DNA of 64,000 nucleotides from assembly GCA_045613765.1 (NCBI GenBank), contig JAZLBO010000012.1, positions 674-64,673 of the forward strand, in the 5' to 3' direction. The DNA is from Clostridia bacterium (GTDB taxonomy: Bacteria > Bacillota > Clostridia > Christensenellales > CAG-917). Shown here piece by piece: positions 1 to 64,000 of this stretch. Both the position numbers and the translations under genes were made by a program. The notes under the pieces are model-generated. The model was given only the letters and a program-made list of their open reading frames with translations, was not told where the DNA came from and did no database searches. Each line of letters starts with the position of its first letter. Position 1 is the first letter of the stretch.

Positions 1-582
1 TGTGCCAAGCAAGAGCGTCAAAATTGCCACGTCTCTCGCTCTTGTGTTGAGCAAAATCTTTCTTTGATGCTCACTCATAGAGGTGCTTTCTTCGGCTGCA
101 TCAAGGATTTTGTCAATTTCTCGTGATTCAAGACGGATGATATCCTTTTCATGTTGCTTGGGCATCTTGATTTTGCTTGCGACATTTTGCGTCAACTTGT
201 CTTTGTTGTAGAAATACTTGAAAAACGTACGGACAGTCGACAGTTTTCTTGCTTTTCCTTTTTCGCCATTTGAAAATTCCTTGCCTTCAAACTCGTAGAA
301 GGTCAAATATTCCAAAAATCCTTCAAGATGCAGAAGGGTAATTCCTTCAAGGTCACGTAATTCAATATTTTTTGGATCTTTTTTGAGCCTAAATATTGAT
401 ACTCTTTTGACTAAATAGTCAAAAAATATGCGCAAGTCATAGGCGTAATTAAGGCGAGTTAATGATGTGGTTTGTGATTCAATACCAATAAAAAACTCCT
501 CGCAAAAATCGGGCAAGTCATCACGAATGCCCAATAGTTTTCTCGTTGTTTCTTTATCTCGTTCCTTAAAATAATCTGCCAT
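1..582 (-). CDS. Tyrosine recombinase (XerC/XerD family), N-terminal 194 codons; the C-terminus runs off the left edge
   Basis: Absent from the ORF track because there is no stop inside the window. Manual translation from the ATG at 580-582 gives MADYFKERDKETTRKLLGIRDDLPDFCEEFFIGIESQTTSLTRLNYAYDLRIFFDYL... and ends ...RARDVAILTLLLGT at position 1. This is a SAM-like N-domain running into the box-I LLxxTGxR region of tyrosine recombinases. Confidence 0.75.
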   Translation of the reverse strand, partial: MADYFKERDKETTRKLLGIRDDLPDFCEEFFIGIESQTTSLTRLNYAYDLRIFFDYLVKRVSIFRLKKDPKNIELRDLEGITLLHLEGFLEYLTFYEFEGKEFSNGEKGKARKLSTVRTFFKYFYNKDKLTQNVASKIKMPKQHEKDIIRLESREIDKILDAAEESTSMSEHQRKILLNTRARDVAILTLLLGT

Positions 583-871
583 ACAATTTGCTCTTTATAA
601 TATCAATAATATTATAACAAACTATTCGCAAAATGTCAATATTGTAATGGTGTCAAACCACAATATTTTGACCGTAAAAATTGTGGGGAAGTGGTATATG
701 TAGTGTTTCAAGCGATTGCGAAAATTTTTATGTTGTAAATGTTTTTCCTGTTCATTTGGCAAGGTCTGTGCCAATTTTTGTTTTTTGACAAAAAAATATC
801 GCAAGGAGCCTTGCGATATTCCTTTTGCGATTCAATAAGTTGTTTTTAAGAAGATTTGACTGAACAGCATT

Positions 872-1594
872 TCAAATTGAATCGTCAAAGTTTTGTTTGA
901 TTTTTGTCAAGATTTTGTTTTCAAGCCTACTGACTTGCACTTGTGACACGCCAAGTTCATTTGCCACGTCACTTTGAGTTTTATCTCTAAAGTAGCGCAA
1001 AATTATAATTTTTCGCTCCCTTTCGGGCAGTTTTGTAATGGCATCTTTGATGATAAGTTTGTTTAGATCATTTTCTGGGGTGTTTTTGTCTGCAATTTTA
1101 TCGCCCAAGGTCAAGTCATCATCGTCATCAATTGTTTCGTTTAGGGATAGCACCATTTTTGATGTGTCAAGTGCCAAGACAATATCCCCTGTGTCACACT
1201 CAAATACTTGTGCAAGTTCTTCAACGGTAGGGGTGGGGTTGCCGGCTTTTTCTTGCTGATCGGTGTACGCAGAGATTTTGTAGGCAAGTGTTTTTGAAAA
1301 TCTCGACACTTTGACTGCACCATCATCACGAAGAAATCTTTTGATTTCCCCTGTAATCATTGGAACGGCGTATGTGGAAAATCTGACACTAAAAGTGTCA
1401 TCAAATCCCATCATGGCTTTTGTGAAACCCATTGCACCTAGTTGCATAAGGTCATCATATTCCAATCTGCCTTTGAAACGTTTGACAATAGACTTTATCA
1501 AAGGCATATTTTCTTGTATTAGTTTTTCTTTGGCATTGTCATCACCCGCCTGCGCCTGTTTGATCAGGGCAAGGGTTTCTTCGTGGCTTAACAT
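872..1594 (-). CDS. sigF: Sporulation sigma factor SigF (SpoIIAC)
   Basis: 240 aa with sigma-70 regions 2-4 (DLMQLGAMGF, YAVPMITGEIKRFLRD, C-terminal HTH QSDVANELGVSQVQVSRLE). It is the third gene after spoIIAA and spoIIAB and overlaps the spoIIAB stop. Confidence 0.92.
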   Translation of the reverse strand: MLSHEETLALIKQAQAGDDNAKEKLIQENMPLIKSIVKRFKGRLEYDDLMQLGAMGFTKAMMGFDDTFSVRFSTYAVPMITGEIKRFLRDDGAVKVSRFSKTLAYKISAYTDQQEKAGNPTPTVEELAQVFECDTGDIVLALDTSKMVLSLNETIDDDDDLTLGDKIADKNTPENDLNKLIIKDAITKLPERERKIIILRYFRDKTQSDVANELGVSQVQVSRLENKILTKIKQNFDDSI

Positions 1595-2007
1595 ACGCCA
1601 AATCGCTTTGTCATAGTCACTGACGTGCCTTGCCCAAGGGTTGAAATAATCTCGACGCTATCCATAAAAGTTTCCATAATTGTGAAACCCATGCCACTTC
1701 GTTCATCTCCACCACTTGTGTACATTGGCGTTCTTGCCATTTCGACGTCTTCAATACCTTTGCCGTTGTCACTTATAGTGACAGATAAGGTATTTTCATT
1801 GATGCTTGCAGATATTGAGATGATTCCATTGCCGTTTTCGTACGCGTGCACAACGCAATTGGTCACGGCTTCACTGATTGCAGTCTTCAAATCACTGATC
1901 TCCTCGATGGTGGGGGAAAGTGGAAGGATAAAAGAAGATAGGGTATTTCTTGCAAAGGCCTCGTTTTCGCCTATTGCAGGTATTTGCATTTTGAAATAGT
2001 TATTCAT
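1588..2007 (-). CDS. spoIIAB: Anti-sigma F factor / serine kinase SpoIIAB
   Basis: HATPase_c motifs (EAVTNCVVHAY, DNGKGI, GMGF). Start moved to the ATG at 2007 (MNNYFKMQIP...), which has an AAGGAG Shine-Dalgarno 7 nt upstream. The track start at 2055 would overlap spoIIAA. Confidence 0.9.
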   Translation of the reverse strand: MNNYFKMQIPAIGENEAFARNTLSSFILPLSPTIEEISDLKTAISEAVTNCVVHAYENGNGIISISASINENTLSVTISDNGKGIEDVEMARTPMYTSGGDERSGMGFTIMETFMDSVEIISTLGQGTSVTMTKRFGVC

Positions 2008-2017
2008 AATCAACTCC

Positions 2018-2317
2018 TTATATTTTTGGACAGAGAGAATATACGCCACTTGCACGGAAAATTTTATCTACGTGGGCGGGTACGTTTTGCAGTAGAAGTT
2101 CAACGTTGTTGTCCTTGAGCCTTTTATATCTTCCAAATATTAAGCCCAAACCGGTGCTGTCAATAAAGGAAACATCCTTAAAGTCAAAGATAACGGCACG
2201 AAGTCCTTGCCTTGAGATGAGATTGTCAATGTCGCTACGGATTTTTTTGACGTAGTAATCATCAATATCTCCAATAAATTTAATGTAAAGATTATCAAAT
2301 TGAAATTTATGCTTCAC
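2018..2317 (-). CDS. spoIIAA: Anti-anti-sigma factor SpoIIAA (STAS domain)
   Basis: 99 aa STAS protein with the phosphorylatable-serine motif region FIDSTGLG. First gene of the spoIIA operon. Confidence 0.9.
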   Translation of the reverse strand: MKHKFQFDNLYIKFIGDIDDYYVKKIRSDIDNLISRQGLRAVIFDFKDVSFIDSTGLGLIFGRYKRLKDNNVELLLQNVPAHVDKIFRASGVYSLCPKI

Positions 2318-2440
2318 TTTTGAGCCCTCCGTGTATATAATAAATAAGAAAAATACCCTTGCATTAAGAAAGATTGTCGCAATTTGGGAGATATCAAAGA
2401 AAAAGAATAAAAATTTCCTAAAAAATTGTGTGAAAAATTG

Positions 2441-2469
2441 TTGACAAGTTTTTCAACTTATTGTATATT
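2441..2469 (+). promoter_or_regulatory. Sigma-A type promoter for the tRNA cluster
   Basis: TTGACA (2441-2446), 17 nt spacer, TATATT (2464-2469), about 22 nt upstream of tRNA-Pro. Confidence 0.6.
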
Positions 2470-2491
2470 GTAAAAGTCGTGAAAATCCCCT

Positions 2492-2568
2492 CGGGGTGTG
2501 GCGCAGTTTGGTAGCGCACTTGCTTTGGGAGCAAGGGGCCGGAAGTTCAAATCTTCTCACCCCGACCA
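2492..2568 (+). tRNA. tRNA-Pro (anticodon UGG)
   Basis: Acceptor stem CGGGGTG/CACCCCG, anticodon arm CTTGC-TTTGGGA-GCAAG, T-loop TTCAAAT, encoded CCA. Confidence 0.93.
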
Positions 2569-2593
2569 ATATCACGAGTAAGCCGAAAGATTC

Positions 2594-2670
2594 GGGCCTT
2601 TAGCTCAGTTGGTTAGAGCGGTCGGCTCATAACCGATTGGTCCGCGGTTCGAGTCCGTGAAGGCCCACCA
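2594..2670 (+). tRNA. tRNA with CAU anticodon; probably tRNA-Ile2 (lysidine type) rather than elongator or initiator Met
   Basis: Cloverleaf with anticodon loop CTCATAA and encoded CCA. The G1-C72 pair and the lack of a GGG/CCC anticodon stem argue against an initiator. The C4-G69/C5-G68 pairs and overall resemblance to ileX-type tRNAs suggest Ile2. That identity assignment is an inference. Confidence 0.85.
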
Positions 2671-2689
2671 TTAAAAAATACAAAAGTAT

Positions 2690-2766
2690 GGCCCGGTAGT
2701 ACAGTTGGTTAGTACGCCAGCCTGTCACGCTGGAGGTCAGGGGTTCGAGCCCCCTTCGGGTCGCCA
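2690..2766 (+). tRNA. tRNA-Asp (anticodon GUC)
   Basis: Anticodon arm CCAGC-CTGTCAC-GCTGG, T-arm AGGGG-TTCGAGC-CCCCT, encoded CCA. Very similar to Bacillus tRNA-Asp. Confidence 0.93.
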
Positions 2767-2772
2767 AAATAA

Positions 2773-2801
2773 ATGAGGCAGTGATAAACTCGCTGCCTCA
2801 T
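2773..2801 (+). other. 9-bp hairpin in the tRNA-Asp/tRNA-Phe spacer
   Basis: ATGAGGCAG (2773-2781) pairs with CTGCCTCAT (2793-2801) around an 11-nt loop. No T-tract follows, so it is not a canonical terminator. Confidence 0.5.
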
Positions 2802-2816
2802 TTAACACCAAAACTA

Positions 2817-2892
2817 GCCTCGGTAGCTCAGTTGGTAGAGCAGGGGACTGAAAATCCCCGTGTCGGTGGTTCAAGTCCGCCCCGAGGCACCA
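2817..2892 (+). tRNA. tRNA-Phe (anticodon GAA)
   Basis: Anticodon arm GGGGA-CTGAAAA-TCCCC, acceptor GCCTCGG/CCGAGGC, encoded CCA. Confidence 0.93.
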
Positions 2893-2900
2893 TCAATAAT

Positions 2901-2976
2901 GCTAGTGTAGCTCAGTCGGTAGAGCAGCTGATTTGTAATCAGCAGGTCGGGGGTTCAAGTCCGTCCACTAGCTCCA
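2901..2976 (+). tRNA. tRNA-Thr (anticodon UGU)
   Basis: Anticodon arm GCTGA-TTTGTAA-TCAGC, acceptor GCTAGTG/CACTAGC, encoded CCA. Confidence 0.92.
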
Positions 2977-2979
2977 TCT

Positions 2980-3043
<64 letters not shown>

Positions 3044-3064
<21 letters not shown>

Positions 3065-3222
3065 AGAAAATCCAAGTCGAATGAATTGGGTTTTTCTTTT
3101 GGGGTGGGAAAAGGTGGATTAGGCATCTATGATGCCGTATTGCAATACTTTGTATTGCACGAACCACCTTTCGGTGGTGGCGCGAAGTGCTTTATGCACA
3201 AGTGCCACACTTCGCTATTATA
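3044..3222 (+). repeat. Tandem repeat unit 1 (179 bp): the last 21 nt of tRNA-Tyr plus a terminator hairpin and a multi-hairpin trailer
   Basis: CGAATCCACCCCCTCCCACCAAGAAAATCCAAGTCGAATGA... at 3044 recurs at 3223, so the period is exactly 179 bp. Internal hairpins: GGCATC-TAT-GATGCC, GCAATAC-TTT-GTATTGC, CCACC-TTTC-GGTGG and GCGAAGTG...CACTTCGC. Confidence 0.85.
3072..3100 (+). terminator. Rho-independent terminator after tRNA-Tyr (copy 1; one stem mismatch)
   Basis: CCAAGTC-GAAT-GAATTGG followed by GTTTTTCTTTT. Confidence 0.6.
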
Positions 3223-3392
3223 CGAATCCACCCCCTCCCACCAAGAAAATCCAAGTCGAATGACTTGGGTTTTCCTTTTGGGGTGGGAAAGGTGGATTAG
3301 GCATCTATGATGCCGTTTACAATACTTTGTATTGTACGAACCACTTTTCGGTTATGGCGCTTGAGCAATAACGCAAGCTTCGGCTCTTCGCT
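3223..3392 (+). repeat. Tandem repeat unit 2: an orphan copy of the tRNA-Tyr 3' end (21 nt) plus terminator and a diverged trailer
   Basis: Near-identical to unit 1 over the first ~130 nt, with scattered substitutions and 1-nt indels. The last ~50 nt are diverged but still hairpin-forming (AGC-TTCG-GCT). Similarity ends at CTATTACGAG, and no third copy of the tRNA end follows. Confidence 0.85.
3251..3279 (+). terminator. Rho-independent terminator (copy 2; perfect stem)
   Basis: CCAAGTC-GAAT-GACTTGG followed by GTTTTCCTTTT. Confidence 0.65.
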
Positions 3393-3476
3393 ATTACGAG
3401 TATTTATTTTCATTGACATGATTTGTGCCATCAACTATAATTTGGATATATAAACGTATAAATTTATGGATATGTT

Positions 3477-3929
3477 ATGGATTTGATCATAAGAAAATTT
3501 TCAATAAATGATTTAGACTCATTATATTCGTTGTTGTCTGATGAAGATGTGATGAGATACATTGAGCCCGTTTTTACAAAAGAAAAAACTGAGCAGTTTC
3601 TTACGTCTGCAGGACTTTCTGAAAATCCCTTGATTTATGCCGTTGATAACGATGGACGGTTTATTGGGTATGTAATTTTTCATCCCTTTGATGAGGACAG
3701 TATTGAGATTGGATGGGTGTTGCACAAAAAGTTTTGGGGCAAGGGATATGCCCAAAAATTGACTGAAATGCTTGTGAATAAAACCTTTTCACTTAATAAA
3801 GACGCAATAATTGAGTGTTCGGCAGACCAATGTGTCACAAAGCACATTGCCAATAAGTTTGGATTCGAATATTTGGGCGAATTTGACGGACTTTATAGAT
3901 TTGTATTGAGATATAGTAGTCAAATTTAG
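3477..3929 (+). CDS. GNAT family N-acetyltransferase
   Basis: 150 aa. Acetyl-CoA binding-type motif WGKGYAQKL in a typical RimJ/RimL-like layout. Confidence 0.75.
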   Translation: MDLIIRKFSINDLDSLYSLLSDEDVMRYIEPVFTKEKTEQFLTSAGLSENPLIYAVDNDGRFIGYVIFHPFDEDSIEIGWVLHKKFWGKGYAQKLTEMLVNKTFSLNKDAIIECSADQCVTKHIANKFGFEYLGEFDGLYRFVLRYSSQI

Positions 3930-4006
3930 CAGTTGATTTGAAAATAGGTTGAAAAATTTTATATTTTATTGTAAAATATAATCAGTTAATTTTGGAGGTA
4001 GTGGAT

Positions 4007-4783
4007 ATGCTTGAATGGTTGAGATTTCCAAAAACAATATTTGCAGCAAAGAAAACCCTGCAAGACATAAAAAACTATTGTTTCGCATTTCAAATTGTTA
4101 CGGCACTCGTGTCCATAGGATATTTTATTTACGCTCTTTGCACAGGCACAGGTTTGCTTTGGGCAAATGCTTTGTCACTTTCTCTCATTGTTGTATTCAA
4201 TATTATTAGATTTACAACAAGAGAAGTGCCCGAAAAGAGATCAAATAGAAAGACTCTCAAAAAGGTTTACAGATGGATACATATTCTCATCAAGGCTTTC
4301 ACTTTGGCTGTTATGTTGTATGGCGTATATTCTGCAGCATCAACGGCTATGACCAATAAATTCTTTGCATTTACCATCATTTATGCAAGTATTATGGTTA
4401 TGATGTGGATCATCCAACTCGTCCTTGAGGTGCTCATTGACCTTCTTGATGCAAAGATTGATTATATTAGCAAGGAATTCCAAAAGGATCTTGAGCCTAT
4501 TATGGAAGAACACGTTGGTCCTGTGCTTAACAAAGTGAATGCAGTCGTTGAAGTAAAAGAAAGACTTGAGGTCAAGGCAGAGGCTTTGAGTGACAAAACA
4601 CACGAAGTCATTGACAATATCGCACGTCCTTTGAAGGGCTTTGCAGACTCAATCAAGCGTAAACTTGAATCAAAGAATGCATCAACTGCCGAACAGCTTC
4701 CAGAAAGCACTGAAAGTGCCGAAGATGTCAAACTTATAGTGGCCGATACAATTGCAGTAGAAGGCGAAGTGCAAGAAGACTAA
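4007..4783 (+). CDS. Hypothetical membrane protein (about 4 TM segments plus an acidic coiled-coil-like tail)
   Basis: Start moved to the ATG at 4007 (MLEWLRF...), which has a GGAGG 8 nt upstream. Hydrophobic N-terminal half. No family recognised. Confidence 0.55.
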   Translation: MLEWLRFPKTIFAAKKTLQDIKNYCFAFQIVTALVSIGYFIYALCTGTGLLWANALSLSLIVVFNIIRFTTREVPEKRSNRKTLKKVYRWIHILIKAFTLAVMLYGVYSAASTAMTNKFFAFTIIYASIMVMMWIIQLVLEVLIDLLDAKIDYISKEFQKDLEPIMEEHVGPVLNKVNAVVEVKERLEVKAEALSDKTHEVIDNIARPLKGFADSIKRKLESKNASTAEQLPESTESAEDVKLIVADTIAVEGEVQED

Positions 4784-4805
4784 AACCAAGATATTTTATA
4801 AGGAA

Positions 4806-4828
4806 ACACCACCTTGTGGTGTTTTTTT
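4806..4828 (+). terminator. Rho-independent terminator
   Basis: ACACCAC-CTT-GTGGTGT followed by TTTTTT. Confidence 0.75.
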
Positions 4829-4922
4829 ATTTGAAAATACATAAAATTATTATATACGCGTGAAAAAATAGTTGGCAAAATTTGGGTTGAATATTATAAT
4901 CATACCAAAGGAGAATTTTATT

Positions 4923-6149
4923 ATGAAAAAGACTACTATGCAAAAATATGCTCGCTTGATTGCAAGAAAGGGCATCAACGTCCAAAAAGGACAAGAAGTT
5001 ATGGTGTTTGCATCTCTCGATCAACCTGAATTTGTCAAAATGGTTGTTGAAGAATGTTATCGCGCAGGTGCAGGCAAAGTTATCGTTGAATGGGATTATC
5101 AACCCATTACAAAACTCAACTATCGTTATCGCAGTTTGAAGACACTTTCAACAGTTGAAAAGTGGGAAGTTGCACGTCTTGAACATCGTCTTGAAGTGCT
5201 TCCTGCAATGATTTACATTGAAAGTGATGATCCAGACGGACTCAAGGGCATCAATCAAGAAAAGATGGCAAAATCACAACAAGCAAGATATCCCATCATC
5301 AAGCCTTTCCGTGACAAAATGGACAACAAGTATCAATGGTGTATTGCAGCAGCCCCCGGCGAAGCATGGGCAAAGAAGGTTTTCCCCGGCTTGAAGAAGA
5401 ATCAAGCAATCGAAAAACTTTGGGAAGCAATCCTTTATACATCACGTGCAGACGGAGATGATCCTATCAAGGCATGGGACGAACATAATGCAGATATTCA
5501 CGCAAGATGCAAGTTCTTGAACGATTTGGGCATTGCAGAATTGCACTATAAATCATCAAACGGCACAGATTTCACAGTTGGACTCATTGAAGATGGTTTG
5601 TTCTGTGGTGGATGCGAAGACACTCTTGGTGGCGTTACATACAATCCCAATATTCCCAGTGAAGAAGTGTTTACTTCACCTATGAAAGGCAAGGCAGAAG
5701 GTGTTGTTGTATCAACACGTCCTTTGTCATACCGTGGCGAAGTCATTGAAAACTTCTCAATTAGATTTGAAAAAGGCAAGGCAGTTGAAGTTCATGCAGA
5801 AAGAAATGAAGAACTTTTGAAATCTATGATTTCAATGGACGATACAGCAGGTTATCTTGGCGAAGTTGCCCTTGTGCCTTATGATAGTCCTATTAGAAAT
5901 AGTGAAATTACATTTTTCAATACATTGTTTGATGAAAATGCTTGCTGTCACCTTGCACTCGGTGCAGGTTTCAACAACTGCCTTAAAGACTACGACAAAT
6001 ACACTCTTGAAGAATGTACTGAAAAAGGTGTCAATGACTCAATGATCCACGTTGACTTTATGATCGGCAGTGAAGATCTTGCAATTGACGCAATCACACG
6101 TGATGGCAAGACTGTTGCAATCTTCCGTGACGGAAATTGGGCATTTTAG
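4923..6149 (+). CDS. Aminopeptidase, M29 (AmpS/PepS) family
   Basis: 408 aa from the ATG at 4923 (AAGGAG SD upstream). N-terminus MKKTTMQKYARLIARKGINVQKGQEV and the C-terminal region HLALGAGF...MIHVDFMIGS are typical of the thermophilic-metalloprotease M29 family. Confidence 0.8.
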   Translation: MKKTTMQKYARLIARKGINVQKGQEVMVFASLDQPEFVKMVVEECYRAGAGKVIVEWDYQPITKLNYRYRSLKTLSTVEKWEVARLEHRLEVLPAMIYIESDDPDGLKGINQEKMAKSQQARYPIIKPFRDKMDNKYQWCIAAAPGEAWAKKVFPGLKKNQAIEKLWEAILYTSRADGDDPIKAWDEHNADIHARCKFLNDLGIAELHYKSSNGTDFTVGLIEDGLFCGGCEDTLGGVTYNPNIPSEEVFTSPMKGKAEGVVVSTRPLSYRGEVIENFSIRFEKGKAVEVHAERNEELLKSMISMDDTAGYLGEVALVPYDSPIRNSEITFFNTLFDENACCHLALGAGFNNCLKDYDKYTLEECTEKGVNDSMIHVDFMIGSEDLAIDAITRDGKTVAIFRDGNWAF

Positions 6150-6159
6150 GCTATAGTAT

Positions 6160-6630
6160 ATGAAAGTTCGTTTTGCAGAAGAAAAGGATATTGCTCGTAT
6201 AGGCGAATTGCTTGTCCAAATTGGTGGTTTGCATCACACGGCAAGGCCGGATATTTTCAATCCTGCAACACCAAAATTTGGTGCTGATGATTTGAAAGAA
6301 ATTTTTGAATCGCCAGAGAAGTTTGTTTTCGTTGCAGTTGATGACAATGATGTGGTGCAAGGGCATCTGTTTTGTCACACTCGTGAAAGTGACGGACAGG
6401 GTGTTATTGCCAAAATCAAAACAATGTGGATTGAAGACCTTTGCGTTGATGAAAAGGTGCGTAACAGTGGTATAGGCACAATACTATTTGATGCAGTTGA
6501 AAAATTTGCAAAAGAACAACAGTGTGGCAGTATGACACTTAATGTTTGGAAATTCAACGAAGGTGCAAAACTTTTTTATGAAAAGAACGGAATGAGCATA
6601 CAACGTTTTACTCTTGAAAAAAATATCTAA
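6160..6630 (+). CDS. GNAT family N-acetyltransferase
   Basis: 156 aa with the motif VRNSGIGTILFDAVEKFA (Q/RxxGxG/A). Confidence 0.75.
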   Translation: MKVRFAEEKDIARIGELLVQIGGLHHTARPDIFNPATPKFGADDLKEIFESPEKFVFVAVDDNDVVQGHLFCHTRESDGQGVIAKIKTMWIEDLCVDEKVRNSGIGTILFDAVEKFAKEQQCGSMTLNVWKFNEGAKLFYEKNGMSIQRFTLEKNI

Positions 6631-6671
6631 AACGAAATTCTCATTTCAACAATAATCGTCAACAACTTTAG

Positions 6672-6702
6672 AACCATCTCTTTAGAGATGGTTTTCTTTT
6701 TG
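6672..6702 (+). terminator. Rho-independent terminator
   Basis: AACCATCTC-TTTA-GAGATGGTT followed by TTCTTTTTG. The ATG at 6688 used as the start of track ORF 6688..6885 lies inside this stem. Confidence 0.75.
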
Positions 6703-6750
6703 CTTAAAATCAAATTGAATAAAAATCATCATATTGTAAACAATATTTTT

Positions 6751-6885
6751 ATGGATATAACTATGAGCAATTTGGAAGATAAGGAAACATTTTTCAAAAC
6801 ACCTGATGACATTGACGTGCAACCAATCGAAGATAGGGTTTTTCGTGATGGAATAAAGGAAATTCTGGGAAAAGAATATGATTGA
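6751..6885 (+). CDS. Small acidic hypothetical protein (44 aa, or 40 aa from the ATG at 6763), overlapping the spoVAC start
   Basis: MDITMSNLEDKETFFKTPDDIDVQPIEDRVFRDGIKEILGKEYD. Its stop overlaps the spoVAC ATG by 8 nt, which suggests translational coupling. No clear SD and no family recognised. Confidence 0.3.
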   Translation: MDITMSNLEDKETFFKTPDDIDVQPIEDRVFRDGIKEILGKEYD

Positions 6886-7318
6886 AAGAAAATTATATCA
6901 AGAATATGTAAAGAATACTGCGCCAAAATCCCCTATGATGCGTAGCATTTTGTGTGCATTTTTGGTGGGTGGATTGATATGTTCAATAGGCGAAGGAGTA
7001 AAAGATATTATAAAACTTATTGAACCTACAATGGCAAAGCAAGACGTTGGCAGTTGGGTTTCTATATCTATGATATTCCTTGGCAGTTTTCTCACTGCAA
7101 TAGGCGTCTACGATAAAATTGGCCATTATGCAGGCGCAGGATCAATTGTACCAATCACTGGATTCGCCAATTCAGTTGTTTCTCCTGCAATGGAATTCAA
7201 CCGAGAAGGCATATTCTTTGGGGTGTGCGCAAAGATGTTTATAATAGCCGGGCCAATCATTGTTTTTGGCGTTGTTGCAAGTGTGATTGTTGGACTTGTG
7301 GGGTTGTTGATCGTATGA
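6878..7318 (+). CDS. spoVAC: Stage V sporulation protein AC
   Basis: 146 aa membrane protein with the signature GAGSIVPITGFANS. Followed by spoVAD and spoVAE. Confidence 0.9.
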   Translation: MIERKLYQEYVKNTAPKSPMMRSILCAFLVGGLICSIGEGVKDIIKLIEPTMAKQDVGSWVSISMIFLGSFLTAIGVYDKIGHYAGAGSIVPITGFANSVVSPAMEFNREGIFFGVCAKMFIIAGPIIVFGVVASVIVGLVGLLIV

Positions 7319-8463
7319 AGAAAAAAGGCAGTTTTCAGTTATCTAACGGGGTATATATCAAAAGTGGATATACCATTGTCGGCAAAAAAGAAGAAGACGG
7401 AAACTATTCTGGCAACTTTGATTTGGTGCTAAAAGATGATCTTTGGGGTGAAAAATCTTACGAAAAAGCCGAGTGTAAAATGCATAGAGAGGCAATCGCG
7501 GGGGCAATTGCAAAGGCAAATTTGACAATTGATGATATTGACGTAATGCTCGCGGGAGATTTGCTCAACGAGTTGAGTGCATCAAGTTTTTCTGCACGCA
7601 ATTTTCCTATGCCATTTTTGGGATTATATAATGCTTGTTCAACTTTTGGCGAGTGTATGATTGTTGGAAGTATGTTGATAGATTCAGGTTTTGCTGATAT
7701 GGTCACTTGTTCAACGTCAAGCCACTTTTCGTCGGCAGAAAGGCAATATAGATACCCGTTGGAACTTGGAAACCAAAGAACACCCACTGCACAATGGACA
7801 GTTACGGGCGCAGGTGCTTGTGTTTTGTCAAAATATAAGCCTGATTTTGAAGATAATCGGTGCAAAACAGGTCAAAATCTTGCAGAAATGGATGAAAATG
7901 ACAAGAAATTCATCTTTGATACCACTGCAGAGCGTATTAAATGCGAAAAAACTCACGTTGCAAAAGTTGTTGAAGGCACAATAGGTCGTGTTGTTGACCT
8001 TGGAATTGATGATGAAAGCAATATGGGTGCAGCGATGGCACCTGCAGCAGCAGACACAATTATGCGCCATCTTGCAGATTTCAACAGAGAACCCGACTAT
8101 TATGATGCCATAATAACGGGCGATTTGGGCAGATACGGCAAAAGTTTGCTCAAATATATCCTTTCAAAAGACGGAATAAAGTTACCCGACACATATATGG
8201 ACTCTGGTGCAGGTTATTTCAAACCCGAGCAACAAACATTTCAAGGTGGATCAGGGGCAGGGTGTATAAGTTCGGTTTTTAATGGTTATTTTCTAAATCA
8301 ACTTGAAAGTGGAGTATTGTCGAAAATACTTGTTGTTCCCACGGGTGCATTGCTCAACAAAGACACCCCACTGCAAAAGGAAACAATCCCAAGTATAGCA
8401 CACGCTTTTGTGGTTGAAACAGAAAAAATCAAGAAAAGTATTCTAAAAAACTTAAAAATATAG
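7315..8463 (+). CDS. spoVAD: Stage V sporulation protein AD (thiolase-like fold)
   Basis: Start set at the ATG at 7315 (ATGA overlap with the spoVAC stop; MKKKGSFQLSNG...). Matches remembered B. subtilis SpoVAD motifs (DLLNE, TSSHFSSAERQYRYP, GRVVDLGIDDESNMGAAMAPAAADTI, GGSGAGC). Carries an extra segment of about 38 aa (see findings). Confidence 0.88.
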   Translation: MKKKGSFQLSNGVYIKSGYTIVGKKEEDGNYSGNFDLVLKDDLWGEKSYEKAECKMHREAIAGAIAKANLTIDDIDVMLAGDLLNELSASSFSARNFPMPFLGLYNACSTFGECMIVGSMLIDSGFADMVTCSTSSHFSSAERQYRYPLELGNQRTPTAQWTVTGAGACVLSKYKPDFEDNRCKTGQNLAEMDENDKKFIFDTTAERIKCEKTHVAKVVEGTIGRVVDLGIDDESNMGAAMAPAAADTIMRHLADFNREPDYYDAIITGDLGRYGKSLLKYILSKDGIKLPDTYMDSGAGYFKPEQQTFQGGSGAGCISSVFNGYFLNQLESGVLSKILVVPTGALLNKDTPLQKETIPSIAHAFVVETEKIKKSILKNLKI

Positions 8464-8520
8464 AATAAAAATCGGCAATTTTGCCGTTTTTCACGAAAAT
8501 TGTGGTGATATAAGGCATAT

Positions 8521-8892
8521 ATGGAATTTTTTTTGAATTATCTAAAAGTCTTTGCAGTTGGTGGTGCAGTTTGCGTTTTGGGTCAAATTTTGATCAACAA
8601 AACAAGCATGTCATCTGCAAGAATTCTTGTCACGTTTTTAATACTTGGAGTCATTCTTGAAATTACAGGTGCTTTTAAGTATATGGAAGAATTTGCAGGT
8701 GCAGGTGTCACTGTGCCAATCATGGGCTTTGGCAGTAATCTTGCAAAGGGTGCTTTGGAAGGAGTAAAAGACGAAGGTATTTTGGGCGCAATAAAAGGTG
8801 GGTTGTCTGCAGTTTCTGCAGGACTTTCATCAGTCATTTTCTTTGGATTTTTCTTTGCTCTAATCTTCAAATCAAAGAGTAAGAAAATATAA
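8521..8892 (+). CDS. spoVAE: Stage V sporulation protein AE (AEb type)
   Basis: 123 aa membrane protein with GAGVTVPIMGFGSNL, paralogous to SpoVAC. Confidence 0.88.
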   Translation: MEFFLNYLKVFAVGGAVCVLGQILINKTSMSSARILVTFLILGVILEITGAFKYMEEFAGAGVTVPIMGFGSNLAKGALEGVKDEGILGAIKGGLSAVSAGLSSVIFFGFFFALIFKSKSKKI

Positions 8893-8903
8893 TTCATTAT
8901 ATT

Positions 8904-9578
8904 TTATCCATTGGGAGATAGATCAAAAATATCTCCATAATTTCCAAAGGACAAGTATGTGTCTGGAATTTTGCCGACAAGCACGTTTTCACACACCAAA
9001 ACTTCGGCCTTTACACAAATTGTAGGGTCTGCGATGGGTGTGATTACGTTGATATCGGCATAGACGTCAATATAAATTCTATGTATAGTTTGATTGATGC
9101 CTGCAGATATAAAAGTTGACACAAAATCACAGTTGGCAGTGCCGATTGGCATAATTTTAATGTTTACATTAGGCCCAAAACCTGTGAGCAGGGCAAGTCC
9201 CGTGAAAGTGCCGAGGGCGATATCTATTGTTTGCATACCAAGGTCGTCAAGATTGGCTTGAGCCAAGTTGGCAATTTGGCGTGCTATTGAGTTTATTTTG
9301 GGCGAGTTGGCTTGTATCATTTCAATCTCGCCTTTTTCATTTTTTATCACTTCAAACAGATCTTCATAAGTTATGTTTTCTTGTAGAACAGTCGTGGCTG
9401 CAAGGTTGACAGCGTTCGTGCCTATGGCACGAACTTGAGCTTCCGAACTTTCAATTACGATTGGAACTATGTTGTTTCTAAAGTAAGTCGCGCACAGCAC
9501 AAATGATCCCACGAAGATCAAAATCGCCGTAGTAACGCGCATTGCTTTTTTGCCAAAAATCTTTTTAAATTTTGCCAC
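8904..9578 (-). CDS. yunB: Sporulation protein YunB
   Basis: 224 aa with an N-terminal TM anchor. Central IALGTFTGLALLTGFGPNVNIKIMPIG and the later beta-rich region align by eye with B. subtilis YunB. Confidence 0.65.
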   Translation of the reverse strand: MAKFKKIFGKKAMRVTTAILIFVGSFVLCATYFRNNIVPIVIESSEAQVRAIGTNAVNLAATTVLQENITYEDLFEVIKNEKGEIEMIQANSPKINSIARQIANLAQANLDDLGMQTIDIALGTFTGLALLTGFGPNVNIKIMPIGTANCDFVSTFISAGINQTIHRIYIDVYADINVITPIADPTICVKAEVLVCENVLVGKIPDTYLSFGNYGDIFDLSPNG

Positions 9579-9686
9579 AATTTATTATATGAAAAATTTT
9601 CCGTTTGGATAACACGCTCAAGGCCACAAAATACCGAATTTTAAGGAAATTTTAGGGGTTAAAAGTGCAATTTCACACTCAAGCCC

Positions 9687-9715
9687 TTGACTACCCGTAT
9701 AATAATTGTTATACT
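9687..9715 (+). promoter_or_regulatory. Sigma-A type promoter for pheST
   Basis: TTGACT (9687-9692), 17 nt spacer, TATACT (9710-9715). The short leader contains the hairpin GCGCAC-GTATAT-GTGCGC (9734-9751). Confidence 0.55.
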
Positions 9716-9773
9716 CTTATGGATTAATTTATTGCGCACGTATATGTGCGCTAAGCAAACCATAGGAGTTTTT

Positions 9774-10796
9774 ATGAAAGAACAAATGGAACTTATCAAA
9801 TCAAAGGCACTCGAAGCCATTGAAAATGCAGAAACATCTGTTGAACTCAATGACGTTAGAGTGCGTTTTCTTGGAAAGAGTGGCGAGATCACAAACGTTA
9901 TGAAAGGTCTTGGCTCTGTCCCCAAGGAAGAAAAGCCTGCAATGGGCAAACTCTTGAACGAAGTTCGTTTTGCAATCGAAAATGCTCTTGAAAGCAAAAC
10001 AGAACTTGTTGTGGAAAGAGAAAAGCAAGCACGTCTTAAAGCAGAAACTGTTGACGTCACTTTCCCTGCATCATTTAAGAGAGTTGGCACTTTGCACCCA
10101 ATCACAAAAGTTAAAAACGAAATTGAAGAAATTTTTCTTCAAATGGGCTTTTCAGTGGAAGAAGGTCCTGAAATTGAAACAGACCTTTTCAACTTCCAAC
10201 TTTTGAACGTACCCAAGGATCACCCTGCACGTGATATGCAAGATACTTTCTACTGTGCAGATGATATCGTCCTTCGTACACAAACATCATCAATTCAAGC
10301 AAGAATTATGCTTGATCAACAACCCCCCATTAGAGTTATCAGTCCCGGCAAGGTCTTTAGAAGTGATGACGACGCTTCACACAGCCCCGTCTTCCATCAA
10401 ATGGAAGGTCTTGCAATAGACGAACATATCACAATGGGCGACCTTACAGGTTGTTTGCTTACATTTGCACAAAAAATGTTCAGCGAAGATACAAAAGTTA
10501 GACTTCGCCCCTCATATTTCCCATTTACCGAACCTTCAGTTGAAGTTGACGTCACTTGCTCAATTTGTCACGGCAAGGGTTGTAAACTCTGCAAGGGCAC
10601 AGGTTGGATGGAAATTCTCGGTGCAGGCATTGTCAATCCTGCAGTCCTTGATATGTGTGGTATTGACAGCAAAAAATATGGTGGCTTTGCATTTGGCTTT
10701 GGCATTGAGCGTATTGCAATGATCAAGTACGGAATCCCCAATATCAAACTTTTCTACGAAAACGACGTGAGATTCCTCAACCAATTCAATGACTAA
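9774..10796 (+). CDS. pheS: Phenylalanine--tRNA ligase alpha subunit
   Basis: 340 aa from the ATG at 9774 (AGGAG SD). Class II motifs (HPARDMQDTFY, FRSDDDASHSPVFHQMEG, GFAFGFGIERIAM). Confidence 0.95.
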   Translation: MKEQMELIKSKALEAIENAETSVELNDVRVRFLGKSGEITNVMKGLGSVPKEEKPAMGKLLNEVRFAIENALESKTELVVEREKQARLKAETVDVTFPASFKRVGTLHPITKVKNEIEEIFLQMGFSVEEGPEIETDLFNFQLLNVPKDHPARDMQDTFYCADDIVLRTQTSSIQARIMLDQQPPIRVISPGKVFRSDDDASHSPVFHQMEGLAIDEHITMGDLTGCLLTFAQKMFSEDTKVRLRPSYFPFTEPSVEVDVTCSICHGKGCKLCKGTGWMEILGAGIVNPAVLDMCGIDSKKYGGFAFGFGIERIAMIKYGIPNIKLFYENDVRFLNQFND

Positions 10797-10807
10797 GGAG
10801 AAAGAAT

Positions 10808-13198
10808 ATGTTAGCACCTATTTCATGGCTTAAAGATTATGTAGATATCAATGTTTCACCCGAAGTCCTTGCAAAGAAACTTGTTTCAATCGGCTTTGAG
10901 GTTGAAGAAATCATTTATCAAGAAAAGAGCGCATCAAAAGTTGTAGTCGGCAAAATTGTGGAAGTAGAAAAACACCCCAATGCAGACAGACTTCGTGTCA
11001 CTCAAATAGACATTGGCAGTGGCAAAATCCAAGTTGTCACCAACGTTCCCGTTGTCGGTGGCGAAACAATCGCAGTCGCACTTGACGGAGCAGTCCTTGC
11101 AGACGGTCACAACATTGTCAAAGGCGAACTTCGTGGCGTAGTCAGTGAAGGTATGCTTTGTGGACTTGAAGAAATCGGCGCAACCGTTGATGACGTTGAA
11201 GGACAAATAAAGGGAGACATTATCCGTTTCCCCGAAGGCACAACTCTTGGTGCAAACGCACTCAAAACCTTAGGTTTTGATGATGTTATCCTTGATGTTG
11301 GTGTCACAGCAAACCGTCCTGACTGCAACAGTATTTATAAACTTGCAAAGGAAGTGGCAGTTGCATTGAAAACAACTTGCCGTGAACCTGAAATTGCATA
11401 TACAACAGTTGGTGGAAACGTCAATGACTGTGTCAAGGTTGACGTGCAAAACAACGCTCTTTGCCCCAGATATATGGCAAGTGCAGTGAAAAACGTCAAG
11501 GTTTTCCCCTCAAATCACAAGATCAAGTCAAGATTGCACGCAGTGGGCATCCGTCCCATCAACAATATCGTTGACATCACAAACTATGTGCTTACAGAAA
11601 TTGGTCAACCTATGCATGCATTTGACCTTCGTGATCTTGAAGAAAAAACAATCGTTGTTAGAAATGCAAAGGCAGGAGAAGAAATCGTCACTCTTGACGA
11701 CAAAAAGAACACCCTTGCAGAAAGCATGCTTGTAATCGCAGACGCAAATCGTCCTGTTGCAGTTGCAGGTGTTATGGGGGGCGAAAACAGTGGTGTCAAA
11801 GATGATACGGATACAATCATTTTTGAATCTGCAAAATTTGCTCGTGACAGTGTGAGAAAGACATCACGTGCACTTACACTCCGTAGTGATAGTTCTGCAA
11901 GATTTGAAAAGGGTATTGACTTTGCATCACAAGAGTACGGCATCAAGAGAGCATTGACACTTATCGCAGAAACTGGCAGTGGTGATATCGTTGAAGGTTT
12001 TGTTGATTGCAAGGTTGAATATGCTCAAGTCCGTGATATCGAATTTACAACAAAGCAAATAGAAAAGATCGTTGGCTGCAAAGTGCCCAAGAAGACACTC
12101 ATCAGCATACTTTCAAGACTTGGCATTGAATGTGATGATAACGGCAAGAGCCTTGTTGCACACGTTGGCGAAGATAGAGAAGACGTTGTTGGCGTAAATG
12201 ACATTGCAGAAGAATTCATTAGAGTTTACGGCTATTCACACGTCAAACCCACATTGTTTGAATATTCCAAACTCACAAAGGGTGGCAAGAGCGAAAAGAT
12301 TTTGTTTGTTGACAAAGTCAAAGATACACTTGCATCACTCGGTCTTAATGAGGCAATTTCATACTCATTTACATCACCCAAGTTTGCACAAGCACTCCGT
12401 CTTGACGAAGATGACAAACTCCGTGATGCAATCACGCTTGTCAATCCTCTTGGCGAAGCACTCAGTGTTATGAGAACAACTCTCACACATACAATGTGTG
12501 AAACACTTGCTTTCAATGCAACACACTTCAACAAAGAGGCATATCTCTTTGAAGTTTCAAGCGTCTATATTCCCAAGGCACTTCCTCTTGTTGAACTCCC
12601 TTACGAAGAACAAAAGTTGGCAATCGGTGTGTATGGCGCAAACGTTGACTTCTTTACACTCAAGGGCATTGTTGAAGAATTGTTTGATAGACTTGCAATC
12701 AACGGCAAGTATCAAAGAGCAAACTTGAACTACTTGCACCCCGGTAGAAGTGCAGAAGTTGTGGTTGACGGCAATAGCGTTGGTTATATTGGAGAAATCC
12801 ACCCCGATAGCGCAAAATTCTATGGGGTTGACAACAGATTGTACGTTGCAGAACTTTCAATCGACAAACTCTTTGATATCGTTGGTGGCAAGAAGAAGTT
12901 TGTACCTTTTTCAAAATTCCCCGCAATGGAAAGAGACTTGGCAGTGGTTGTCGGTGAAGATGTTGCAGTTGGCGATATGCTTGATGCAGTCCGTGGTGGC
13001 AAAATCAAGTATCTTACAGATTTGACTGCATTTGACACGTACAGAAGTGATGCAATCGGCAAAGACAAAAAGAGTGTTGCACTTTCATTTACTTTTGCTT
13101 CACTTGAAGGCACACTCAAAGATGAAGAAATCAATGGCGAATTGGATAGAATTCTCTCAATCCTTAAACGCCGTTTTGGAGCAAAAATTAGAGGATAA
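10808..13198 (+). CDS. pheT: Phenylalanine--tRNA ligase beta subunit
   Basis: 796 aa with tRNA-binding domain (HPNADRL), B3/4, B5 and the FDXACB C-terminal domain. Directly follows pheS. Confidence 0.95.
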   Translation: MLAPISWLKDYVDINVSPEVLAKKLVSIGFEVEEIIYQEKSASKVVVGKIVEVEKHPNADRLRVTQIDIGSGKIQVVTNVPVVGGETIAVALDGAVLADGHNIVKGELRGVVSEGMLCGLEEIGATVDDVEGQIKGDIIRFPEGTTLGANALKTLGFDDVILDVGVTANRPDCNSIYKLAKEVAVALKTTCREPEIAYTTVGGNVNDCVKVDVQNNALCPRYMASAVKNVKVFPSNHKIKSRLHAVGIRPINNIVDITNYVLTEIGQPMHAFDLRDLEEKTIVVRNAKAGEEIVTLDDKKNTLAESMLVIADANRPVAVAGVMGGENSGVKDDTDTIIFESAKFARDSVRKTSRALTLRSDSSARFEKGIDFASQEYGIKRALTLIAETGSGDIVEGFVDCKVEYAQVRDIEFTTKQIEKIVGCKVPKKTLISILSRLGIECDDNGKSLVAHVGEDREDVVGVNDIAEEFIRVYGYSHVKPTLFEYSKLTKGGKSEKILFVDKVKDTLASLGLNEAISYSFTSPKFAQALRLDEDDKLRDAITLVNPLGEALSVMRTTLTHTMCETLAFNATHFNKEAYLFEVSSVYIPKALPLVELPYEEQKLAIGVYGANVDFFTLKGIVEELFDRLAINGKYQRANLNYLHPGRSAEVVVDGNSVGYIGEIHPDSAKFYGVDNRLYVAELSIDKLFDIVGGKKKFVPFSKFPAMERDLAVVVGEDVAVGDMLDAVRGGKIKYLTDLTAFDTYRSDAIGKDKKSVALSFTFASLEGTLKDEEINGELDRILSILKRRFGAKIRG

Positions 13199-15252
13199 TG
13201 TTTGATATAAAAAGTCTAAAAACACTTGAATATGACAAAATTCTTGATATGCTTGCCACTTATGCACAATCGCAAGGTGGCAAGGATAAGTCAAGGAATT
13301 TGAAACCTTTTGAAGACTATCAAGAGGTTCTTCATGCTTTGGCAGAAACAGAAGAGGCCGATAGAACGCTGTTTGACTTCTCGGTCAATCCTTCATTTTC
13401 TGTTGATGACATAGACGAAGTTCTTGCAAGGGTTGGAAAAGGGGCAGTTTTGTCTATTGCTGATATTTTGAAAGTCGGCAGAACTTTGCGTGTTTCAAGA
13501 CGATTGAAAAAGGCAATCTACACCGTGAACGGTGTGCCAATTCTTACATCTATGGTGCAAGGTCTTTATGATGATATTGACCTTGAAAATAGAATCTACG
13601 ATTCATTTATATCCGAAACTGAAGTTTCAGACAATGCATCTGCAGATTTGAGATCTATCCGTATCCGTATTCGCAAACTCAACGATAACGTCAAGACAAA
13701 ACTGCAAAGTTATATCACGTCTTCAAGTTATCAAAAGTATTTGCAAGACAATATCATCACTCAACGTGGGGATAGATACGTTATTCCTTTGAAAAGTGAG
13801 TGCAAAGGCACAATTCAAGGACTTATACACGATCAATCTGCATCAGGATCAACATTGTATGTTGAACCTATGGCAATCGTTGAACTCAACAACGATTTGC
13901 GCACAGCAAAAGCAGAAGAACTTGCAGAAATTGAGCGTATTTTACGCAAGTTTTCAATGGCAATTCAAGGTTGTGCCGATAGGTTGCAAATTGCATACGG
14001 CATAATCACTGATATGGATTGCATCTTTGCAAAGGCAAACCTTGCAAGAGAGTTGAAGGCAATCAAGCCAGATGTTAATACCAAAGGTATTATCAATATC
14101 AACAGTGGCAGACATCCTCTCATTGACAAACACAAGGTTGTGCCAGTATCTTTGTCCCTCAATAGTGACGACAAGATGCTTCTTATCACCGGACCTAATA
14201 CAGGTGGCAAAACCGTCACTTTGAAATTGGTTGGGCTGTCAGTTTTGCTGGCAATGAGTGGTATGTATATACCTGCAAAGAGCGCAAATATTTCAATATT
14301 TGATGGCGTCTATTGTGATATTGGTGACGAGCAAAGCATAGAGCAAAGTTTGTCAACGTTTTCGGGACATATTCGCACAATCATTGAAGTCCTTGACAAA
14401 ATCACAGACAAGTCATTGGTCTTGTTTGATGAACTTGGCGCAGGCACTGACCCCAGTGAAGGATCGGCACTTGCCGTTAGCATTTGCGAAAGAGTTTTGT
14501 CATTGGGCGCAAAGTCCTTTGTCACATCACACTTCAATGATTTGAAGGAATTTGCACTTGTCACAAAGGGCGTTGTTTGTGCATCAATGGAATTCAATGT
14601 TGAAACATTGTCCCCCACATATAAACTTGTTATGGGGGCAATTGGGTGTTCTAATGCACTGGATATTGCAAGAAAACTTGGGCTTGATGAAGAAATCATA
14701 TCAAGAGCAAGACACAAAGTGTCACCTGAAAAGCGCAAGTTTGACGAAGTTTTGAATGCTGCCGAAGAAACAAGACGAAAGGCACAACAACTCGTTCAAG
14801 ACGCAAGCCTTGATAGAGCCAAGGCCCGAGAAGTGTTGATTGATGCCGAAAAGGAAAAGGCAGTCATTGCACAAAAGAAAGAAAAACTTGACGAAACAAT
14901 CCGTCGTGGCACAAAAAATCTTATTGAAAACTCTGTTGAGGAGGCAAATGATATTATTTTTGCATTGAAAGAGATTTTGTCAAAGCCCGAAGAAGAAATT
15001 GAAGATGCAGATCTCTTTGAGGCACACAAACTCAAAAAGAAACTTGAAAACATGTCTGCAGAATATGACAAAGAAAGTGTCATAGAAGATATGGAAATCC
15101 CCGGCGAAATCAAAATTGGGGACAACGTGTGGGTGAAATCTCTTGGCAAAAAGGGTAAACTCATCAAGCTCAATCCTCGTGGAGAAGCCGAAGTGTTGTT
15201 TGGCAAAATTGCAGTAAAAGTCAAGAAAAATGACTACTACAAGGTGAAATAA
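13198..15252 (+). CDS. mutS2: Endonuclease MutS2-like protein (MutS domain V ATPase), with no Smr domain
   Basis: 684 aa. Walker A GPNTGGKTVTLK, DELGAGTDPSEG, a long coiled-coil region, and the C-terminus ends right after a KOW-like GDNVWVKSLGKKGKLIKL... segment. The start overlaps the pheT stop (TAATG). Confidence 0.85.
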   Translation: MFDIKSLKTLEYDKILDMLATYAQSQGGKDKSRNLKPFEDYQEVLHALAETEEADRTLFDFSVNPSFSVDDIDEVLARVGKGAVLSIADILKVGRTLRVSRRLKKAIYTVNGVPILTSMVQGLYDDIDLENRIYDSFISETEVSDNASADLRSIRIRIRKLNDNVKTKLQSYITSSSYQKYLQDNIITQRGDRYVIPLKSECKGTIQGLIHDQSASGSTLYVEPMAIVELNNDLRTAKAEELAEIERILRKFSMAIQGCADRLQIAYGIITDMDCIFAKANLARELKAIKPDVNTKGIININSGRHPLIDKHKVVPVSLSLNSDDKMLLITGPNTGGKTVTLKLVGLSVLLAMSGMYIPAKSANISIFDGVYCDIGDEQSIEQSLSTFSGHIRTIIEVLDKITDKSLVLFDELGAGTDPSEGSALAVSICERVLSLGAKSFVTSHFNDLKEFALVTKGVVCASMEFNVETLSPTYKLVMGAIGCSNALDIARKLGLDEEIISRARHKVSPEKRKFDEVLNAAEETRRKAQQLVQDASLDRAKAREVLIDAEKEKAVIAQKKEKLDETIRRGTKNLIENSVEEANDIIFALKEILSKPEEEIEDADLFEAHKLKKKLENMSAEYDKESVIEDMEIPGEIKIGDNVWVKSLGKKGKLIKLNPRGEAEVLFGKIAVKVKKNDYYKVK

Positions 15253-15749
15253 TGACTGATTTGTACACTCAAACAATCGAAAACCCACTTGACAAAGTGG
15301 CAAGGCGCAAACAAGTTGGTGGCGCACTTGCAGTTGTCATTGGCATTTGTTCCATTGGACTTGCCGTTGGTGTCAGTTATTATTTTTTCATTTTGACAGG
15401 CGCACTTATTGGTCTTGGGGCTTTTCTTACAATCAGTTTCAACAATACAATCAAGTCATTTGAATATGGTTGTAATTCGACAAGATTGATATTTTCTGTC
15501 ACAACGGTTATTTCGCGTACTGAAAGAAAAATCGAAATTTTGCTTGATGATGTTGTTGAATACAATGATTTTCAGGATTTGACCATTGAAAGCGACTTTG
15601 TTATGTGCCCGAATATAAATGCAAACGGTGTCAAAGCACTCGTATTCAAAGTTGATGGCAAGATGGCAAGAGTTTTGTTTCAACCTGATGACTATATGCA
15701 CGCATTTTTGAAGGAAACACTTCCAAAGGAAGTGACAAATCAAAATTAA
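15252..15749 (+). CDS. Hypothetical membrane protein (2 TM plus a soluble C-terminal domain)
   Basis: 165 aa. TAATG overlap with the mutS2 stop. TM hairpin GGALAVVIGICSIGLAVGVSYYFFILTGALIGLGAFLTI. No family recognised. Confidence 0.55.
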   Translation: MTDLYTQTIENPLDKVARRKQVGGALAVVIGICSIGLAVGVSYYFFILTGALIGLGAFLTISFNNTIKSFEYGCNSTRLIFSVTTVISRTERKIEILLDDVVEYNDFQDLTIESDFVMCPNINANGVKALVFKVDGKMARVLFQPDDYMHAFLKETLPKEVTNQN

Positions 15750-15784
15750 GTTGGTTGAAACCATTGTTTAATTTAGGAGAACTT

Positions 15785-16216
15785 ATGCTAATAGCAATTA
15801 TAGGAGAAAATTGTGTTGGAAAATCAACACTCGCAAATAAAATCAAAGAAACAATAGGAGCAAATATTTACACTGGCAAGGATTACTTGAGATTGGAAAA
15901 GAATCCCAGTGTCGCAGTTGAGAAATTCAAATCAATTTTGAAGGAATCAGTGACAGGTGACAATATCATTTATTTGATCACAGAACGAGATCATTTGAAT
16001 TTGTTGCCTCAGGGTTCAATTAAAATAGTCTTGACTGCAAGTTTGGATACAATCAAGGCACGTTTTAGAGAGCGTATGAGAGGCAATTTGCCTTTACCTG
16101 TTGAAAAAATGTTAGAGGCAGGCCACGGCATTTACGACAACTTGGATTATGATATGAAACTTGATGAAGGATACAACATTGATGAAGCGCTCAAGACACT
16201 CAAATTGAGCATCTAA
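15785..16216 (+). CDS. P-loop NTPase / small kinase-like protein
   Basis: Start set at the ATG at 15785 (AGGAG SD). Walker A GENCVGKST at the N-terminus. 143 aa. Confidence 0.6.
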   Translation: MLIAIIGENCVGKSTLANKIKETIGANIYTGKDYLRLEKNPSVAVEKFKSILKESVTGDNIIYLITERDHLNLLPQGSIKIVLTASLDTIKARFRERMRGNLPLPVEKMLEAGHGIYDNLDYDMKLDEGYNIDEALKTLKLSI

Positions 16217-16241
16217 TACGATAGAATTGACAGATTTGATT

Positions 16242-17390
16242 ATGGAAAACAAAATCATTTATCTTGATAATGCCGCAACCACAAAGCCCTATGACAAAGT
16301 CATAGAGAGATATTTGGCATGCCAAAAAGACTATTTTAATCCTTCTGCGTTGTACCAACAAGCAAGTGATGGCGCAACAACCATCAAAAATGCAAAAAAA
16401 ACCATACTGAAGGCACTTCATGCACCCGATGGCGACAATCTCTATTTTACATCAGGTGGCACAGAAAGTGACAACTGGGCAATATTTTCAACAAAAAAGG
16501 CAAAGGGTAGCCGTATTATTATAGGCGAAGGCGAACATGATGCAGTCATTGCACCTGCAAAAGAATTGCAAATGCAAGGCTATGACGTTTGTTTTGTCCC
16601 TGTCAATCCTGATGGTAGTGTCAATGAAGAAAAATTTTGCGAACTTGTCAATGAAAACGTGAGTTTTGTGTCTATCATGCACGTTAGCAACGAAACGGGT
16701 GCAGTCAACAACATTGCAAAACTTGTCAAAATAGTCAAAGCAAAAGCACCGAGAGCAATTTTCCATAGTGACGGTGTGCAAGCATTTGGCAAAACAAAGG
16801 TAAATCTTCGCAACTTGGGCGTTGATCTTTATTCGATCTCTGCACATAAAATTCACGGACTTAAGGGAATAGGTGCACTTTACGTGAAAAAAGGCGTATC
16901 ATTGAAACCTTATCTCTTTGGTGGTGGTCAAGAAAGTGGTATGAGATCGGGCACTGAAAATTTGCCTATGATTTGTGCTTTTGAAGAGGCAGTCAAGGAA
17001 AATCAATTGAATTTTGATGAAAACTATTCCAAAAAATCACAATTTATGGAAAACTTTAAATCAAAACTCTTTGAAAGATTGCCAGAAACTGTTTTGATTT
17101 CACCTGTTGAATGTGGTGTGCCCAATATTTTGACGGTGGCATTTGAGATCATTCGTGGCGAAGTGCTTTTACACTCACTTGAAAAACATGGCATTTTGGT
17201 TGGAATTGGCTCTGCATGCAGTTCTCATAGAGAAAGCAGATTCAAGAAACTCTTAAAACTTGACGATAATCATCGTGACGGAATTGTTAGATTTAGTATC
17301 GGCGATTTTTGTGATAAAGAAGATATTGATTTTGTCATTGACAAGATTGAAGAAGAAATTAAAGTCCTAAAGGACTTTGCAAGAAAGTAA
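16242..17390 (+). CDS. nifZ: Cysteine desulfurase (class V aminotransferase; NifS/NifZ-like partner of ThiI)
   Basis: PLP-lysine motif SISAHKIHG and catalytic-Cys loop GSACSS. Sits immediately upstream of thiI, as in B. subtilis nifZ-thiI. Start set at the ATG at 16242. Confidence 0.85.
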   Translation: MENKIIYLDNAATTKPYDKVIERYLACQKDYFNPSALYQQASDGATTIKNAKKTILKALHAPDGDNLYFTSGGTESDNWAIFSTKKAKGSRIIIGEGEHDAVIAPAKELQMQGYDVCFVPVNPDGSVNEEKFCELVNENVSFVSIMHVSNETGAVNNIAKLVKIVKAKAPRAIFHSDGVQAFGKTKVNLRNLGVDLYSISAHKIHGLKGIGALYVKKGVSLKPYLFGGGQESGMRSGTENLPMICAFEEAVKENQLNFDENYSKKSQFMENFKSKLFERLPETVLISPVECGVPNILTVAFEIIRGEVLLHSLEKHGILVGIGSACSSHRESRFKKLLKLDDNHRDGIVRFSIGDFCDKEDIDFVIDKIEEEIKVLKDFARK

Positions 17391-17420
17391 TCACATTGGC
17401 TTGAGCCAAACGGAGAAAAT

Positions 17421-18605
17421 ATGAACAATGTAATTATCATAAGATATGGCGAAATTTTCCTTAAAGGAAAAAACAGAGATTATTTTGAAAATCTACTTAT
17501 AAGAAACATCAAGTCTGCACTTGAAGGCTATGATTATAAATTTGTCAGAGCACAAGCAAGATATTTCATTGAAGATTTTACTGAAGATGACGGATATGAA
17601 ATCATGGAAAGACTCAAGTGCGTCTTTGGCATATATTCACTTTCTTTTGCAACAAAAGTGCCTACAAACTTTGAAGGTAATTTCGTAGAAATTAAAGATG
17701 CGCTTAAAATTCTTGCAAAAGAAATCAATGATGAAAACACCATTGCAAAACCCACCTTCCGTGTGACAGTCAAGCGCGCAGATAAGCGTATCCCCATGAA
17801 GTCATTTGAGATCGCAGGGGAACTTGCAAGCGTTATTCTTCAAACTGTTCGCTTTAAGGTATCTCTTGAAAGACACGACTACGAATTTATGGTAGATATG
17901 CGTGAAAATGGCTATTCATTTGTGTATTCAAAGGTCATTATGGGCGCAGGCGGTCTTCCTGTTGGTTGTTCTGGCAAGGGCATGATGTTGCTTAGTGGTG
18001 GCATTGACAGTCCTGTTGCAGGCTATATGATGGCAAAACGTGGCATGAAACTCTTTGCAGTGCACTTTGCATCACCCCCTTACACTTCAGACAAAGCAAA
18101 GGAAAAAGTGGTTGAACTCAAGGAAATCATGGAAAGATATGCTGGAAAAATCAAGTTGTACGTCGTACCTTTCACAGATATTCAAATGGAAATCCACAAA
18201 TCTTGCCCAAGTGAATTTATGATCACAATTATGCGTAGATATATGATGCGCATTGCAACAATTCTTGCAGAAAAAGAAGATTGTAAGTCTATCGTCACAG
18301 GCGAAAGCCTTGGACAAGTTGCTTCGCAAACCGTTGAAAGCATGACTTGTACAGGCGCAACAACTTATTTGCCTATCTTTAGACCTTTGATTGGCTTTGA
18401 TAAGGAAGATATTATGACCCTTGCAAAGAAAATTGGCACATTTGAAACGTCAATTTTGCCTTATGAAGATTGTTGTACAGTATTTTTGCCCAAAAGTCCT
18501 GCAATCAAACCCCGTTTGAGCGTTGTAGAAAAGGCAGAACTCGCAATGAAAGAAGTTGGTGAAGAACTTGTCAAAAAGGCAATCGAAAACGTTGAAATCA
18601 TCTAA
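17421..18605 (+). CDS. thiI: tRNA 4-thiouridine(8) synthase ThiI
   Basis: 394 aa with ferredoxin-like and THUMP domains and the PP-loop motif LLSGGIDSPVA. Confidence 0.92.
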   Translation: MNNVIIIRYGEIFLKGKNRDYFENLLIRNIKSALEGYDYKFVRAQARYFIEDFTEDDGYEIMERLKCVFGIYSLSFATKVPTNFEGNFVEIKDALKILAKEINDENTIAKPTFRVTVKRADKRIPMKSFEIAGELASVILQTVRFKVSLERHDYEFMVDMRENGYSFVYSKVIMGAGGLPVGCSGKGMMLLSGGIDSPVAGYMMAKRGMKLFAVHFASPPYTSDKAKEKVVELKEIMERYAGKIKLYVVPFTDIQMEIHKSCPSEFMITIMRRYMMRIATILAEKEDCKSIVTGESLGQVASQTVESMTCTGATTYLPIFRPLIGFDKEDIMTLAKKIGTFETSILPYEDCCTVFLPKSPAIKPRLSVVEKAELAMKEVGEELVKKAIENVEII

Positions 18606-18678
18606 TAACGCCTTAAAACAAGGCATCCAATTATATTATTAATTGTAATAATGCAAACATTTGCATATAAAATGGAAA

Positions 18679-18705
18679 ATGGACGGCAACCCGTCCATTT
18701 TTTTG
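18679..18705 (+). terminator. Rho-independent terminator after thiI
   Basis: ATGGACGG-CAAC-CCGTCCAT followed by TTTTTTT. Confidence 0.8.
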
Positions 18706-18787
18706 CACCATAAACCTTGAGTTTCAAACATTTGTTTTCATATTTATAAAATCTTGTTTGAAATATTATTGCTGTCGGCACTCGTTT

Positions 18788-21025
18788 TTACATTTTTACT
18801 ATAACAGTTTTCTTGCAAAATCCAACCACGTGATCTTGAGGAGTTTTTCCTTTGACACACACAAAAATTTCGTACTCAATAGGGAAAGGCAAAAACACAG
18901 GATTATCGTAAAAGGTTGCAGTTTTGCCCGTGCCGTCGATAATGGCAATAGTGTTGTTGCCAAATGCGTCTCGGCGTACAATGTGATATGAGTAAATCTC
19001 GTCAGTTTTGAAAGAGATATTAATGCGCTTGAGTTCATTTTGCACTGAAATATCAAAGTCAAAATAGCAGTTTTCAAACAATGATTTTTCAAAATTAACT
19101 TTATTAGATTGCTTGAAAAGTTCGTTTTTGACATATTTTTGTGGGGTATTGTCTGTGGCAAGAGTTACAGAGTTTAGTTTGCTTGTTGAATAAGTGTCAA
19201 TGGGCAGTGAAATCACTGAATTTGGTCTTTCAAAGCCCTTTTGAAAGGTTGATTTTTCAGTTTTCTCATACAAATTTTTCCATATATTATAGGCATGTTT
19301 TGTAGGGTGTCCACCACCTGTTTCATTGGCATTTCCGTGCCATACTGCCAGTGTATATTTATCACAAAAACTCACGTTCCAACCATCAGTATTTTGCCCA
19401 TTATTGTTTGAAACTGTGCCTGTTTTGGATGCCACAATAAATGGCAATGTGTTAAGCGTTTTTGCTGTACCATTTTTTACAGTGTCAACAAGACAATCTT
19501 CAACAAGATATGCCGTGTCACTTGATATGATTTGTGTGTTTTCTTCATTGAAGGAATATATTTTTCTGCCGTTGACTGTTATATATCGCAAGAAAGTGGT
19601 TGTTGGCATTATTCCATTGTTTGCAAAAGTTGAGTATGCTCGTGCGAGCTGCAAGGGGCTTTGCCCCTTTTCAGTTGCACCCAATGATAATGTCAAGTTT
19701 TTGTCGGTTTCGGTTATATTTAAGCCAAATTTCTTTGCATATTGATATATTTTTTCTTCTCCTAAATATGTGGCCACTTTCACGGCGACTGTGTTTGATG
19801 ATTGCTTGATGCCATCTCGTATATTTGATATACCCACATATTTGCCATTAAAGTTTTTTGGTGTCCAATTTCCAATTTTCATTTGGCTATCATCAATGGG
19901 TGTTGCAAGGGTGACGGCATTGCTTTCAAGGGCAGGGGCATATACTACGAGTGGTTTCAGTGTTGATCCACCTTGACGTAAAATCTCGTAGGAAAGTGAT
20001 GAGTCGTAGGCAAGGACAAAGCCTGTTTTGTTGTCTATGATGACTGCAGAATTGTCAACGCCATCTTTTGAAAAATTGCCATTTAGATTGCCGTGTTCAT
20101 ATAATATTTCTTGAAACTGTGGGGAATATGTTGTGTATATTTTGTAGCCAGAATTGTCAAGTTGATACTTGGTGATATTTAGTTTTTTGCATATTTCATC
20201 AATCGTTAAATTTATAAAAAATTTTGACAAATTTCTTTTCCTACTTTCAACAATGTGCATATTTTCATTTGTCGCATTGAGCATTTGAGAGCTTGTTATA
20301 TAACCTTGTTCTTCCATGACGTCAAGGACAACGTTTCTACGATTTTTGCAGTTCTCGGGATAACTTTTAGGCGAGTATTTTGTTGGATTTTTGATGATGC
20401 CGGCAAGTGTTGCACACTCTGCAAGCGACAAATCTTTGACTTCCTTGTCAAAGTACAATTTTGATGCAGATTTTACACCGTATGCACCATTGCCAAAGTA
20501 AATGACAGACAAGTACATTGAAAGGATCTCATCCTTTGTGTACATTTGTTCAAGTTTGGTTGATAGAGCAATTTCTTTAAGTTTTCTTGACATTGTTTTT
20601 TCAAAGGTCAAGTGTGTGTTTTTGACAAGTTGTTGCGTGATTGTTGATGCACCTTCAACAACACCACCTTTTGCAATGTTTTTGGCAATTGCACCTGCGA
20701 TACGATAGGTGTCATATCCGTTATGGTCATAAAATCGCTTGTCTTCAAGGGCAATAAATGCATATTTGAGATTGTCGGGGATCTCGTCTGGTTTTACATA
20801 GTTGTCGCTCTTGTATTCGATCTCATTTCCGTCTATATCGTAAAAGATTGAGGGATTGTTTGCCATAGGCAAAAGTGATTTGTCAACGGTCAAACTGTCT
20901 GCCCAAAGACTGAAAGATATGAGTGAAATTGATATAAAAATCAACAAAAATCCTAAAATCAATGGGAATACGCCTGTGAAAAGTGCGAATTTTGTTCTTT
21001 TTAGCAAATATCTTGGCTTTTTCAT
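18788..21025 (-). CDS. Class A penicillin-binding protein (glycosyltransferase 51 plus transpeptidase)
   Basis: 745 aa with an N-terminal TM. GT51 motifs EDKRFYDHNGYD and GASTITQQLVKN. Transpeptidase motifs STLKP (SxxK), SSN and KTGT. Confidence 0.88.
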   Translation of the reverse strand: MKKPRYLLKRTKFALFTGVFPLILGFLLIFISISLISFSLWADSLTVDKSLLPMANNPSIFYDIDGNEIEYKSDNYVKPDEIPDNLKYAFIALEDKRFYDHNGYDTYRIAGAIAKNIAKGGVVEGASTITQQLVKNTHLTFEKTMSRKLKEIALSTKLEQMYTKDEILSMYLSVIYFGNGAYGVKSASKLYFDKEVKDLSLAECATLAGIIKNPTKYSPKSYPENCKNRRNVVLDVMEEQGYITSSQMLNATNENMHIVESRKRNLSKFFINLTIDEICKKLNITKYQLDNSGYKIYTTYSPQFQEILYEHGNLNGNFSKDGVDNSAVIIDNKTGFVLAYDSSLSYEILRQGGSTLKPLVVYAPALESNAVTLATPIDDSQMKIGNWTPKNFNGKYVGISNIRDGIKQSSNTVAVKVATYLGEEKIYQYAKKFGLNITETDKNLTLSLGATEKGQSPLQLARAYSTFANNGIMPTTTFLRYITVNGRKIYSFNEENTQIISSDTAYLVEDCLVDTVKNGTAKTLNTLPFIVASKTGTVSNNNGQNTDGWNVSFCDKYTLAVWHGNANETGGGHPTKHAYNIWKNLYEKTEKSTFQKGFERPNSVISLPIDTYSTSKLNSVTLATDNTPQKYVKNELFKQSNKVNFEKSLFENCYFDFDISVQNELKRINISFKTDEIYSYHIVRRDAFGNNTIAIIDGTGKTATFYDNPVFLPFPIEYEIFVCVKGKTPQDHVVGFCKKTVIVKM

Positions 21026-21125
21026 ATAAATTAGTCTTGTCTTCTGCGAGTTTTTTATGTATAATTGTAAATTAGAAAATTATCGCACGCGCTCACGCAT
21101 TATGCGACTGCGCGAAAAGGAACGT

Positions 21126-22472
21126 ATGAAATATAAAATTGTCACTTACGGTTGCCAAATGAATATCCACGAATCTGAAAAGGTTGCAGGTATTCTTGAA
21201 AATATGGGTTATATTCTTGCCGGCGAAGAAGAAAGTGCAGATGTTGTTGTGTTCAACACCTGTTGTATTCGTGACACTGCAGAAAAGAGGGCTCTTGGCA
21301 ATATTGGCGTTATCAAAGCAGAAAAGCGCAAAAATCCTGATATGGTTATTGTTGTATTTGGTTGTATGCCTGCCCAACCTGGTGTTGCAGATATGATCAA
21401 AGAAAAATATCCCTATGTGGATATCGTTCTTGGCACAAGAAATCTCAATATCCTTGAAAGTGAAATCAACAAAGTCATTGAAAAGCGTGCAACAAAGCGC
21501 AAAAATGACAAGAAATATCGTTGTTTCAACGTTGAAGATCCCGAAGACTTTATCGCACTCAGTGACGGACTTGCAGTGACAAGAACGTCTTATCCTAACG
21601 CATGGGTCAACATAATTTACGGTTGCAATAATTTCTGTTCATACTGCATAGTGCCCTATGTTAGAGGCAGAGAAGTTTCAAGGGATATGAACGTAATTCT
21701 TGACGAAGTCAAGAAGTGCGTTGATGCAGGCTACAAAGAAATCACTTTGCTTGGTCAAAATGTCAATTCCTACGGCAACGATTTGCACATTGAAGGTGTA
21801 AATTTTGCTCGTCTGCTCAGTGAGATTGACAAGATTGAAGGCAAATTTAGAGTGAGATTTATGACTTCACACCCCAAAGATTTGAGTGAAGAAGTGGCAG
21901 ATGTTATGGCATCTTCAAAGAAGATATGTTCAAATATCCATTTGCCCATACAAAGTGGCTCAACAAAAGTTCTTCGTGATATGAACAGAAGATACAATAG
22001 AGAGCACTATTATTCACTCATTGAAATGCTCCGTAGCAAAATGCCCGACATTGGCATTACAACGGACATTATGGTTGGTTTCCCCACAGAGACTGAAGAA
22101 GACTTTGAGGATACAATGGATATGGTGAGAAAAGTGCGCTATTCCAACGCATTTACCTTCATTTATTCGCCAAGAAAGGGTACTCCTGCAGCAAAGATGG
22201 AGCAAATCCCCTATGCAATCAAGCAAAGAAGAATTGGTGAACTCATCAAACTTCAAAATCAAATTACAAAGGAACTTTCTGCCGAATATATCGGTGGTGT
22301 CTACGAAGTTCTTGTAGAAGACGTTGCACCAAAGCACGAAAATATGGTTTGTGGTCGCACCGAAAGTGGCAGACTTGTCACATTTGACGGCACAAAAGAA
22401 GATATTGGACAATTTGTAAACGTTATAATCACTGAATCGCGTTCTGCATCTTTGTTCGGTCACAAAATATAG
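21126..22472 (+). CDS. miaB: tRNA-i6A37 methylthiotransferase MiaB
   Basis: Start set at the ATG at 21126 (MKYKIVTYGCQMN...). Radical-SAM CxxxCxxC (CNNFCSYC) and a TRAM C-terminus. Confidence 0.9.
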   Translation: MKYKIVTYGCQMNIHESEKVAGILENMGYILAGEEESADVVVFNTCCIRDTAEKRALGNIGVIKAEKRKNPDMVIVVFGCMPAQPGVADMIKEKYPYVDIVLGTRNLNILESEINKVIEKRATKRKNDKKYRCFNVEDPEDFIALSDGLAVTRTSYPNAWVNIIYGCNNFCSYCIVPYVRGREVSRDMNVILDEVKKCVDAGYKEITLLGQNVNSYGNDLHIEGVNFARLLSEIDKIEGKFRVRFMTSHPKDLSEEVADVMASSKKICSNIHLPIQSGSTKVLRDMNRRYNREHYYSLIEMLRSKMPDIGITTDIMVGFPTETEEDFEDTMDMVRKVRYSNAFTFIYSPRKGTPAAKMEQIPYAIKQRRIGELIKLQNQITKELSAEYIGGVYEVLVEDVAPKHENMVCGRTESGRLVTFDGTKEDIGQFVNVIITESRSASLFGHKI

Positions 22473-22479
22473 GTGAGTT

Positions 22480-25104
22480 ATGGAAATCAATTTTGACAAA
22501 CTTTCCCCAATGATGCGCAAATACTTCGAGATGAAAGCGGAGTATCCTGATTGTTTGCTGTTCTTTAGACTTGGCGACTTTTATGAAATGTTCTTTGATG
22601 ACGCCAAGATTGCATCAAACATTCTTGATCTTACCTTGACGGGAAGAAATTGTGGGCTTGAAGAACGTGCACCCATGTGTGGCGTGCCTTACCACGCAGT
22701 AGAAATCCATATCCGTAAATTGATTGAAGCAGGTCAACGCGTTGCAATATGCGAGCAGTTGAGTGATCCTGCAACAACAAAGGGTATGCTTGAACGTGCA
22801 GTTGTGAGAGTTATCACACCCGGCACTATCATGGAAGAAGAAATCCTTGATGAAAACTCATCAAACTATATCGCCTCAATTTATACTGACGGCAAAGGCT
22901 TTGGTCTTGCTTGGGCAGATATAAGTACAGGCGAGTTTTATGCTTGCGAATATGAGGGTGACGATTTTTATAATCGTCTTGGCGATATGCTTTCTGCAGT
23001 CAATCCCAGCGAAATTTTGTCAAACGAAGCATTTACATCAAAGTATTACGGCGTAAATTACTTTATGTCCACAGACAAACGCCCCAAATGCTATCACGAT
23101 TTTGCTTACGGTCTTTCAACTGCGACAAGAAAACTTTGTTCTGCATTGAAAGTTGTGTCACTCAAGTCATTTGAACTTGACGAGCAAGAAAGAGCAGTTT
23201 CGGCAGCAGGTGGATTGATGGAATATCTTGACCAAACACAAAAGCGCGCTTTGGCTCAAATTGATAGAATTGAACTTATCAGAGATAAGTCATATATGGT
23301 CCTTGACGGCTCAACAAGACGCAATCTTGAACTTGTTGCTCGCACCCGTGACGGCAGAAAAACCGGATCACTACTTGGTGTTTTGGACAAGACCAAGACA
23401 GGTATGGGCGCAAGAACAATCAAGAAATATATTGAGCAACCTTTGCAAGATCCTGAACGTATCAATCATAGATTGAACGCTGTAGAAGAACTCGTGCAAG
23501 ACAAAGTGGCAAGAGATAAAATTGCTTCAGCACTTTCTTCTGCACACGATCTTGAGCGTCTTGTGGGACGTGTTGCTTATGGCAATGCAAATCCAAAGGA
23601 TTTGTATAGTATTGCATTGACACTTTCAATTGTTCCTCAACTGAAAGAGGCTTTGAAAGGAAAGAAATCTCATCTTTTGAAAGCAATGAATTCTGCAATT
23701 GAGCCTTTGCCTCACGTCGCAGGCGAGATTCTTGCTGCAATCAATCCCGACAGAGTCAACTCATATAAACTTGGTGGCTTTATCAAAGAAGGCTACAACG
23801 AGCAACTTGATGAGTACAACAATATTGACACAACTGCAAAGGGTTGGCTTGCAGAACTTGAAGCAAGAGAAAAGGAAGAAACGGGCATCAAAACACTGAA
23901 AGTACATTTCAACAAGGTGTTTGGATACTACATTGAAGTGTCAAAATCTTTCACAGATAAAGTGCCTTATCGCTATCAAAGAAAACAAACCCTTGTAAAT
24001 GGCGAGAGATATATCACCGACGAGTTGAAGGAAATTGAAGTCAAAGTATTGTCTGCAGAAGAAAATTCAACAGCCCTTGAAAACCAAATTTTCGAGCATT
24101 TGAAAGGATTGTGTTTTGACGAACTTTCCAAGATTCAACAAACTGCAAGAGCAATAGGAAGCCTTGATGCAATTTTGTCATTTTCAAACGTTTCAGTTTC
24201 CAACAGATATGTGAAACCCGTCATCAACGGCAAGACAAAGCGCATGTCTATTGTCAACGGCAGACACCCTGTTGTTGAAACTCTCGTTGACAAAGGTGCA
24301 TATGTGCCCAACGATACGTTGCTTGATGACAGTGACAATCGCACTATGGTTATAACCGGTCCAAATATGGCAGGTAAGAGCACGTATATGCGCCAAGTTG
24401 CAATCATTGCCCTTATGGCACATATTGGCTGTTTTGTCCCTGCTGATGAGGCAGAAATTTCATTGACTGACAGAATTTTCACACGTATTGGTGCAAGTGA
24501 TGACTTGTTTGGTGGTCAAAGTACCTTTATGGTTGAAATGATTGAAGTCGCAACAATTCTCAACTATGCAACCAGTTCAAGTTTGCTTATTCTTGATGAA
24601 ATTGGACGTGGCACTTCAACCTTTGATGGACTCAGCATTGCTTGGGCTGTCCTTGAATACATAACAAAACAAATCCATGCAAAAACACTTTTTGCAACTC
24701 ACTTCCATGAACTTACAGAACTTGAAGATCTTGAAGGCGTCAAAAATTATCGAGTGCTTGTCAGTGAATATAATGATACAATCATTTTCTTGCACAAAAT
24801 TGCAAGGGGTGGGGCAAATAGAAGTTTCGGCATCGAAGTTGCATCACTTGCAGGTGTGTTGAAACCTGTTGTTGAACAAGCAAGACGAATTATGCAATCT
24901 CTTGAAGAAGATGCAAAAAATCGCGACACCAATTCAGTTATGCTTTCTTCAATGAAGAAAACAAAGACAGAACAAGTAAGTTTGTTTGATGCACCCGTGT
25001 CAAAGATAGAAGAAGAAATCAAAGCACTCAACATTGACACGCTTTCGCCTTTGCAAGCATTTACAATTCTTGCAGACTTGCATAGCAGACTCAACGAAAA
25101 ATAG
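22480..25104 (+). CDS. mutS: DNA mismatch repair protein MutS
   Basis: 874 aa with the N-terminal mismatch-binding motif (PMMRKYFEMK...GDFYEMFF), Walker A GPNMAGKSTYMRQ and DEIGRGTSTFDG. Confidence 0.96.
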   Translation: MEINFDKLSPMMRKYFEMKAEYPDCLLFFRLGDFYEMFFDDAKIASNILDLTLTGRNCGLEERAPMCGVPYHAVEIHIRKLIEAGQRVAICEQLSDPATTKGMLERAVVRVITPGTIMEEEILDENSSNYIASIYTDGKGFGLAWADISTGEFYACEYEGDDFYNRLGDMLSAVNPSEILSNEAFTSKYYGVNYFMSTDKRPKCYHDFAYGLSTATRKLCSALKVVSLKSFELDEQERAVSAAGGLMEYLDQTQKRALAQIDRIELIRDKSYMVLDGSTRRNLELVARTRDGRKTGSLLGVLDKTKTGMGARTIKKYIEQPLQDPERINHRLNAVEELVQDKVARDKIASALSSAHDLERLVGRVAYGNANPKDLYSIALTLSIVPQLKEALKGKKSHLLKAMNSAIEPLPHVAGEILAAINPDRVNSYKLGGFIKEGYNEQLDEYNNIDTTAKGWLAELEAREKEETGIKTLKVHFNKVFGYYIEVSKSFTDKVPYRYQRKQTLVNGERYITDELKEIEVKVLSAEENSTALENQIFEHLKGLCFDELSKIQQTARAIGSLDAILSFSNVSVSNRYVKPVINGKTKRMSIVNGRHPVVETLVDKGAYVPNDTLLDDSDNRTMVITGPNMAGKSTYMRQVAIIALMAHIGCFVPADEAEISLTDRIFTRIGASDDLFGGQSTFMVEMIEVATILNYATSSSLLILDEIGRGTSTFDGLSIAWAVLEYITKQIHAKTLFATHFHELTELEDLEGVKNYRVLVSEYNDTIIFLHKIARGGANRSFGIEVASLAGVLKPVVEQARRIMQSLEEDAKNRDTNSVMLSSMKKTKTEQVSLFDAPVSKIEEEIKALNIDTLSPLQAFTILADLHSRLNEK

Positions 25105-25131
25105 CATTTTTCACATACGAAAAGGATTATT

Positions 25132-27036
25132 ATGGCAAAAATCAATCTATTAGATCCAAGTGTATTCAATATGATCGCAGCAGGCGAAGTGGTTGAAAGA
25201 CCGGCGTCTGTTGTCAAGGAACTTGTTGAAAACTCAATTGATGCAGGAGCAACTGAAATTGATATCACCATAACAGATGGTGGACTCAAGCGTATTCAGG
25301 TCAGTGACAATGGCATTGGCATTGAAAAAGACGATATGCGCAGTGCTTTCTTGCCTCATGCCACATCAAAACTCTTGCATATTAGAGATCTTGAAACATT
25401 GTCTTCTCTCGGTTTTAGAGGGGAGGCTCTTGCAAGCATTGCATCAGTGTCTGAAGTGACACTCGTGTCAAAGTCTTCAAAAGATGACGTTGCATCATAC
25501 ATATACCTTGTTGGTGGCAAGGTGATGGAAGAAAGGATCGATTCGAGAGCAAAGGGCACATCAATTACAGTTGAAAACTTGTTCTTCAATACACCTGCGC
25601 GCTTGAAGTTTATGAAGGCATCATCTGCCGAACAAAGAGCAATCGTTTCAACCGTTGAAAAGATTGTCTTTGCCAATCCAAACATTTCAATCACAATCTC
25701 TGACGAAAAAGGATTGGTGTTTGAACACCAAAGTGGCGATCTAAAAGATGCAATCTGTTCAGTATGGGGTGGAGAAATGTTCTCCAATATGATCCCCGTC
25801 AAGTTTGACAAGGCTGGAATATCTGTTTCTGGCTACATTTCAAATGTGGAATTTTCAAAGCCTACAAGATCTTGGCAAGCATACGTTGTCAATGGTAGAG
25901 CCGTAGAAAATAAAGATTTGAGCCTTGCAGTTGACAAAGCATACGAAGGCAAACTTGTCAAACACAATTATCCTTATTGCGTATTGGAAATTGTTTTGCC
26001 TTTCAACGAAGTTGACATCAACGTGCACCCAAGAAAAACTGAAGTTCGTTTTAGAAACAAGAGTTCTGTTTTCAGTGCAGTTTATTATGCAATCAACAAG
26101 GCAATAGATAGTGCAAACCCCATCTCATCAACCTCATTTTTGGCAGAAAAAGAGAATTTGTCTTATGGGGAAATAATGTCGGGTCAACCTTACAACTCTG
26201 CTGCCGACTTTGGTTATCGTGTCACAAAACCCACTGTACCAACAACAAATTCAAGTGCAAATCTCAACAATAAGCCTACGTTTGAGCCTATGTCATTGAA
26301 GGATTTGCAACGCAGAGATGAAGAAAAGTTCCAACTTGCATACAAGGCACTTCAAGAAAAAGAGCCCATTATTGGCGAGTGCGATAATCAACTTGCAATG
26401 CAATGTGGATTCATTAGCAAAGAAACTGCACAAAAGATCCTTTTGACAGATGATAATTTCTTTGACGGCAAGATCGTGGGTCAAATTTTTGACACATATC
26501 TTATTGTGGAACGTGACGGAATTGTCTATATAATCGACCAACACGCAGCCCACGAGCGTATTTTGTACAACAAACTTACATCAAGACTTACTGCAAAGTA
26601 TATTCAACCGTTGCTTATACCTTACAAATTCAAACTTTCTCAAGATGAGGCAGAATATTTTGAAAAAATGATGCCCGTGCTCAACAATATGGGTTTTGAT
26701 CTTGACAAAAAGTTTGACAATTATTTTATATATGCAGTGCCAGATGTTGTGCAAGACATGGATTTCAACAAATTCCTTGGCGAACTTTTCAAAAATATGC
26801 TCACAGACAAGGAAATCACGCTCCTTGACATAGTCAAGGAAAAGATATGCCAAATTGCTTGCAAGAGTGCAATCAAGGGTGGAGATAGTTTGAACCCCGG
26901 TCAAATTTACGACACAGTCAAGTCTTTCCTTGATGAAGATGGCAAATTGCCAGACAAATGTCCTCACGGCCGTCCTGCAGTTGTTCAACTCACCAAAAAT
27001 GAAGTTGAAAAGATGTTCAAACGTATCGTAAGGTGA
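25132..27036 (+). CDS. mutL: DNA mismatch repair protein MutL
   Basis: 634 aa with GHKL ATPase motifs (AAGEVVERPASVVKELVENSIDAG, DNGIGI, GFRGEAL) and the C-terminal endonuclease motif region DQHAAHERI. Confidence 0.95.
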   Translation: MAKINLLDPSVFNMIAAGEVVERPASVVKELVENSIDAGATEIDITITDGGLKRIQVSDNGIGIEKDDMRSAFLPHATSKLLHIRDLETLSSLGFRGEALASIASVSEVTLVSKSSKDDVASYIYLVGGKVMEERIDSRAKGTSITVENLFFNTPARLKFMKASSAEQRAIVSTVEKIVFANPNISITISDEKGLVFEHQSGDLKDAICSVWGGEMFSNMIPVKFDKAGISVSGYISNVEFSKPTRSWQAYVVNGRAVENKDLSLAVDKAYEGKLVKHNYPYCVLEIVLPFNEVDINVHPRKTEVRFRNKSSVFSAVYYAINKAIDSANPISSTSFLAEKENLSYGEIMSGQPYNSAADFGYRVTKPTVPTTNSSANLNNKPTFEPMSLKDLQRRDEEKFQLAYKALQEKEPIIGECDNQLAMQCGFISKETAQKILLTDDNFFDGKIVGQIFDTYLIVERDGIVYIIDQHAAHERILYNKLTSRLTAKYIQPLLIPYKFKLSQDEAEYFEKMMPVLNNMGFDLDKKFDNYFIYAVPDVVQDMDFNKFLGELFKNMLTDKEITLLDIVKEKICQIACKSAIKGGDSLNPGQIYDTVKSFLDEDGKLPDKCPHGRPAVVQLTKNEVEKMFKRIVR

Positions 27037-27040
27037 CATC

Positions 27041-27988
27041 GTGGACAAGACTTTCGCACGCGAACCAATATATATAGTTGGGCCTACAGGCTCAGGGAAG
27101 TCTGCACTTGCAATGAAACTTGCAAGGCTTCTTGATGGTGTCATTATATCTGCAGATAGTATGCAGATCTACAAAACACTTGATATTGGCACTGCAAAAG
27201 AAAGCATTGACAATAGGCAAGAGATACACCACGAGATGATAGATATCGTGCCTGTTGACAGCGAGTTTTCTGTTGCTGAATATTCTTTGCAAGCTCGCAA
27301 ACACATAAATACTGCGTTAGATAATGGAAAAACACCAATTATAGTTGGTGGAACAGGTTTGTATTTTGAATCTTTGTTTTATCCAATGAGTTTTGGAAAT
27401 ACCAATAAAAATGAAAAAGTAAGAGCCGAACTTGAAGACGAACTCAATGAAAAAGGCGCAGAGTATATGCACAAGCGTCTTGAAGAGATTGACAAGGAAA
27501 CTGCAGACAAACTTCACGTAAATGATACACGACGTGTGATTCGTGCATTGGAAATTGCAATTTGTGGTGGAAAAACCAAGACGGAGATGCAAGACCAACG
27601 AGAAACGCCTGATGTTATTGTTGTTGGGCTCAACACAGATCGTGCTGAATTGTACAAAAGAATTGACCAACGTGTTGAAATAATGTTTGAACAAGGCTTG
27701 GTTGATGAAGTTTATTCAGTTGGCAGTTTTGATTATCAGTCAATGAAGGCCATTGGTTACAAGGAATTTGCAGATGCAATTCCAGCCAAGATTGATGGAA
27801 AGTTTGTTTTGAACAAAGATGACGAAGATCGTGTCAAGGCGCTTATTCAAAAGAATTCAAGAAATTATGCCAAAAGACAGTTGACTTGGTTTAGACGATA
27901 CAACTTTGTCAAATGGTTTGATTTGTACAATACAGATGAAGCCGTCCAATATGTTCTTGAACAACTGAAAGCAAGAAAAACCAAGTAA
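27041..27988 (+). CDS. miaA: tRNA dimethylallyltransferase MiaA
   Basis: 315 aa with a GTG start and P-loop GPTGSGKS. Also DIGTAK and the YAKRQLTWFR motif. Confidence 0.93.
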   Translation: MDKTFAREPIYIVGPTGSGKSALAMKLARLLDGVIISADSMQIYKTLDIGTAKESIDNRQEIHHEMIDIVPVDSEFSVAEYSLQARKHINTALDNGKTPIIVGGTGLYFESLFYPMSFGNTNKNEKVRAELEDELNEKGAEYMHKRLEEIDKETADKLHVNDTRRVIRALEIAICGGKTKTEMQDQRETPDVIVVGLNTDRAELYKRIDQRVEIMFEQGLVDEVYSVGSFDYQSMKAIGYKEFADAIPAKIDGKFVLNKDDEDRVKALIQKNSRNYAKRQLTWFRRYNFVKWFDLYNTDEAVQYVLEQLKARKTK

Positions 27989-28071
27989 AAGTGGTAAACT
28001 ACTACAAAAATCATCAATTTATATAATACTTTGACTAAAAATAGCAAAAAATCAAGATTTAAGGTGAAATA

Positions 28072-29319
28072 ATGAGTTTTACAAAGATGCAAGCACGTGC
28101 TTTTGTGCGCGAGTGTGAATCAGAACTTAAAGAGCAATTTGATCGTGTAGATGACATTGCACTCCACAATCAAGAAAAAGTTTTGAAGGCTTTTTCAGAA
28201 TTTGGCATACAAGCACGTCATATGTTTGGCACAACAGGATATGGATATGATGATATAGGCAGAGACACCTTGGGGCAAGTGTTTGCACGTGTTTTGGGTG
28301 CAGAAACTGCCCTTGTTTCCCCCCATATAGTTTCCGGCACGCACGCACTCACGCTCATGCTGTTTGGTGTTTTGCGTCCCGGTGACAAACTCTTGGCAGT
28401 TTCTGGCAAGCCTTATGACACTCTTTGTGACGTAATTTCAGGCAAAGACAAAGGATCTTTGGCAGATTATGGTGTCGAATTTGAAATCGTTGACTTGAAG
28501 ACGGAAAACAAACAACCGGTTTTTGATTGCGAAGAAATTGAAAAACGCCTAAAAGCCGAAAAAATCAAGGCAGTTTTCTTGGCAAGAAGCCGTGGATATT
28601 GTTGGCGCAGTGCTATAAATTGTGATCAAGTTGCAGAACTTGTCAAAATGGTCAAGAAAATCAGCCCCGAAACTTTGGTTATCGTTGACAACTGTTATGG
28701 CGAATTTGTTGAAAAAATTGAACCAAATGACGTTGGTGCAGATCTTGTTGCAGGATCACTCATCAAGAATATGGGTGGAGGCATCGTCCCCACAGGTGGC
28801 TATGTCGCAGGCAAAGAAAAATGGGTTGAACAAGTCGCATATCGCTTGACATCGCCTTCAATTGGTGCTGAAGTTGGCTCATTTATCGGTGGATATTTGC
28901 AATATTTTGAAGGTTTGTTTCTTGCACCATCAGTTGTAAAAAATGCCCTTAGATGCGCACTTTTGTTTGCAAAAGCCTATTCAAAACTTGGTTTCGACAC
29001 ACTTCCTGACGGTCAAACACCCCCTTATGATATCATCTGCAGTTTGAAACTTAATTCTGCAGAAAAACTCATTGATTTTTGTGGTGCAATTCAAGAGATT
29101 TCACCCATTGATAGCAATGTTGTGCCTATGCCTTGGGCAATGCCCGGATATCAAGACGAAGTCATTATGGCTGCAGGCGCATTTGTGCAAGGTGCATCAA
29201 TCGAACTTTCTGCTGATTCACCCATAAAAGCCCCTTACATTGCTTATATTCAAGGCGCTTTGACCTATGAACATGCAATTTTGGCTGTTGAACACACCCT
29301 TGTACGTACTGTAAAATAG
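28072..29319 (+). CDS. Methionine gamma-lyase family / YnbB-like PLP-dependent protein (formerly annotated as aluminium resistance protein)
   Basis: 415 aa. GTTGYGYDDIGRDTL...SGTHAL is typical of the YnbB family that follows miaA(-hfq) in Firmicutes. No hfq lies between miaA and this gene; the gap is only 83 bp. Confidence 0.75.
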   Translation: MSFTKMQARAFVRECESELKEQFDRVDDIALHNQEKVLKAFSEFGIQARHMFGTTGYGYDDIGRDTLGQVFARVLGAETALVSPHIVSGTHALTLMLFGVLRPGDKLLAVSGKPYDTLCDVISGKDKGSLADYGVEFEIVDLKTENKQPVFDCEEIEKRLKAEKIKAVFLARSRGYCWRSAINCDQVAELVKMVKKISPETLVIVDNCYGEFVEKIEPNDVGADLVAGSLIKNMGGGIVPTGGYVAGKEKWVEQVAYRLTSPSIGAEVGSFIGGYLQYFEGLFLAPSVVKNALRCALLFAKAYSKLGFDTLPDGQTPPYDIICSLKLNSAEKLIDFCGAIQEISPIDSNVVPMPWAMPGYQDEVIMAAGAFVQGASIELSADSPIKAPYIAYIQGALTYEHAILAVEHTLVRTVK

Positions 29320-29325
29320 CCAAAA

Positions 29326-29368
29326 TTTCAATGATTTTCAATTTTACGCCCCAAAATTTTCAAAAAAT
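29326..29368 (+). repeat. Copy of the dispersed TTTCA-N5-TTTCA ... CCCC-AAATTTTCAA motif
   Basis: ATTTCAATGATTTTCAATTTTACGCCCCAAAATTTTCAA aligns with 54462-54502 (GTTTCATGGCAGTTTCACAGAAAAATACCCCCAAATTTTCAA). It sits immediately 3' of the ynbB-like stop codon. Confidence 0.45.
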
Positions 29369-29444
29369 CATCAATTCTTGACTTAATTTTGATTGATTTC
29401 ACTGATAAAATCCGGTCAAAAACCCTATATTTTAAGCCTAAAAA

Positions 29445-29467
29445 AGCCGAAAAAATCGGCTTTTTTT
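29445..29467. terminator. Bidirectional rho-independent terminator
   Basis: AAAAAGCCGA-AAAAA-TCGGCTTTTTTT. There is an A-run on one side and a T-run on the other. It lies about 125 nt downstream of the ynbB-like stop. Confidence 0.8.
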
Positions 29468-29635
29468 AATGCCTAAATCGCATTTTAACGTGGTTTTGAT
29501 GATGAATAATATATCAACAATTAATTTGACTATTTTTATACATTATAATTATTTGATTTATATCGATTTTAAAGTCAATTTTGTGTAAATTGAACTCAAA
29601 AAATTTAGTTTTTTATTTCTTTAAACGGCATTTTA

Positions 29636-29915
29636 TGGCAATTTTTGTGGTTCATTATTGGGATTAACTGATATTTTACGGTGTTTTTGACGTTATTTTG
29701 ATCGGTTATCTAACTTAAGTTTTGGCAAAATTGATTGGTTTTTACTGGTAAATTTTGCAGCTATATTTGTGGCATTTTTATTAGCAAAATTGTTGGAATT
29801 ATATAAGGATTTTAAGTGGTAAAACAAGGTGTAAACTAAATGGCAATTTGATTGGCAAAATCCCACGTAAAAGATATGGGAAAATTAGGTATATAAACCA
29901 TAGAAAATTATATGG
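29636..29915 (+). repeat. Phased degenerate 15-nt motif (consensus roughly TGGCAAAATTGATTGG), 5 copies
   Basis: Copies: 29636 TGGCAATTTTTGTGG; 29723 TGGCAAAATTGATTGG; 29782 TAGCAAAATTGTTGG; 29841 TGGCAATTTGATTGG; 29901 TAGAAAATTATATGG. The last four are spaced 59, 59 and 60 bp apart. Confidence 0.5.
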
Positions 29916-30202
29916 AAAACTGTATGAGTTTATATATGGTATTTAATGTAAATTGCGAAAAAATCATCACAAAACAAAGATTAAAATCAATGCAAGAAAT
30001 AAAACCAAAAATATAAAAAATTGCAAAAATCAATTTATAATGAATCTTACTACGGCAAAATTGCAAAAAATAATATTTTTCAAAAATGCTCTAAAAATGC
30101 CATTTTTCGCCCCTTTCTATGCGTAAAACCTGTATTTTACGAATAGTTTGAAATGGATTTATGTTCTATTGTTTGCAGGAAAAAATGGCTTTGAAACTGT
30201 TT

Positions 30203-30240
30203 TATAAAACAAAAAGCAACTTGCCTTCTGTCAAGTTGCT
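30203..30240 (-). terminator. Rho-independent terminator of the nfo-like gene
   Basis: On the - strand: AGCAACTTG-ACAGAAGG-CAAGTTGCT followed by TTTTGTTTTAT. It lies about 85 nt downstream of the stop at 30325. Confidence 0.7.
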
Positions 30241-30324
30241 TGCTTTGATACTTGTATTCATTAGAATTTGTTTTTGTTTGTTTTACTTTATTGTCAAACG
30301 AATACGTGTGTATATTTGATCAAA

Positions 30325-31200
30325 TTATTTGTTGATTACTCTGCTTTGCCATATCTTCTTCATTGTGACTGCATCATCACTTTGTGTGCCTGCAGATTCA
30401 CTTAAGATATGAGGTGTAAGTCCGTTTTTGACAATAACTTCTGCAAATGCGTCAAATTCTGGACCATAAACGTTGTCTTCAAAGGTCAAATGCTTGATTT
30501 CTCCCTTAGGGCCATATTGGATTTTGCTGAAATGCACGTGCATGTTCCTTGTCTTCACTTCCCCAAGTCCATCAAACATTTTGTCAACTATGCATTGGAA
30601 ATCGTCTTGATTTTTGAGATTGCCACCATAAAGCGCATTGACGTGTCCAAAATCTATGCAAGGATAAACATTTTCTCCAAGTTTGCAAAGGTCAATGACT
30701 TCTTCTACCGTGCCGATCTGTGCAGATTTGCCCATGGTTTCTGGGCAAACAAGCATATCATCAAGTCCTTGAGCCTTGATTTCATCAAGGGCTCGTGCAA
30801 ACGCATCTTTTGCCCTTGCATAAGCCTCGTTTCTTGGCTTGCCACCTTCAGAACCTGTGTGAAATACACATCTATTGCCTTTGAGTGCACGTAGTGCCCT
30901 AAGTGATGCAACAAGATAACCTATTGAATTGTCAACTTTTTCAGGTTCTACTGATGCAAGTGAGATAAAATAAGGTGCATGTACACTTATTTCAATGTTA
31001 TGTTTTGATGCCTCGTCTCCAATTTTGCTTGCAGTTGCCTCTGTAAGACGGACGCCTTTGCCAAAGGAATATTCAAAGAGTTCAAGCCCAAGATTTGCCA
31101 CCCATTTGGGCATATCTATTGTTGCAGAAAACTCCTCCAAAAATTTTTCAGAGTGTCCAGATGGTCCAAAAAGTGGTGTGTTGTTGCTTTCGTATTTCAT
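30325..31200 (-). CDS. AP endonuclease family 2 / deoxyribonuclease IV-like TIM-barrel protein
   Basis: 291 aa. Metal-ligand-type motifs ISVHAPYFISL, CVFHTG, CIDFGH and HVHFS, as in Nfo-like xylose-isomerase-fold proteins. Confidence 0.65.
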   Translation of the reverse strand: MKYESNNTPLFGPSGHSEKFLEEFSATIDMPKWVANLGLELFEYSFGKGVRLTEATASKIGDEASKHNIEISVHAPYFISLASVEPEKVDNSIGYLVASLRALRALKGNRCVFHTGSEGGKPRNEAYARAKDAFARALDEIKAQGLDDMLVCPETMGKSAQIGTVEEVIDLCKLGENVYPCIDFGHVNALYGGNLKNQDDFQCIVDKMFDGLGEVKTRNMHVHFSKIQYGPKGEIKHLTFEDNVYGPEFDAFAEVIVKNGLTPHILSESAGTQSDDAVTMKKIWQSRVINK

Positions 31201-31228
31201 AATTCACTTGGTTAGATATTCGTTTTTG

Positions 31229-32134
31229 TTAAATTGAGAAATATGTTCTTGTTTCTTTCTCGTCTTGTTTCATTTGATTGCAAAGTGCAGGCACTGACGT
31301 AAATTTGACAATATCACGTATCTTTTTGAAGAACTCTACTTTTATGATTTTACCGTATATATCTTTGTTGAAGTCAAGGATATATGTTTCAATTGTCCTA
31401 TTGAGTTCATTGAAGGTGGGTTTTGCACCAACATTGGTTATGCTAAGATATGATTTGCCATCAATATACACCTTTGTGATATATATTCCCGATGCAATTT
31501 GTGTGCGATCTTCACTTTCTGCAACATTGGCAGTTGGAAAACCTATGATTGATCCACGGCTTCTGCCATGCACAACTTCCCCAATCATAAAATATGGTTG
31601 AGCAAGCAAAGTGTTTGCCACTTGCACATTGCCTTCTTCTATAAACTTTTTGATATGTCTTGTGGAAATTTTTTGTGAATTAACTTTTTCGAAAGGCAAA
31701 ATTTTGACTTTGATACCTTTCTTATAAAGGTATTCCTTCAAAAATGCAACATTGCCTTCTGCATTTTTTCCAAAGGTGTAGTCCTTGCCTGCAACAACCC
31801 CGACAATGTTGTACTGGTTTGTTATATTGTCAAGATATTCCAAGGGGCTTTGCTCTGCAAATTCCTTTGTAAAACGTTCTGCAATGATGTTGTCTATGCC
31901 AATATTTTCAAAAATGCTCTTTCTTTCTTCAAATGTGTAGATTTGTTTGCTTTTGTTCAAAAGTGCATTGGGATCATTGGAAAAAGTACAAATTGCCGTT
32001 TCGCACTTCATACTCAAAGCCATTTTTTTAGTTTCGTTGACAAGAGCAAGATGACCGACGTGAACGCAGTCAAAAAAACCGAGAGCCAAAACTATTGGCT
32101 TGTTGTATTGCTCTTTATCACAAATAACGTTCAT
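31229..32134 (-). CDS. ribF: Bifunctional riboflavin kinase / FMN adenylyltransferase
   Basis: 301 aa. N-terminal nucleotidyltransferase GFFDCVHVGH and C-terminal kinase GFPTAN...GAKPTF. Follows truB, as in B. subtilis truB-ribC. Confidence 0.92.
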   Translation of the reverse strand: MNVICDKEQYNKPIVLALGFFDCVHVGHLALVNETKKMALSMKCETAICTFSNDPNALLNKSKQIYTFEERKSIFENIGIDNIIAERFTKEFAEQSPLEYLDNITNQYNIVGVVAGKDYTFGKNAEGNVAFLKEYLYKKGIKVKILPFEKVNSQKISTRHIKKFIEEGNVQVANTLLAQPYFMIGEVVHGRSRGSIIGFPTANVAESEDRTQIASGIYITKVYIDGKSYLSITNVGAKPTFNELNRTIETYILDFNKDIYGKIIKVEFFKKIRDIVKFTSVPALCNQMKQDEKETRTYFSI

Positions 32135-32135
32135 A

Positions 32136-33002
32136 TTATAACCTCAATGTGAGAACAAGTTTTCCACATTTATTTTCTGCTATGGCAACCACTTTTCCAT
32201 CTATTGTTGCCACAAAAGTGTCATTTGGCATATTGTCAAATGGCAAAATTATGCCATTTAGCACTTGTTTTCTATATTCGATTGGGATTTCAAAGAAAGG
32301 CAAAAATGAAAGAGCCTGTTCCATAGGAATTAAATGAACAAAAGGATTTTGTTCAAATTCTTTGATATCCACAGAGTTTTCCAAATTGAACAAGCCACTT
32401 TGGGTGCGTACAAGTGAATTCATATACGCATAAGTTCCAAGTGCTTTTGCAATATCTCTTGCGATTGCTCGGATATACGTGCCTGCACCACAAGTGATTT
32501 CAAAACGGAAATGATTGTCTTCTCCGTCAATGAGTTTAATATCATAGATTGTCACAGATTTGGCAGGAAGATCCAATTCTATACCTTTGCGAGCATATTC
32601 GTATGCTCTTTTGCCGTCAACTGACTTGGCAGAATATATAGGGGGAATTTGGTCGATATTGCCAATAAGTGATGGCAAAACCCTCTGAATTTCCTCTTTT
32701 GTGACAACGTTGTTGTCACGAGCAACTTCTTCGCCCCAAGCATCAAGAGTGTCTGTTGTGCTTCCAAAGATAAATTCTGCAATATATGTCTTACGCTTTT
32801 CGCTTAACAAATTAAACAGTCTTGTTGCCTTGCCTATTGCCACAGGAAGAACACCTGTTGCCATAGGATCAAGAGTGCCCATGTGTCCAACTTTGTGCTT
32901 TTCACCAGTAATACGGCGCATTATTCCACGTACAACAACCACGGCATCACTTGATGTCATGTTTTGATGCTTGTTGATGTTGACAAAAGCGCAAATACTC
33001 AT
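32136..33002 (-). CDS. truB: tRNA pseudouridine(55) synthase TruB
   Basis: 288 aa with the catalytic motif KVGHMGTLDPMATGVLPVAIGKATR. Confidence 0.93.
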   Translation of the reverse strand: MSICAFVNINKHQNMTSSDAVVVVRGIMRRITGEKHKVGHMGTLDPMATGVLPVAIGKATRLFNLLSEKRKTYIAEFIFGSTTDTLDAWGEEVARDNNVVTKEEIQRVLPSLIGNIDQIPPIYSAKSVDGKRAYEYARKGIELDLPAKSVTIYDIKLIDGEDNHFRFEITCGAGTYIRAIARDIAKALGTYAYMNSLVRTQSGLFNLENSVDIKEFEQNPFVHLIPMEQALSFLPFFEIPIEYRKQVLNGIILPFDNMPNDTFVATIDGKVVAIAENKCGKLVLTLRL

Positions 33003-33970
33003 AGTCTATCTCTTGCCACCTTCAAAAGTTTGTCAACGATATCTTCGTAGTAGCCGTTGAGTCTGCAACCTGATGCTTTGTCGTGTCCACCACCACCAAA
33101 TTCGCGTGCAATGTCGCTTGCATCAATGTTGTCTTTTGTGCGAATCATAATTTTGTATGATTTTGGGGACGCCTCGGATATTGCATAGGCAACTTTGACT
33201 GTGTCAATATCAATGACTTTGACGATTGTGCCAAGGGTGTCATTGAGTGATGTGCCTGTTTCTTTGAAATCGTTTTCAAGGAAGGTTATTATTGCAATTT
33301 GGTTGTCTTCAAAAAATTTACACTTGGTTAGAACTCTATTTTCAAGCATAAATTTGTTTTTTGTCACCTTTTTGAAGACGTTGTAAATAACTTTGCCTGC
33401 ATCAAAACCATATCCCATAAGTTCGCTTGCGATTGTGTGGGTTGATACAGTTACTGACGGAAATTGGAAACAACCGCTGTCAGTGATTATCCCTGCAAAA
33501 AGCAGTTCGGCAATATCTTTTGTCATAAGCCCCATGGCCTTCAAAAGACGATAAATGATTTCTGCGCAAGCAGAAACCTCAATATCAACAACGGATATAT
33601 CAGCAAATTTCCTGTGAGTTTTGTGATGGTCAATGGCAATCTTCACTTTTGATGAAAGATATGATTTCATACCATTGCCCACTCTTTCCAAACTGTCACA
33701 GTCCACTGCTATTGACAAATCGTGAACCTTTTTTTCAGGAAGAGTCACAGTTTCTGCACCGTTTAATACACAGAGTGTATTAGGGACAGGATCAACTGAA
33801 TATACGTCAACGTTTTTACCAAGGCTCAAAAGTGCAAGACGAAGTGCAAGAGCGCAAGACAAAGTGTCACAATCTGGATTTACGTGTGTGTAAATTGACA
33901 CAGATTGTGCCTTTGCAATTTCTCTTTCAATGAGATTAAACTTCTCTTGTTCCTTTTGAATCATTGGCAA
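32999..33970 (-). CDS. nrnA: DHH-family phosphoesterase (NrnA-type oligoribonuclease / pAp phosphatase)
   Basis: 323 aa. DHH motifs HVNPDCD, AIDHH and the C-terminal GGGGH. Confidence 0.8.
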   Translation of the reverse strand: MPMIQKEQEKFNLIEREIAKAQSVSIYTHVNPDCDTLSCALALRLALLSLGKNVDVYSVDPVPNTLCVLNGAETVTLPEKKVHDLSIAVDCDSLERVGNGMKSYLSSKVKIAIDHHKTHRKFADISVVDIEVSACAEIIYRLLKAMGLMTKDIAELLFAGIITDSGCFQFPSVTVSTHTIASELMGYGFDAGKVIYNVFKKVTKNKFMLENRVLTKCKFFEDNQIAIITFLENDFKETGTSLNDTLGTIVKVIDIDTVKVAYAISEASPKSYKIMIRTKDNIDASDIAREFGGGGHDKASGCRLNGYYEDIVDKLLKVARDRL

Positions 33971-33977
33971 ATATAAT

Positions 33978-34355
33978 TTATTCCTCGTCGGTTTCTTCTT
34001 CTGCAGGAGGAATTACCATAGTTGACAAAATCTTGTCAATGTGCATACCGTAGTCACAACTATTGTCAATGACAAAGTGAAGTTCAGGCATCAAACGGAT
34101 TTGAACTGAATCTTTCATTTTGTTGCGAATAAATGATCTACTTCTCACCACTGTATCAAAGGCTTCTTTTTTCTTTTCATCACTGTCTGCATATACAGAA
34201 AGATGAACCTTTGCATACTTAAGGTCGGGAGTGGTGTGCACATTTGTCACGCTAACGATTGCCCCTTGAAGTCTGGGGTCTTTGATATCGTTAGCGATGA
34301 CTTTTGCTATTTGACGTTGAAGTTCGCCATTGACTCGTTCAATACGTACTTTCAT
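33978..34355 (-). CDS. rbfA: 30S ribosome-binding factor RbfA
   Basis: 125 aa with the N-terminus RIERVNGELQRQIAKVI...DPRL. Follows infB. Confidence 0.92.
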   Translation of the reverse strand: MKVRIERVNGELQRQIAKVIANDIKDPRLQGAIVSVTNVHTTPDLKYAKVHLSVYADSDEKKKEAFDTVVRSRSFIRNKMKDSVQIRLMPELHFVIDNSCDYGMHIDKILSTMVIPPAEEETDEE

Positions 34356-37069
34356 TAGATTTGCTCCAATTGATATGCTTCGATAACGTCACCGACTTTG
34401 ACATCGGGATAATTGTGAAGCATGATACCACAGTCGTAGTTTCTTGCGATTTCCTTGACGTCGTCTTTTCCGTGACGGAGTGATGCGATTTCTGTATCTG
34501 CTTCAACCTTGCCGTTGCGGATAAGTCTTGCACGTGCTGTACGGAGAATCTTGCCGTCTGTACAGTGGCAACCTGCGATTGTGCCAACACCTGAAATCTT
34601 GAAGATTTCACGGACATCTGCACTGCCGAGTACGACTTCTTTGTACTTGGGTGCGAGCATACCCTTGACTGCTGCTTCGATATCTTCGATTGCCTTATAA
34701 ATGACATTGTAGAAACGGATGTCAATCTTTCTTTGTGCTGCAAGTGTCTTTGCATTTGCATCGGGACGGACGTTGAAGCCAATGATGATTGCCTTTGCAG
34801 TGTCTGCAAGTGAAACGTCACTTTCATTGATTGCGCCTACGCCACCATGGATAATTTCGATGTTGACTTCTTCGTTGCCGAGTTTGCCAAGTGATTGCTT
34901 GACTGCTTCGAGTGAGCCTTGTACGTCTGCTTTGATGATGAGTTTGACTGTTTTGAGTTCGCCTTTTGAAATCTTGTCAAACAAATCGTCAAGGTTGACT
35001 GCTTCGCTTGTGTCGTCTTTCTTTGAAAGTTTAAGTTTTCTTTCATTTGCAAGATCTCTTGCAAAACGATCACTTTCAACAACGTCCATAATGTCGCCTG
35101 CTTCGGGAAGTTCATCCCAGCCAGTGACTGAAACGGGAATTGAAGGACCTGCTTTCTTGACTTGCTTGCCCTTGTCGTCAATCATAACCTTAACTCTACC
35201 TGTTGCAGTGCCTGCGATCATATCGTCACCACAGCAGAGTGTACCAGATTGAACAAGGACTGTTGCGATCTTGCCAAGACCTTTGTCCATTCTTGCTTCA
35301 ATGATTGTACCACGTGCCTTGAGATTGGGATTTGCCTTGAGTTCTCTAATTTCTGCAAGGATAAGGACGTTTTCAAGAAGTGATTCAACGCCTTCACCTG
35401 TCTTTGCAGATACGTTGACGACGGGAGTTTCGCCACCCCAAATTTCGGGGAGCAAACCGTGTTCTGTCAATTGATTGAGCACTCTATCGGGGTTTGCACT
35501 GACTTTGTCAATCTTGTTGCAAGCAACGATAATAGGAACGTTTGCTTGTCTTGCGTGGTTGATTGCTTCAATTGTTTGAGGCATGATGCCGTCATCTGCT
35601 GCCACAACCAAGATTGCAATGTCTGTTGCTTGTGCGCCTCTTGCACGCATTGTTGTAAATGCTTCGTGACCGGGGGTGTCAAGGAAAGTAATGGGATTTC
35701 CGTTGAGTGAGATTGTGTATGCACCGATATGTTGTGTGATGCCACCTGCTTCCCCACTTGTTACGTTTGCTTTACGGATATAGTCCAAAAGTGATGTCTT
35801 ACCGTGGTCAACGTGACCCATGATACAGACAACGGGAGGACGTGTCACAAGACCACCTTGTGCTGCTTGTTTTTCACGGATTGCAGTAAGTTCGTCTTCG
35901 TGAGTTGTTTCGGGACGGTATTCAAGAGTGATAGGATGATCTTTGCTGATTTCTGCTGTAACAAGTTCTGCAGTTTCAAAGTCAATGCTACCATTGATGT
36001 TTTTGATGATACCAAGAAGGAACAATGTGCTGATAATTTCTGCACCTGTTTTGCCGATCTTTTCACTGAGGACTTTGATGGGGACGGGATCTGTGGTAAT
36101 AACTGCGTGGTCAATGACGATTGCGTTTTGTTGTGATTGACCCTTTTGCTTATTGGCAGATTTGTGTCCACGTACTTTGAAGTCTTCGTCATCAGTCATT
36201 GCTCTTGTTTCGTCAACGATATAACCACGCTTCATCAATTGATACTTGTTTGCACCGGTTTCTGTAAACTTCTTTGAGCCGTCATTAACCTTTCCACCCT
36301 TGCTGCGTTGTTGATTTTGCTTGGGAGGAAATTGTTGTGCAGCGTTTTGCAATGAAACGTTGTTTTGACCAACTTGTTGGTTGGGACGAGGACCATTATT
36401 ATTTTGAGGCTTGCGATCATTTGCACTTGCTTGAGGATTTTGTCCTTGGGGACGTCCTGCTCGGGGTGCTCTTGTATCGTATCCACCGGGGAAAACTCTT
36501 GTTTCTGTCTTCTTGGGTTTTTCAGGGGGGATATATTGCTCTCTTTCTGTTCCGTCAGAGTACTTGATTTTCCAAACGTTGGGTTTGCCTGTTGCAGTTC
36601 TCTCTATTTCTACAGGTTGGGAGGGTTGTTGTTTTTTTGGTTGAGAGGGTTTTTCTGCTTTTTCAGGCTTTTCAACCTTTTCGGCTTTTTCCACTTTCTT
36701 GGATTGTGTCTTCACTTCCTTTGTGGGAAGTTTTGTTTGTTCTTGTTCGAGCATAGCATCGAGAAGTTGATCCATCTTCTTCATTTGGGCATCTTCTTTG
36801 AGAGCCTTTTTGATGTCTTCTTCTGTATCTACTTCGATTGTTTCAGCAACTTCAGGGACAAGGACTTCTTCTGCCTTTTCTTGTTCTCTTTCCTTTTCAA
36901 GAGCGATTTCACGAAGTTGAGCAATCTTTGCTTTGATTGAATTTTTGAGTGTCAAAGCACGATTTTTTTCTTGTGAAACCTCTTGCATAAGTGATGCAAG
37001 TTTATCTCCCTTGTAGTTGTGCAACAATTTAATGTTTTCTTGGGGATTAATTGTTTTGTTTTCGGCCAT
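34355..37069 (-). CDS. infB: Translation initiation factor IF-2
   Basis: 904 aa. G-domain motifs GHVDHGKT, DTPGH and NKID. Low-complexity K/E/P/Q-rich N-terminal region. Confidence 0.97.
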   Translation of the reverse strand: MAENKTINPQENIKLLHNYKGDKLASLMQEVSQEKNRALTLKNSIKAKIAQLREIALEKEREQEKAEEVLVPEVAETIEVDTEEDIKKALKEDAQMKKMDQLLDAMLEQEQTKLPTKEVKTQSKKVEKAEKVEKPEKAEKPSQPKKQQPSQPVEIERTATGKPNVWKIKYSDGTEREQYIPPEKPKKTETRVFPGGYDTRAPRAGRPQGQNPQASANDRKPQNNNGPRPNQQVGQNNVSLQNAAQQFPPKQNQQRSKGGKVNDGSKKFTETGANKYQLMKRGYIVDETRAMTDDEDFKVRGHKSANKQKGQSQQNAIVIDHAVITTDPVPIKVLSEKIGKTGAEIISTLFLLGIIKNINGSIDFETAELVTAEISKDHPITLEYRPETTHEDELTAIREKQAAQGGLVTRPPVVCIMGHVDHGKTSLLDYIRKANVTSGEAGGITQHIGAYTISLNGNPITFLDTPGHEAFTTMRARGAQATDIAILVVAADDGIMPQTIEAINHARQANVPIIVACNKIDKVSANPDRVLNQLTEHGLLPEIWGGETPVVNVSAKTGEGVESLLENVLILAEIRELKANPNLKARGTIIEARMDKGLGKIATVLVQSGTLCCGDDMIAGTATGRVKVMIDDKGKQVKKAGPSIPVSVTGWDELPEAGDIMDVVESDRFARDLANERKLKLSKKDDTSEAVNLDDLFDKISKGELKTVKLIIKADVQGSLEAVKQSLGKLGNEEVNIEIIHGGVGAINESDVSLADTAKAIIIGFNVRPDANAKTLAAQRKIDIRFYNVIYKAIEDIEAAVKGMLAPKYKEVVLGSADVREIFKISGVGTIAGCHCTDGKILRTARARLIRNGKVEADTEIASLRHGKDDVKEIARNYDCGIMLHNYPDVKVGDVIEAYQLEQI

Positions 37070-37071
37070 AT

Positions 37072-37362
37072 TTACCTCAAATTATCAAGAATTGCGTTGC
37101 CAAGACCACTATCAGTGATGCCAATGGCAAGCACTTGTTCACGATGAACGGCAGACGTGACGCCTTCAATTACAAAAGCAGGTGTATTTGTGCATTTTGA
37201 CATGAGCCTACTCTTGTACTTTTCGGTTGCGCCTTCGTCAATTAGTACTACCACACAAGAATTTAGTCTTTCGGAGATTTTGTCTTCACCAAGCAAAATC
37301 CTACCACTGCGCATTGCAAGGCCAATATACGATTTAATTTTGGATTTGTTTTCTAAGTTCAT
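37072..37362 (-). CDS. ylxQ: L7Ae-family RNA-binding protein YlxQ
   Basis: Start set at the ATG at 37362 (MNLENKSKIKSYIGLAMRSGRILLGED...), by comparison with B. subtilis YlxQ (GLANRARKVVSGED). Overlaps ylxR by 29 nt. Confidence 0.75.
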   Translation of the reverse strand: MNLENKSKIKSYIGLAMRSGRILLGEDKISERLNSCVVVLIDEGATEKYKSRLMSKCTNTPAFVIEGVTSAVHREQVLAIGITDSGLGNAILDNLR

Positions 37363-37594
37363 CGTACACTTCCTTTGCCACACCTTGCTTGAAAGCCACA
37401 TTGAGTGAAAACTTTTTAATGCAAGTTTCAATGCATTTTGCATTGTTGTGGACGTATGCGCCCCTTCCGTCCATTTTTCCGGTTTTGTCTATCACAATAC
37501 CATTTTCTGTTTTTACAAGACGGATAAGGTCAGACTTGTCTGCGTGTTCTCTACACACACAGCATCTTCTTGTGTTCTTGGGATTATTCGGCAT
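37334..37594 (-). CDS. ylxR: YlxR (DUF448) RNA-binding protein
   Basis: 86 aa with RRCCVCRE...DGRGAYV, between nusA and ylxQ. Confidence 0.88.
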   Translation of the reverse strand: MPNNPKNTRRCCVCREHADKSDLIRLVKTENGIVIDKTGKMDGRGAYVHNNAKCIETCIKKFSLNVAFKQGVAKEVYDELRKQIQN

Positions 37595-38669
37595 CTTCTT
37601 CCTCGGTTTTCAAACTTGATGCGGGCTTGACGTCTATCTTCCAGCCAGTAAGTTTTGCTGCAAGACGTGCGTTTTGACCGTTTCTACCGATTGCAAGACT
37701 GAGTTTTTCATCACTGACGATAACTCTTGCACGTTTTTCTTCTTCGGTGATTGAAACCATGTGAACTTGTGCAGGACTGAGTGCGCGTGCGATATATTCA
37801 ATAGGATCTGCGCAGTATTCAACTACGTCGATCTTTTCGCCACCGAGTTCTTGGACTACTTCGTTGACACGGATACCCTTATTACCAATACATGCACCAA
37901 CTGCATCTACATTGGGGTCATCACTGTAAACTGCGATCTTTGTACGGAAACCTGCTTCACGGACGCAACCTGCGATCTTCACAAGGCCTGCCTTGATTTC
38001 GGGGACTTCAAGCTCGAAAAGTCTTCTTACGAAACCTGATGATGCTCTGGACACCAAAACTTGTGCGCCCTTGAAAGTTTCACGGATTTTCTTCACGTAA
38101 ACCTTGATCATATCATTGAGGTTGTAAGTTTCTGTGGGAACTTGGTCAACTTGCATCATGACACCTTCCATTTGTGTGCCACTGATTTCAACGTAAACGT
38201 TGTTGCCTTCTTTTCTACGGACGATTGCACCGACGATTTCGCCTTGTTTTTCGTTCATTTCGTTAAGGATATACTCTTTCTTTGCATCGTTTATGCGTTG
38301 CATAACAACTTGTCTTGCAGTTTGTGCTGCAATACGGCTGAAATCCTTGGGAGTGATGTCTTCGACGATAACTTCACCGACTTTTGCATTTTCCTTGATT
38401 TCAAGGGCTTCTTCCAGTGAAATTTCACTTGCTTCGTCTTCGACTTCTTCAACGATAAGACGGTGTGCATAGACTTTGATTGTACCCTTTTCTTCGTTAA
38501 GACGGACTGCGATTGTTCTTGATTCGCCAAATTCCTTCTTGTATGCAGATACAAGTCCTGATTCCAATGCTTCAAGCATAACTTCTTTTGAAATCTTGGT
38601 AACTTTTTCAAGTTCTTCAAGAGCGGGGAAGAAATCTGCTGTGAAGTCTTCTTTTACTTTCTTTGCCAT
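37584..38669 (-). CDS. nusA: Transcription termination/antitermination factor NusA
   Basis: 361 aa with N-terminal, S1 and two KH domains (ACIGNKGIRV, AIGRNGQNARLAAKLTGWKIDV). Confidence 0.96.
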   Translation of the reverse strand: MAKKVKEDFTADFFPALEELEKVTKISKEVMLEALESGLVSAYKKEFGESRTIAVRLNEEKGTIKVYAHRLIVEEVEDEASEISLEEALEIKENAKVGEVIVEDITPKDFSRIAAQTARQVVMQRINDAKKEYILNEMNEKQGEIVGAIVRRKEGNNVYVEISGTQMEGVMMQVDQVPTETYNLNDMIKVYVKKIRETFKGAQVLVSRASSGFVRRLFELEVPEIKAGLVKIAGCVREAGFRTKIAVYSDDPNVDAVGACIGNKGIRVNEVVQELGGEKIDVVEYCADPIEYIARALSPAQVHMVSITEEEKRARVIVSDEKLSLAIGRNGQNARLAAKLTGWKIDVKPASSLKTEEEDAE

Positions 38670-38678
38670 GTGGTCCTC

Positions 38679-39146
38679 CTAAAACCTGATATACGGTTGT
38701 ATTTTTGCGTTTTCTTTTGTTATTGTGAGTTCTTTGGGGTTCTTTTCGCCAGTGCGAATAACAAACGAATTTTCATTGTGTGACAAGAGTGTGCCGTGGC
38801 ACTTGTTTTTGTCTTGTTTCACTTCGATTTCTGTGCCGATTGCTCTACGGAAATCATCCATTGTTACGATTGGTCTGTCAAGGCCTGATGAAGACACGTT
38901 GAGGACGTATTCTTCAGGGAAAAGTTCCTCATATTTGTCAAGGACAGGGCTCAATGCGTTGTGCACTGTTTCGCATGTGTTGAGATCAACGCCATCTTTT
39001 GACCAAACGTACACTGTCAAATTGAATCTGCCATATTCCTTGAAATATTTTATTTCAACCACTTCGTATCCAAGAGCAACAACTGTTTCATTTATGCTTT
39101 TTTCCACGATTTCGGTGGCTTCTGTGCTCAAAAATTTGTTTTCCAT
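38679..39146 (-). CDS. rimP: Ribosome maturation factor RimP
   Basis: 155 aa with LEVSSPGLDRP-type motif (here LNVSSSGLDRP). Immediately upstream of nusA. Confidence 0.9.
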   Translation of the reverse strand: MENKFLSTEATEIVEKSINETVVALGYEVVEIKYFKEYGRFNLTVYVWSKDGVDLNTCETVHNALSPVLDKYEELFPEEYVLNVSSSGLDRPIVTMDDFRRAIGTEIEVKQDKNKCHGTLLSHNENSFVIRTGEKNPKELTITKENAKIQPYIRF

Positions 39147-39166
39147 TTGAACTCCTTATAATAAGA

Positions 39167-39190
39167 AGAGTGAACCTTTCGGTCCACTCT
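39167..39190 (-). promoter_or_regulatory. Leader hairpin (possible attenuator) between the promoter and rimP
   Basis: On the - strand: AGAGTGGACC-GAAA-GGTTCACTCT followed by TCTTATTAT. It lies downstream of the promoter at 39218-39246 and 20 nt upstream of the rimP SD. Confidence 0.45.
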
Positions 39191-39217
39191 ACATAGCGAT
39201 TACTATTTAGCATAGTG

Positions 39218-39246
39218 ATGATAACATATTTGCAATCCTTTTGCAA
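39218..39246 (-). promoter_or_regulatory. Sigma-A type promoter of the rimP-nusA-infB operon
   Basis: On the - strand: TTGCAA (39246-39241), 17 nt spacer, TATCAT (39223-39218). Confidence 0.55.
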
Positions 39247-39330
39247 GCAATTTTACACACAAAATCCACAATAAATATAAAATATTTAGCAGAATCTGTA
39301 GTTTTTGGTGATTTAATGACGCCATAAGGA

Positions 39331-40911
39331 TTACAAGCGTTGTGCAAGCACCTTCAAAAGTTCTGCAGTGGCATACACGTCTGCGATTGCTCTATGGGCG
39401 TTCTCGTGTGAAATGTTGAGATTTTTTGAAAGTGTTTCGAGGTCGAATTTTTTAAATTCGTTCAACTTTTCACGTGCCACAAGCAATGTGTCAAACATAT
39501 CGTTGTCAAAGTTGTAGCCTTCTTCTCTTGCATACTTTTCAAGCAAGGGGAAATCATAACCAGAGATATTGTGTCCTACAAGGATTGCATCTCTTGTAAA
39601 TCTAAAGAAATCGGGCAAGATTTCTTCAAATTTGGGAGATGATTTGACCATATCATTGGTGATAGATGTAAGGTTTGTGATAAATTCGGAGATAGGTTGA
39701 CTGGGTTTTGCAAAAGTTTGAAAAACTTCTGTAATTTTGCCGTTGACCATCTTCACTGCTGCAAGTTCAATGGGTTCTGCCGTGTTGATGAACTTGTCTG
39801 TAGCCTCAAAGTCAAATACAACAAACGTCTTGTCTTTCAAGAACTCAGGAGTGCTTGCCTTTTCTTCGAACAAACTGTCTTGCGACATCTTTGTATAAGG
39901 CTCAGGAAATACCTTTGTGTACTTTGTGGGACAAGGTTTGTTTTGAACCTTTTGTATTGAATCGAAGCAGATAGAACACCTGAAAATACCATCAAGAGTA
40001 TATGACAATGCACCGTTGTATGTTGACACAGACACGTTGCCAAGACAGATGACTTCTTCCCCATCATTGAGGGTTTTCAAAGCATCTACATCACTCAAAC
40101 GGGGGAAACAAACACACTCAATTTTGGCAGTTGTATCATCAATGATACATCTAAACATGGGTTTTGTTTCGGGTTCTCTTGAGTTGGGATCGTCAGGGTT
40201 GTATTTTTTATTTTTGAATTCTTTGTGTTGTATTCCACTGATTTTGCCACAAAGCACAACGTTTTCAGTGGGGTGCTTAATATCGCAAATGTAATTGGGC
40301 ATTTGGTTAACGCCAGACACCTTGCCCCTTGCATAAACTTTTTCACAACCTTCTGTCTTAATCAATCTAAAAGATTGAGCTGTAGTGAATGTGCGTTTTG
40401 GGATGAGATCTTCTGCATTTATGGTTGATGTATCTACGATATTTTCAACATATTCCACTTCTATGTTGCCATTGAATGATTCATCAAGGAATTCTTTGAG
40501 ATTTCCTGCAGAATTGCTATTTTTCAAAAGCATATATGTGGGGGTGTCAAAAGTTATTTGAATTTCGATGTTTTTTTCGTCAACAGACACTGAAATATTG
40601 TCTTCCACAAGGAATTTGAAAAGCATTTGCTCATACTTGTTGAAATACTCGTAGATTTTGTTTGTGACGATTGTTTTATCTGCATAAGTGCGTATGTAGG
40701 AAATGATGATATTAATCCCCGGGAAAATGCTTTCAACAATATTTTGCACGTCTGCTTTTTTCTTGTCATCATAAAGTTTTGAATCAAAGGCAGAAATAAT
40801 AAAACGGACTTCAAGTTCGTGTTTATCTCTACGGTAAGTTGCAGAGTTAAATTTCAACTCTGGGTACGCACCTTTTGATTTTTCCAAAAATTCTTCAAAA
40901 AACTTTGTCAT
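39331..40911 (-). CDS. PolC-like N-terminal domain plus OB fold plus DEDDh 3'-5' exonuclease; no PHP or polymerase domains
   Basis: 526 aa. C-terminal Exo I FVVFDFEAT, Exo II LVGHNISGYDFPLL and Exo III-epsilon HRAIADVYATAEL. The N-terminal ~350 aa have a PolC-NTD/OB-like layout. The gene occupies the polC position between ispG and rimP. Confidence 0.7.
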   Translation of the reverse strand: MTKFFEEFLEKSKGAYPELKFNSATYRRDKHELEVRFIISAFDSKLYDDKKKADVQNIVESIFPGINIIISYIRTYADKTIVTNKIYEYFNKYEQMLFKFLVEDNISVSVDEKNIEIQITFDTPTYMLLKNSNSAGNLKEFLDESFNGNIEVEYVENIVDTSTINAEDLIPKRTFTTAQSFRLIKTEGCEKVYARGKVSGVNQMPNYICDIKHPTENVVLCGKISGIQHKEFKNKKYNPDDPNSREPETKPMFRCIIDDTTAKIECVCFPRLSDVDALKTLNDGEEVICLGNVSVSTYNGALSYTLDGIFRCSICFDSIQKVQNKPCPTKYTKVFPEPYTKMSQDSLFEEKASTPEFLKDKTFVVFDFEATDKFINTAEPIELAAVKMVNGKITEVFQTFAKPSQPISEFITNLTSITNDMVKSSPKFEEILPDFFRFTRDAILVGHNISGYDFPLLEKYAREEGYNFDNDMFDTLLVAREKLNEFKKFDLETLSKNLNISHENAHRAIADVYATAELLKVLAQRL

Positions 40912-40962
40912 ATACGGTTTTACCTTGTTTTTGCGATAAAGTATTACAAAATATTTGATTTT

Positions 40963-42009
40963 TTATAGTACTTCATTGAGTAAAGTCATAAATTCTTCCA
41001 TCAAATTTGCACTTGGAACTGTTTTGAAAATTTTGCCGTCTTTCAAGAGTACGGATTTTTCTTTGCCACCTGCAATGCCAAGATCACTGCCTTCACCTTC
41101 CCCAATTCCATTTAATGGACAACCCATAACGGATATTTTGAGAGGCTTTTCTATTTTTGCAGTCAAGCGTTCAACTTCTTCTGCAAGACCTTGTACGTCA
41201 ATTTCAGTTCTTGCACACGTGGGACAAGAAACAACTTCAACCCCTGTGCAACGAAGTCCCAAAGCCTTCAATATGGATTTTCCAGCATAAACTTCTTCTA
41301 CAACTGGTGCAGATAATGAAACTCTAATTGTATCGCCGATGCCTTCTTCAAGAAGTGTGCCAATGCCGATTGATGATTTGATAAGTCCACTTCTCAATGT
41401 TCCCGCTTCCGTTACGCCAAGATGAAGGGGATATTCGCAGGTTTTGGCAAGTTTTCTGTTTGATTCAATCATTGTTTGCACATTTGATGCTTTGATTGCA
41501 ACAATGAGATTTGAAAAACCGAATTTTTCAAACATATCTGCAGTTTTGAGTGCACTTGCAACAAGTGCTTCATCTTCTGCCATACCTTTGAATTGTTTGT
41601 CAAGACTGCCACCATTGACGCCTATACGGACAGGAACATCATAATCTTTGAGTATTTCAACGAGATTCTTGATGTTTTCTGCATCGGTTGACATATTGCC
41701 GGGGTTCATGCGCAATTTTTTTGCGCCTGCTTTTACAGCAAGTTCTGCAAGGCGATATGAATAATGTACGTCAGCAATCAAAGGCAAGCCTGATTTTTCT
41801 GCAATAACCTTAAATGCTTCTGCAGATTGCTCATCAGGCACTGCAAGACGAATAAGGTCACAACCCACGTCAGTCAGTTCTTTTATTTGTGCCAAAGAGC
41901 CGTCGATATCAACGGTTTTTGTGTTGAGCATAGATTGCACTGTGATTGGTGCATCTCCCCCAACTCTTATATTTCCAATGTGGATTTCTTTTGAATAACG
42001 TCTTTTCAT
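40963..42009 (-). CDS. ispG: 4-hydroxy-3-methylbut-2-en-1-yl diphosphate synthase IspG
   Basis: 348 aa. TIM-barrel N-domain (IRVGGDAPITVQSM) and C-terminal cluster cysteines (SCPTCART...GCPLNG). Confidence 0.93.
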   Translation of the reverse strand: MKRRYSKEIHIGNIRVGGDAPITVQSMLNTKTVDIDGSLAQIKELTDVGCDLIRLAVPDEQSAEAFKVIAEKSGLPLIADVHYSYRLAELAVKAGAKKLRMNPGNMSTDAENIKNLVEILKDYDVPVRIGVNGGSLDKQFKGMAEDEALVASALKTADMFEKFGFSNLIVAIKASNVQTMIESNRKLAKTCEYPLHLGVTEAGTLRSGLIKSSIGIGTLLEEGIGDTIRVSLSAPVVEEVYAGKSILKALGLRCTGVEVVSCPTCARTEIDVQGLAEEVERLTAKIEKPLKISVMGCPLNGIGEGEGSDLGIAGGKEKSVLLKDGKIFKTVPSANLMEEFMTLLNEVL

Positions 42010-42059
42010 TTTTGTTTGTCTATATCCAAATTCGTTTGTATTTCTATAATTTCGGTGTT

Positions 42060-43322
42060 CTAACCGTTTACAAGGTGGAAAATGTCAAGGAAAACCACCA
42101 AAACCAACATGAGAATAAGCCCAACGGTGTGGATAACGCCCTCCACTTTTCTTGGCACAGGTTTACGGAATATCATCTCTATTGCAGTAAACAACATTCT
42201 CGATCCGTCAAGAGCAGGTACAGGAAGCAAGTTCATGACAGCAAGGTTGGCAGAAATAACTGCTATTGTGTACATAAATGGTCCAAAACCTTGTGAACTC
42301 ATATCTGCAATAGTCTTGACCACAGTGATTGTTCCACCTGCACTTTCAATGCCAATTTTACCGGTTATCAATGCGCCAAGTGATGCAAGGATCTTGAATA
42401 CAATGAAGAAAGCAAATCCAAATGCTCTTGAAAATGCAAGGAAGAAATTGAGTTTTTGTTGTTTGAGTCCGTAGGATATTGCGTATCCTGTGCGTATCTC
42501 GTCCACTTCAAACTCGTTGCCGTTTTCATCTTTTTCGGTTGCTTGATAGCGATATTCCCCTCTTGATGCAGTGATTTCAATGATTTCACCATCACGGAGA
42601 ATCTTAAATGTTGCTGTATCACCAATATTTTTGAAGATTGATGTGACATCATCTTGCGTCATTATGTTGACTTGTTTTCCGTCAACCGACAAAATTACGT
42701 CCCCTTCCTCAAAATATTGTTCTTGTTCAATAAAATCATAGGTATTTGCAATCACGGGAAGGATTTGTCCGTATGCAGTGAAAAATATCGTTATGATAAA
42801 AATTGAACTCAAAAAGTTGAAAAATGCCCCAGAAAACAGCACAATAAGGCGTTTCCACGCAGGTTGATCGTTGAAGTATGGACCTTTCTTCTTTTCTTGG
42901 TTTTCTTCAGGGGTTTCCACTTCAACTACGCCAATTTCTTGGATGTCTGTTGTTGCGTTGGGGGTTGTATTGTCAACGATATAGGACAAAATGCCCTTCT
43001 CTCCGTTGTCTGCAACTTCTTTGTTTATAAAATTGTTTTCTGCATCTGCGCCTTCTTGATCTTCTCCGTGAAATGCGCAAAAGCCACCAATAGGAATAGG
43101 ACGGATGGAGAAAATTTCCCCATTTTTCTTATTTTTTCTTTTGAAGATTGCAGGGCCAAAGCCAATAGAAAATTCATCAATGCGGAAACCGAGCATTTTG
43201 CCTGCAAGATAATGTCCACTTTCGTGGATGATTATCATAAACATCAATGCAAGGATTGCAACAATGATGAAACCTATATATTTGAAAACTTCGCCTGCAG
43301 TTGCTGCCAAAAGAAATGCCAC
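42060..43322 (-). CDS. rseP: Site-2 (M50) zinc metalloprotease RseP/RasP
   Basis: 420 aa with HESGH in TM1, a PDZ-like segment and the C-terminal NLLPVPALDG motif. Confidence 0.9.
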   Translation of the reverse strand: MAFLLAATAGEVFKYIGFIIVAILALMFMIIIHESGHYLAGKMLGFRIDEFSIGFGPAIFKRKNKKNGEIFSIRPIPIGGFCAFHGEDQEGADAENNFINKEVADNGEKGILSYIVDNTTPNATTDIQEIGVVEVETPEENQEKKKGPYFNDQPAWKRLIVLFSGAFFNFLSSIFIITIFFTAYGQILPVIANTYDFIEQEQYFEEGDVILSVDGKQVNIMTQDDVTSIFKNIGDTATFKILRDGEIIEITASRGEYRYQATEKDENGNEFEVDEIRTGYAISYGLKQQKLNFFLAFSRAFGFAFFIVFKILASLGALITGKIGIESAGGTITVVKTIADMSSQGFGPFMYTIAVISANLAVMNLLPVPALDGSRMLFTAIEMIFRKPVPRKVEGVIHTVGLILMLVLVVFLDIFHLVNG

Positions 43323-43324
43323 TA

Positions 43325-44473
43325 TTATTTTGCTCCTATGGAATAAGTATATTTTCTTGCCTCAATGTCTATGCGTGTAACATCATCAAGGGCAACATCT
43401 CCCACTTTTTCAAATTTTGCAAGTACTTTTTCAAGTTTGGTGGGAATATCTGTCAATTTAATTTTGTATTTGAGATATTGTTCTACAAGGACTTCGTCTG
43501 CTGCAGAAACTGCAATGCAAGCACCGTCCCCACGTTTTGCCATTTCTCTTGCGAGTTTAAGGCAAGGGAATTTATCGTAATCGGGTTCTTCAAACGTGAG
43601 AGAACCAAGATCTGTCAGTTTCAAGGGTGCAACACTTGCTGTGTTCTTTTCAGGATAATATAATGCTCTTTCAATAGACAATGCAATATTTGGTGTAGAA
43701 AGCAAAGCCTTTATACTATTATCGCTGAATTCCACCATTGAGTGAATTACGCTTTCACGATGGATAACAACATCAATTTTGTCTTGTGGGACTTCAAAGA
43801 GATGCATTGCTTCAATAATTTCAAGACCTTTGTTGAAAAGTGTCGCTGAATCTATTGTGATCTTTTTGCCCATTTTCCAAACGGGGTGCGCCAATGCTTG
43901 TTCAGGTGTGACTTTTGCAAATTGTGTTTTTGGCACGTCACGAAGTGCGCCGCCACTTGCTGTGAGAATAAGTTTTTTGATGTATTTATCATTTTCCCCT
44001 TCAAGACAAGATGCAATTGCCGAGTGCTCTGTGTCAAGGGGTATGATTTTGCCACCGTATTTTCTTTCAAGTGCCTTGAGATGTCTTCCTGCTGCAACAA
44101 TGCTTTCTTTATTTGCGATTGCAAGAGTGCCACCACGTTTCAAGACTGCCACTGCAGACCACAATCCTGCAATGCCACTGACAGCAGAAACAACTATATC
44201 TGCAGGGATTTCTGCCAATTCTTCAAGAGAGCCAAGGCATTTTGTATTCTTTTCGTCTTCAAGGAAGTCAAAGAGTGAACTTTGCACTTCAACTGCACCA
44301 CCGGGGAAATAATAATGGGTGGGATTGTATTTTGTGATTTGTTGACGCAGGAGATTTTCGTTTGAATATGCCGAAAGCCCGACCACTTTGAAGCGATCGG
44401 GGTGTTTTGAAATTGCATTGAGCACTTGGACGCCAACTGCGCCAGTACTGCCTAAAATTGTAACTGTTTTCAT
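43325..44473 (-). CDS. dxr: 1-deoxy-D-xylulose 5-phosphate reductoisomerase
   Basis: 382 aa. N-terminal GSTGAVG NADPH motif, then LANKESIV and DSEHSAI-type (here DTEHSAI). Confidence 0.95.
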   Translation of the reverse strand: MKTVTILGSTGAVGVQVLNAISKHPDRFKVVGLSAYSNENLLRQQITKYNPTHYYFPGGAVEVQSSLFDFLEDEKNTKCLGSLEELAEIPADIVVSAVSGIAGLWSAVAVLKRGGTLAIANKESIVAAGRHLKALERKYGGKIIPLDTEHSAIASCLEGENDKYIKKLILTASGGALRDVPKTQFAKVTPEQALAHPVWKMGKKITIDSATLFNKGLEIIEAMHLFEVPQDKIDVVIHRESVIHSMVEFSDNSIKALLSTPNIALSIERALYYPEKNTASVAPLKLTDLGSLTFEEPDYDKFPCLKLAREMAKRGDGACIAVSAADEVLVEQYLKYKIKLTDIPTKLEKVLAKFEKVGDVALDDVTRIDIEARKYTYSIGAK

Positions 44474-44589
44474 ATTGTATCCGTCAATGTGTAGTCGACT
44501 TAAGACAACTTTTGCAGTGTTTCACTGCCAGTGTTTTATTGTAAAATCTAAAACAAAGTTTTAGATTGTGTGTTCAAAATTGTATCTTT

Positions 44590-45558
44590 TTAATATCCGT
44601 AGATGCAAAGCATTGCAATTGACATAATCACAAGGCTGAATGTGATGCTGTCAAGTCTGTCCATGACGCCACCGTGTCCGGGGAAAATCTTGCCGTAGTC
44701 CTTGACGCCGATTGCACGCTTGATTCTTGATGCTGCAAGGTCACCAAGTTGACCGACCACTGCTCCAACTAAGCCTATTGTAAGGAAAATAAGTGCTGAT
44801 TTCCATTCCCAACCATCGACTGTATGTGCAATGACGGGTTGATAGACTTGTCCACTTGGTGCAACATTTACCACTGAGAAGTATTCAAATACTGTCCAGA
44901 AGATGATTGCCACTGCCATGCCACCAACAAGACCACCAACTGCACCGGAAATTGTTTTCTTGGGGCTGATTGTGGGGCAAAGTTTTTTGCCTTTGATGAG
45001 TGAGCCAAACCAATATGCAAAGCAGTCACAACCACAAGGAAGTGCGATTGCCATAAAGATTGTGAAGACTGCATAATATTTATAGGACAAACCCCATGCC
45101 ATTGCCATAAACAATGTGGGATAAATGAGAATAAATACGTTTACCAACAAATCGTTTAGATTACAACCGTCTTTTAATGCCTTTTCTGTCAATTCTTCTT
45201 GCTTTACGTCTTTTGAAGGACGGAAAGTGAATTCGATAAGTACTGCCATCACACCCAAGAGCAAGACGCAAAGGACTGCAAGGAAACCGACATTGGTTTT
45301 GATACCTGATTCGCCTGCAAGGAAATGTTGTGCAAGATAAAATGCAGGATATGCAAGTGTCAACACTATGATTGATGGAGCAAGGAACACTCTTCTACCT
45401 GCGCCCTTGAAGCATTGATGCAATTCCCACACTGCGCCTGCAGTAAAGAGCAAGATCAATACGTCAACAAAGATTGCGCTCACAAAGTGAGATCCAACGA
45501 TAATACCTATAAGCAAAATTCCAAGGCAAATGCCTGTGATTGTTCTCTTAATAAACAT
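44590..45558 (-). CDS. cdsA: Phosphatidate cytidylyltransferase CdsA
   Basis: 322 aa polytopic membrane protein with the C-terminal signature SRIKRAIGVKDYGKIFPGHGGVMDRLDS. Confidence 0.9.
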   Translation of the reverse strand: MFIKRTITGICLGILLIGIIVGSHFVSAIFVDVLILLFTAGAVWELHQCFKGAGRRVFLAPSIIVLTLAYPAFYLAQHFLAGESGIKTNVGFLAVLCVLLLGVMAVLIEFTFRPSKDVKQEELTEKALKDGCNLNDLLVNVFILIYPTLFMAMAWGLSYKYYAVFTIFMAIALPCGCDCFAYWFGSLIKGKKLCPTISPKKTISGAVGGLVGGMAVAIIFWTVFEYFSVVNVAPSGQVYQPVIAHTVDGWEWKSALIFLTIGLVGAVVGQLGDLAASRIKRAIGVKDYGKIFPGHGGVMDRLDSITFSLVIMSIAMLCIYGY

Positions 45559-45622
45559 AATTTATCCTATGTTGTCCACAAAATTATTAGTATTTTGCCG
45601 TCAAAATACCCAATTTGCAGAC

Positions 45623-46276
45623 TTATGCACCAAAGGTGCGATTTCTTTTTTCAAAAAGTTCAATTATTTTGTCCACATCAGTTTCGTCCATATCTGGCCA
45701 ATTTTTCACAAGGAAAATAAGTTCGGCATAGGCAGATTCGTAAAGCATAAAGTTGCTCAAACGCATTTCTCCACCCGTACGGACTATGCAATCTATTGCA
45801 GGAAGATGTGAACTTGACAAGGCTCTTTCAAAGTTTTCCTTTGTAAAGTTGCCGTGTGAAAAACAAATTTCGGCAGCGTGAAGAATATCTTCTCTGCCAC
45901 CATAGTTGAAACAGATGTTGAGCACCGTGCCTTGATTGTCTTTGGTACGGTCTTCAACTTCACAGATGCTATCCTCAAGATAATCAGGCAAAGAGGCAAT
46001 GTCCCCAGAGTATGTGATTTTGGTGTCGCCTTCATAGTTTCTGTTGAAAGTATCAACAACTTTGAAGATGGCTTCCTTTTCACTGTCGGGTCTTGCCCAG
46101 TTTTCAGTTGAAAATGCGTAAACTGAAACGGCTTCTATGCCCCGTTCCTTACATCTTTGAATAACACGACGCAGGGCTAAAAGCCCTGCGGGATATCCAT
46201 CGGCACGAGATAGACCATGTTCTGTTGCCCATCTACCATTGCCATCCATTATAAAGCCAATATGTCTTGGTATCAT
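45623..46276 (-). CDS. uppS: Isoprenyl transferase (undecaprenyl diphosphate synthase)
   Basis: Start set at the ATG at 46276 (MIPRHIGFIMDGNGRWA...), forming a TAATG overlap with the frr stop. Also has the motifs FSTENWARP and RTGGEMRLSNF. Confidence 0.92.
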   Translation of the reverse strand: MIPRHIGFIMDGNGRWATEHGLSRADGYPAGLLALRRVIQRCKERGIEAVSVYAFSTENWARPDSEKEAIFKVVDTFNRNYEGDTKITYSGDIASLPDYLEDSICEVEDRTKDNQGTVLNICFNYGGREDILHAAEICFSHGNFTKENFERALSSSHLPAIDCIVRTGGEMRLSNFMLYESAYAELIFLVKNWPDMDETDVDKIIELFEKRNRTFGA

Positions 46277-46851
46277 TAGATTTCGAGGATTTCTGCTTCC
46301 TTGTTCTTGCACATCTTTTCGACGTCTTCAACTGCTTTTGCAAGTGCTTTGTCAACGTCTGCTGTGAGATCTTTGAGATCGTCTTCTGTGATGTCTGATG
46401 ATTTTTCAAGTTTCTTGAGTTCATCAATAGCATCACGACGTGCATTACGAAGGACAACTTTGGTGTTTTCACAGCCTGCTTTCACGTCTTTGACAAGCCC
46501 CTTTCTTCTTTCTTGTGTGAGTTCGGGGAAAACAAGACGGATGACAATACCATCATTGTTGGGTGTCACGCCAAGGTTTGCTGCAAGGATTGCCTTTTCA
46601 ACGTTCTTAAGTTGTGATTTGTCCCAAACTGAAATGACAATAAGTCTTGCTTCGGGGACTGTGATGTTTGCCATTTTGTTGAGTTGTGTTTCAACACCAT
46701 AGTAATCAACAAAAACTCTGTCAAGAAGGTGGGGGTTGGCACGGCCTGCTCTGACCATCTTAAGTTCGCTTTCGTAGTTGTTGGTTGTCTTTGCAAATTT
46801 TTCTTGCATATCGTCGAAAATCATATCGACCAATTCGATTCCGTATGACAT
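46276..46851 (-). CDS. frr: Ribosome recycling factor
   Basis: Start set at the ATG at 46851 (AGGAGG SD 6 nt upstream). Motifs VRAGRANPHLLD and VPELTEERR-like (here FPELTQERR). Confidence 0.93.
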   Translation of the reverse strand: MSYGIELVDMIFDDMQEKFAKTTNNYESELKMVRAGRANPHLLDRVFVDYYGVETQLNKMANITVPEARLIVISVWDKSQLKNVEKAILAANLGVTPNNDGIVIRLVFPELTQERRKGLVKDVKAGCENTKVVLRNARRDAIDELKKLEKSSDITEDDLKDLTADVDKALAKAVEDVEKMCKNKEAEILEI

Positions 46852-46880
46852 AAATTGCCTCCTATTATTAACTGACAATA

Positions 46881-46909
46881 ATTATACCAAAGTATAATTA
46901 AAAAATCAA
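46881..46909 (-). promoter_or_regulatory. Sigma-A type promoter upstream of frr
   Basis: On the - strand: TTGATT (46909-46904), 17 nt spacer, TATAAT (46886-46881). Confidence 0.5.
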
Positions 46910-46948
46910 GACATTTATTTTTCTTTAGAGTTATTAATAAAATTAATA

Positions 46949-46975
46949 AAAGAACGGAAAGTTTCCGTTCTTTTA
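46949..46975 (-). terminator. Rho-independent terminator after pyrH
   Basis: On the - strand: AGAACGGAAAC-TTTCCGTTCT flanked by T/A runs. Confidence 0.65.
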
Positions 46976-47024
46976 ATTTGTTTGATATTTACCGTTGGTT
47001 TTGTAAATTGATCCGTTTAGAATA

Positions 47025-47735
47025 TCACTTTCCAACAAATGTGCCAACCTTTTCGCCACACACTGCGTTTTGCATTGCATCCTTTTCCATAAGGCTAAAT
47101 GCGATGACGGGAATATTGTTTTCCATGCACATTGTGATTGCAGTTGTGTCTGTTGCTTTCAAACCTTTTGCGATAACATCCATATATGAGATGTGGTCAT
47201 ATTTCTTTGCATCGGGGTTTGTTTTGGGGTCGCTATCATAAACACCGTCAACATTTTTGGCAAGAAGAAGTGCATCTGCGCCAACTTGTGCTGCTTTCAA
47301 TGCTGCGCCAGTGTCTGTTGAGAAATAGGGATTGCCTGTTCCACATGCGAAAATGATGATTCTACCCTTTTCAAAGTGACGGAGTGCTCTCTTGAAGATG
47401 AAGGGCTCTGCCACGTCAGGCATGGCAAGTTCTGTCATAACTCTTGATGCAACACCACTTCTTTCGATTTTGTCTTGGATTGCAAGTGCGTTGATGACTG
47501 TTGCAATCATACCCATGTGGTCTGCAGTTGTGCGATTCATTTCTGCATCGGCTTGTCTGCCACGCCAGAAGTTGCCTGCACCAACAACGATACCTATTTC
47601 TGCGCCAAGTTTCTTGACTTCAAGGATTTGATTGACAACAAATGACAGTTTGTCATTGTCGATGCCCATACCATTTTCTTTTGCAAGGGCTTCGCCTGAA
47701 ATTTTGATGATTACTCTCTTGTATTTTATTGACAT
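47025..47735 (-). CDS. pyrH: UMP kinase
   Basis: 236 aa with KRVIIKISGEAL, GGGNFWRG-type (here GAGNFWRG) and a typical amino-acid-kinase fold. Confidence 0.95.
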   Translation of the reverse strand: MSIKYKRVIIKISGEALAKENGMGIDNDKLSFVVNQILEVKKLGAEIGIVVGAGNFWRGRQADAEMNRTTADHMGMIATVINALAIQDKIERSGVASRVMTELAMPDVAEPFIFKRALRHFEKGRIIIFACGTGNPYFSTDTGAALKAAQVGADALLLAKNVDGVYDSDPKTNPDAKKYDHISYMDVIAKGLKATDTTAITMCMENNIPVIAFSLMEKDAMQNAVCGEKVGTFVGK

Positions 47736-47772
47736 TTATTGTTCCTCACATACAAGTTTTATAAAAAAGTGC

Positions 47773-47801
47773 AAAAAAAGGGAACGCAGATGCGTCCCCT
47801 T
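47773..47801 (-). terminator. Rho-independent terminator after tsf
   Basis: On the - strand: AGGGGACGC-ATCT-GCGTTCCCT followed by TTTTTTT. Confidence 0.8.
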
Positions 47802-47809
47802 TAAGTGAT

Positions 47810-48679
47810 TTACTTAAGGCCTGCTTGTGCCATAACTTCTTCTGCGAAGTTTTCTTCTCTCTTTTGGAGACCTTCGCCCATTGCGTAGCGGACGAAACGG
47901 AAGATCTTTGCATTGCCGTTATCTTTGAGATATTGACCAATTGTAAGATCGCCATTTTTGACGAAAACTTGGTCGAGCAAGCAGATTTCTTTGAAGAACT
48001 TGTTGATTCTGCCTTCGATCATCTTTTCGATGATTGCAAGGGGCTTGGGATTTTCTTCATTGAGTGATTGTGCCTTCAAGATTTCTTTTTCGTGTTCAAC
48101 AACGTCTGCGGGGACTTGGTCCTTGCTGATGTATTGTGCAGATGCTGCTGCGATTTGAAGTGCTACGTCGTGAAGGACTTCGTCCTTGCAGCAACCACAT
48201 GCTTCAACCATAACACCAATCTTGCCACCCATGTGGATGTATGTGTCAACTTTGCTGTCGTTGCTTGCGAAAACTGTGAAACGACGGATTGAAAGCTTTT
48301 CGCCCATCTTCATAACGTATTCGTTTGTGACGGGTGTCATTGCTGTGATGACTTCTTCAAGTGATGCGTTATCATTGTCAAGAATATAGTCTGCAACTTG
48401 ACCAACATATTCACGGAATACGGGACCGCCTGCGACGAAGTCTGATTCACAGTTGACTTCGAGAAGGACGCTCTTGCCGTTCTTGCTTGCTGCGAAGACG
48501 ATGCCTTCTGCTGCAATACGTGATTCTTTCTTTGCTGCTGTTGCGATACCTTTTTCTCTAAGATAGTCGATTGCGGCTTCCATATCGCCATCGGTTGCGA
48601 CGAGTGCTTTCTTGCAGTCCATCATACCGACACCGGTTCTGCCACGGAGTTCCATAACATCTTTGCTTGTGAATGCCAT
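47810..48679 (-). CDS. tsf: Elongation factor Ts
   Basis: 289 aa with the N-terminal UBA-like motif VMELRGRTGVGMMDCKKAL. Confidence 0.96.
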   Translation of the reverse strand: MAFTSKDVMELRGRTGVGMMDCKKALVATDGDMEAAIDYLREKGIATAAKKESRIAAEGIVFAASKNGKSVLLEVNCESDFVAGGPVFREYVGQVADYILDNDNASLEEVITAMTPVTNEYVMKMGEKLSIRRFTVFASNDSKVDTYIHMGGKIGVMVEACGCCKDEVLHDVALQIAAASAQYISKDQVPADVVEHEKEILKAQSLNEENPKPLAIIEKMIEGRINKFFKEICLLDQVFVKNGDLTIGQYLKDNGNAKIFRFVRYAMGEGLQKREENFAEEVMAQAGLK

Positions 48680-48705
48680 ATATATTCTCCTTTCAGTGTT
48701 TCGTA

Positions 48706-49518
48706 TTAGTTTTGGCTTTCTTTTTCTGCGATTGCTTTTTCAAGTGCGTCTGCAGGTGAGAGTTTTTCTTCAACAACGGGTGCTTCGACGGGTTGTTCTG
48801 CGACTACTTCTTTTGCTTTGGGTGCAGTGTATGATTCACCTTGCTTGCCTTCGATAACTGCGTCTGCCATGAGTGATGCGAAGAGTTGGATTGCACGGAT
48901 TGCATCGTCATTGCCGGGGATAACGTAGTCAACGAGATCGGGATCACAGTTTGTGTCAACGACTGCTACGATGGGGATGTTGAGTTTGCGTGCTTCTTTG
49001 ATTGCGTTTTCTTCTTTCTTGAGGTCAACTACGAACAAGCAACCGGGAAGGTTACGCATGCTCTTGATACCACCAAGGTTCTTTTCGAGTTCATCACGTT
49101 CTTTCTTGAGTGCGATGACTTCTTTCTTGGGGAGCATTTCAAATTCGCCAATGATTTCTCTTTGGTTGATTTTGTTGAGTCTGTCGATACGTGTACGGAT
49201 GGTCTTGAAGTTTGTGAGTGTGCCACCGAGCCATCTTTGGTTGATGTAGAACATATCGCAACGTTCTGCTTCTTGTTGGATTGCATCTTGTGCTTGTTTC
49301 TTTGTGCCGACGAAAAGAACTGACTTTCCTTCTGCTGCGATGCTCTTCACAAATTGATATGCTGCTTCAACGTGATCGACTGAAATTGCAAGGTCAATGA
49401 TGTGAATATCATTACGTTGTGTGTAGATGTACTTTGCCATCTTGGGGTTCCAGCGTTTTGTCTGGTGACCGAAGTGTACGCCTGCTTCAAGCAAGGTCTT
49501 CATTGATGTTACTGCCAT
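48706..49518 (-). CDS. rpsB: 30S ribosomal protein S2
   Basis: 270 aa starting [19 protein letters not shown], with an acidic C-terminal extension. Confidence 0.97.
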
Positions 49519-49619
49519 GTTTTAGGCCTCCTAAATTTGTTTATTACCTCCCTCGGCTTCAGCGAATTGGCTACCTTACGGAACAACCAAAACTCCACCG
49601 AAGTGTGCGGTGCGTGTGT

Positions 49620-49648
49620 ATTGTATAATAAATAAAATTATTTTGCAA
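49620..49648 (-). promoter_or_regulatory. Sigma-A type promoter of rpsB-tsf, followed by a leader of about 95 nt
   Basis: On the - strand: TTGCAA (49648-49643), 17 nt spacer, TACAAT (49625-49620). The leader contains the CACTTCGGTG hairpin and a GGAGG SD. Confidence 0.55.
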
Positions 49649-49691
49649 GAAAATTAAACAACTTTTTCGTCAAAATTTTGATTTTTTTCAA

Positions 49692-50009
49692 TTAGTTGTT
49701 TTCTTCCCCGTCCCATTCTTCAAGCATTGCGATAAATTCGTTGAAAACTTTTTCAAGAACTGCTTCGTCTTCAATGGGTGCAAAGTTTGAGTTTCCGTCC
49801 TTATCTTCAATGATTTCATAGATGAGAACTTCGTCGTCTGCGATGTCGGGAAGTTGTTCAACGGGTTTCATGACGATATACCATTTGTTGTCAACGTCAA
49901 GAGTTGCAAGTTCAAAAAATTCTTCGTCTTTGTCTGTTGCTTCGTTGTAAAGAACGATAATATCATCGTCTTCTGCTACGCCCATTTGATCCTTGAAATA
50001 ATCTGCCAT
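49692..50009 (-). CDS. DUF1292 (YrzB-like) acidic protein
   Basis: 105 aa with the pattern EEFFELATLDVDNKWYIVMKPV. It lies next to ruvX, as in B. subtilis yrrK-yrzB. Confidence 0.75.
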   Translation of the reverse strand: MADYFKDQMGVAEDDDIIVLYNEATDKDEEFFELATLDVDNKWYIVMKPVEQLPDIADDEVLIYEIIEDKDGNSNFAPIEDEAVLEKVFNEFIAMLEEWDGEENN

Positions 50010-50065
50010 AATGTGCTCCTTATGTTTTGCGATTTCGCTTTATTTTTATTTTTCGGTATTCTAAC

Positions 50066-50497
50066 CTATCTTTTTCTATAAAATTGACCATCAAGATATG
50101 ATTGCAAAATGATTGTTGCTGCCACTTTGTCAATGACGGTTTTACGTTTTTCGCGGCGTACGTCTGCGCTTATGAGCAAGTTTTCTGCAGACACGGTTGT
50201 AAGACGCTCGTCAACGTAAATAATATCAAGACCACTTGCCTCTCTAAGTGCCTCGCCGAATTCTCTTGTGACTTCCACTCTTGGACCTTCAGTGCCATCC
50301 ATGTTCAAGGGTAAACCAATGACAAAAGCGTCGGCATCTTCAGTTTTTGCATAATTTACAAAATACTTGATGTCGTCTTCAAAAGTTTTGCCTTTACGCA
50401 CATAAGTTTCTCTTGGATTTGCAGTTATGCCGAGCATATCACTCACTGCAACACCAATTCGTACATCACCAATATCCAGTGCAACTTTTCTTTTCAT
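50066..50497 (-). CDS. ruvX: Putative pre-16S rRNA nuclease / Holliday junction resolvase-like RuvX (YqgF)
   Basis: 143 aa with ALDIGDVRIGVAVSD and DERLTTV motifs. Confidence 0.9.
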   Translation of the reverse strand: MKRKVALDIGDVRIGVAVSDMLGITANPRETYVRKGKTFEDDIKYFVNYAKTEDADAFVIGLPLNMDGTEGPRVEVTREFGEALREASGLDIIYVDERLTTVSAENLLISADVRREKRKTVIDKVAATIILQSYLDGQFYRKR

Positions 50498-50518
50498 AAT
50501 CTCTTTTTCAATAGTAAA

Positions 50519-51850
50519 CTATTGATTGTGTCTGTATGTATCCCCATTTTTTTGAGGTTTCATTGTTTTTCTTGCTTGTTGTCTTTCTTTTATAACCTTT
50601 TCAAAGCCATTTTCTGTGGGGTCATAAAATACTGCATCTTTGATTTCGTCCGGCAAGTATTGTTGTTCAACCCAGCCACCAAAATCGTGAGGATATTTAT
50701 ATCCGGACACTTTTTCTGTTTTGAAATTTGTGTCACGAAGATAAAGTGGCACGCTTTCATGCTTGATTGTCTTCACTGCTTGCTCTGCACTGTAAAGTGC
50801 TTCCACAACTCTATTTGACTTGGGTGCTTCTGCCACGTAAATTATGCCTTCCACAAGAGGTATTCTTCCTTCAGGCAAGCCTATTTTTTCAAATGCCTGC
50901 ATAGCAGAAACTGCCACGTTGAGTGCATTTGGATCTGCAAGACCAACATCTTCTGCGGCGTGTATAACAATTCTTCTTGCAATGAGCATAGGATCGCAAC
51001 CTGCTTCAAGAAGTCGCTCTGCCCAATATATTGCTGCATTTGAATCACTGCCACGCATACTCTTTATGAAGGCGGAAATGATGTCATAATACATGCTTTC
51101 ATCAAATGACAATGCCTTCTTTTGGATTGATTGCTCTGCCACTTCTTTTGTTATGCAAATATCACCATCACTATTGGCGTGAGTTGTCAGTGCTGCAAGT
51201 TCAAGAGCGTTGAGTGCAGTACGCAAATCTCCACCAGATGCCCAAGCGAGATGATGCAATGCATCATCATCTGCTTTTATTTGCATAAATCCAATGCCAC
51301 GATCCTTGTCTTCTATTGCTCTTTTAAGACCAACCAAAATATCTTTTTCGGTCAAGCGTGAGAACTCAAAAACACGGCATCTTGACACTATTGCTCGTGT
51401 CATATTTGCATAGGGATTTTCTGTGGTTGAGCCAATGAAAATGATATGACCTTGTTCAACTGCTTGCAAAACACTGTCACTCTGTGCTTTATTCCATCTG
51501 TGACACTCATCAAGGAGCAAATAAGTCTTCTTTCCGTACATACGAAGAAGATCTTTTGCCTCATCAATAACTCTTTTTGCATCAGCAACACCTGCTGTCA
51601 CTGCATTGAGTTTGACAAAATTGGCATTTGTGTTCTCTGCAATGATGTTTGCAAGTGTTGTCTTGCCTGTGCCGGGAGGACCGTAAAAGATGCAACTGCC
51701 AAGACGCCCTGCAGAAATTGCACGACGAAGCAACGAGCCATCTCCGACAATCTTTGATTGTCCAATAAACTCGTCTATTGTTCTTGGGCGCATTCTCTCG
51801 GCGAGAGGCGCAAGTTTTTCTTCATGATTTTGAAGGTCAAATAAATCCAT
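50519..51850 (-). CDS. rarA: Replication-associated recombination protein A (AAA+ ATPase)
   Basis: 443 aa with Walker A GPPGTGKTTLA, LLLDECHRWNK and the MgsA C-terminal region. Confidence 0.92.
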   Translation of the reverse strand: MDLFDLQNHEEKLAPLAERMRPRTIDEFIGQSKIVGDGSLLRRAISAGRLGSCIFYGPPGTGKTTLANIIAENTNANFVKLNAVTAGVADAKRVIDEAKDLLRMYGKKTYLLLDECHRWNKAQSDSVLQAVEQGHIIFIGSTTENPYANMTRAIVSRCRVFEFSRLTEKDILVGLKRAIEDKDRGIGFMQIKADDDALHHLAWASGGDLRTALNALELAALTTHANSDGDICITKEVAEQSIQKKALSFDESMYYDIISAFIKSMRGSDSNAAIYWAERLLEAGCDPMLIARRIVIHAAEDVGLADPNALNVAVSAMQAFEKIGLPEGRIPLVEGIIYVAEAPKSNRVVEALYSAEQAVKTIKHESVPLYLRDTNFKTEKVSGYKYPHDFGGWVEQQYLPDEIKDAVFYDPTENGFEKVIKERQQARKTMKPQKNGDTYRHNQ

Positions 51851-51979
51851 ACATGTTTATTATAATAAAAATTTCAAAAAAGTAAAGACCAAATCTACCA
51901 TTTTGTAGATATTTCATATATTTTTCTTAACGTCCTATCCTTCGTAATTAAATTAGATCGTCAATTCAAATGTGCAAAA

Positions 51980-53407
51980 TCACATATCATCACTTGGGAT
52001 TTTTAGAAATATGTCAAGTGGTTTATCTCCAAGTTTGATTGTAGGTATGCCCTCGTATTTTGTCCCATTGCAAAATAATTCACGTTCAGTTGACTTTTCA
52101 ATATGAACGGTGTGTTGCATCCCGTTTTCTCTAAAAAATAGGTCAACTTTTTCAATTTTTTCAGGCAAAACTGGATTTATGGTCAATTTTCCATTTTTTA
52201 CCGAAATCCCCATTTTTACGGTGTTTTTGGGCTGAAATGTGCTTAAAGTATTCTTGAAAACATTGTTTTGTAGAATACTTTTGTTAGATTTTGCACCAAA
52301 AATCATGTTCATTGCAAAGGAAGATGACAGGGCAAGATACAAAATTGTCATATTCGATTTGAAACGAGAAATGCAAAAATAACTGCTTGAAAAATTGATG
52401 TTTTTTGATCGAAAGGCACGAGGCTCTGCCCTGTTTGAATATTTTTGGAGGGAATAAGTGTACGCAGTTTCGTCAATGTTTAGTACAGATGATTGATTGC
52501 TTAATTCAGTGAGAAAAGCGAACTTTGCCTCATTTGGTGCTGTTTGGAAATTTTCATAACTTTCAAGAATTTTCAGTGGCGTATAAAATTTGACATAATC
52601 GTACTGCTCTACAGATTTCAGTTCGCGGAAAATGGTTTGTGAGAGATTGGTTATATTTTCTATTACGTCAAAGTAAACCAAATTTGCAGATGGACAATCA
52701 ATTTTTTCAATTGAAGACGTAAAATGTAAAAACACATTATTTGTTTTCACTTGGTTGTAGAATTTTCGTTTTTCATAAAATTTTGGGTGTGACGTCACTT
52801 TTTGTGCATATTGCCCTACTTTAATCAATGTTTCAACACGTAAAGCAACAAAATACAATTTTTCAAGTAAAACAAATTTTGCCATAAGATGAAAATTTTG
52901 CATTTCAGGAAACGTGATTGTTGATTTCTCGTTGAAGATTTCAAAACAGTGATATGTTCTTTCTGTTGAAATCGTAAAATTGTTTGTTTCAAGGAGTGAT
53001 CTGCAAATTTTTTCTATGCGTATACCTGTCTTGTATGCAGGCAAATCGTCGAGTTTTGAAAAATCAATTTTTGACAATTTCTTCAAAAATAAAAAATTTT
53101 CGTCCACTATGTCACAAAAAGTCTGCAATTCTGGGATGATAAATCTGTTTGATCTTGATTTTTCTATGTCAAGGTGGCGCTTTGCAATATAATTGACAAA
53201 CTTAATTTTGCGCAAAAACATATTGATAGAATACTCTTTTTTGCCGTTTTTGTTGGGCAAAGACACATCTTTTGCAAGATTTTTTATGGTTAAAATGAAG
53301 TCATCATCTGTGAGCGTTTTTGTAAAGTGCTCTCTTTCTTTTGTTTTGACAAGAAAATATACAAGTATAAATATCAAAGTTATAACTATTGAAATAGCAT
53401 ATTCCAT
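51980..53407 (-). CDS. Hypothetical membrane-anchored protein (475 aa)
   Basis: Single N-terminal TM (ISIVITLIFILVYFLV). The rest is Lys/Asn/Phe-rich, and the gene is visibly more AT-rich than its neighbours. No family recognised from sequence alone. Confidence 0.5.
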   Translation of the reverse strand: MEYAISIVITLIFILVYFLVKTKEREHFTKTLTDDDFILTIKNLAKDVSLPNKNGKKEYSINMFLRKIKFVNYIAKRHLDIEKSRSNRFIIPELQTFCDIVDENFLFLKKLSKIDFSKLDDLPAYKTGIRIEKICRSLLETNNFTISTERTYHCFEIFNEKSTITFPEMQNFHLMAKFVLLEKLYFVALRVETLIKVGQYAQKVTSHPKFYEKRKFYNQVKTNNVFLHFTSSIEKIDCPSANLVYFDVIENITNLSQTIFRELKSVEQYDYVKFYTPLKILESYENFQTAPNEAKFAFLTELSNQSSVLNIDETAYTYSLQKYSNRAEPRAFRSKNINFSSSYFCISRFKSNMTILYLALSSSFAMNMIFGAKSNKSILQNNVFKNTLSTFQPKNTVKMGISVKNGKLTINPVLPEKIEKVDLFFRENGMQHTVHIEKSTERELFCNGTKYEGIPTIKLGDKPLDIFLKIPSDDM

Positions 53408-53608
53408 ATTGCAATTATGTCCAAACGTTGCAAATTAAAACGAGATGATCTTTGCTCGTGTAAAATAAATAAAAATTTGTTTAATTCGGTTGATTGTATA
53501 TTTGAATTTTTTTTCTCGTAATTTTGCATAGATACCCTATCGTATATGCTTGAAAAGATGAGAAAAACTTCAATTTTTAGATAGAAACCAATTTTTCCAA
53601 AAACAAAA

Positions 53609-53680
53609 TTTCAAAATCTTTCAAAAAATGTTTCACGCGTGTTTCACAAAAAATGCGCCTTTTTTTACATGGAGAAAGAA
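53609..53680 (+). repeat. Dispersed motif copy: four phased TTTCA elements, then CAAAAAATGCGCC, a T-run and ATGGAGAAAGAA
   Basis: TTTCA at 53609, 53619, 53631 and 53642 (spacing 10, 12 and 11 bp). The core GTTTCACGCGTGTTTCACAAAAAATGCGCC...CATGGAGAAAGAA aligns with 54462-54515. Confidence 0.5.
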
Positions 53681-53796
53681 GATTTTGTGTGAATAAAATT
53701 TTGAAAAAAGCGTGAATTTGAAAAATTGAAAAGCATGATATTCTGCTCTACCCCAAAAAAATAGGAACTAACTATAGAGTTGTAAATTTGGAAATA

Positions 53797-53832
53797 CAAA
53801 AAAATATAGCCCATTGCTGGACTATATTTTTT
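53797..53832 (-). terminator. Rho-independent terminator of the lipoprotein gene
   Basis: On the - strand: ATATAGTCCAGCAATGGGCTATAT (bulged stem) followed by TTTTTTT. Confidence 0.55.
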
Positions 53833-53875
53833 AGGAAGTTATGAAAATGAAAGATGGAAAATATTGTTTTTGTTG

Positions 53876-54274
53876 TTATTTGTCAAATGAAAGGCTAAAT
53901 GTGCCAAGTTTTGCGTCTTTTATTGCTTGATCTGTGCCTGCAATTACTTTGCTATCGCCAAAATCACTTTCTATTGTTGTTATGCCATTGCGACCTCTAT
54001 AGTCGATTTCTTTTTCAACCCAATCACAATAACTTGAATCAGTGACCCAATATATTACGATATAATCTTCGCCTTTTGTTGCTTCAAGTTTTGATCTTGT
54101 GTATCCGTTGGGGAAAGTTTCAATTTCTACTGAGTATCCTGCACTTTCAAGGTTGGCTTTTACTTCTTCAACGGGAGGCACGCTTGTGATGAGTGTAAAA
54201 TTGCACGCCACGAGTGTTATTGAAAGAATTGCGAGCAGTGTCACTGCCAATACAATTTTTGTTACTTTTTTCAT
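53876..54274 (-). CDS. Hypothetical lipoprotein
   Basis: 132 aa with signal peptide and lipobox MKKVTKIVLAVTLLAILSITLVAC. AGGAG SD upstream. Confidence 0.7.
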   Translation of the reverse strand: MKKVTKIVLAVTLLAILSITLVACNFTLITSVPPVEEVKANLESAGYSVEIETFPNGYTRSKLEATKGEDYIVIYWVTDSSYCDWVEKEIDYRGRNGITTIESDFGDSKVIAGTDQAIKDAKLGTFSLSFDK

Positions 54275-54461
54275 TTTATCTCCTTTGACGGAACTGAAAT
54301 TTTGCCGTCATTTATATTGTACATATAGTATATCAAAGGAATACGTAAAGAAAAATGACTGTAGAGTCAAAATAACCTGCTCTATTTTGCGCTAAAAGCA
54401 AAAATGCCATAGAATTGACCAAATTATATTAAAATTAATGTTTTTACCAATAAAACACTAT

Positions 54462-54512
54462 GTTTCATGGCAGTTTCACAGAAAAATACCCCCAAATTTT
54501 CAATGGACAAAG
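54462..54512 (+). repeat. Dispersed motif copy: GTTTCA-N5-GTTTCA, CAGAAAAATACCCCC, AAATTTTCA, ATGGACAAAGAA
   Basis: Aligns with 53630-53680 and, in part, with 29326-29368. The ATG at 54503 opens a 22-codon hydrophobic ORF (MDKEMLLFCIVLILIFNFINDD) that has no SD. Confidence 0.5.
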
Positions 54513-54593
54513 AAATGTTGCTCTTTTGTATTGTTTTGATTTTAATTTTTAATTTTATAAATGATGATTAAAATCAAACAAATTGGCAAAAAG

Positions 54594-54616
54594 AAAAAAC
54601 ACTTCCCAAGAAGTGT
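54594..54616 (-). terminator. Rho-independent terminator of rnpB
   Basis: On the - strand: ACACTTC-TTGG-GAAGTGT followed by TTTTTT. Confidence 0.8.
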
Positions 54617-54619
54617 CTT

Positions 54620-54960
54620 TCTCATTTGCGAGATTAGTCTATAAGCCGAGTTCTGTCTTGAACGGTCATCTATCTAGGCGATACGTTGCCGTATCGCTCA
54701 AGCGACTTGTGGAGCGGGCGGGCAACCCTATATTGCTCCGTGTCTTGCATCGAGTGGGGTTTACATCACGCCTCGTCACCGATTTGTGGGTGAGCTCTTA
54801 CCTCGCCTTTCCATCCTTACCCAACAAGTTGGGCGGTATTTTTCTGTTGCACTTTCCTTAAAGTCGCCTTCACAGGTATTTCACCTGCACCCTTGCCCTA
54901 TGATGCTCGGACTTTCCTCACGGTATTACTACCCCGCGACCGTCCGGCTAACTCGCAAAA
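54620..54960 (-). ncRNA. rnpB: RNase P RNA (bacterial type B)
   Basis: On the - strand: universally conserved GAGGAAAGTCCG (reverse complement of 54908-54919), GGAAAGTGCAACAGAAAAATACCGCC, and GGTAAGGATGGAAAGGCGAGGTAAGAGCTCACC. The 5' GCGAGTTAGCCGG pairs with the 3' CGGCTTATAGACTAATCTCGC to form P1. Ends are accurate to about 10 nt. Confidence 0.93.
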
Positions 54961-55030
54961 GTATAATATCACAATCCCGTGCCTATTGCAACACATTGAG
55001 TTTGTTTTGTAAATCTAATGTGGAATAATG

Positions 55031-55060
55031 AAAAAATCAAGCCGATTTGACTTGATTTTT
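55031..55060. terminator. Bidirectional hairpin terminator downstream of recN
   Basis: AAAAAATCAAG-CCGATTTGA-CTTGATTTTT. Confidence 0.6.
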
Positions 55061-55108
55061 GTTTGTGTTGGTTTGTTTTCTTTGGTGTGTTGCCTATTTT
55101 GATTGTGA

Positions 55109-56800
55109 CTACTTGAGGCTTTGTTTATATTTGTCTGCCCAACTCTTCATTTCTTTTGCATGAGGTATTGCATGGACTGAATAGTCTTTGCCACCAATAA
55201 GTCTTGCCACTTCGTCGGTGTTGTCTTGAAGGAGATTGAGATGCGTATTTGTCTTGCCGTTTTCAGTTGATTTTGCGATTAAGAAATGGTTGTCTGCCAT
55301 AGCAGCAAGTGAAGGCATGTGTGTGACTGCAATCACTTGACGCTTGCGAGATATATTGCACATCTTCTCTGACACAACAGCAGAAATATTGCCCGAAATA
55401 CCCGTGTCAATTTCGTCAAAGATCATTGTGCCAACGCTGTCAACGTCTGCAAGAATATTCTTGAGAGCAAGCATAAATCTTGACATTTCGCCACCTGATA
55501 TGATCTTTGCAAGAGGTTTCAAAGGCTCGCCAACATTGGGGGAAATCAAGAACTCAACGTTGTCTGCGCCGTTTGATGAAAACTCGTCAGGCGTTTCGGT
55601 TGTATTAATTTGAACTGTAAAGGTGCTTCCACCCATACCCAGATCCTTAAGTTCGCCAATGATTGATTTTTCAAATGAATTTGCAATTTTTTGACGTGAA
55701 ATTGTGAGATTTTGGCAAGCAGTTTCAAGAGTTGCCACGGCCTTTTTAAGTTCGTTTTCTATTGCTATTACTCTATCTCCTGCATTTGACAATCTCTCGT
55801 GTTCTTCAACGGCCTTGTTGTAAAAATCAGTGAGTGCATTGTAGTTGCCACCGTACTTTCTTTGGATCATACGGACAACTTCAAGTCTTTCTTCAATTTG
55901 TTCTGCACTGTGACGATCGTAGTCAAGTTCATCAAGGATTGACTTTACAGTGTCTGCAACGTCAATGATTTCTGCTCTTGAATCTTCAAGGCGCTCAGTC
56001 AAACCATCAATGCGACTGTCGTATTGAGAAATCATATTGAGCGTTGACACAGTTGATTTGAGTGCAGGGCTTACTGCCGTGCTATCGTATCCGTCAAGAA
56101 GGTTCTTTGCATTGTTGAGAGCCTCCAAAATGCGCTCCATATTGCGAATACGCTTGCGCTTTTCAAGAAGTTCATCTTCTTCTCCATCTTTGACGTCTGC
56201 CTTTTCAATTTCGTTGATTTGATAGGACAAGATGTCAAGGCGTCTAACCCTTTCATCTTCGTCCCCAAACGAGTTGAATTCTCTCTTGAGTGCAGTATAG
56301 TTTTTGTATGCGTCCTTGACTTTGTCAAGGAGTGTTGCGTGCTTGTCCCCACCAAGACTGTCAAGAAGTGCAATATGTGAGTTGGGATTGAGCAAAGATT
56401 GATGCTCGTGTTGACCGTGTATGTCAACAAGAAGTTCTGTAAGCCCTTTGAGAGTTGACAACGTTGTCACTCTGCCATTGATACGGCAAGAATTTTTGCC
56501 TTCAGTGGTCATCTTTCGATTAAGGATCAAAACTTCTTCAACTTCAATGCCAATTTCTTCAAGGTACTCTTGAATTTGGGGTGTAATATAGTCGCTGAAA
56601 ACAGCCTCAACCACGGCATAGTCAGTGCCGTATCTAATAAGAGAGCGATCTGCTCTTTCGCCCAACACGAAAGACACGGCGTCAATGATAATTGACTTAC
56701 CTGCGCCGGTTTCACCACTCAAGATATTTAGACCATTGCCAAGTTCTACATAGAGTTTGTCAATGAGTGCTATGTTTTCAACTGAAAGACTTTGTATCAT
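55109..56800 (-). CDS. recN: DNA repair protein RecN
   Basis: 563 aa SMC-like protein. Walker A GETGAGKS, a long coiled coil, signature/Walker B region SGGEMSRFMLAL...MIFDEIDTGISG. Confidence 0.95.
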   Translation of the reverse strand: MIQSLSVENIALIDKLYVELGNGLNILSGETGAGKSIIIDAVSFVLGERADRSLIRYGTDYAVVEAVFSDYITPQIQEYLEEIGIEVEEVLILNRKMTTEGKNSCRINGRVTTLSTLKGLTELLVDIHGQHEHQSLLNPNSHIALLDSLGGDKHATLLDKVKDAYKNYTALKREFNSFGDEDERVRRLDILSYQINEIEKADVKDGEEDELLEKRKRIRNMERILEALNNAKNLLDGYDSTAVSPALKSTVSTLNMISQYDSRIDGLTERLEDSRAEIIDVADTVKSILDELDYDRHSAEQIEERLEVVRMIQRKYGGNYNALTDFYNKAVEEHERLSNAGDRVIAIENELKKAVATLETACQNLTISRQKIANSFEKSIIGELKDLGMGGSTFTVQINTTETPDEFSSNGADNVEFLISPNVGEPLKPLAKIISGGEMSRFMLALKNILADVDSVGTMIFDEIDTGISGNISAVVSEKMCNISRKRQVIAVTHMPSLAAMADNHFLIAKSTENGKTNTHLNLLQDNTDEVARLIGGKDYSVHAIPHAKEMKSWADKYKQSLK

Positions 56801-57255
56801 TATTTCAAAATGTTTTCGAGATTTTCAACGATTCCGTTGACGTTTTCCAATGAGTCAACTGCAACAAAGATTGTGTTGTCACCTGCGATAACCCCAAGGA
56901 TTTCTTCCAAGTCAAGACGATCAATGAATTCTGCAGCAGCACTTGCACTGCCTTGCTCTGTCTTGATGACGATAAGGTTTTCTGCTGAACGAATTGACAA
57001 AACTGTATTACGGAAAATCTTGACAAATTTGTCTGCAGATGAAGGCTCTTTGGGTTGTTGTGCAACGTACTTGTAATGTCTGCCGTCGTCAGTAAACGTC
57101 TTGATGATGTTCATATCCTTGATGTCACGGCTTACTGTTGCTTGTGTTACGGAATAACCGTCTGCACGAAGGCGTGCAACCAATTCTTCTTGTGTGTCGA
57201 TATCGTATTTTGTGATGATTTCAAGTATTTTGAGTTGTCTTGTTGCTCTTGCCAT
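56800..57255 (-). CDS. argR: Arginine repressor ArgR/AhrC
   Basis: Start set at the ATG at 57255 (MARATRQLKILEIITKYDIDTQEELV...). Winged-helix N-domain and the C-terminal GVIAGDNTIFV motif. The stop overlaps the recN ATG (TAATG). Confidence 0.92.
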   Translation of the reverse strand: MARATRQLKILEIITKYDIDTQEELVARLRADGYSVTQATVSRDIKDMNIIKTFTDDGRHYKYVAQQPKEPSSADKFVKIFRNTVLSIRSAENLIVIKTEQGSASAAAEFIDRLDLEEILGVIAGDNTIFVAVDSLENVNGIVENLENILK

Positions 57256-57272
57256 TTTATCACCTTTGTGGG

Positions 57273-58064
57273 TCAGTCTGTGATGCCCCACTTGTTCATT
57301 TTTTCGTATAGTTTGTTGTAGAAGTTTGTTTTGCCACTTATAAACTTTGCAGTCCTTGTTGACTTGACAAATTCAACTCTATCAGTGTTTTCAAGTGCGA
57401 TTTGATCTCTGCCATCTGCAATGACAATTCCATCAGTGCCAAGGGTTTCAATCTCAATTTTGCTATTCCCGGACACGATTATCGGGCGAGAATTGAGAGA
57501 GTGAGCACATATTGGATTGATGATAATTGCATCAACGTCAGGCGCTACAATAGGGCCACCTGCCGACAATGAGTATGCCGTTGAGCCTGTTGGAGATGAA
57601 ATGATGACGCCATCTGCATGGTATTTGTGGGCAAATACACCATTTATCTTCACTGACAAGTGTATGGGCTTGGATGAAGTTGTTTTGACAACGAAATCAT
57701 TGAGAGCATATTGTTTGTTGCCGTCAACGGTTGTTTCAAGAAGGTTGCGACAAGTAAGATGGTCGCTTTCAAGTGCCTTTGACAACTCCTCTGCCGTCAC
57801 ATTGGACTCATATTGAGTGAGAAAACCAACATTGCCCAAGTTTACGCCAAGTATGGGGCAGGTCGCTTTTGTTGACGCGTAAAGCATAGTGCCGTCCCCA
57901 CCAAACACCAAAAGACGATCAAAACAAGCGCAATCGTCAGTCAAATTGTCAAGTTCGACAATATTATGACCGAGAGCCGTCAAATCTTTTGTCAAGGATA
58001 GTTTTGTTTCATTGTCCTTGAGATTGGTTTTGGAATAAACTGCCACTTTCATAATCGTCATCAT
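57273..58064 (-). CDS. nadK: NAD kinase
   Basis: 263 aa with GGDGT and the SSPTGSTAYSLSAGGPIV motif. Which of the clustered N-terminal ATGs is the true start is uncertain. Confidence 0.92.
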   Translation of the reverse strand: MMTIMKVAVYSKTNLKDNETKLSLTKDLTALGHNIVELDNLTDDCACFDRLLVFGGDGTMLYASTKATCPILGVNLGNVGFLTQYESNVTAEELSKALESDHLTCRNLLETTVDGNKQYALNDFVVKTTSSKPIHLSVKINGVFAHKYHADGVIISSPTGSTAYSLSAGGPIVAPDVDAIIINPICAHSLNSRPIIVSGNSKIEIETLGTDGIVIADGRDQIALENTDRVEFVKSTRTAKFISGKTNFYNKLYEKMNKWGITD

Positions 58065-58185
58065 TATACATTAATATTCATTTTTATACAAGTGCTTTAC
58101 ATAAATTATAAATATAATTTTGTAACCTTGAATATGGCGCTATTTTCTTGTTATCCAACAAAATTTGGCTACAAAATACTTTTTC

Positions 58186-58214
58186 TTGACAAATGTCCAT
58201 TGTGAAACTATAAT
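58186..58214 (+). promoter_or_regulatory. Perfect-consensus sigma-A promoter
   Basis: TTGACA (58186-58191), 17 nt spacer, TATAAT (58209-58214). The ATG of the 37-codon ORF begins only 7 nt after the -10 element. Confidence 0.65.
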
Positions 58215-58220
58215 ATAACC

Positions 58221-58334
58221 ATGGAAAATTTATTGTGTATTAGTGATTTGACGGTTAGTTTGATTGGTGCACTCGCAGGGCTTGCTCTTGGCGTGGCACT
58301 TCTTGTGTTCTTTGTTATAAGAAAAAAGGACTAA
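58221..58334 (+). CDS. 37-aa hydrophobic peptide, apparently leaderless
   Basis: MENLLCISDLTVSLIGALAGLALGVALLVFFVIRKKD: one TM helix plus a basic tail. There is no room for an SD. The ORF is bracketed by a consensus promoter and a strong terminator, and it is the only + strand unit inside a 34-kb run of - strand genes. It is below the track's 60-aa cutoff. Confidence 0.45.
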   Translation: MENLLCISDLTVSLIGALAGLALGVALLVFFVIRKKD

Positions 58335-58358
58335 CTTTCAATTTTTGGACAAAAATAA

Positions 58359-58386
58359 AACAACCTGTTTTCAGGTTGTTTTTTTA
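58359..58386. terminator. Bidirectional rho-independent terminator (serves the peptide unit and pcp)
   Basis: AACAACCTG-TTTT-CAGGTTGTT with TTTTT on the + side and an A-run (a T-run on the - strand) on the other side. Confidence 0.8.
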
Positions 58387-58425
58387 TTTACTATATTTAT
58401 TGTGTTCAAAAGGATGAAGATGAAA

Positions 58426-59013
58426 TCAGTCCTCAAGGGTTTTTATGGCGATTGTAAGACCTTTTACAATATCAGCCAAACTCATTGACGGTTCTTTGCC
58501 TTGATCGGTTGAATATGGCACATGGATGAAACCAACTTTTATGGCTGTGCCTTTGAAACGTGAGAGCAAGGTGTATAACACATCATTGCAGACAAAAGTG
58601 CCTGCCGAGTATGAAACTTGAGCGTCTATTCCGTTGTTTTTTATGTTTTCAGCAATTTTTCGCACCGGGATTGTGGAAAAATATGCATCTTGTCCATCTT
58701 CAAAAATTCTTTCGTCTTTTGGTTGATTGCCGTCATTGTCGGGTGTGTTGGCATTGCGCAAATTTATACCCAAATACTCGGGTGTAATTGCACTTCTTCC
58801 CCCTGCTTGCCCCACTGAAATGATAACATCTGGGCAAAGTTTTTCTGCAGTTTCAACAAGGATTTTTGCAGATTTTTCAAATGCAACTGGCAGACGCAAT
58901 TTTGTCAACGTGCATTCGCCAATATTTTCTGGCAACGAAGAAACTGCATCCCAAGAGGGATTGATTGTTTCTCCTCCAAAAGGTTCAAATCCTGTTATCA
59001 AAAGTTTTTTCAT
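58426..59013 (-). CDS. pcp: Pyroglutamyl-peptidase I
   Basis: 195 aa with ITGFEPFGGETINPS, the catalytic-Cys region GTFVCN and HVP. Confidence 0.92.
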   Translation of the reverse strand: MKKLLITGFEPFGGETINPSWDAVSSLPENIGECTLTKLRLPVAFEKSAKILVETAEKLCPDVIISVGQAGGRSAITPEYLGINLRNANTPDNDGNQPKDERIFEDGQDAYFSTIPVRKIAENIKNNGIDAQVSYSAGTFVCNDVLYTLLSRFKGTAIKVGFIHVPYSTDQGKEPSMSLADIVKGLTIAIKTLED

Positions 59014-59021
59014 ATTATCTG

Positions 59022-59735
59022 TCAGTTGTTTTTGCCAAGATAAAGAAGGTACTCTATGTTTTTATTTTCGTAGAAAATTGGGGAGGTTGACTGCCCTAAA
59101 ATTTCAAAGCCACTTGATATTGCATAGCCCTTGACATAGTTGATCGCTTTTTGACGATCCTTTTCGTTTAATACAATACCCTTTTTGCTTAAAGCAGATT
59201 TGTCAAGTTCAAATTGGGGTTTTATCAAAACAACTGCCTTTCCACCCACTTTCAAAAGTTTGTGTATTGATGGCAGTATGTGTTTCAAGGATATAAAACT
59301 AACGTCACTGCACACGAAGTCCATCTTGTCGCATATAGGCAAATCTCTTGCATTACACTGCAAAAATGTGACACGATCATCTTCAAGTATTCTGTCTGGA
59401 AGGTCGCAGTCTGCCACGTCAACGGCAAGGACACTGCTCACTTCGTTCCTCAAAAGAACATCAGTGAAACCACCATTGCTACAACCAATATCGGCAGTGT
59501 CAAGTCCTTTGAGATTGAGAGAAAAATCTTTGATTGCTTGAAGCAACTTATATGCGCCTTGTGAAGCGTAGCCTTCATCTTCTACTATCTCAACGGACAT
59601 ATTTTCCTTAATGTCAAAAGATGGCTTAGTTATCACTCTGCCATCCACTTTGACTTTGCCCTTTAAGACGAGATTTTCTGCATACGTCCTTGAAGGTACA
59701 AGATTATTTTCTACAAGATACTTGTCAACTCTCAA
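59022..59735 (-). CDS. tlyA: TlyA-family rRNA (cytidine-2'-O)-methyltransferase (S4 plus FtsJ domains)
   Basis: 237 aa. S4 N-domain (RVDKYLVENNLVPSRTYAENLV) and SAM motif DIGCSNGGFTD. TTG start directly abutting the stop of the upstream membrane-protein gene. Confidence 0.88.
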   Translation of the reverse strand: MRVDKYLVENNLVPSRTYAENLVLKGKVKVDGRVITKPSFDIKENMSVEIVEDEGYASQGAYKLLQAIKDFSLNLKGLDTADIGCSNGGFTDVLLRNEVSSVLAVDVADCDLPDRILEDDRVTFLQCNARDLPICDKMDFVCSDVSFISLKHILPSIHKLLKVGGKAVVLIKPQFELDKSALSKKGIVLNEKDRQKAINYVKGYAISSGFEILGQSTSPIFYENKNIEYLLYLGKNN

Positions 59736-60443
59736 TTAACCTTTGACTTCCTTATCTTTTTCTTTGTTTTCGCCGTGTTTCTTTTGCTTTTCCTTTTGAG
59801 TTTTGCGTCTGCGTCTTTCTTCAGGATTGAACACGGCAATAAGTCTTGCTATGAACATAATAAACTCTTTAGAGTTTTTGATTGCGATATTTTTGAGAAA
59901 TGCTTTGCCACCGATTGTCAATGCAGACACCACGCCAGAGATTGAAATGGTGATGAGTTTTTGTTGCCAATCTTGTGCAATATCAGTGACGACTTTCAGA
60001 GTGATTGCAGCAGCGCAAGCACCTGAAACAATGCCGAATATATCCCCTACCACGTCACTGCAAACGTTTGAAACTTTTTCATTGTTTTTGACAAGCCAAA
60101 GTGCAGTCTTTGCGCCATAGACCTTTCTTGATGCCATAGACACAAATGGCGTCATATCACATGAGGTTGCTGCAACGCCAATGCCATCAAACAAGATACT
60201 GCAAAGTATCAAGAAGAACAAAAGCAGGATTGTCACAATGATATGCTCGCTTGATGCAGTGAGTTCACTGAGAAAACTGATAAATGCAGATACAAAAAAA
60301 GAAACAACCGTAATTTTCACGCTCCAAAGGTTGCGCTTCTTTTTAGGTTGCTTTTTTTGTTTCTTTTCTGCTTGTTGAGATGGGCGAGTTTCCTCGTCCT
60401 TTTGGATTTCGATGCTACTGTAAGAGTCTTCTTGCTTTTCCAT
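59736..60443 (-). CDS. oapA: Four-TM membrane protein with Lys-rich tails; candidate OLE-associated protein A
   Basis: Start set at the ATG at 60443 (MEKQEDSYSS..., GGAGA SD 6 nt upstream). The track's longer N-terminus (to 60566) would read into the structured RNA. Four hydrophobic helices. Its position immediately 3' of the OLE-like RNA is the defining context for OapA. The family call rests on context, not on a remembered motif. Confidence 0.6.
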   Translation of the reverse strand: MEKQEDSYSSIEIQKDEETRPSQQAEKKQKKQPKKKRNLWSVKITVVSFFVSAFISFLSELTASSEHIIVTILLLFFLILCSILFDGIGVAATSCDMTPFVSMASRKVYGAKTALWLVKNNEKVSNVCSDVVGDIFGIVSGACAAAITLKVVTDIAQDWQQKLITISISGVVSALTIGGKAFLKNIAIKNSKEFIMFIARLIAVFNPEERRRRKTQKEKQKKHGENKEKDKEVKG

Positions 60444-60449
60444 ATTTCT

Positions 60450-61055
60450 CCAAAGTTTGTGAAATGGTGGCAACAATCCGAGTAAACCTTGCGCCATAGG
60501 TTCGGTAGGTTTTCCCGATGCAACAACTTGCCGTCGCCGTCCAAGACGTTTCCGATTACGTTGCAACCAACACGGTTTCCCTGTGTTTCACCGAATCGCC
60601 ACTTAGTGCACACTATAATCCCCGAACTGCTTCCAAGAACAGTCTAGAAGTTTTCCTTGGCAACATTATTCCGACCTAGTCCTGTTTTGCAGTTAAGATT
60701 TCAAAAGGCAGTCGGCAAAGTTTGTCGGCCGACAAACGATAACCGTTCCTTTATCCCTGCGTAACCACTCAAGGCAGGCTACACTGTCCACAGCGAATTG
60801 ACTCCACCGCATGACAGGTTTAATCCCAGTCAGTAGACTATTCATCTGGAATTGGTCCACCGATTTGGGTCTCCACGGAGATTGGGTCGCCCTTCGCATG
60901 CCGTTGCGACACGCCCAAAAACCTTAACTCCCAGCAACAGCCCAAGTTTGGGCAACAAAGGCCATCACCAGAAACTTCATCGATATGCCCTTTAGCGATA
61001 TTTTACCCCCGCCTTCGGACCGGATAATGCTGACTAGAATACTGCGCCACCATTC
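60450..61055 (-). ncRNA. ole: Large structured noncoding RNA; best explanation is OLE (ornate, large, extremophilic) RNA
   Basis: An interval of about 600 nt between the recG terminator and the oapA-like SD with no credible ORF. It looks more G+C-rich than the flanking intergenic DNA (by eye, not computed). It has its own strong promoter and many local helices, for example GTTTGTCGGCCGACAAAC (60720-60737), 60882-60918, 60870-60881, 60940-60953, 60633-60660 and 60569-60587. Downstream gene order is 4-TM protein, tlyA(rrmJ), nadK(nadF), argR(ahrC), recN, which matches the published OLE neighbourhood. Ends are approximate (about 15 nt). Confidence 0.75.
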
Positions 61056-61061
61056 ATATAT

Positions 61062-61089
61062 ATTATACACAACTACAAAAAATTGTCAA
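61062..61089 (-). promoter_or_regulatory. Near-consensus sigma-A promoter driving the OLE-like RNA
   Basis: On the - strand: TTGACA (61089-61084), 16 nt spacer, TATAAT (61067-61062). Confidence 0.65.
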
Positions 61090-61138
61090 ATAGGAAAAAT
61101 TGGTTGAATTGTATTAAAAACAAAAAAGACTTTTTGAT

Positions 61139-61163
61139 CAAAAAAACCACCATAAAAGGTGGC
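61139..61163 (-). terminator. Rho-independent terminator of recG
   Basis: On the - strand: GCCACC-TTTTAT-GGTGGT followed by TTTTTTT. Confidence 0.7.
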
Positions 61164-61213
61164 TTTTGACATTTTTAGATATTTACATTGTAAAAAACTT
61201 CTATCAATTTGCA

Positions 61214-63301
61214 TCAACTGTTCAAAGTGACAGATTTCAGTTGATTTTCAAACTCAGAGTAATCTGCTTCAAATAGTTCCTTCATCATTGTCGTCAAATG
61301 GTCATATCTTGCGTCCTTTGACATTTCTTTGGCTCGCATAAGCACCTTTGCATTTGATGGCAATTTGAAGTATGGCGAGCAAGTGACACCCTTTTGTCTT
61401 GTGCCAAGGAAATCCCCTGCTCCACGCATTTCAAGGTCTTTTTCTGCAAGCATAAGCCCGTCATCAAAGTTTTCCATTGCAAGAAGTCGATCAAGAGCAT
61501 TTGCACCCAATGACTTTGTGTGCAGGAAACAGTATGCAGGAAGTCCATCTCTGCCCACTCTGCCACGAAGTTGATGAAGTGATGCAAGTCCAAATCTGTC
61601 GGCATTGAGTATGACAATTATGCTCGCCTTTGTGTCTATGCCGACTTCAATGAGAGACGTTGCCAAAAGCACGTCAATTTCCCCGTTTGAAAAACTTGTC
61701 ATCACAGCATTTTTATCTGCATTTGTCATGCGTCCGTGAAGAATTGATGCGTTTAGATTGCCAAATTGTTCGCTATACGTTGCAAAAAACTTTTCAACTG
61801 AATATATATCCAAACCGTCACTATCTTTGATGGTGGGACACACAAAGAAGGCTTGTTTTTTGTGGTTTTTGCATTGCTCGACAACATACTGAACAAGTCC
61901 ATCCAATTTTTGCTCGGACAGGATTTTTGTGGAAATATTTGTCTTTGCCGTTTCCCTTTTGTATATGGATGATACGTCGATATCGTCATAGAGAGTAAGG
62001 GCAAGTGTCCTTGGAATTGGTGTTGCAGTCAAGGTTAAAACGTCGTCTGCCCCTTTGTTTTCAAGTTCTGCTCTGCAAGAAACACCAAACTTGTGTTGTT
62101 CGTCAATGACTGCAAGTGAAAGATTGTTGTATTCTACATCTTTTGAAACAAGAGATTGAGTGCCGAATATGACTGAAATATCTCCACTGCTCAATCTTTC
62201 TAAAATTGCACGTCTTTCTGCAGATTTGGTTGACGAAGTCAACAGAGCCACTTCAACACCCAAGTTTTCTGCAATTTTCTTGAACTTTTCATATTGTTGT
62301 GTGGCAAGAATTTCGGTGGGACACATATATGCCGACTGTTTGCCTGACATTGATGCAAATGCCAAGGTGTAATATGCCACCACAGATTTTCCAGATCCAA
62401 CGTCACCACTGACAATGCGTGACATATTGTTTGAACTTGTCAAGTCATCTTCAATATCATTCATTGCTTTCAATTGTGACACTGTCAACTCAAATGGAAT
62501 CGCTTTTTGGAAATCTTCAATGCTGAATTTGGTGCTATTATAGTGGTTTTTACGCGTTCTAACGGCAGATAAATTAGAATTGCGATAAGTTTTGAGACCT
62601 ATTGCAAAGTCGATTGAAGACAGCGTTTCGATGGCATCAGCACACTCATTTTTATCCTTTGGAAAGTGAATTTTGTAGAGTGTATCGTAAAGAGCGTATT
62701 CGCTATCACTCAAAATTGATTGAGAATTTGAGTTTCCGTCAATCTCTCTTTCAATGGGTGTATTGTCATCTTCACAAACGCCTTTCTCATTTGGCACATA
62801 ACCAAGGGCAACAAAGCACTGGTAAATCATCTTTTTGAAAGTGCGTTGTCCAATTTCATTGCGCAAAGGATATACGGTGTAAATGCCTTTTGTCAACAGT
62901 TTTAGTTTGTCAGTTGGCTCAACTGTTGGATTAACAAGGAGAGAAACGCCACCATCCGTTATCTTTGAGAAAAGACGGAACTTTCTTCCTATTTCAAACT
63001 GGTTTTTAAGGTATGGTTGATTGAAGAAAATTGCATTGAAAAAAGTTGGTTTCACTGCAATAGAATCACGGAAAGTGACAGTAAAGGACTTTTTGCGACT
63101 ATTGTTTTCTTTTAGTCGAATCACTTCCCCTTCAAATAAATAAAATTGCCCTTCTTCTGCGTTTAATACAGAAGTGGGCAATCCTAAATCTACGTATTTT
63201 GACGGAAAGAAGGACATAAGATTGCCAATTGTTGCAATGCCGAGCGCATCAAGTTTCTTTTCTATTTGTGCGCCTATGCCCTTAATTTCGTTGAGTTTCA
63301 T
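61214..63301 (-). CDS. recG: ATP-dependent DNA helicase RecG
   Basis: Start set at the ATG at 63301 (MKLNEIKGIGAQ...), one base after the yloV stop. Wedge domain plus SF2 helicase motifs GDVGSGKS, DEQHKFG, TATPIPRT and QLRGRVGR. Confidence 0.94.
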   Translation of the reverse strand: MKLNEIKGIGAQIEKKLDALGIATIGNLMSFFPSKYVDLGLPTSVLNAEEGQFYLFEGEVIRLKENNSRKKSFTVTFRDSIAVKPTFFNAIFFNQPYLKNQFEIGRKFRLFSKITDGGVSLLVNPTVEPTDKLKLLTKGIYTVYPLRNEIGQRTFKKMIYQCFVALGYVPNEKGVCEDDNTPIEREIDGNSNSQSILSDSEYALYDTLYKIHFPKDKNECADAIETLSSIDFAIGLKTYRNSNLSAVRTRKNHYNSTKFSIEDFQKAIPFELTVSQLKAMNDIEDDLTSSNNMSRIVSGDVGSGKSVVAYYTLAFASMSGKQSAYMCPTEILATQQYEKFKKIAENLGVEVALLTSSTKSAERRAILERLSSGDISVIFGTQSLVSKDVEYNNLSLAVIDEQHKFGVSCRAELENKGADDVLTLTATPIPRTLALTLYDDIDVSSIYKRETAKTNISTKILSEQKLDGLVQYVVEQCKNHKKQAFFVCPTIKDSDGLDIYSVEKFFATYSEQFGNLNASILHGRMTNADKNAVMTSFSNGEIDVLLATSLIEVGIDTKASIIVILNADRFGLASLHQLRGRVGRDGLPAYCFLHTKSLGANALDRLLAMENFDDGLMLAEKDLEMRGAGDFLGTRQKGVTCSPYFKLPSNAKVLMRAKEMSKDARYDHLTTMMKELFEADYSEFENQLKSVTLNS

Positions 63302-63302
63302 T

Positions 63303-64000
63303 TTATTCTGCTGAAAGTATATAGTAATAATGTGGTTGGCCACCGTAATATACGGCAACTTCAAGGTCGGGATACTCTGTTTCAATGACTTCTGCCACGT
63401 GCATTGCTTCGCTTTCTGTGACGCCTTCACCATAATAGAGTGTGACCATATCGCAGTTTGAGCAAACTTTTCTTACACTTGTGAGAGTTGCTTCTGTGAT
63501 TGATGCGCTTTTTGCAACGATTTTCTTGTTTGCGATTGCAATGATGTCACCTTCTTTCACTGAAAAACCGTTCATACGTGTATTTCTAACTGCGTGTGTG
63601 ACCTCAACTGTCTTGACACCTGCAAAAGATGACTTCATATTTTCAAAGTTTTCTTCTGCTGTGCAGTCAGGTGAGAAAGCAAGTGCTGCTGAGATGCCTT
63701 CGGGGGTGCAAGTTGTAGGAATAACGAAGACGTTGACGTCTGCAAGTTCCTGTGCTTGTTGTGCTGCGAAGATAATATTTGAGTTGTTGGGGAGAACGAA
63801 AACGTTCTTTGCATTTGTTGAGTTGACTGCGCCAAGGATATCATAGACGCTGGGGTTCATTGTTTGACCACCTTCAACAACAATGTCAACCATCAAATCT
63901 TTGAAGATTGCGCTGATGCCGTCGCCTGCGCAGATTGAAACCATTGCAAAGTCCTTTTGAGGCACTTTTTTCTTTGATTTCTTCTTGTCGTCGTCTTCGC
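63303..64000 (-). CDS. yloV: DAK2-domain fusion protein YloV, C-terminal part; the N-terminus lies beyond the right edge
   Basis: The frame is open to position 64000. The C-terminal DegV/DhaL-associated domain ends ...YYGGQPHYYYILSAE. It lies upstream of recG, as in B. subtilis yloV-recG. Confidence 0.8.
   Translation of the reverse strand, partial: EDDDKKKSKKKVPQKDFAMVSICAGDGISAIFKDLMVDIVVEGGQTMNPSVYDILGAVNSTNAKNVFVLPNNSNIIFAAQQAQELADVNVFVIPTTCTPEGISAALAFSPDCTAEENFENMKSSFAGVKTVEVTHAVRNTRMNGFSVKEGDIIAIANKKIVAKSASITEATLTSVRKVCSNCDMVTLYYGEGVTESEAMHVAEVIETEYPDLEVAVYYGGQPHYYYILSAE

Follow-up and report, generated by a model that had tools for sequence, protein, structure and literature searches.

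On the minus strand of the 64-kb window (the whole stretch of DNA that was analysed), fakA and recG are followed by an intrinsic terminator, a promoter, some 600 nt of structured RNA, and then oapA, tlyA, pcp, nadK, argR and recN (Table 1). The structured interval is almost certainly an ole gene that encodes a full-length-type OLE (ornate, large, extremophilic) RNA of about 590 nt in a Christensenellales-like gut member of the Clostridia; none of the results speaks against this identity. The preliminary description of this DNA had already named OLE, and the Rfam covariance model search of the minus strand is decisive: RF01071 is matched from end to end (model 1-616 of 616, untruncated) against a gathering score of 50 bits. 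None of ROOL, GOLLD, the raiA motif or HEARO was found in the window at gathering threshold in the Rfam search. The interval is also richer in G+C (0.48-0.51) than the flanking intergenic DNA (0.30-0.37), as had been noticed before, and the genes lie at about 0.40.

Table 1. Features of the ole-oapA locus, numbered from the first letter of the window
Feature	Position	Strand	Basis or remark
recG intrinsic terminator, CCACC 61162-61158 / GGTGG 61151-61147, T-run 61146-61140 (seven T)	61140-61163	-	fold
ole sigma-A-type promoter, TTGACA 61089-61084, 16 nt, TATAAT 61067-61062	61062-61089	-	12/12 matches
ole gene (full Rfam RF01071 match)	60451-61066	-	431.4 bits, E 2.4e-123; 132/153 consensus pairs standard
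Functional OLE core, 590 nt, closed by P1	60464-61053	-	P1 covariation; median length 592
P1 terminal helix, without counterpart in the Rfam model	61053-61046 / 60471-60464	-	covariation
P3/P3.1 5' strand, GCAGU-AUU-CUAG, partner 60647-60639	61034-61045	-	nine pairs, 90-93 of 93 paired
P4 hairpin, A-rich loop, UAAAAUAU	60994-61013	-	97% paired; AAAA in 92-93 of 93
J4a/5, AUCGAUGAAG	60975-60984	-	all positions agree with columns conserved in 86-93 of 93
P5/P5.1, 20 bp, loop GCCCA 60953-60949	60928-60974	-	96% paired, 15 covarying pairs
P6/P6.1, inner helix UCGCA/UGCGA 60909-60905 / 60898-60894	60877-60923	-	inner helix 96% paired, 4 covarying pairs
P7, 17 bp	60825-60869	-	16/17 pairs covary; 45 nt = median
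P8, 13 bp	60784-60817	-	93% paired, 12 covarying pairs; 34 nt, median 32
P9-P9.3 long arm, tip = 18-nt palindrome 60737-60720	60679-60775	-	all sub-helices covary; 97 nt, median 99
P3/P3.1 3' strand, CUAGACUGU	60639-60647	-	partner of the 61034-61045 strand
3' domain P12-P15, closing 11-bp long-range helix 60631-60621 / 60482-60472	60472-60631	-	160 nt = median
P13 hairpin ACAC-A-GG[GAAA]CC-GUGU	60570-60586	-	GNRA tetraloop and single bulge two positions 5' of loop
P14.1 tip, GCGA tetraloop (CG-GCGA-CG)	60532-60539	-	sequence
oapA Shine-Dalgarno GGAG	60448-60451	-	13 nt past P1 3' end
oapA, 235 aa, CNNM/DUF21-like membrane protein, DxxxD	59736-60443	-	PF01595, 34.9 bits
tlyA	59022-59735	-	Pfam, NCBIfam
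pcp	58426-59013	-	Pfam, NCBIfam
nadK	57273-58064	-	Pfam, NCBIfam
argR	56800-57291	-	Pfam, NCBIfam
recN	55109-56800	-	Pfam, NCBIfam

All 17 comparison loci are full-length RF01071 matches as well, at 403-551 bits. Scores in the window's own clade run from 403 to 440, and a conspecific contig (L121) gives 431.4, identical to the window; the OLEs of Clostridium and Bacillaceae stand above this, at 495-551. The lower score is common to the whole clade and reflects distance from the Rfam seed. The closest OLE loci come from Clostridia MAGs from sheep colon (L037, 94% identity), Christensenella sp., Ca. Stercoripulliclostridium and a Christensenellales bacterium, and sporulation genes are present in the window. 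We infer a spore-forming, Christensenellales-like anaerobe of the animal gut as the host, in keeping with the anaerobic or extremophilic Bacillota in which OLE RNAs occur. The family has about 2,800 reported representatives (PMC11332333), and the window copy is an already known RNA that was typical of it in every respect tested.

For the comparative analysis we used 93 OLE RNAs from other genomes. Selection required an exact match to a 16-nt motif; the corresponding 16 columns can therefore show no variation, and the sample leans towards typical OLEs. The sequences were aligned with MAFFT L-INS-i, which is blind to structure and hence makes the covariation test conservative; this is probably also why pairing is lower in the length-variable tips (64% in P9.3, 58% in P14.1). 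The mapped helices comprise 19 from Rfam together with P1, where an OLE RNA of about 600 nt is expected to form some 20-25. Across the 93 sequences, 87.4% of cells hold standard pairs, against 42-45% when partners are shifted and 69% in shuffles. The covarying helices that the preliminary description expected to see in relatives are indeed there: double (compensatory) changes occur at 126 of the 153 consensus pairs, or at 133 of 161 when P1 is included, and not one of 500 shuffles reaches the observed value on any of four measures. At least 97% conservation is seen in 148 of the 590 columns (132 of them outside the search motif), in line with the roughly 25% of near-invariant (>97%) nucleotides that mark the family, and the window keeps 147 of these 148, the sole mismatch adjoining a 1-nt insertion. 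The minimum free energy fold closes the two ends of the RNA, its z-score is -2.17 and 4 of 100 shuffles are as stable; thermodynamics alone is weak evidence for the OLE structure.

The same alignment bears on the idea that the interval is protein-coding, which we give practically no chance. ORFs of 68, 98 and 276 aa are present, the last an N-terminal extension of OapA, and a longer OapA starting inside the interval finds some backing in the public gene call for a conspecific protein (P0001, 253 aa), which begins 54 nt inside OLE. However, stops or frameshifts break these frames in almost all of the 93 homologues, leaving them intact in only 2, 6 and 3, respectively (for the 98-aa ORF the count refers to its part within OLE); even in L037, which is 94% identical, a 2-nt shift in the 68-aa frame leads to a stop at codon 17. 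Substitutions track base-pairing rather than codon structure. Further, the close orthologues P0002, P0005, P0008 and P0017 start with MEKQE, which corresponds to the ATG at 60443. Given how few homologues keep any of the ORFs, we agree with the earlier opinion that the interval has no credible coding frame, and no conserved translated ORF runs across it.

We named the helices (P1 to P15) by their order and by the loop sequences quoted in PMC12265935, PMC12286853 and PMC7936274. P1 sets the ends of the functional RNA, because it covaries: its pairs alternate between GC, AU, UA and CG, the six core pairs (61051-61046) are formed in 87-93 of the 93 homologues, and the two outermost pairs in 61 and 78 of them. 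The helix P3/P3.1 shows no covariation signal, since its pairing is near-invariant and its 5' strand falls within the 16-nt search pattern, where it is invariant by selection; in published models it joins the two OLE domains, and it has been proposed to span the membrane (PMC12265935). The GCCCA loop of P5.1 is kept in 92-93 of 93 homologues and the GGCAU loop of P6.1 in all of them, GGCA being complementary to the UGCC of the P5.1 loop. The long-range helix that closes the 3' domain is 96% paired and covaries at 11 of its 11 pairs. P13 is 21 nt long in the window copy, and compensatory changes separate its stem from that of L037. In two near relatives (L055 and L004) P13 is apparently truncated.

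Six helices had been listed in the preliminary description, and only part of that list can be retained. The 18-nt palindrome at 60737-60720 and the outer UUGGG/CCCAA pairing are real helices and both covary. GCCCA/UGGGC is invariant, but as a helix it clashes with the 20-bp P5/P5.1 helix. The other three elements do not hold: the inner GUCGC/GCGAC helix is paired in 41% of cells and the CCAAG/CUUGG helix in 61%, each of them competing with covarying helices, while UCUC/GAGA corresponds to the conserved single-stranded J6/7 and has almost no covariation.

It might be argued that what we see is a decaying, non-functional OLE, left over in a host-associated lineage from which the system is disappearing, comparable to the reduced variants of TANB77 and RF39. 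Indeed, 21 of the 153 consensus pairs are non-standard in the window copy, including three of the nine pairs of P6 and four in P14.1, so both of these helices are weakened; the score of 431 bits is below the 495-551 of the Clostridium and Bacillaceae OLEs, and some near relatives have the apparent truncation of P13. Still, we find this very improbable. The near-invariant positions are kept with the one exception mentioned, all stems are there and each is about the median size of the 93 homologues, the promoter is perfect and conserved, and oapA is intact and retains its DxxxD motif. The lower score, as said, is a property of the clade. The compensatory changes in P13 relative to L037 speak of purifying selection on structure.

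The promoter had been described as near-consensus; it is in fact perfect, and it is the only such site that a pattern scan finds in 59600-61400. Its boxes stand in the same register in seven related species (L037, L055, L091, L079, L004, L020 and L086), although spacers and upstream sequence differ. We place the transcription start near 61055, which would be 2-3 nt before P1. Upstream of it, the recG terminator proposed in the preliminary description was not listed by the pattern scan, and folding confirms it (-14.9 kcal/mol, z = -4.4, with 0 of 200 shuffles as good). This terminator is missing in most relatives, where the stop codon of recG directly adjoins the -35 box. On the other side of the RNA, the Shine-Dalgarno sequence of the next gene is where it had been expected, ahead of the ATG at 60443, and it lies outside all conserved helices.

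Such a layout invites the question of whether the 600 nt serve chiefly as a cis-acting element, a giant 5' leader or riboswitch-like control of oapA and the genes downstream, and not as a stable particle RNA. The promoter fires straight into the structure, a pattern scan of the minus strand between OLE and oapA finds no terminator-like site, the end of P1 is only 13 nt from the Shine-Dalgarno sequence and 20 nt from the ATG, and the order promoter-OLE-oapA is kept across the clade. In our opinion this reading is nevertheless quite unlikely. A riboswitch-type expression platform was looked for in the OLE-oapA interval, and neither a terminator or anti-terminator nor a helix sequestering the Shine-Dalgarno sequence was found. 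All riboswitches described so far are, to our knowledge, several times smaller than OLE. Elsewhere OLE is a stable, abundant, membrane-localised component of an RNP and binds OapA, OapB and OapC (PMC12265935, PMC9723947, PMC7936274). A cis role is conceivable besides the RNP role, not in place of it.

The protein encoded immediately after the RNA had been described as having four transmembrane segments, and it does look like OapA. A crude hydropathy method gives four hydrophobic segments (residues 44-62, 67-85, about 127-156 and 163-181), and basic clusters flank them, KKQKKQPKKKR before the first and RRRRKTQKEKQKK past the last helix. The only domain found by the Pfam search is PF01595, with a cut-off of 28.4 bits; CBS and CorC domains are absent. 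The sequence DVVGD at residues 130-134 (D-V-[VI]-G-D in orthologues) provides the DxxxD that characterises OapA and is missing from ordinary CNNM domains (PMC11332333). We regard the gene as a bona fide oapA, and oapA is found downstream of OLE in 92 fetched loci. An exact-sequence look-up with OapA, taken from the ATG at 60443, and with Pcp returned no matching record.

The claim that the locus has the canonical OLE neighbourhood needs some correction. It stands for oapA, tlyA, nadK, argR and recN, and the order of the downstream genes is the same in relatives, pcp excepted; it does not stand in full, as tlyA and nadK are separated by pcp (pyroglutamyl peptidase) and neither ispA nor dxs is present.

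Elements through which OLE binds its partners elsewhere can be located in the window copy. OapB binding requires P13 to carry a GNRA tetraloop and, two positions 5' of it, one bulged nucleotide (PMC7936274), and the putative site at 60586-60570 has both, as a GAAA loop and a bulged A. The position of the GCGA at the P14.1 tip is a weak secondary OapB site in H. halodurans (PMC7936274). J4a/5 contributes twice, as the P4a palindrome AUCGAU is a mapped OapA site and the same segment is the bulged strand of the OapC-bound k-turn (PMC9723947, PMC12265935), which J4a/5 (UC-GAU-GAAG) forms for OapC/bS21 together with J5/6 or J6/7 (PMC9723947, PMC12286853). The candidate k-turn strands in the window, AUCGAUGAAG at 60984-60975, GAGUUAAGG at 60930-60922 and CCGUGGAGA at 60878-60870, agree with the consensus.

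The same is true for dimerisation. In the cryo-EM dimers of OLE the P4 loop forms the A-A bridge B1 (PMC12286853, PMC12265935), and the self-complementary kissing loop L9.3 forms bridge B3 (PMC12286853). All predicted dimer elements are present here: UAAAAUAU in L4, UGCC in P5.1 with GGCA in P6.1, and GGCC in L9.3 at 60730-60727, a tetranucleotide that is GGCC in 80 and palindromic in 83 of the 93 homologues.

A search for oapB and oapC among the 28 small ORFs of the 64-kb window that are free of overlap with larger ones did not find either gene. The sole candidate is an L7Ae/YlxQ-like ORF that scores below threshold and lies within the nusA-infB operon, a position where one would expect ylxQ rather than ybxF/oapC. 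Among the large ORFs of the window that were examined, none codes for an MpfA-type protein (CNNM-CBS-CorC). From the pattern across the family (PMC11332333) one would predict a genome with oapB and oapC and without mpfA.

Taken with the published work on mechanism (PMC12265935, PMC12286853, PMC7936274, PMC9723947, PMC11332333, PMC10898510), the features above suggest how the system may operate. By homology with H. halodurans and Clostridium, transcription of OLE would start at about 61055 and yield the 5' end of an ole-oapA-tlyA-...-recN transcript. The RNA would fold into two domains, one at the 5' side made of P3-P9 and another made of P1, P2 and P10-P15, with the invariant P3/P3.1 as the link between them, and small RNA-binding proteins probably aid this folding, since the predicted OapB site in P13 and the OapC/bS21 k-turn are present. 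Two such RNAs may then form a homodimer via the A-rich P4 loop, the complementary P5.1/P6.1 loops and the palindromic GGCC of P9.3, which dimers of OapA would hold at the cell membrane. OapA itself would be a CNNM-like putative divalent-cation transporter without the cytoplasmic CBS and CorC regulatory domains, and the regulatory surface, which in MpfA/CorB-type transporters consists of protein domains, would here be provided by the RNA. Those parts of this scheme that concern membrane crossing and ion transport are published hypotheses. The most likely job of the particle, by analogy, is to sense and relay stress, whether from divalent-cation load, membrane or alcohol stress, cold or poor carbon sources.

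One may speculate that in this Christensenellales-like clade ole heads a transcription unit of its own and does not sit within a long housekeeping operon, that the RNA is synthesised as the very 5' end of the oapA message, with P1 closing 20 nt ahead of the start codon, and that OLE and OapA assemble obligatorily in cis there. Nascent OapA, inserting into the membrane during translation, would take hold of the OLE domain of the mRNA from which it is made; OLE would then double as a membrane-targeting leader that fixes the ratio of RNA to protein, and later processing would free the downstream message. If so, the patchy loss of the P13 OapB site (L055, L004) would point to a lineage in which the particle is being pared down towards an OLE-OapA core. 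We consider this proposal unlikely.

OLE RNAs are among the largest and best-conserved bacterial non-coding RNAs of unknown biochemical function, and recent structures suggest that they may cross the membrane. To this the window copy adds little, being a typical full-length member from a lineage covered by published genome-wide surveys, in an uncultured host that is not open to manipulation. Its value lies rather in what it offers for annotation. The public conspecific contig carries no annotation of the RNA, and the OapA call there runs 54 nt into OLE as described above; for the window OLE the exact ends, the promoter and the predicted partner-binding elements are now mapped. Further, with its dedicated conserved promoter and compact ole-oapA unit, this clade could supply a minimal cassette for heterologous expression.

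Comparison with the OLE of Halalkalibacterium (Bacillus) halodurans shows the same helices and near-invariant nucleotides, oapA directly downstream, the J4a/5 k-turn strands, a P13 with GNRA tetraloop and bulge, and tlyA, nadK, argR and recN further downstream. The aligned OLE of a Bacillaceae relative, Lentibacillus (L084), is about 59% identical to that of the window. There are differences, too. In H. halodurans we take the gene order to be ole between ispA and oapA-dxs, whereas the window ole has fakA-recG upstream, a terminator and a dedicated consensus promoter, without dxs and ispA; its host is a gut anaerobe, not an alkaliphile. The ole gene of H. halodurans lies inside a long polycistronic unit (PMC12265935). 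In P13 the window has a GAAA loop and a bulged A where H. halodurans has GUGA and a bulged U (PMC7936274).

The OLEs of Clostridium acetobutylicum and C. botulinum have been seen as homodimers by cryo-EM, and all three sets of dimer-bridge sequences occur in the window as well (PMC12286853, PMC12265935). A Clostridium OLE (L064) is about 63% identical to the window copy, in which P6 is weaker. The reduced OLEs of gut bacteria, variant 1 of TANB77 and variant 2 of RF39 (PMC11332333), resemble ours in their hosts, uncultured animal-gut Clostridia represented only by metagenome assemblies. Unlike them, the window OLE has P7, P8 and P9 of ordinary size and an intact P13 OapB site. The presence of P7 excludes variant 2, and we assign the window OLE to the published "full-length" type.

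OapA shares the PF01595 membrane domain with the MpfA/CorB/CNNM transporters; it differs from them in having DxxxD and no CBS or CorC domain. The match agrees with the published view of OapA as a distant CNNM relative (PMC11332333), and OLE RNA has been proposed to replace the regulatory domains that it lacks (PMC12265935). ROOL, GOLLD, the raiA motif and HEARO are likewise large, highly structured non-coding RNAs whose function is incompletely known, yet they are unrelated to OLE in sequence and structure; ROOL and GOLLD also form homo-oligomers (PMC12286853).

The interval between recG and oapA belongs to the OLE RNA family. When the whole window was searched against Rfam, OLE (RF01071) matched positions 60451-61066 on the minus strand with 431.4 bits (gathering score 50, E 2.4e-123), and the match is complete, from model position 1 to 616 of 616, without truncation. 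The preliminary description, which named OLE RNA from the sequence alone and proposed this very search, was therefore right about the identity of the RNA, and also about its base composition: G+C is 0.48-0.51 over the interval versus 0.30-0.37 in adjacent intergenic DNA. Once the consensus structure is put on the window sequence, 132 of its 153 pairs are standard. By the same model all 17 comparison loci are likewise full-length OLE, with scores of 403-551 bits; the window's relatives score 403-440 and the conspecific contig 431.4. As the family is curated and has about 2,800 reported representatives (PMC11332333), of which this one is typical, the copy is already known; its only mildly distinctive traits are a conserved promoter of its own and, in this clade, a compact unit that lacks dxs.

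Homologues were sought with a conserved 5' motif, GCAGTATTCTAGTCAG (16 nt, exact), in a species-representative genome collection, which gave at least 120 loci; 114 of the 120 listed resemble the window OLE by blastn. Among the matches listed, the nearest OLE (L037, from a sheep-colon Clostridia MAG) is 94% identical; it is followed at 73-77% by a group to which Christensenella sp. UBA7588 and Ca. Stercoripulliclostridium belong. The motif also occurs in bins outside Bacillota: three Actinomycetota MAGs (L057, L073, L104), a Fibrobacter (L062), a deltaproteobacterium (L076) and a woesearchaeote (L093). All but L093 show additional blastn similarity to OLE, and L093, being without it, may be a chance 16-mer match. 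Such occurrences have been attributed to horizontal transfer or binning errors (Fernando and Breaker, PMC11332333).

We aligned 92 full-length homologues with the window copy using MAFFT L-INS-i, without structure information; the 16 motif columns are invariant by construction, since the homologues were selected by that exact motif. In these 93 sequences the Rfam pairs are standard in 87.4% of cells, compared with 42-45% when the 3' partner is moved by 1-3 columns, and 126 of the 153 pairs have changed in both partners. Once the terminal helix P1 is included, double changes are found in 133 of 161 pairs, and none of 500 column shuffles (mean 69% paired) reaches any of four measures. Covarying pairs occur in every helix, so the check in relatives that had been proposed earlier gives a positive answer. 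Separately, the minimum free energy of 60464-61053 (minus strand) is modestly better than that of shuffled sequences (z = -2.17; 4 of 100 equal or better). Despite this weak thermodynamic signal the structure is real beyond doubt, and thermodynamic screens alone would have missed this OLE copy or placed it low.

The helices proposed by eye fared unevenly. The 18-nt palindrome is indeed the tip of P9.3. In the nested helix, the outer UUGGG/CCCAA stands as part of P6, but the inner GUCGC/GCGAC does not (41% paired); the actual inner helix of P6 is UCGCA/UGCGA, 96% paired with four covarying pairs. CCAAG/CUUGG finds no support, as it is 61% paired and competes with a covarying 3-bp AAG/CUU hairpin that is 100% paired. 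Neither does UCUC/GAGA, which is the conserved J6/7 with almost no covariation. GCCCA/UGGGC is invariant and conflicts with the 20-bp P5/P5.1 helix.

Could the interval encode a protein instead? It does contain open frames, yet the 68-aa ORF is intact in only 2 of the 93 sequences; for the 98-aa ORF and the 276-aa extension, the stretch within OLE is intact in only 6 and 3, respectively. We reject a protein-coding interval and agree with the earlier judgement that no credible coding frame exists. The OapA orthologues P0002, P0005, P0008 and P0017 begin with MEKQE, corresponding to the ATG at 60443. The public start of another OapA, P0001 (253 aa, 99% identical, MAQGLLGLLPPFHKLWRN-MEKQ...; L121 1240-2001), lies 54 nt inside the OLE 3' domain (window 60444-60497, minus strand). 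The public annotation of L121, the conspecific ENA contig, leaves the interval from recG to oapA without a gene; hence OLE appears to be unannotated there, and the OapA start mis-set.

Features of the ole locus and its flanks
Feature	Positions	Strand	Remarks
recG	61214-63433		Pfam RecG wedge and helicase domains, NCBIfam RecG
recG terminator hairpin	CCACC 61162-61158 / GGTGG 61151-61147	-	then seven T; -14.9 kcal/mol, z = -4.4
ole promoter	61089-61062	-	TTGACA-16-TATAAT, 12/12 consensus matches
P3/P3.1	61045-61034 with 60647-60639	-	paired in 90-93/93; 5' strand inside 16-nt search motif
k-turn strand AUCGAUGAAG	60984-60975	-	equals consensus (PMC9723947, PMC12286853)
k-turn strand GAGUUAAGG	60930-60922	-	equals consensus
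k-turn strand J6/7 CCGUGGAGA	60878-60870	-	equals consensus
P9.3 loop GGCC	60730-60727	-	palindromic in 83/93 homologues
P13 ACAC-A-GG[GAAA]CC-GUGU	60586-60570	-	GNRA tetraloop, single bulged base two positions 5'
P14.1 tip GCGA	60539-60532	-	
Shine-Dalgarno GGAG	60451-60448	-	oapA ATG at 60443
oapA, 235 aa	59736-60443	-	PF01595 CNNM/DUF21 transmembrane domain, 34.9 bits, sole domain match

The recG terminator and the promoter noticed at first reading are both confirmed, the hairpin by folding; the terminator pattern scan did not list it. The perfect promoter stands 70 nt beyond this hairpin. Its boxes are kept in register in seven relatives (L037, L055, L091, L079, L004, L020, L086) while the surrounding sequence differs, and several of them have the recG stop codon directly next to the -35 box. 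The Rfam model has no terminal helix. In the window, GGUGGC at 61051-61046 (extendable to 61053) faces GCCACC at 60471-60466 (extendable to 60464); these P1 pairs alternate between GC, AU, UA and CG across the 93 sequences, and the minimum free energy fold closes the ends too. This puts the functional RNA at about 61053-60464, a length of 590 nt (median 592). Given a -10 box that ends at 61062, the expected transcription start is near 61055, 2-3 nt ahead of P1. P1 closes 13 nt before the oapA Shine-Dalgarno sequence and the pattern scan gave no terminator-like site between them, thus ole and oapA probably share one transcript.

Three OLE types have been described: full-length, variant 1, in which P7-P9 are shortened and the OapB site is often missing, and variant 2, which has neither P7 nor P8 (Fernando and Breaker, PMC11332333). 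Judged by sequence, the window OLE is of the full-length type, because every segment is median-sized (P7 45 nt, P8 34 nt, P9 97 nt, 3' domain 160 nt) and 147 of 148 columns conserved at 97% or more in the 93 sequences are kept; the single mismatch, at 60679, probably reflects a shift of the alignment beside a 1-nt insertion. Helix names were assigned from the text of the papers, and partner and dimer elements were checked at sequence level. OapB binding depends on a GNRA tetraloop and on one bulged base, two positions 5' of that loop (PMC7936274), and the P13 sequence has both; L037, the closest relative listed, has compensatory changes in the P13 stem. In two members of the window's clade, L055 and L004, P13 is apparently truncated (14 and 19 nt versus 25 in the same slice, window 60566-60590, of a structure-blind alignment) and lacks the bulge, and in L004 also the GNRA loop. 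This suggests, within the limits of such an alignment, patchy loss of the OapB site inside a clade with otherwise full-length OLE. Dimer bridges seen by cryo-EM (PMC12286853, PMC12265935) all have counterparts in the sequence: the A-rich P4 loop, the UGCC/GGCA loops of P5.1/P6.1 and GGCC in the P9.3 loop.

The downstream membrane protein is OapA-like, as had been supposed. Beyond its only domain match, it carries DVVGD at residues 130-134, the DxxxD motif that distinguishes OapA from ordinary CNNM domains (PMC11332333), and four hydrophobic segments, flanked on both outer sides by basic clusters. Its homologues number 677, those from "Clostridia bacterium" MAGs being the most similar, and among the OLE matches listed an OapA homologue lies downstream of OLE in at least 92 loci.

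Farther downstream follow tlyA, pcp (pyroglutamyl peptidase), nadK, argR and recN; domain matches bear out the gene order first given, except that it had omitted pcp between tlyA and nadK. In the matches listed, tlyA follows OLE in 55 loci, argR in 31, nadK in 26 and recN in 25, and fakA-recG lies upstream in 8, all of the window's own clade. In four more distant loci (L119, L068, L036, L064), oapA and tlyA stand about 2 kb apart, and it is in this place that dxs "often resides" (PMC10898510); dxs is absent from the window unit, as oapA abuts tlyA. Between tlyA and nadK, pcp (58426-59013) and a 360-nt AT-rich gap (58065-58425, G+C about 0.30; both minus strand) are present in the window and in L121, and the genes of L037 are too closely spaced to accommodate them. 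They look recently inserted into the conserved gene string, and nadK-argR-recN may be served by a promoter in the gap.

Class A RNase P RNA (RF00010, 246.5 bits, full length) lies at 54625-54955 (minus strand), 153 nt downstream of recN and on the same strand, so that a large structured RNA stands at either end of one co-oriented gene cluster. A 475-aa ORF (51980-53407, minus strand), flanked by an MgsA-type AAA+ ATPase gene and by the region upstream of RNase P RNA, matches no Pfam family at E <= 1e-5. Six tRNAs cluster at 2492-3061 (plus strand), overlapped by several spurious ORFs. Sporulation genes at 872-2317 (minus strand) and 7225-8892 (plus strand) comprise an STAS anti-sigma antagonist, an anti-sigma kinase and a sigma factor ordered like spoIIAA-spoIIAB-sigF, as well as SpoVAD and SpoVAC/SpoVAEB. 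Going by these genes, which fit the reported correlation of OLE with sporulation genes (PMC11332333), the host probably forms spores. In a rimP-nusA-ylxR-[ORF]-infB-rbfA operon, the ORF at 37072-37443 (minus strand) has no Pfam match and sub-threshold L7Ae-family/YlxQ matches (24 bits versus a cut-off of 77); it probably encodes a divergent form of YlxQ, which is paralogous to the OLE partner OapC/YbxF and likewise binds k-turns.

What the analysis shows is family membership, structure, the partner gene, a promoter and no terminator before oapA; for the mechanism we infer from work on H. halodurans and Clostridium (PMC12265935, PMC12286853, PMC7936274, PMC9723947, PMC10898510). By that analogy, the RNA would form a dimer kept at the membrane by OapA dimers, small proteins would bind it at P13 and the k-turn, and the particle would help the cell to withstand alcohol, cold and excess Mg2+ and to live on poor carbon sources. 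In MpfA/CorB transporters regulation rests on CBS and CorC protein domains, whereas the window OapA matches the CNNM domain only; OLE RNA may stand in for these regulatory domains.
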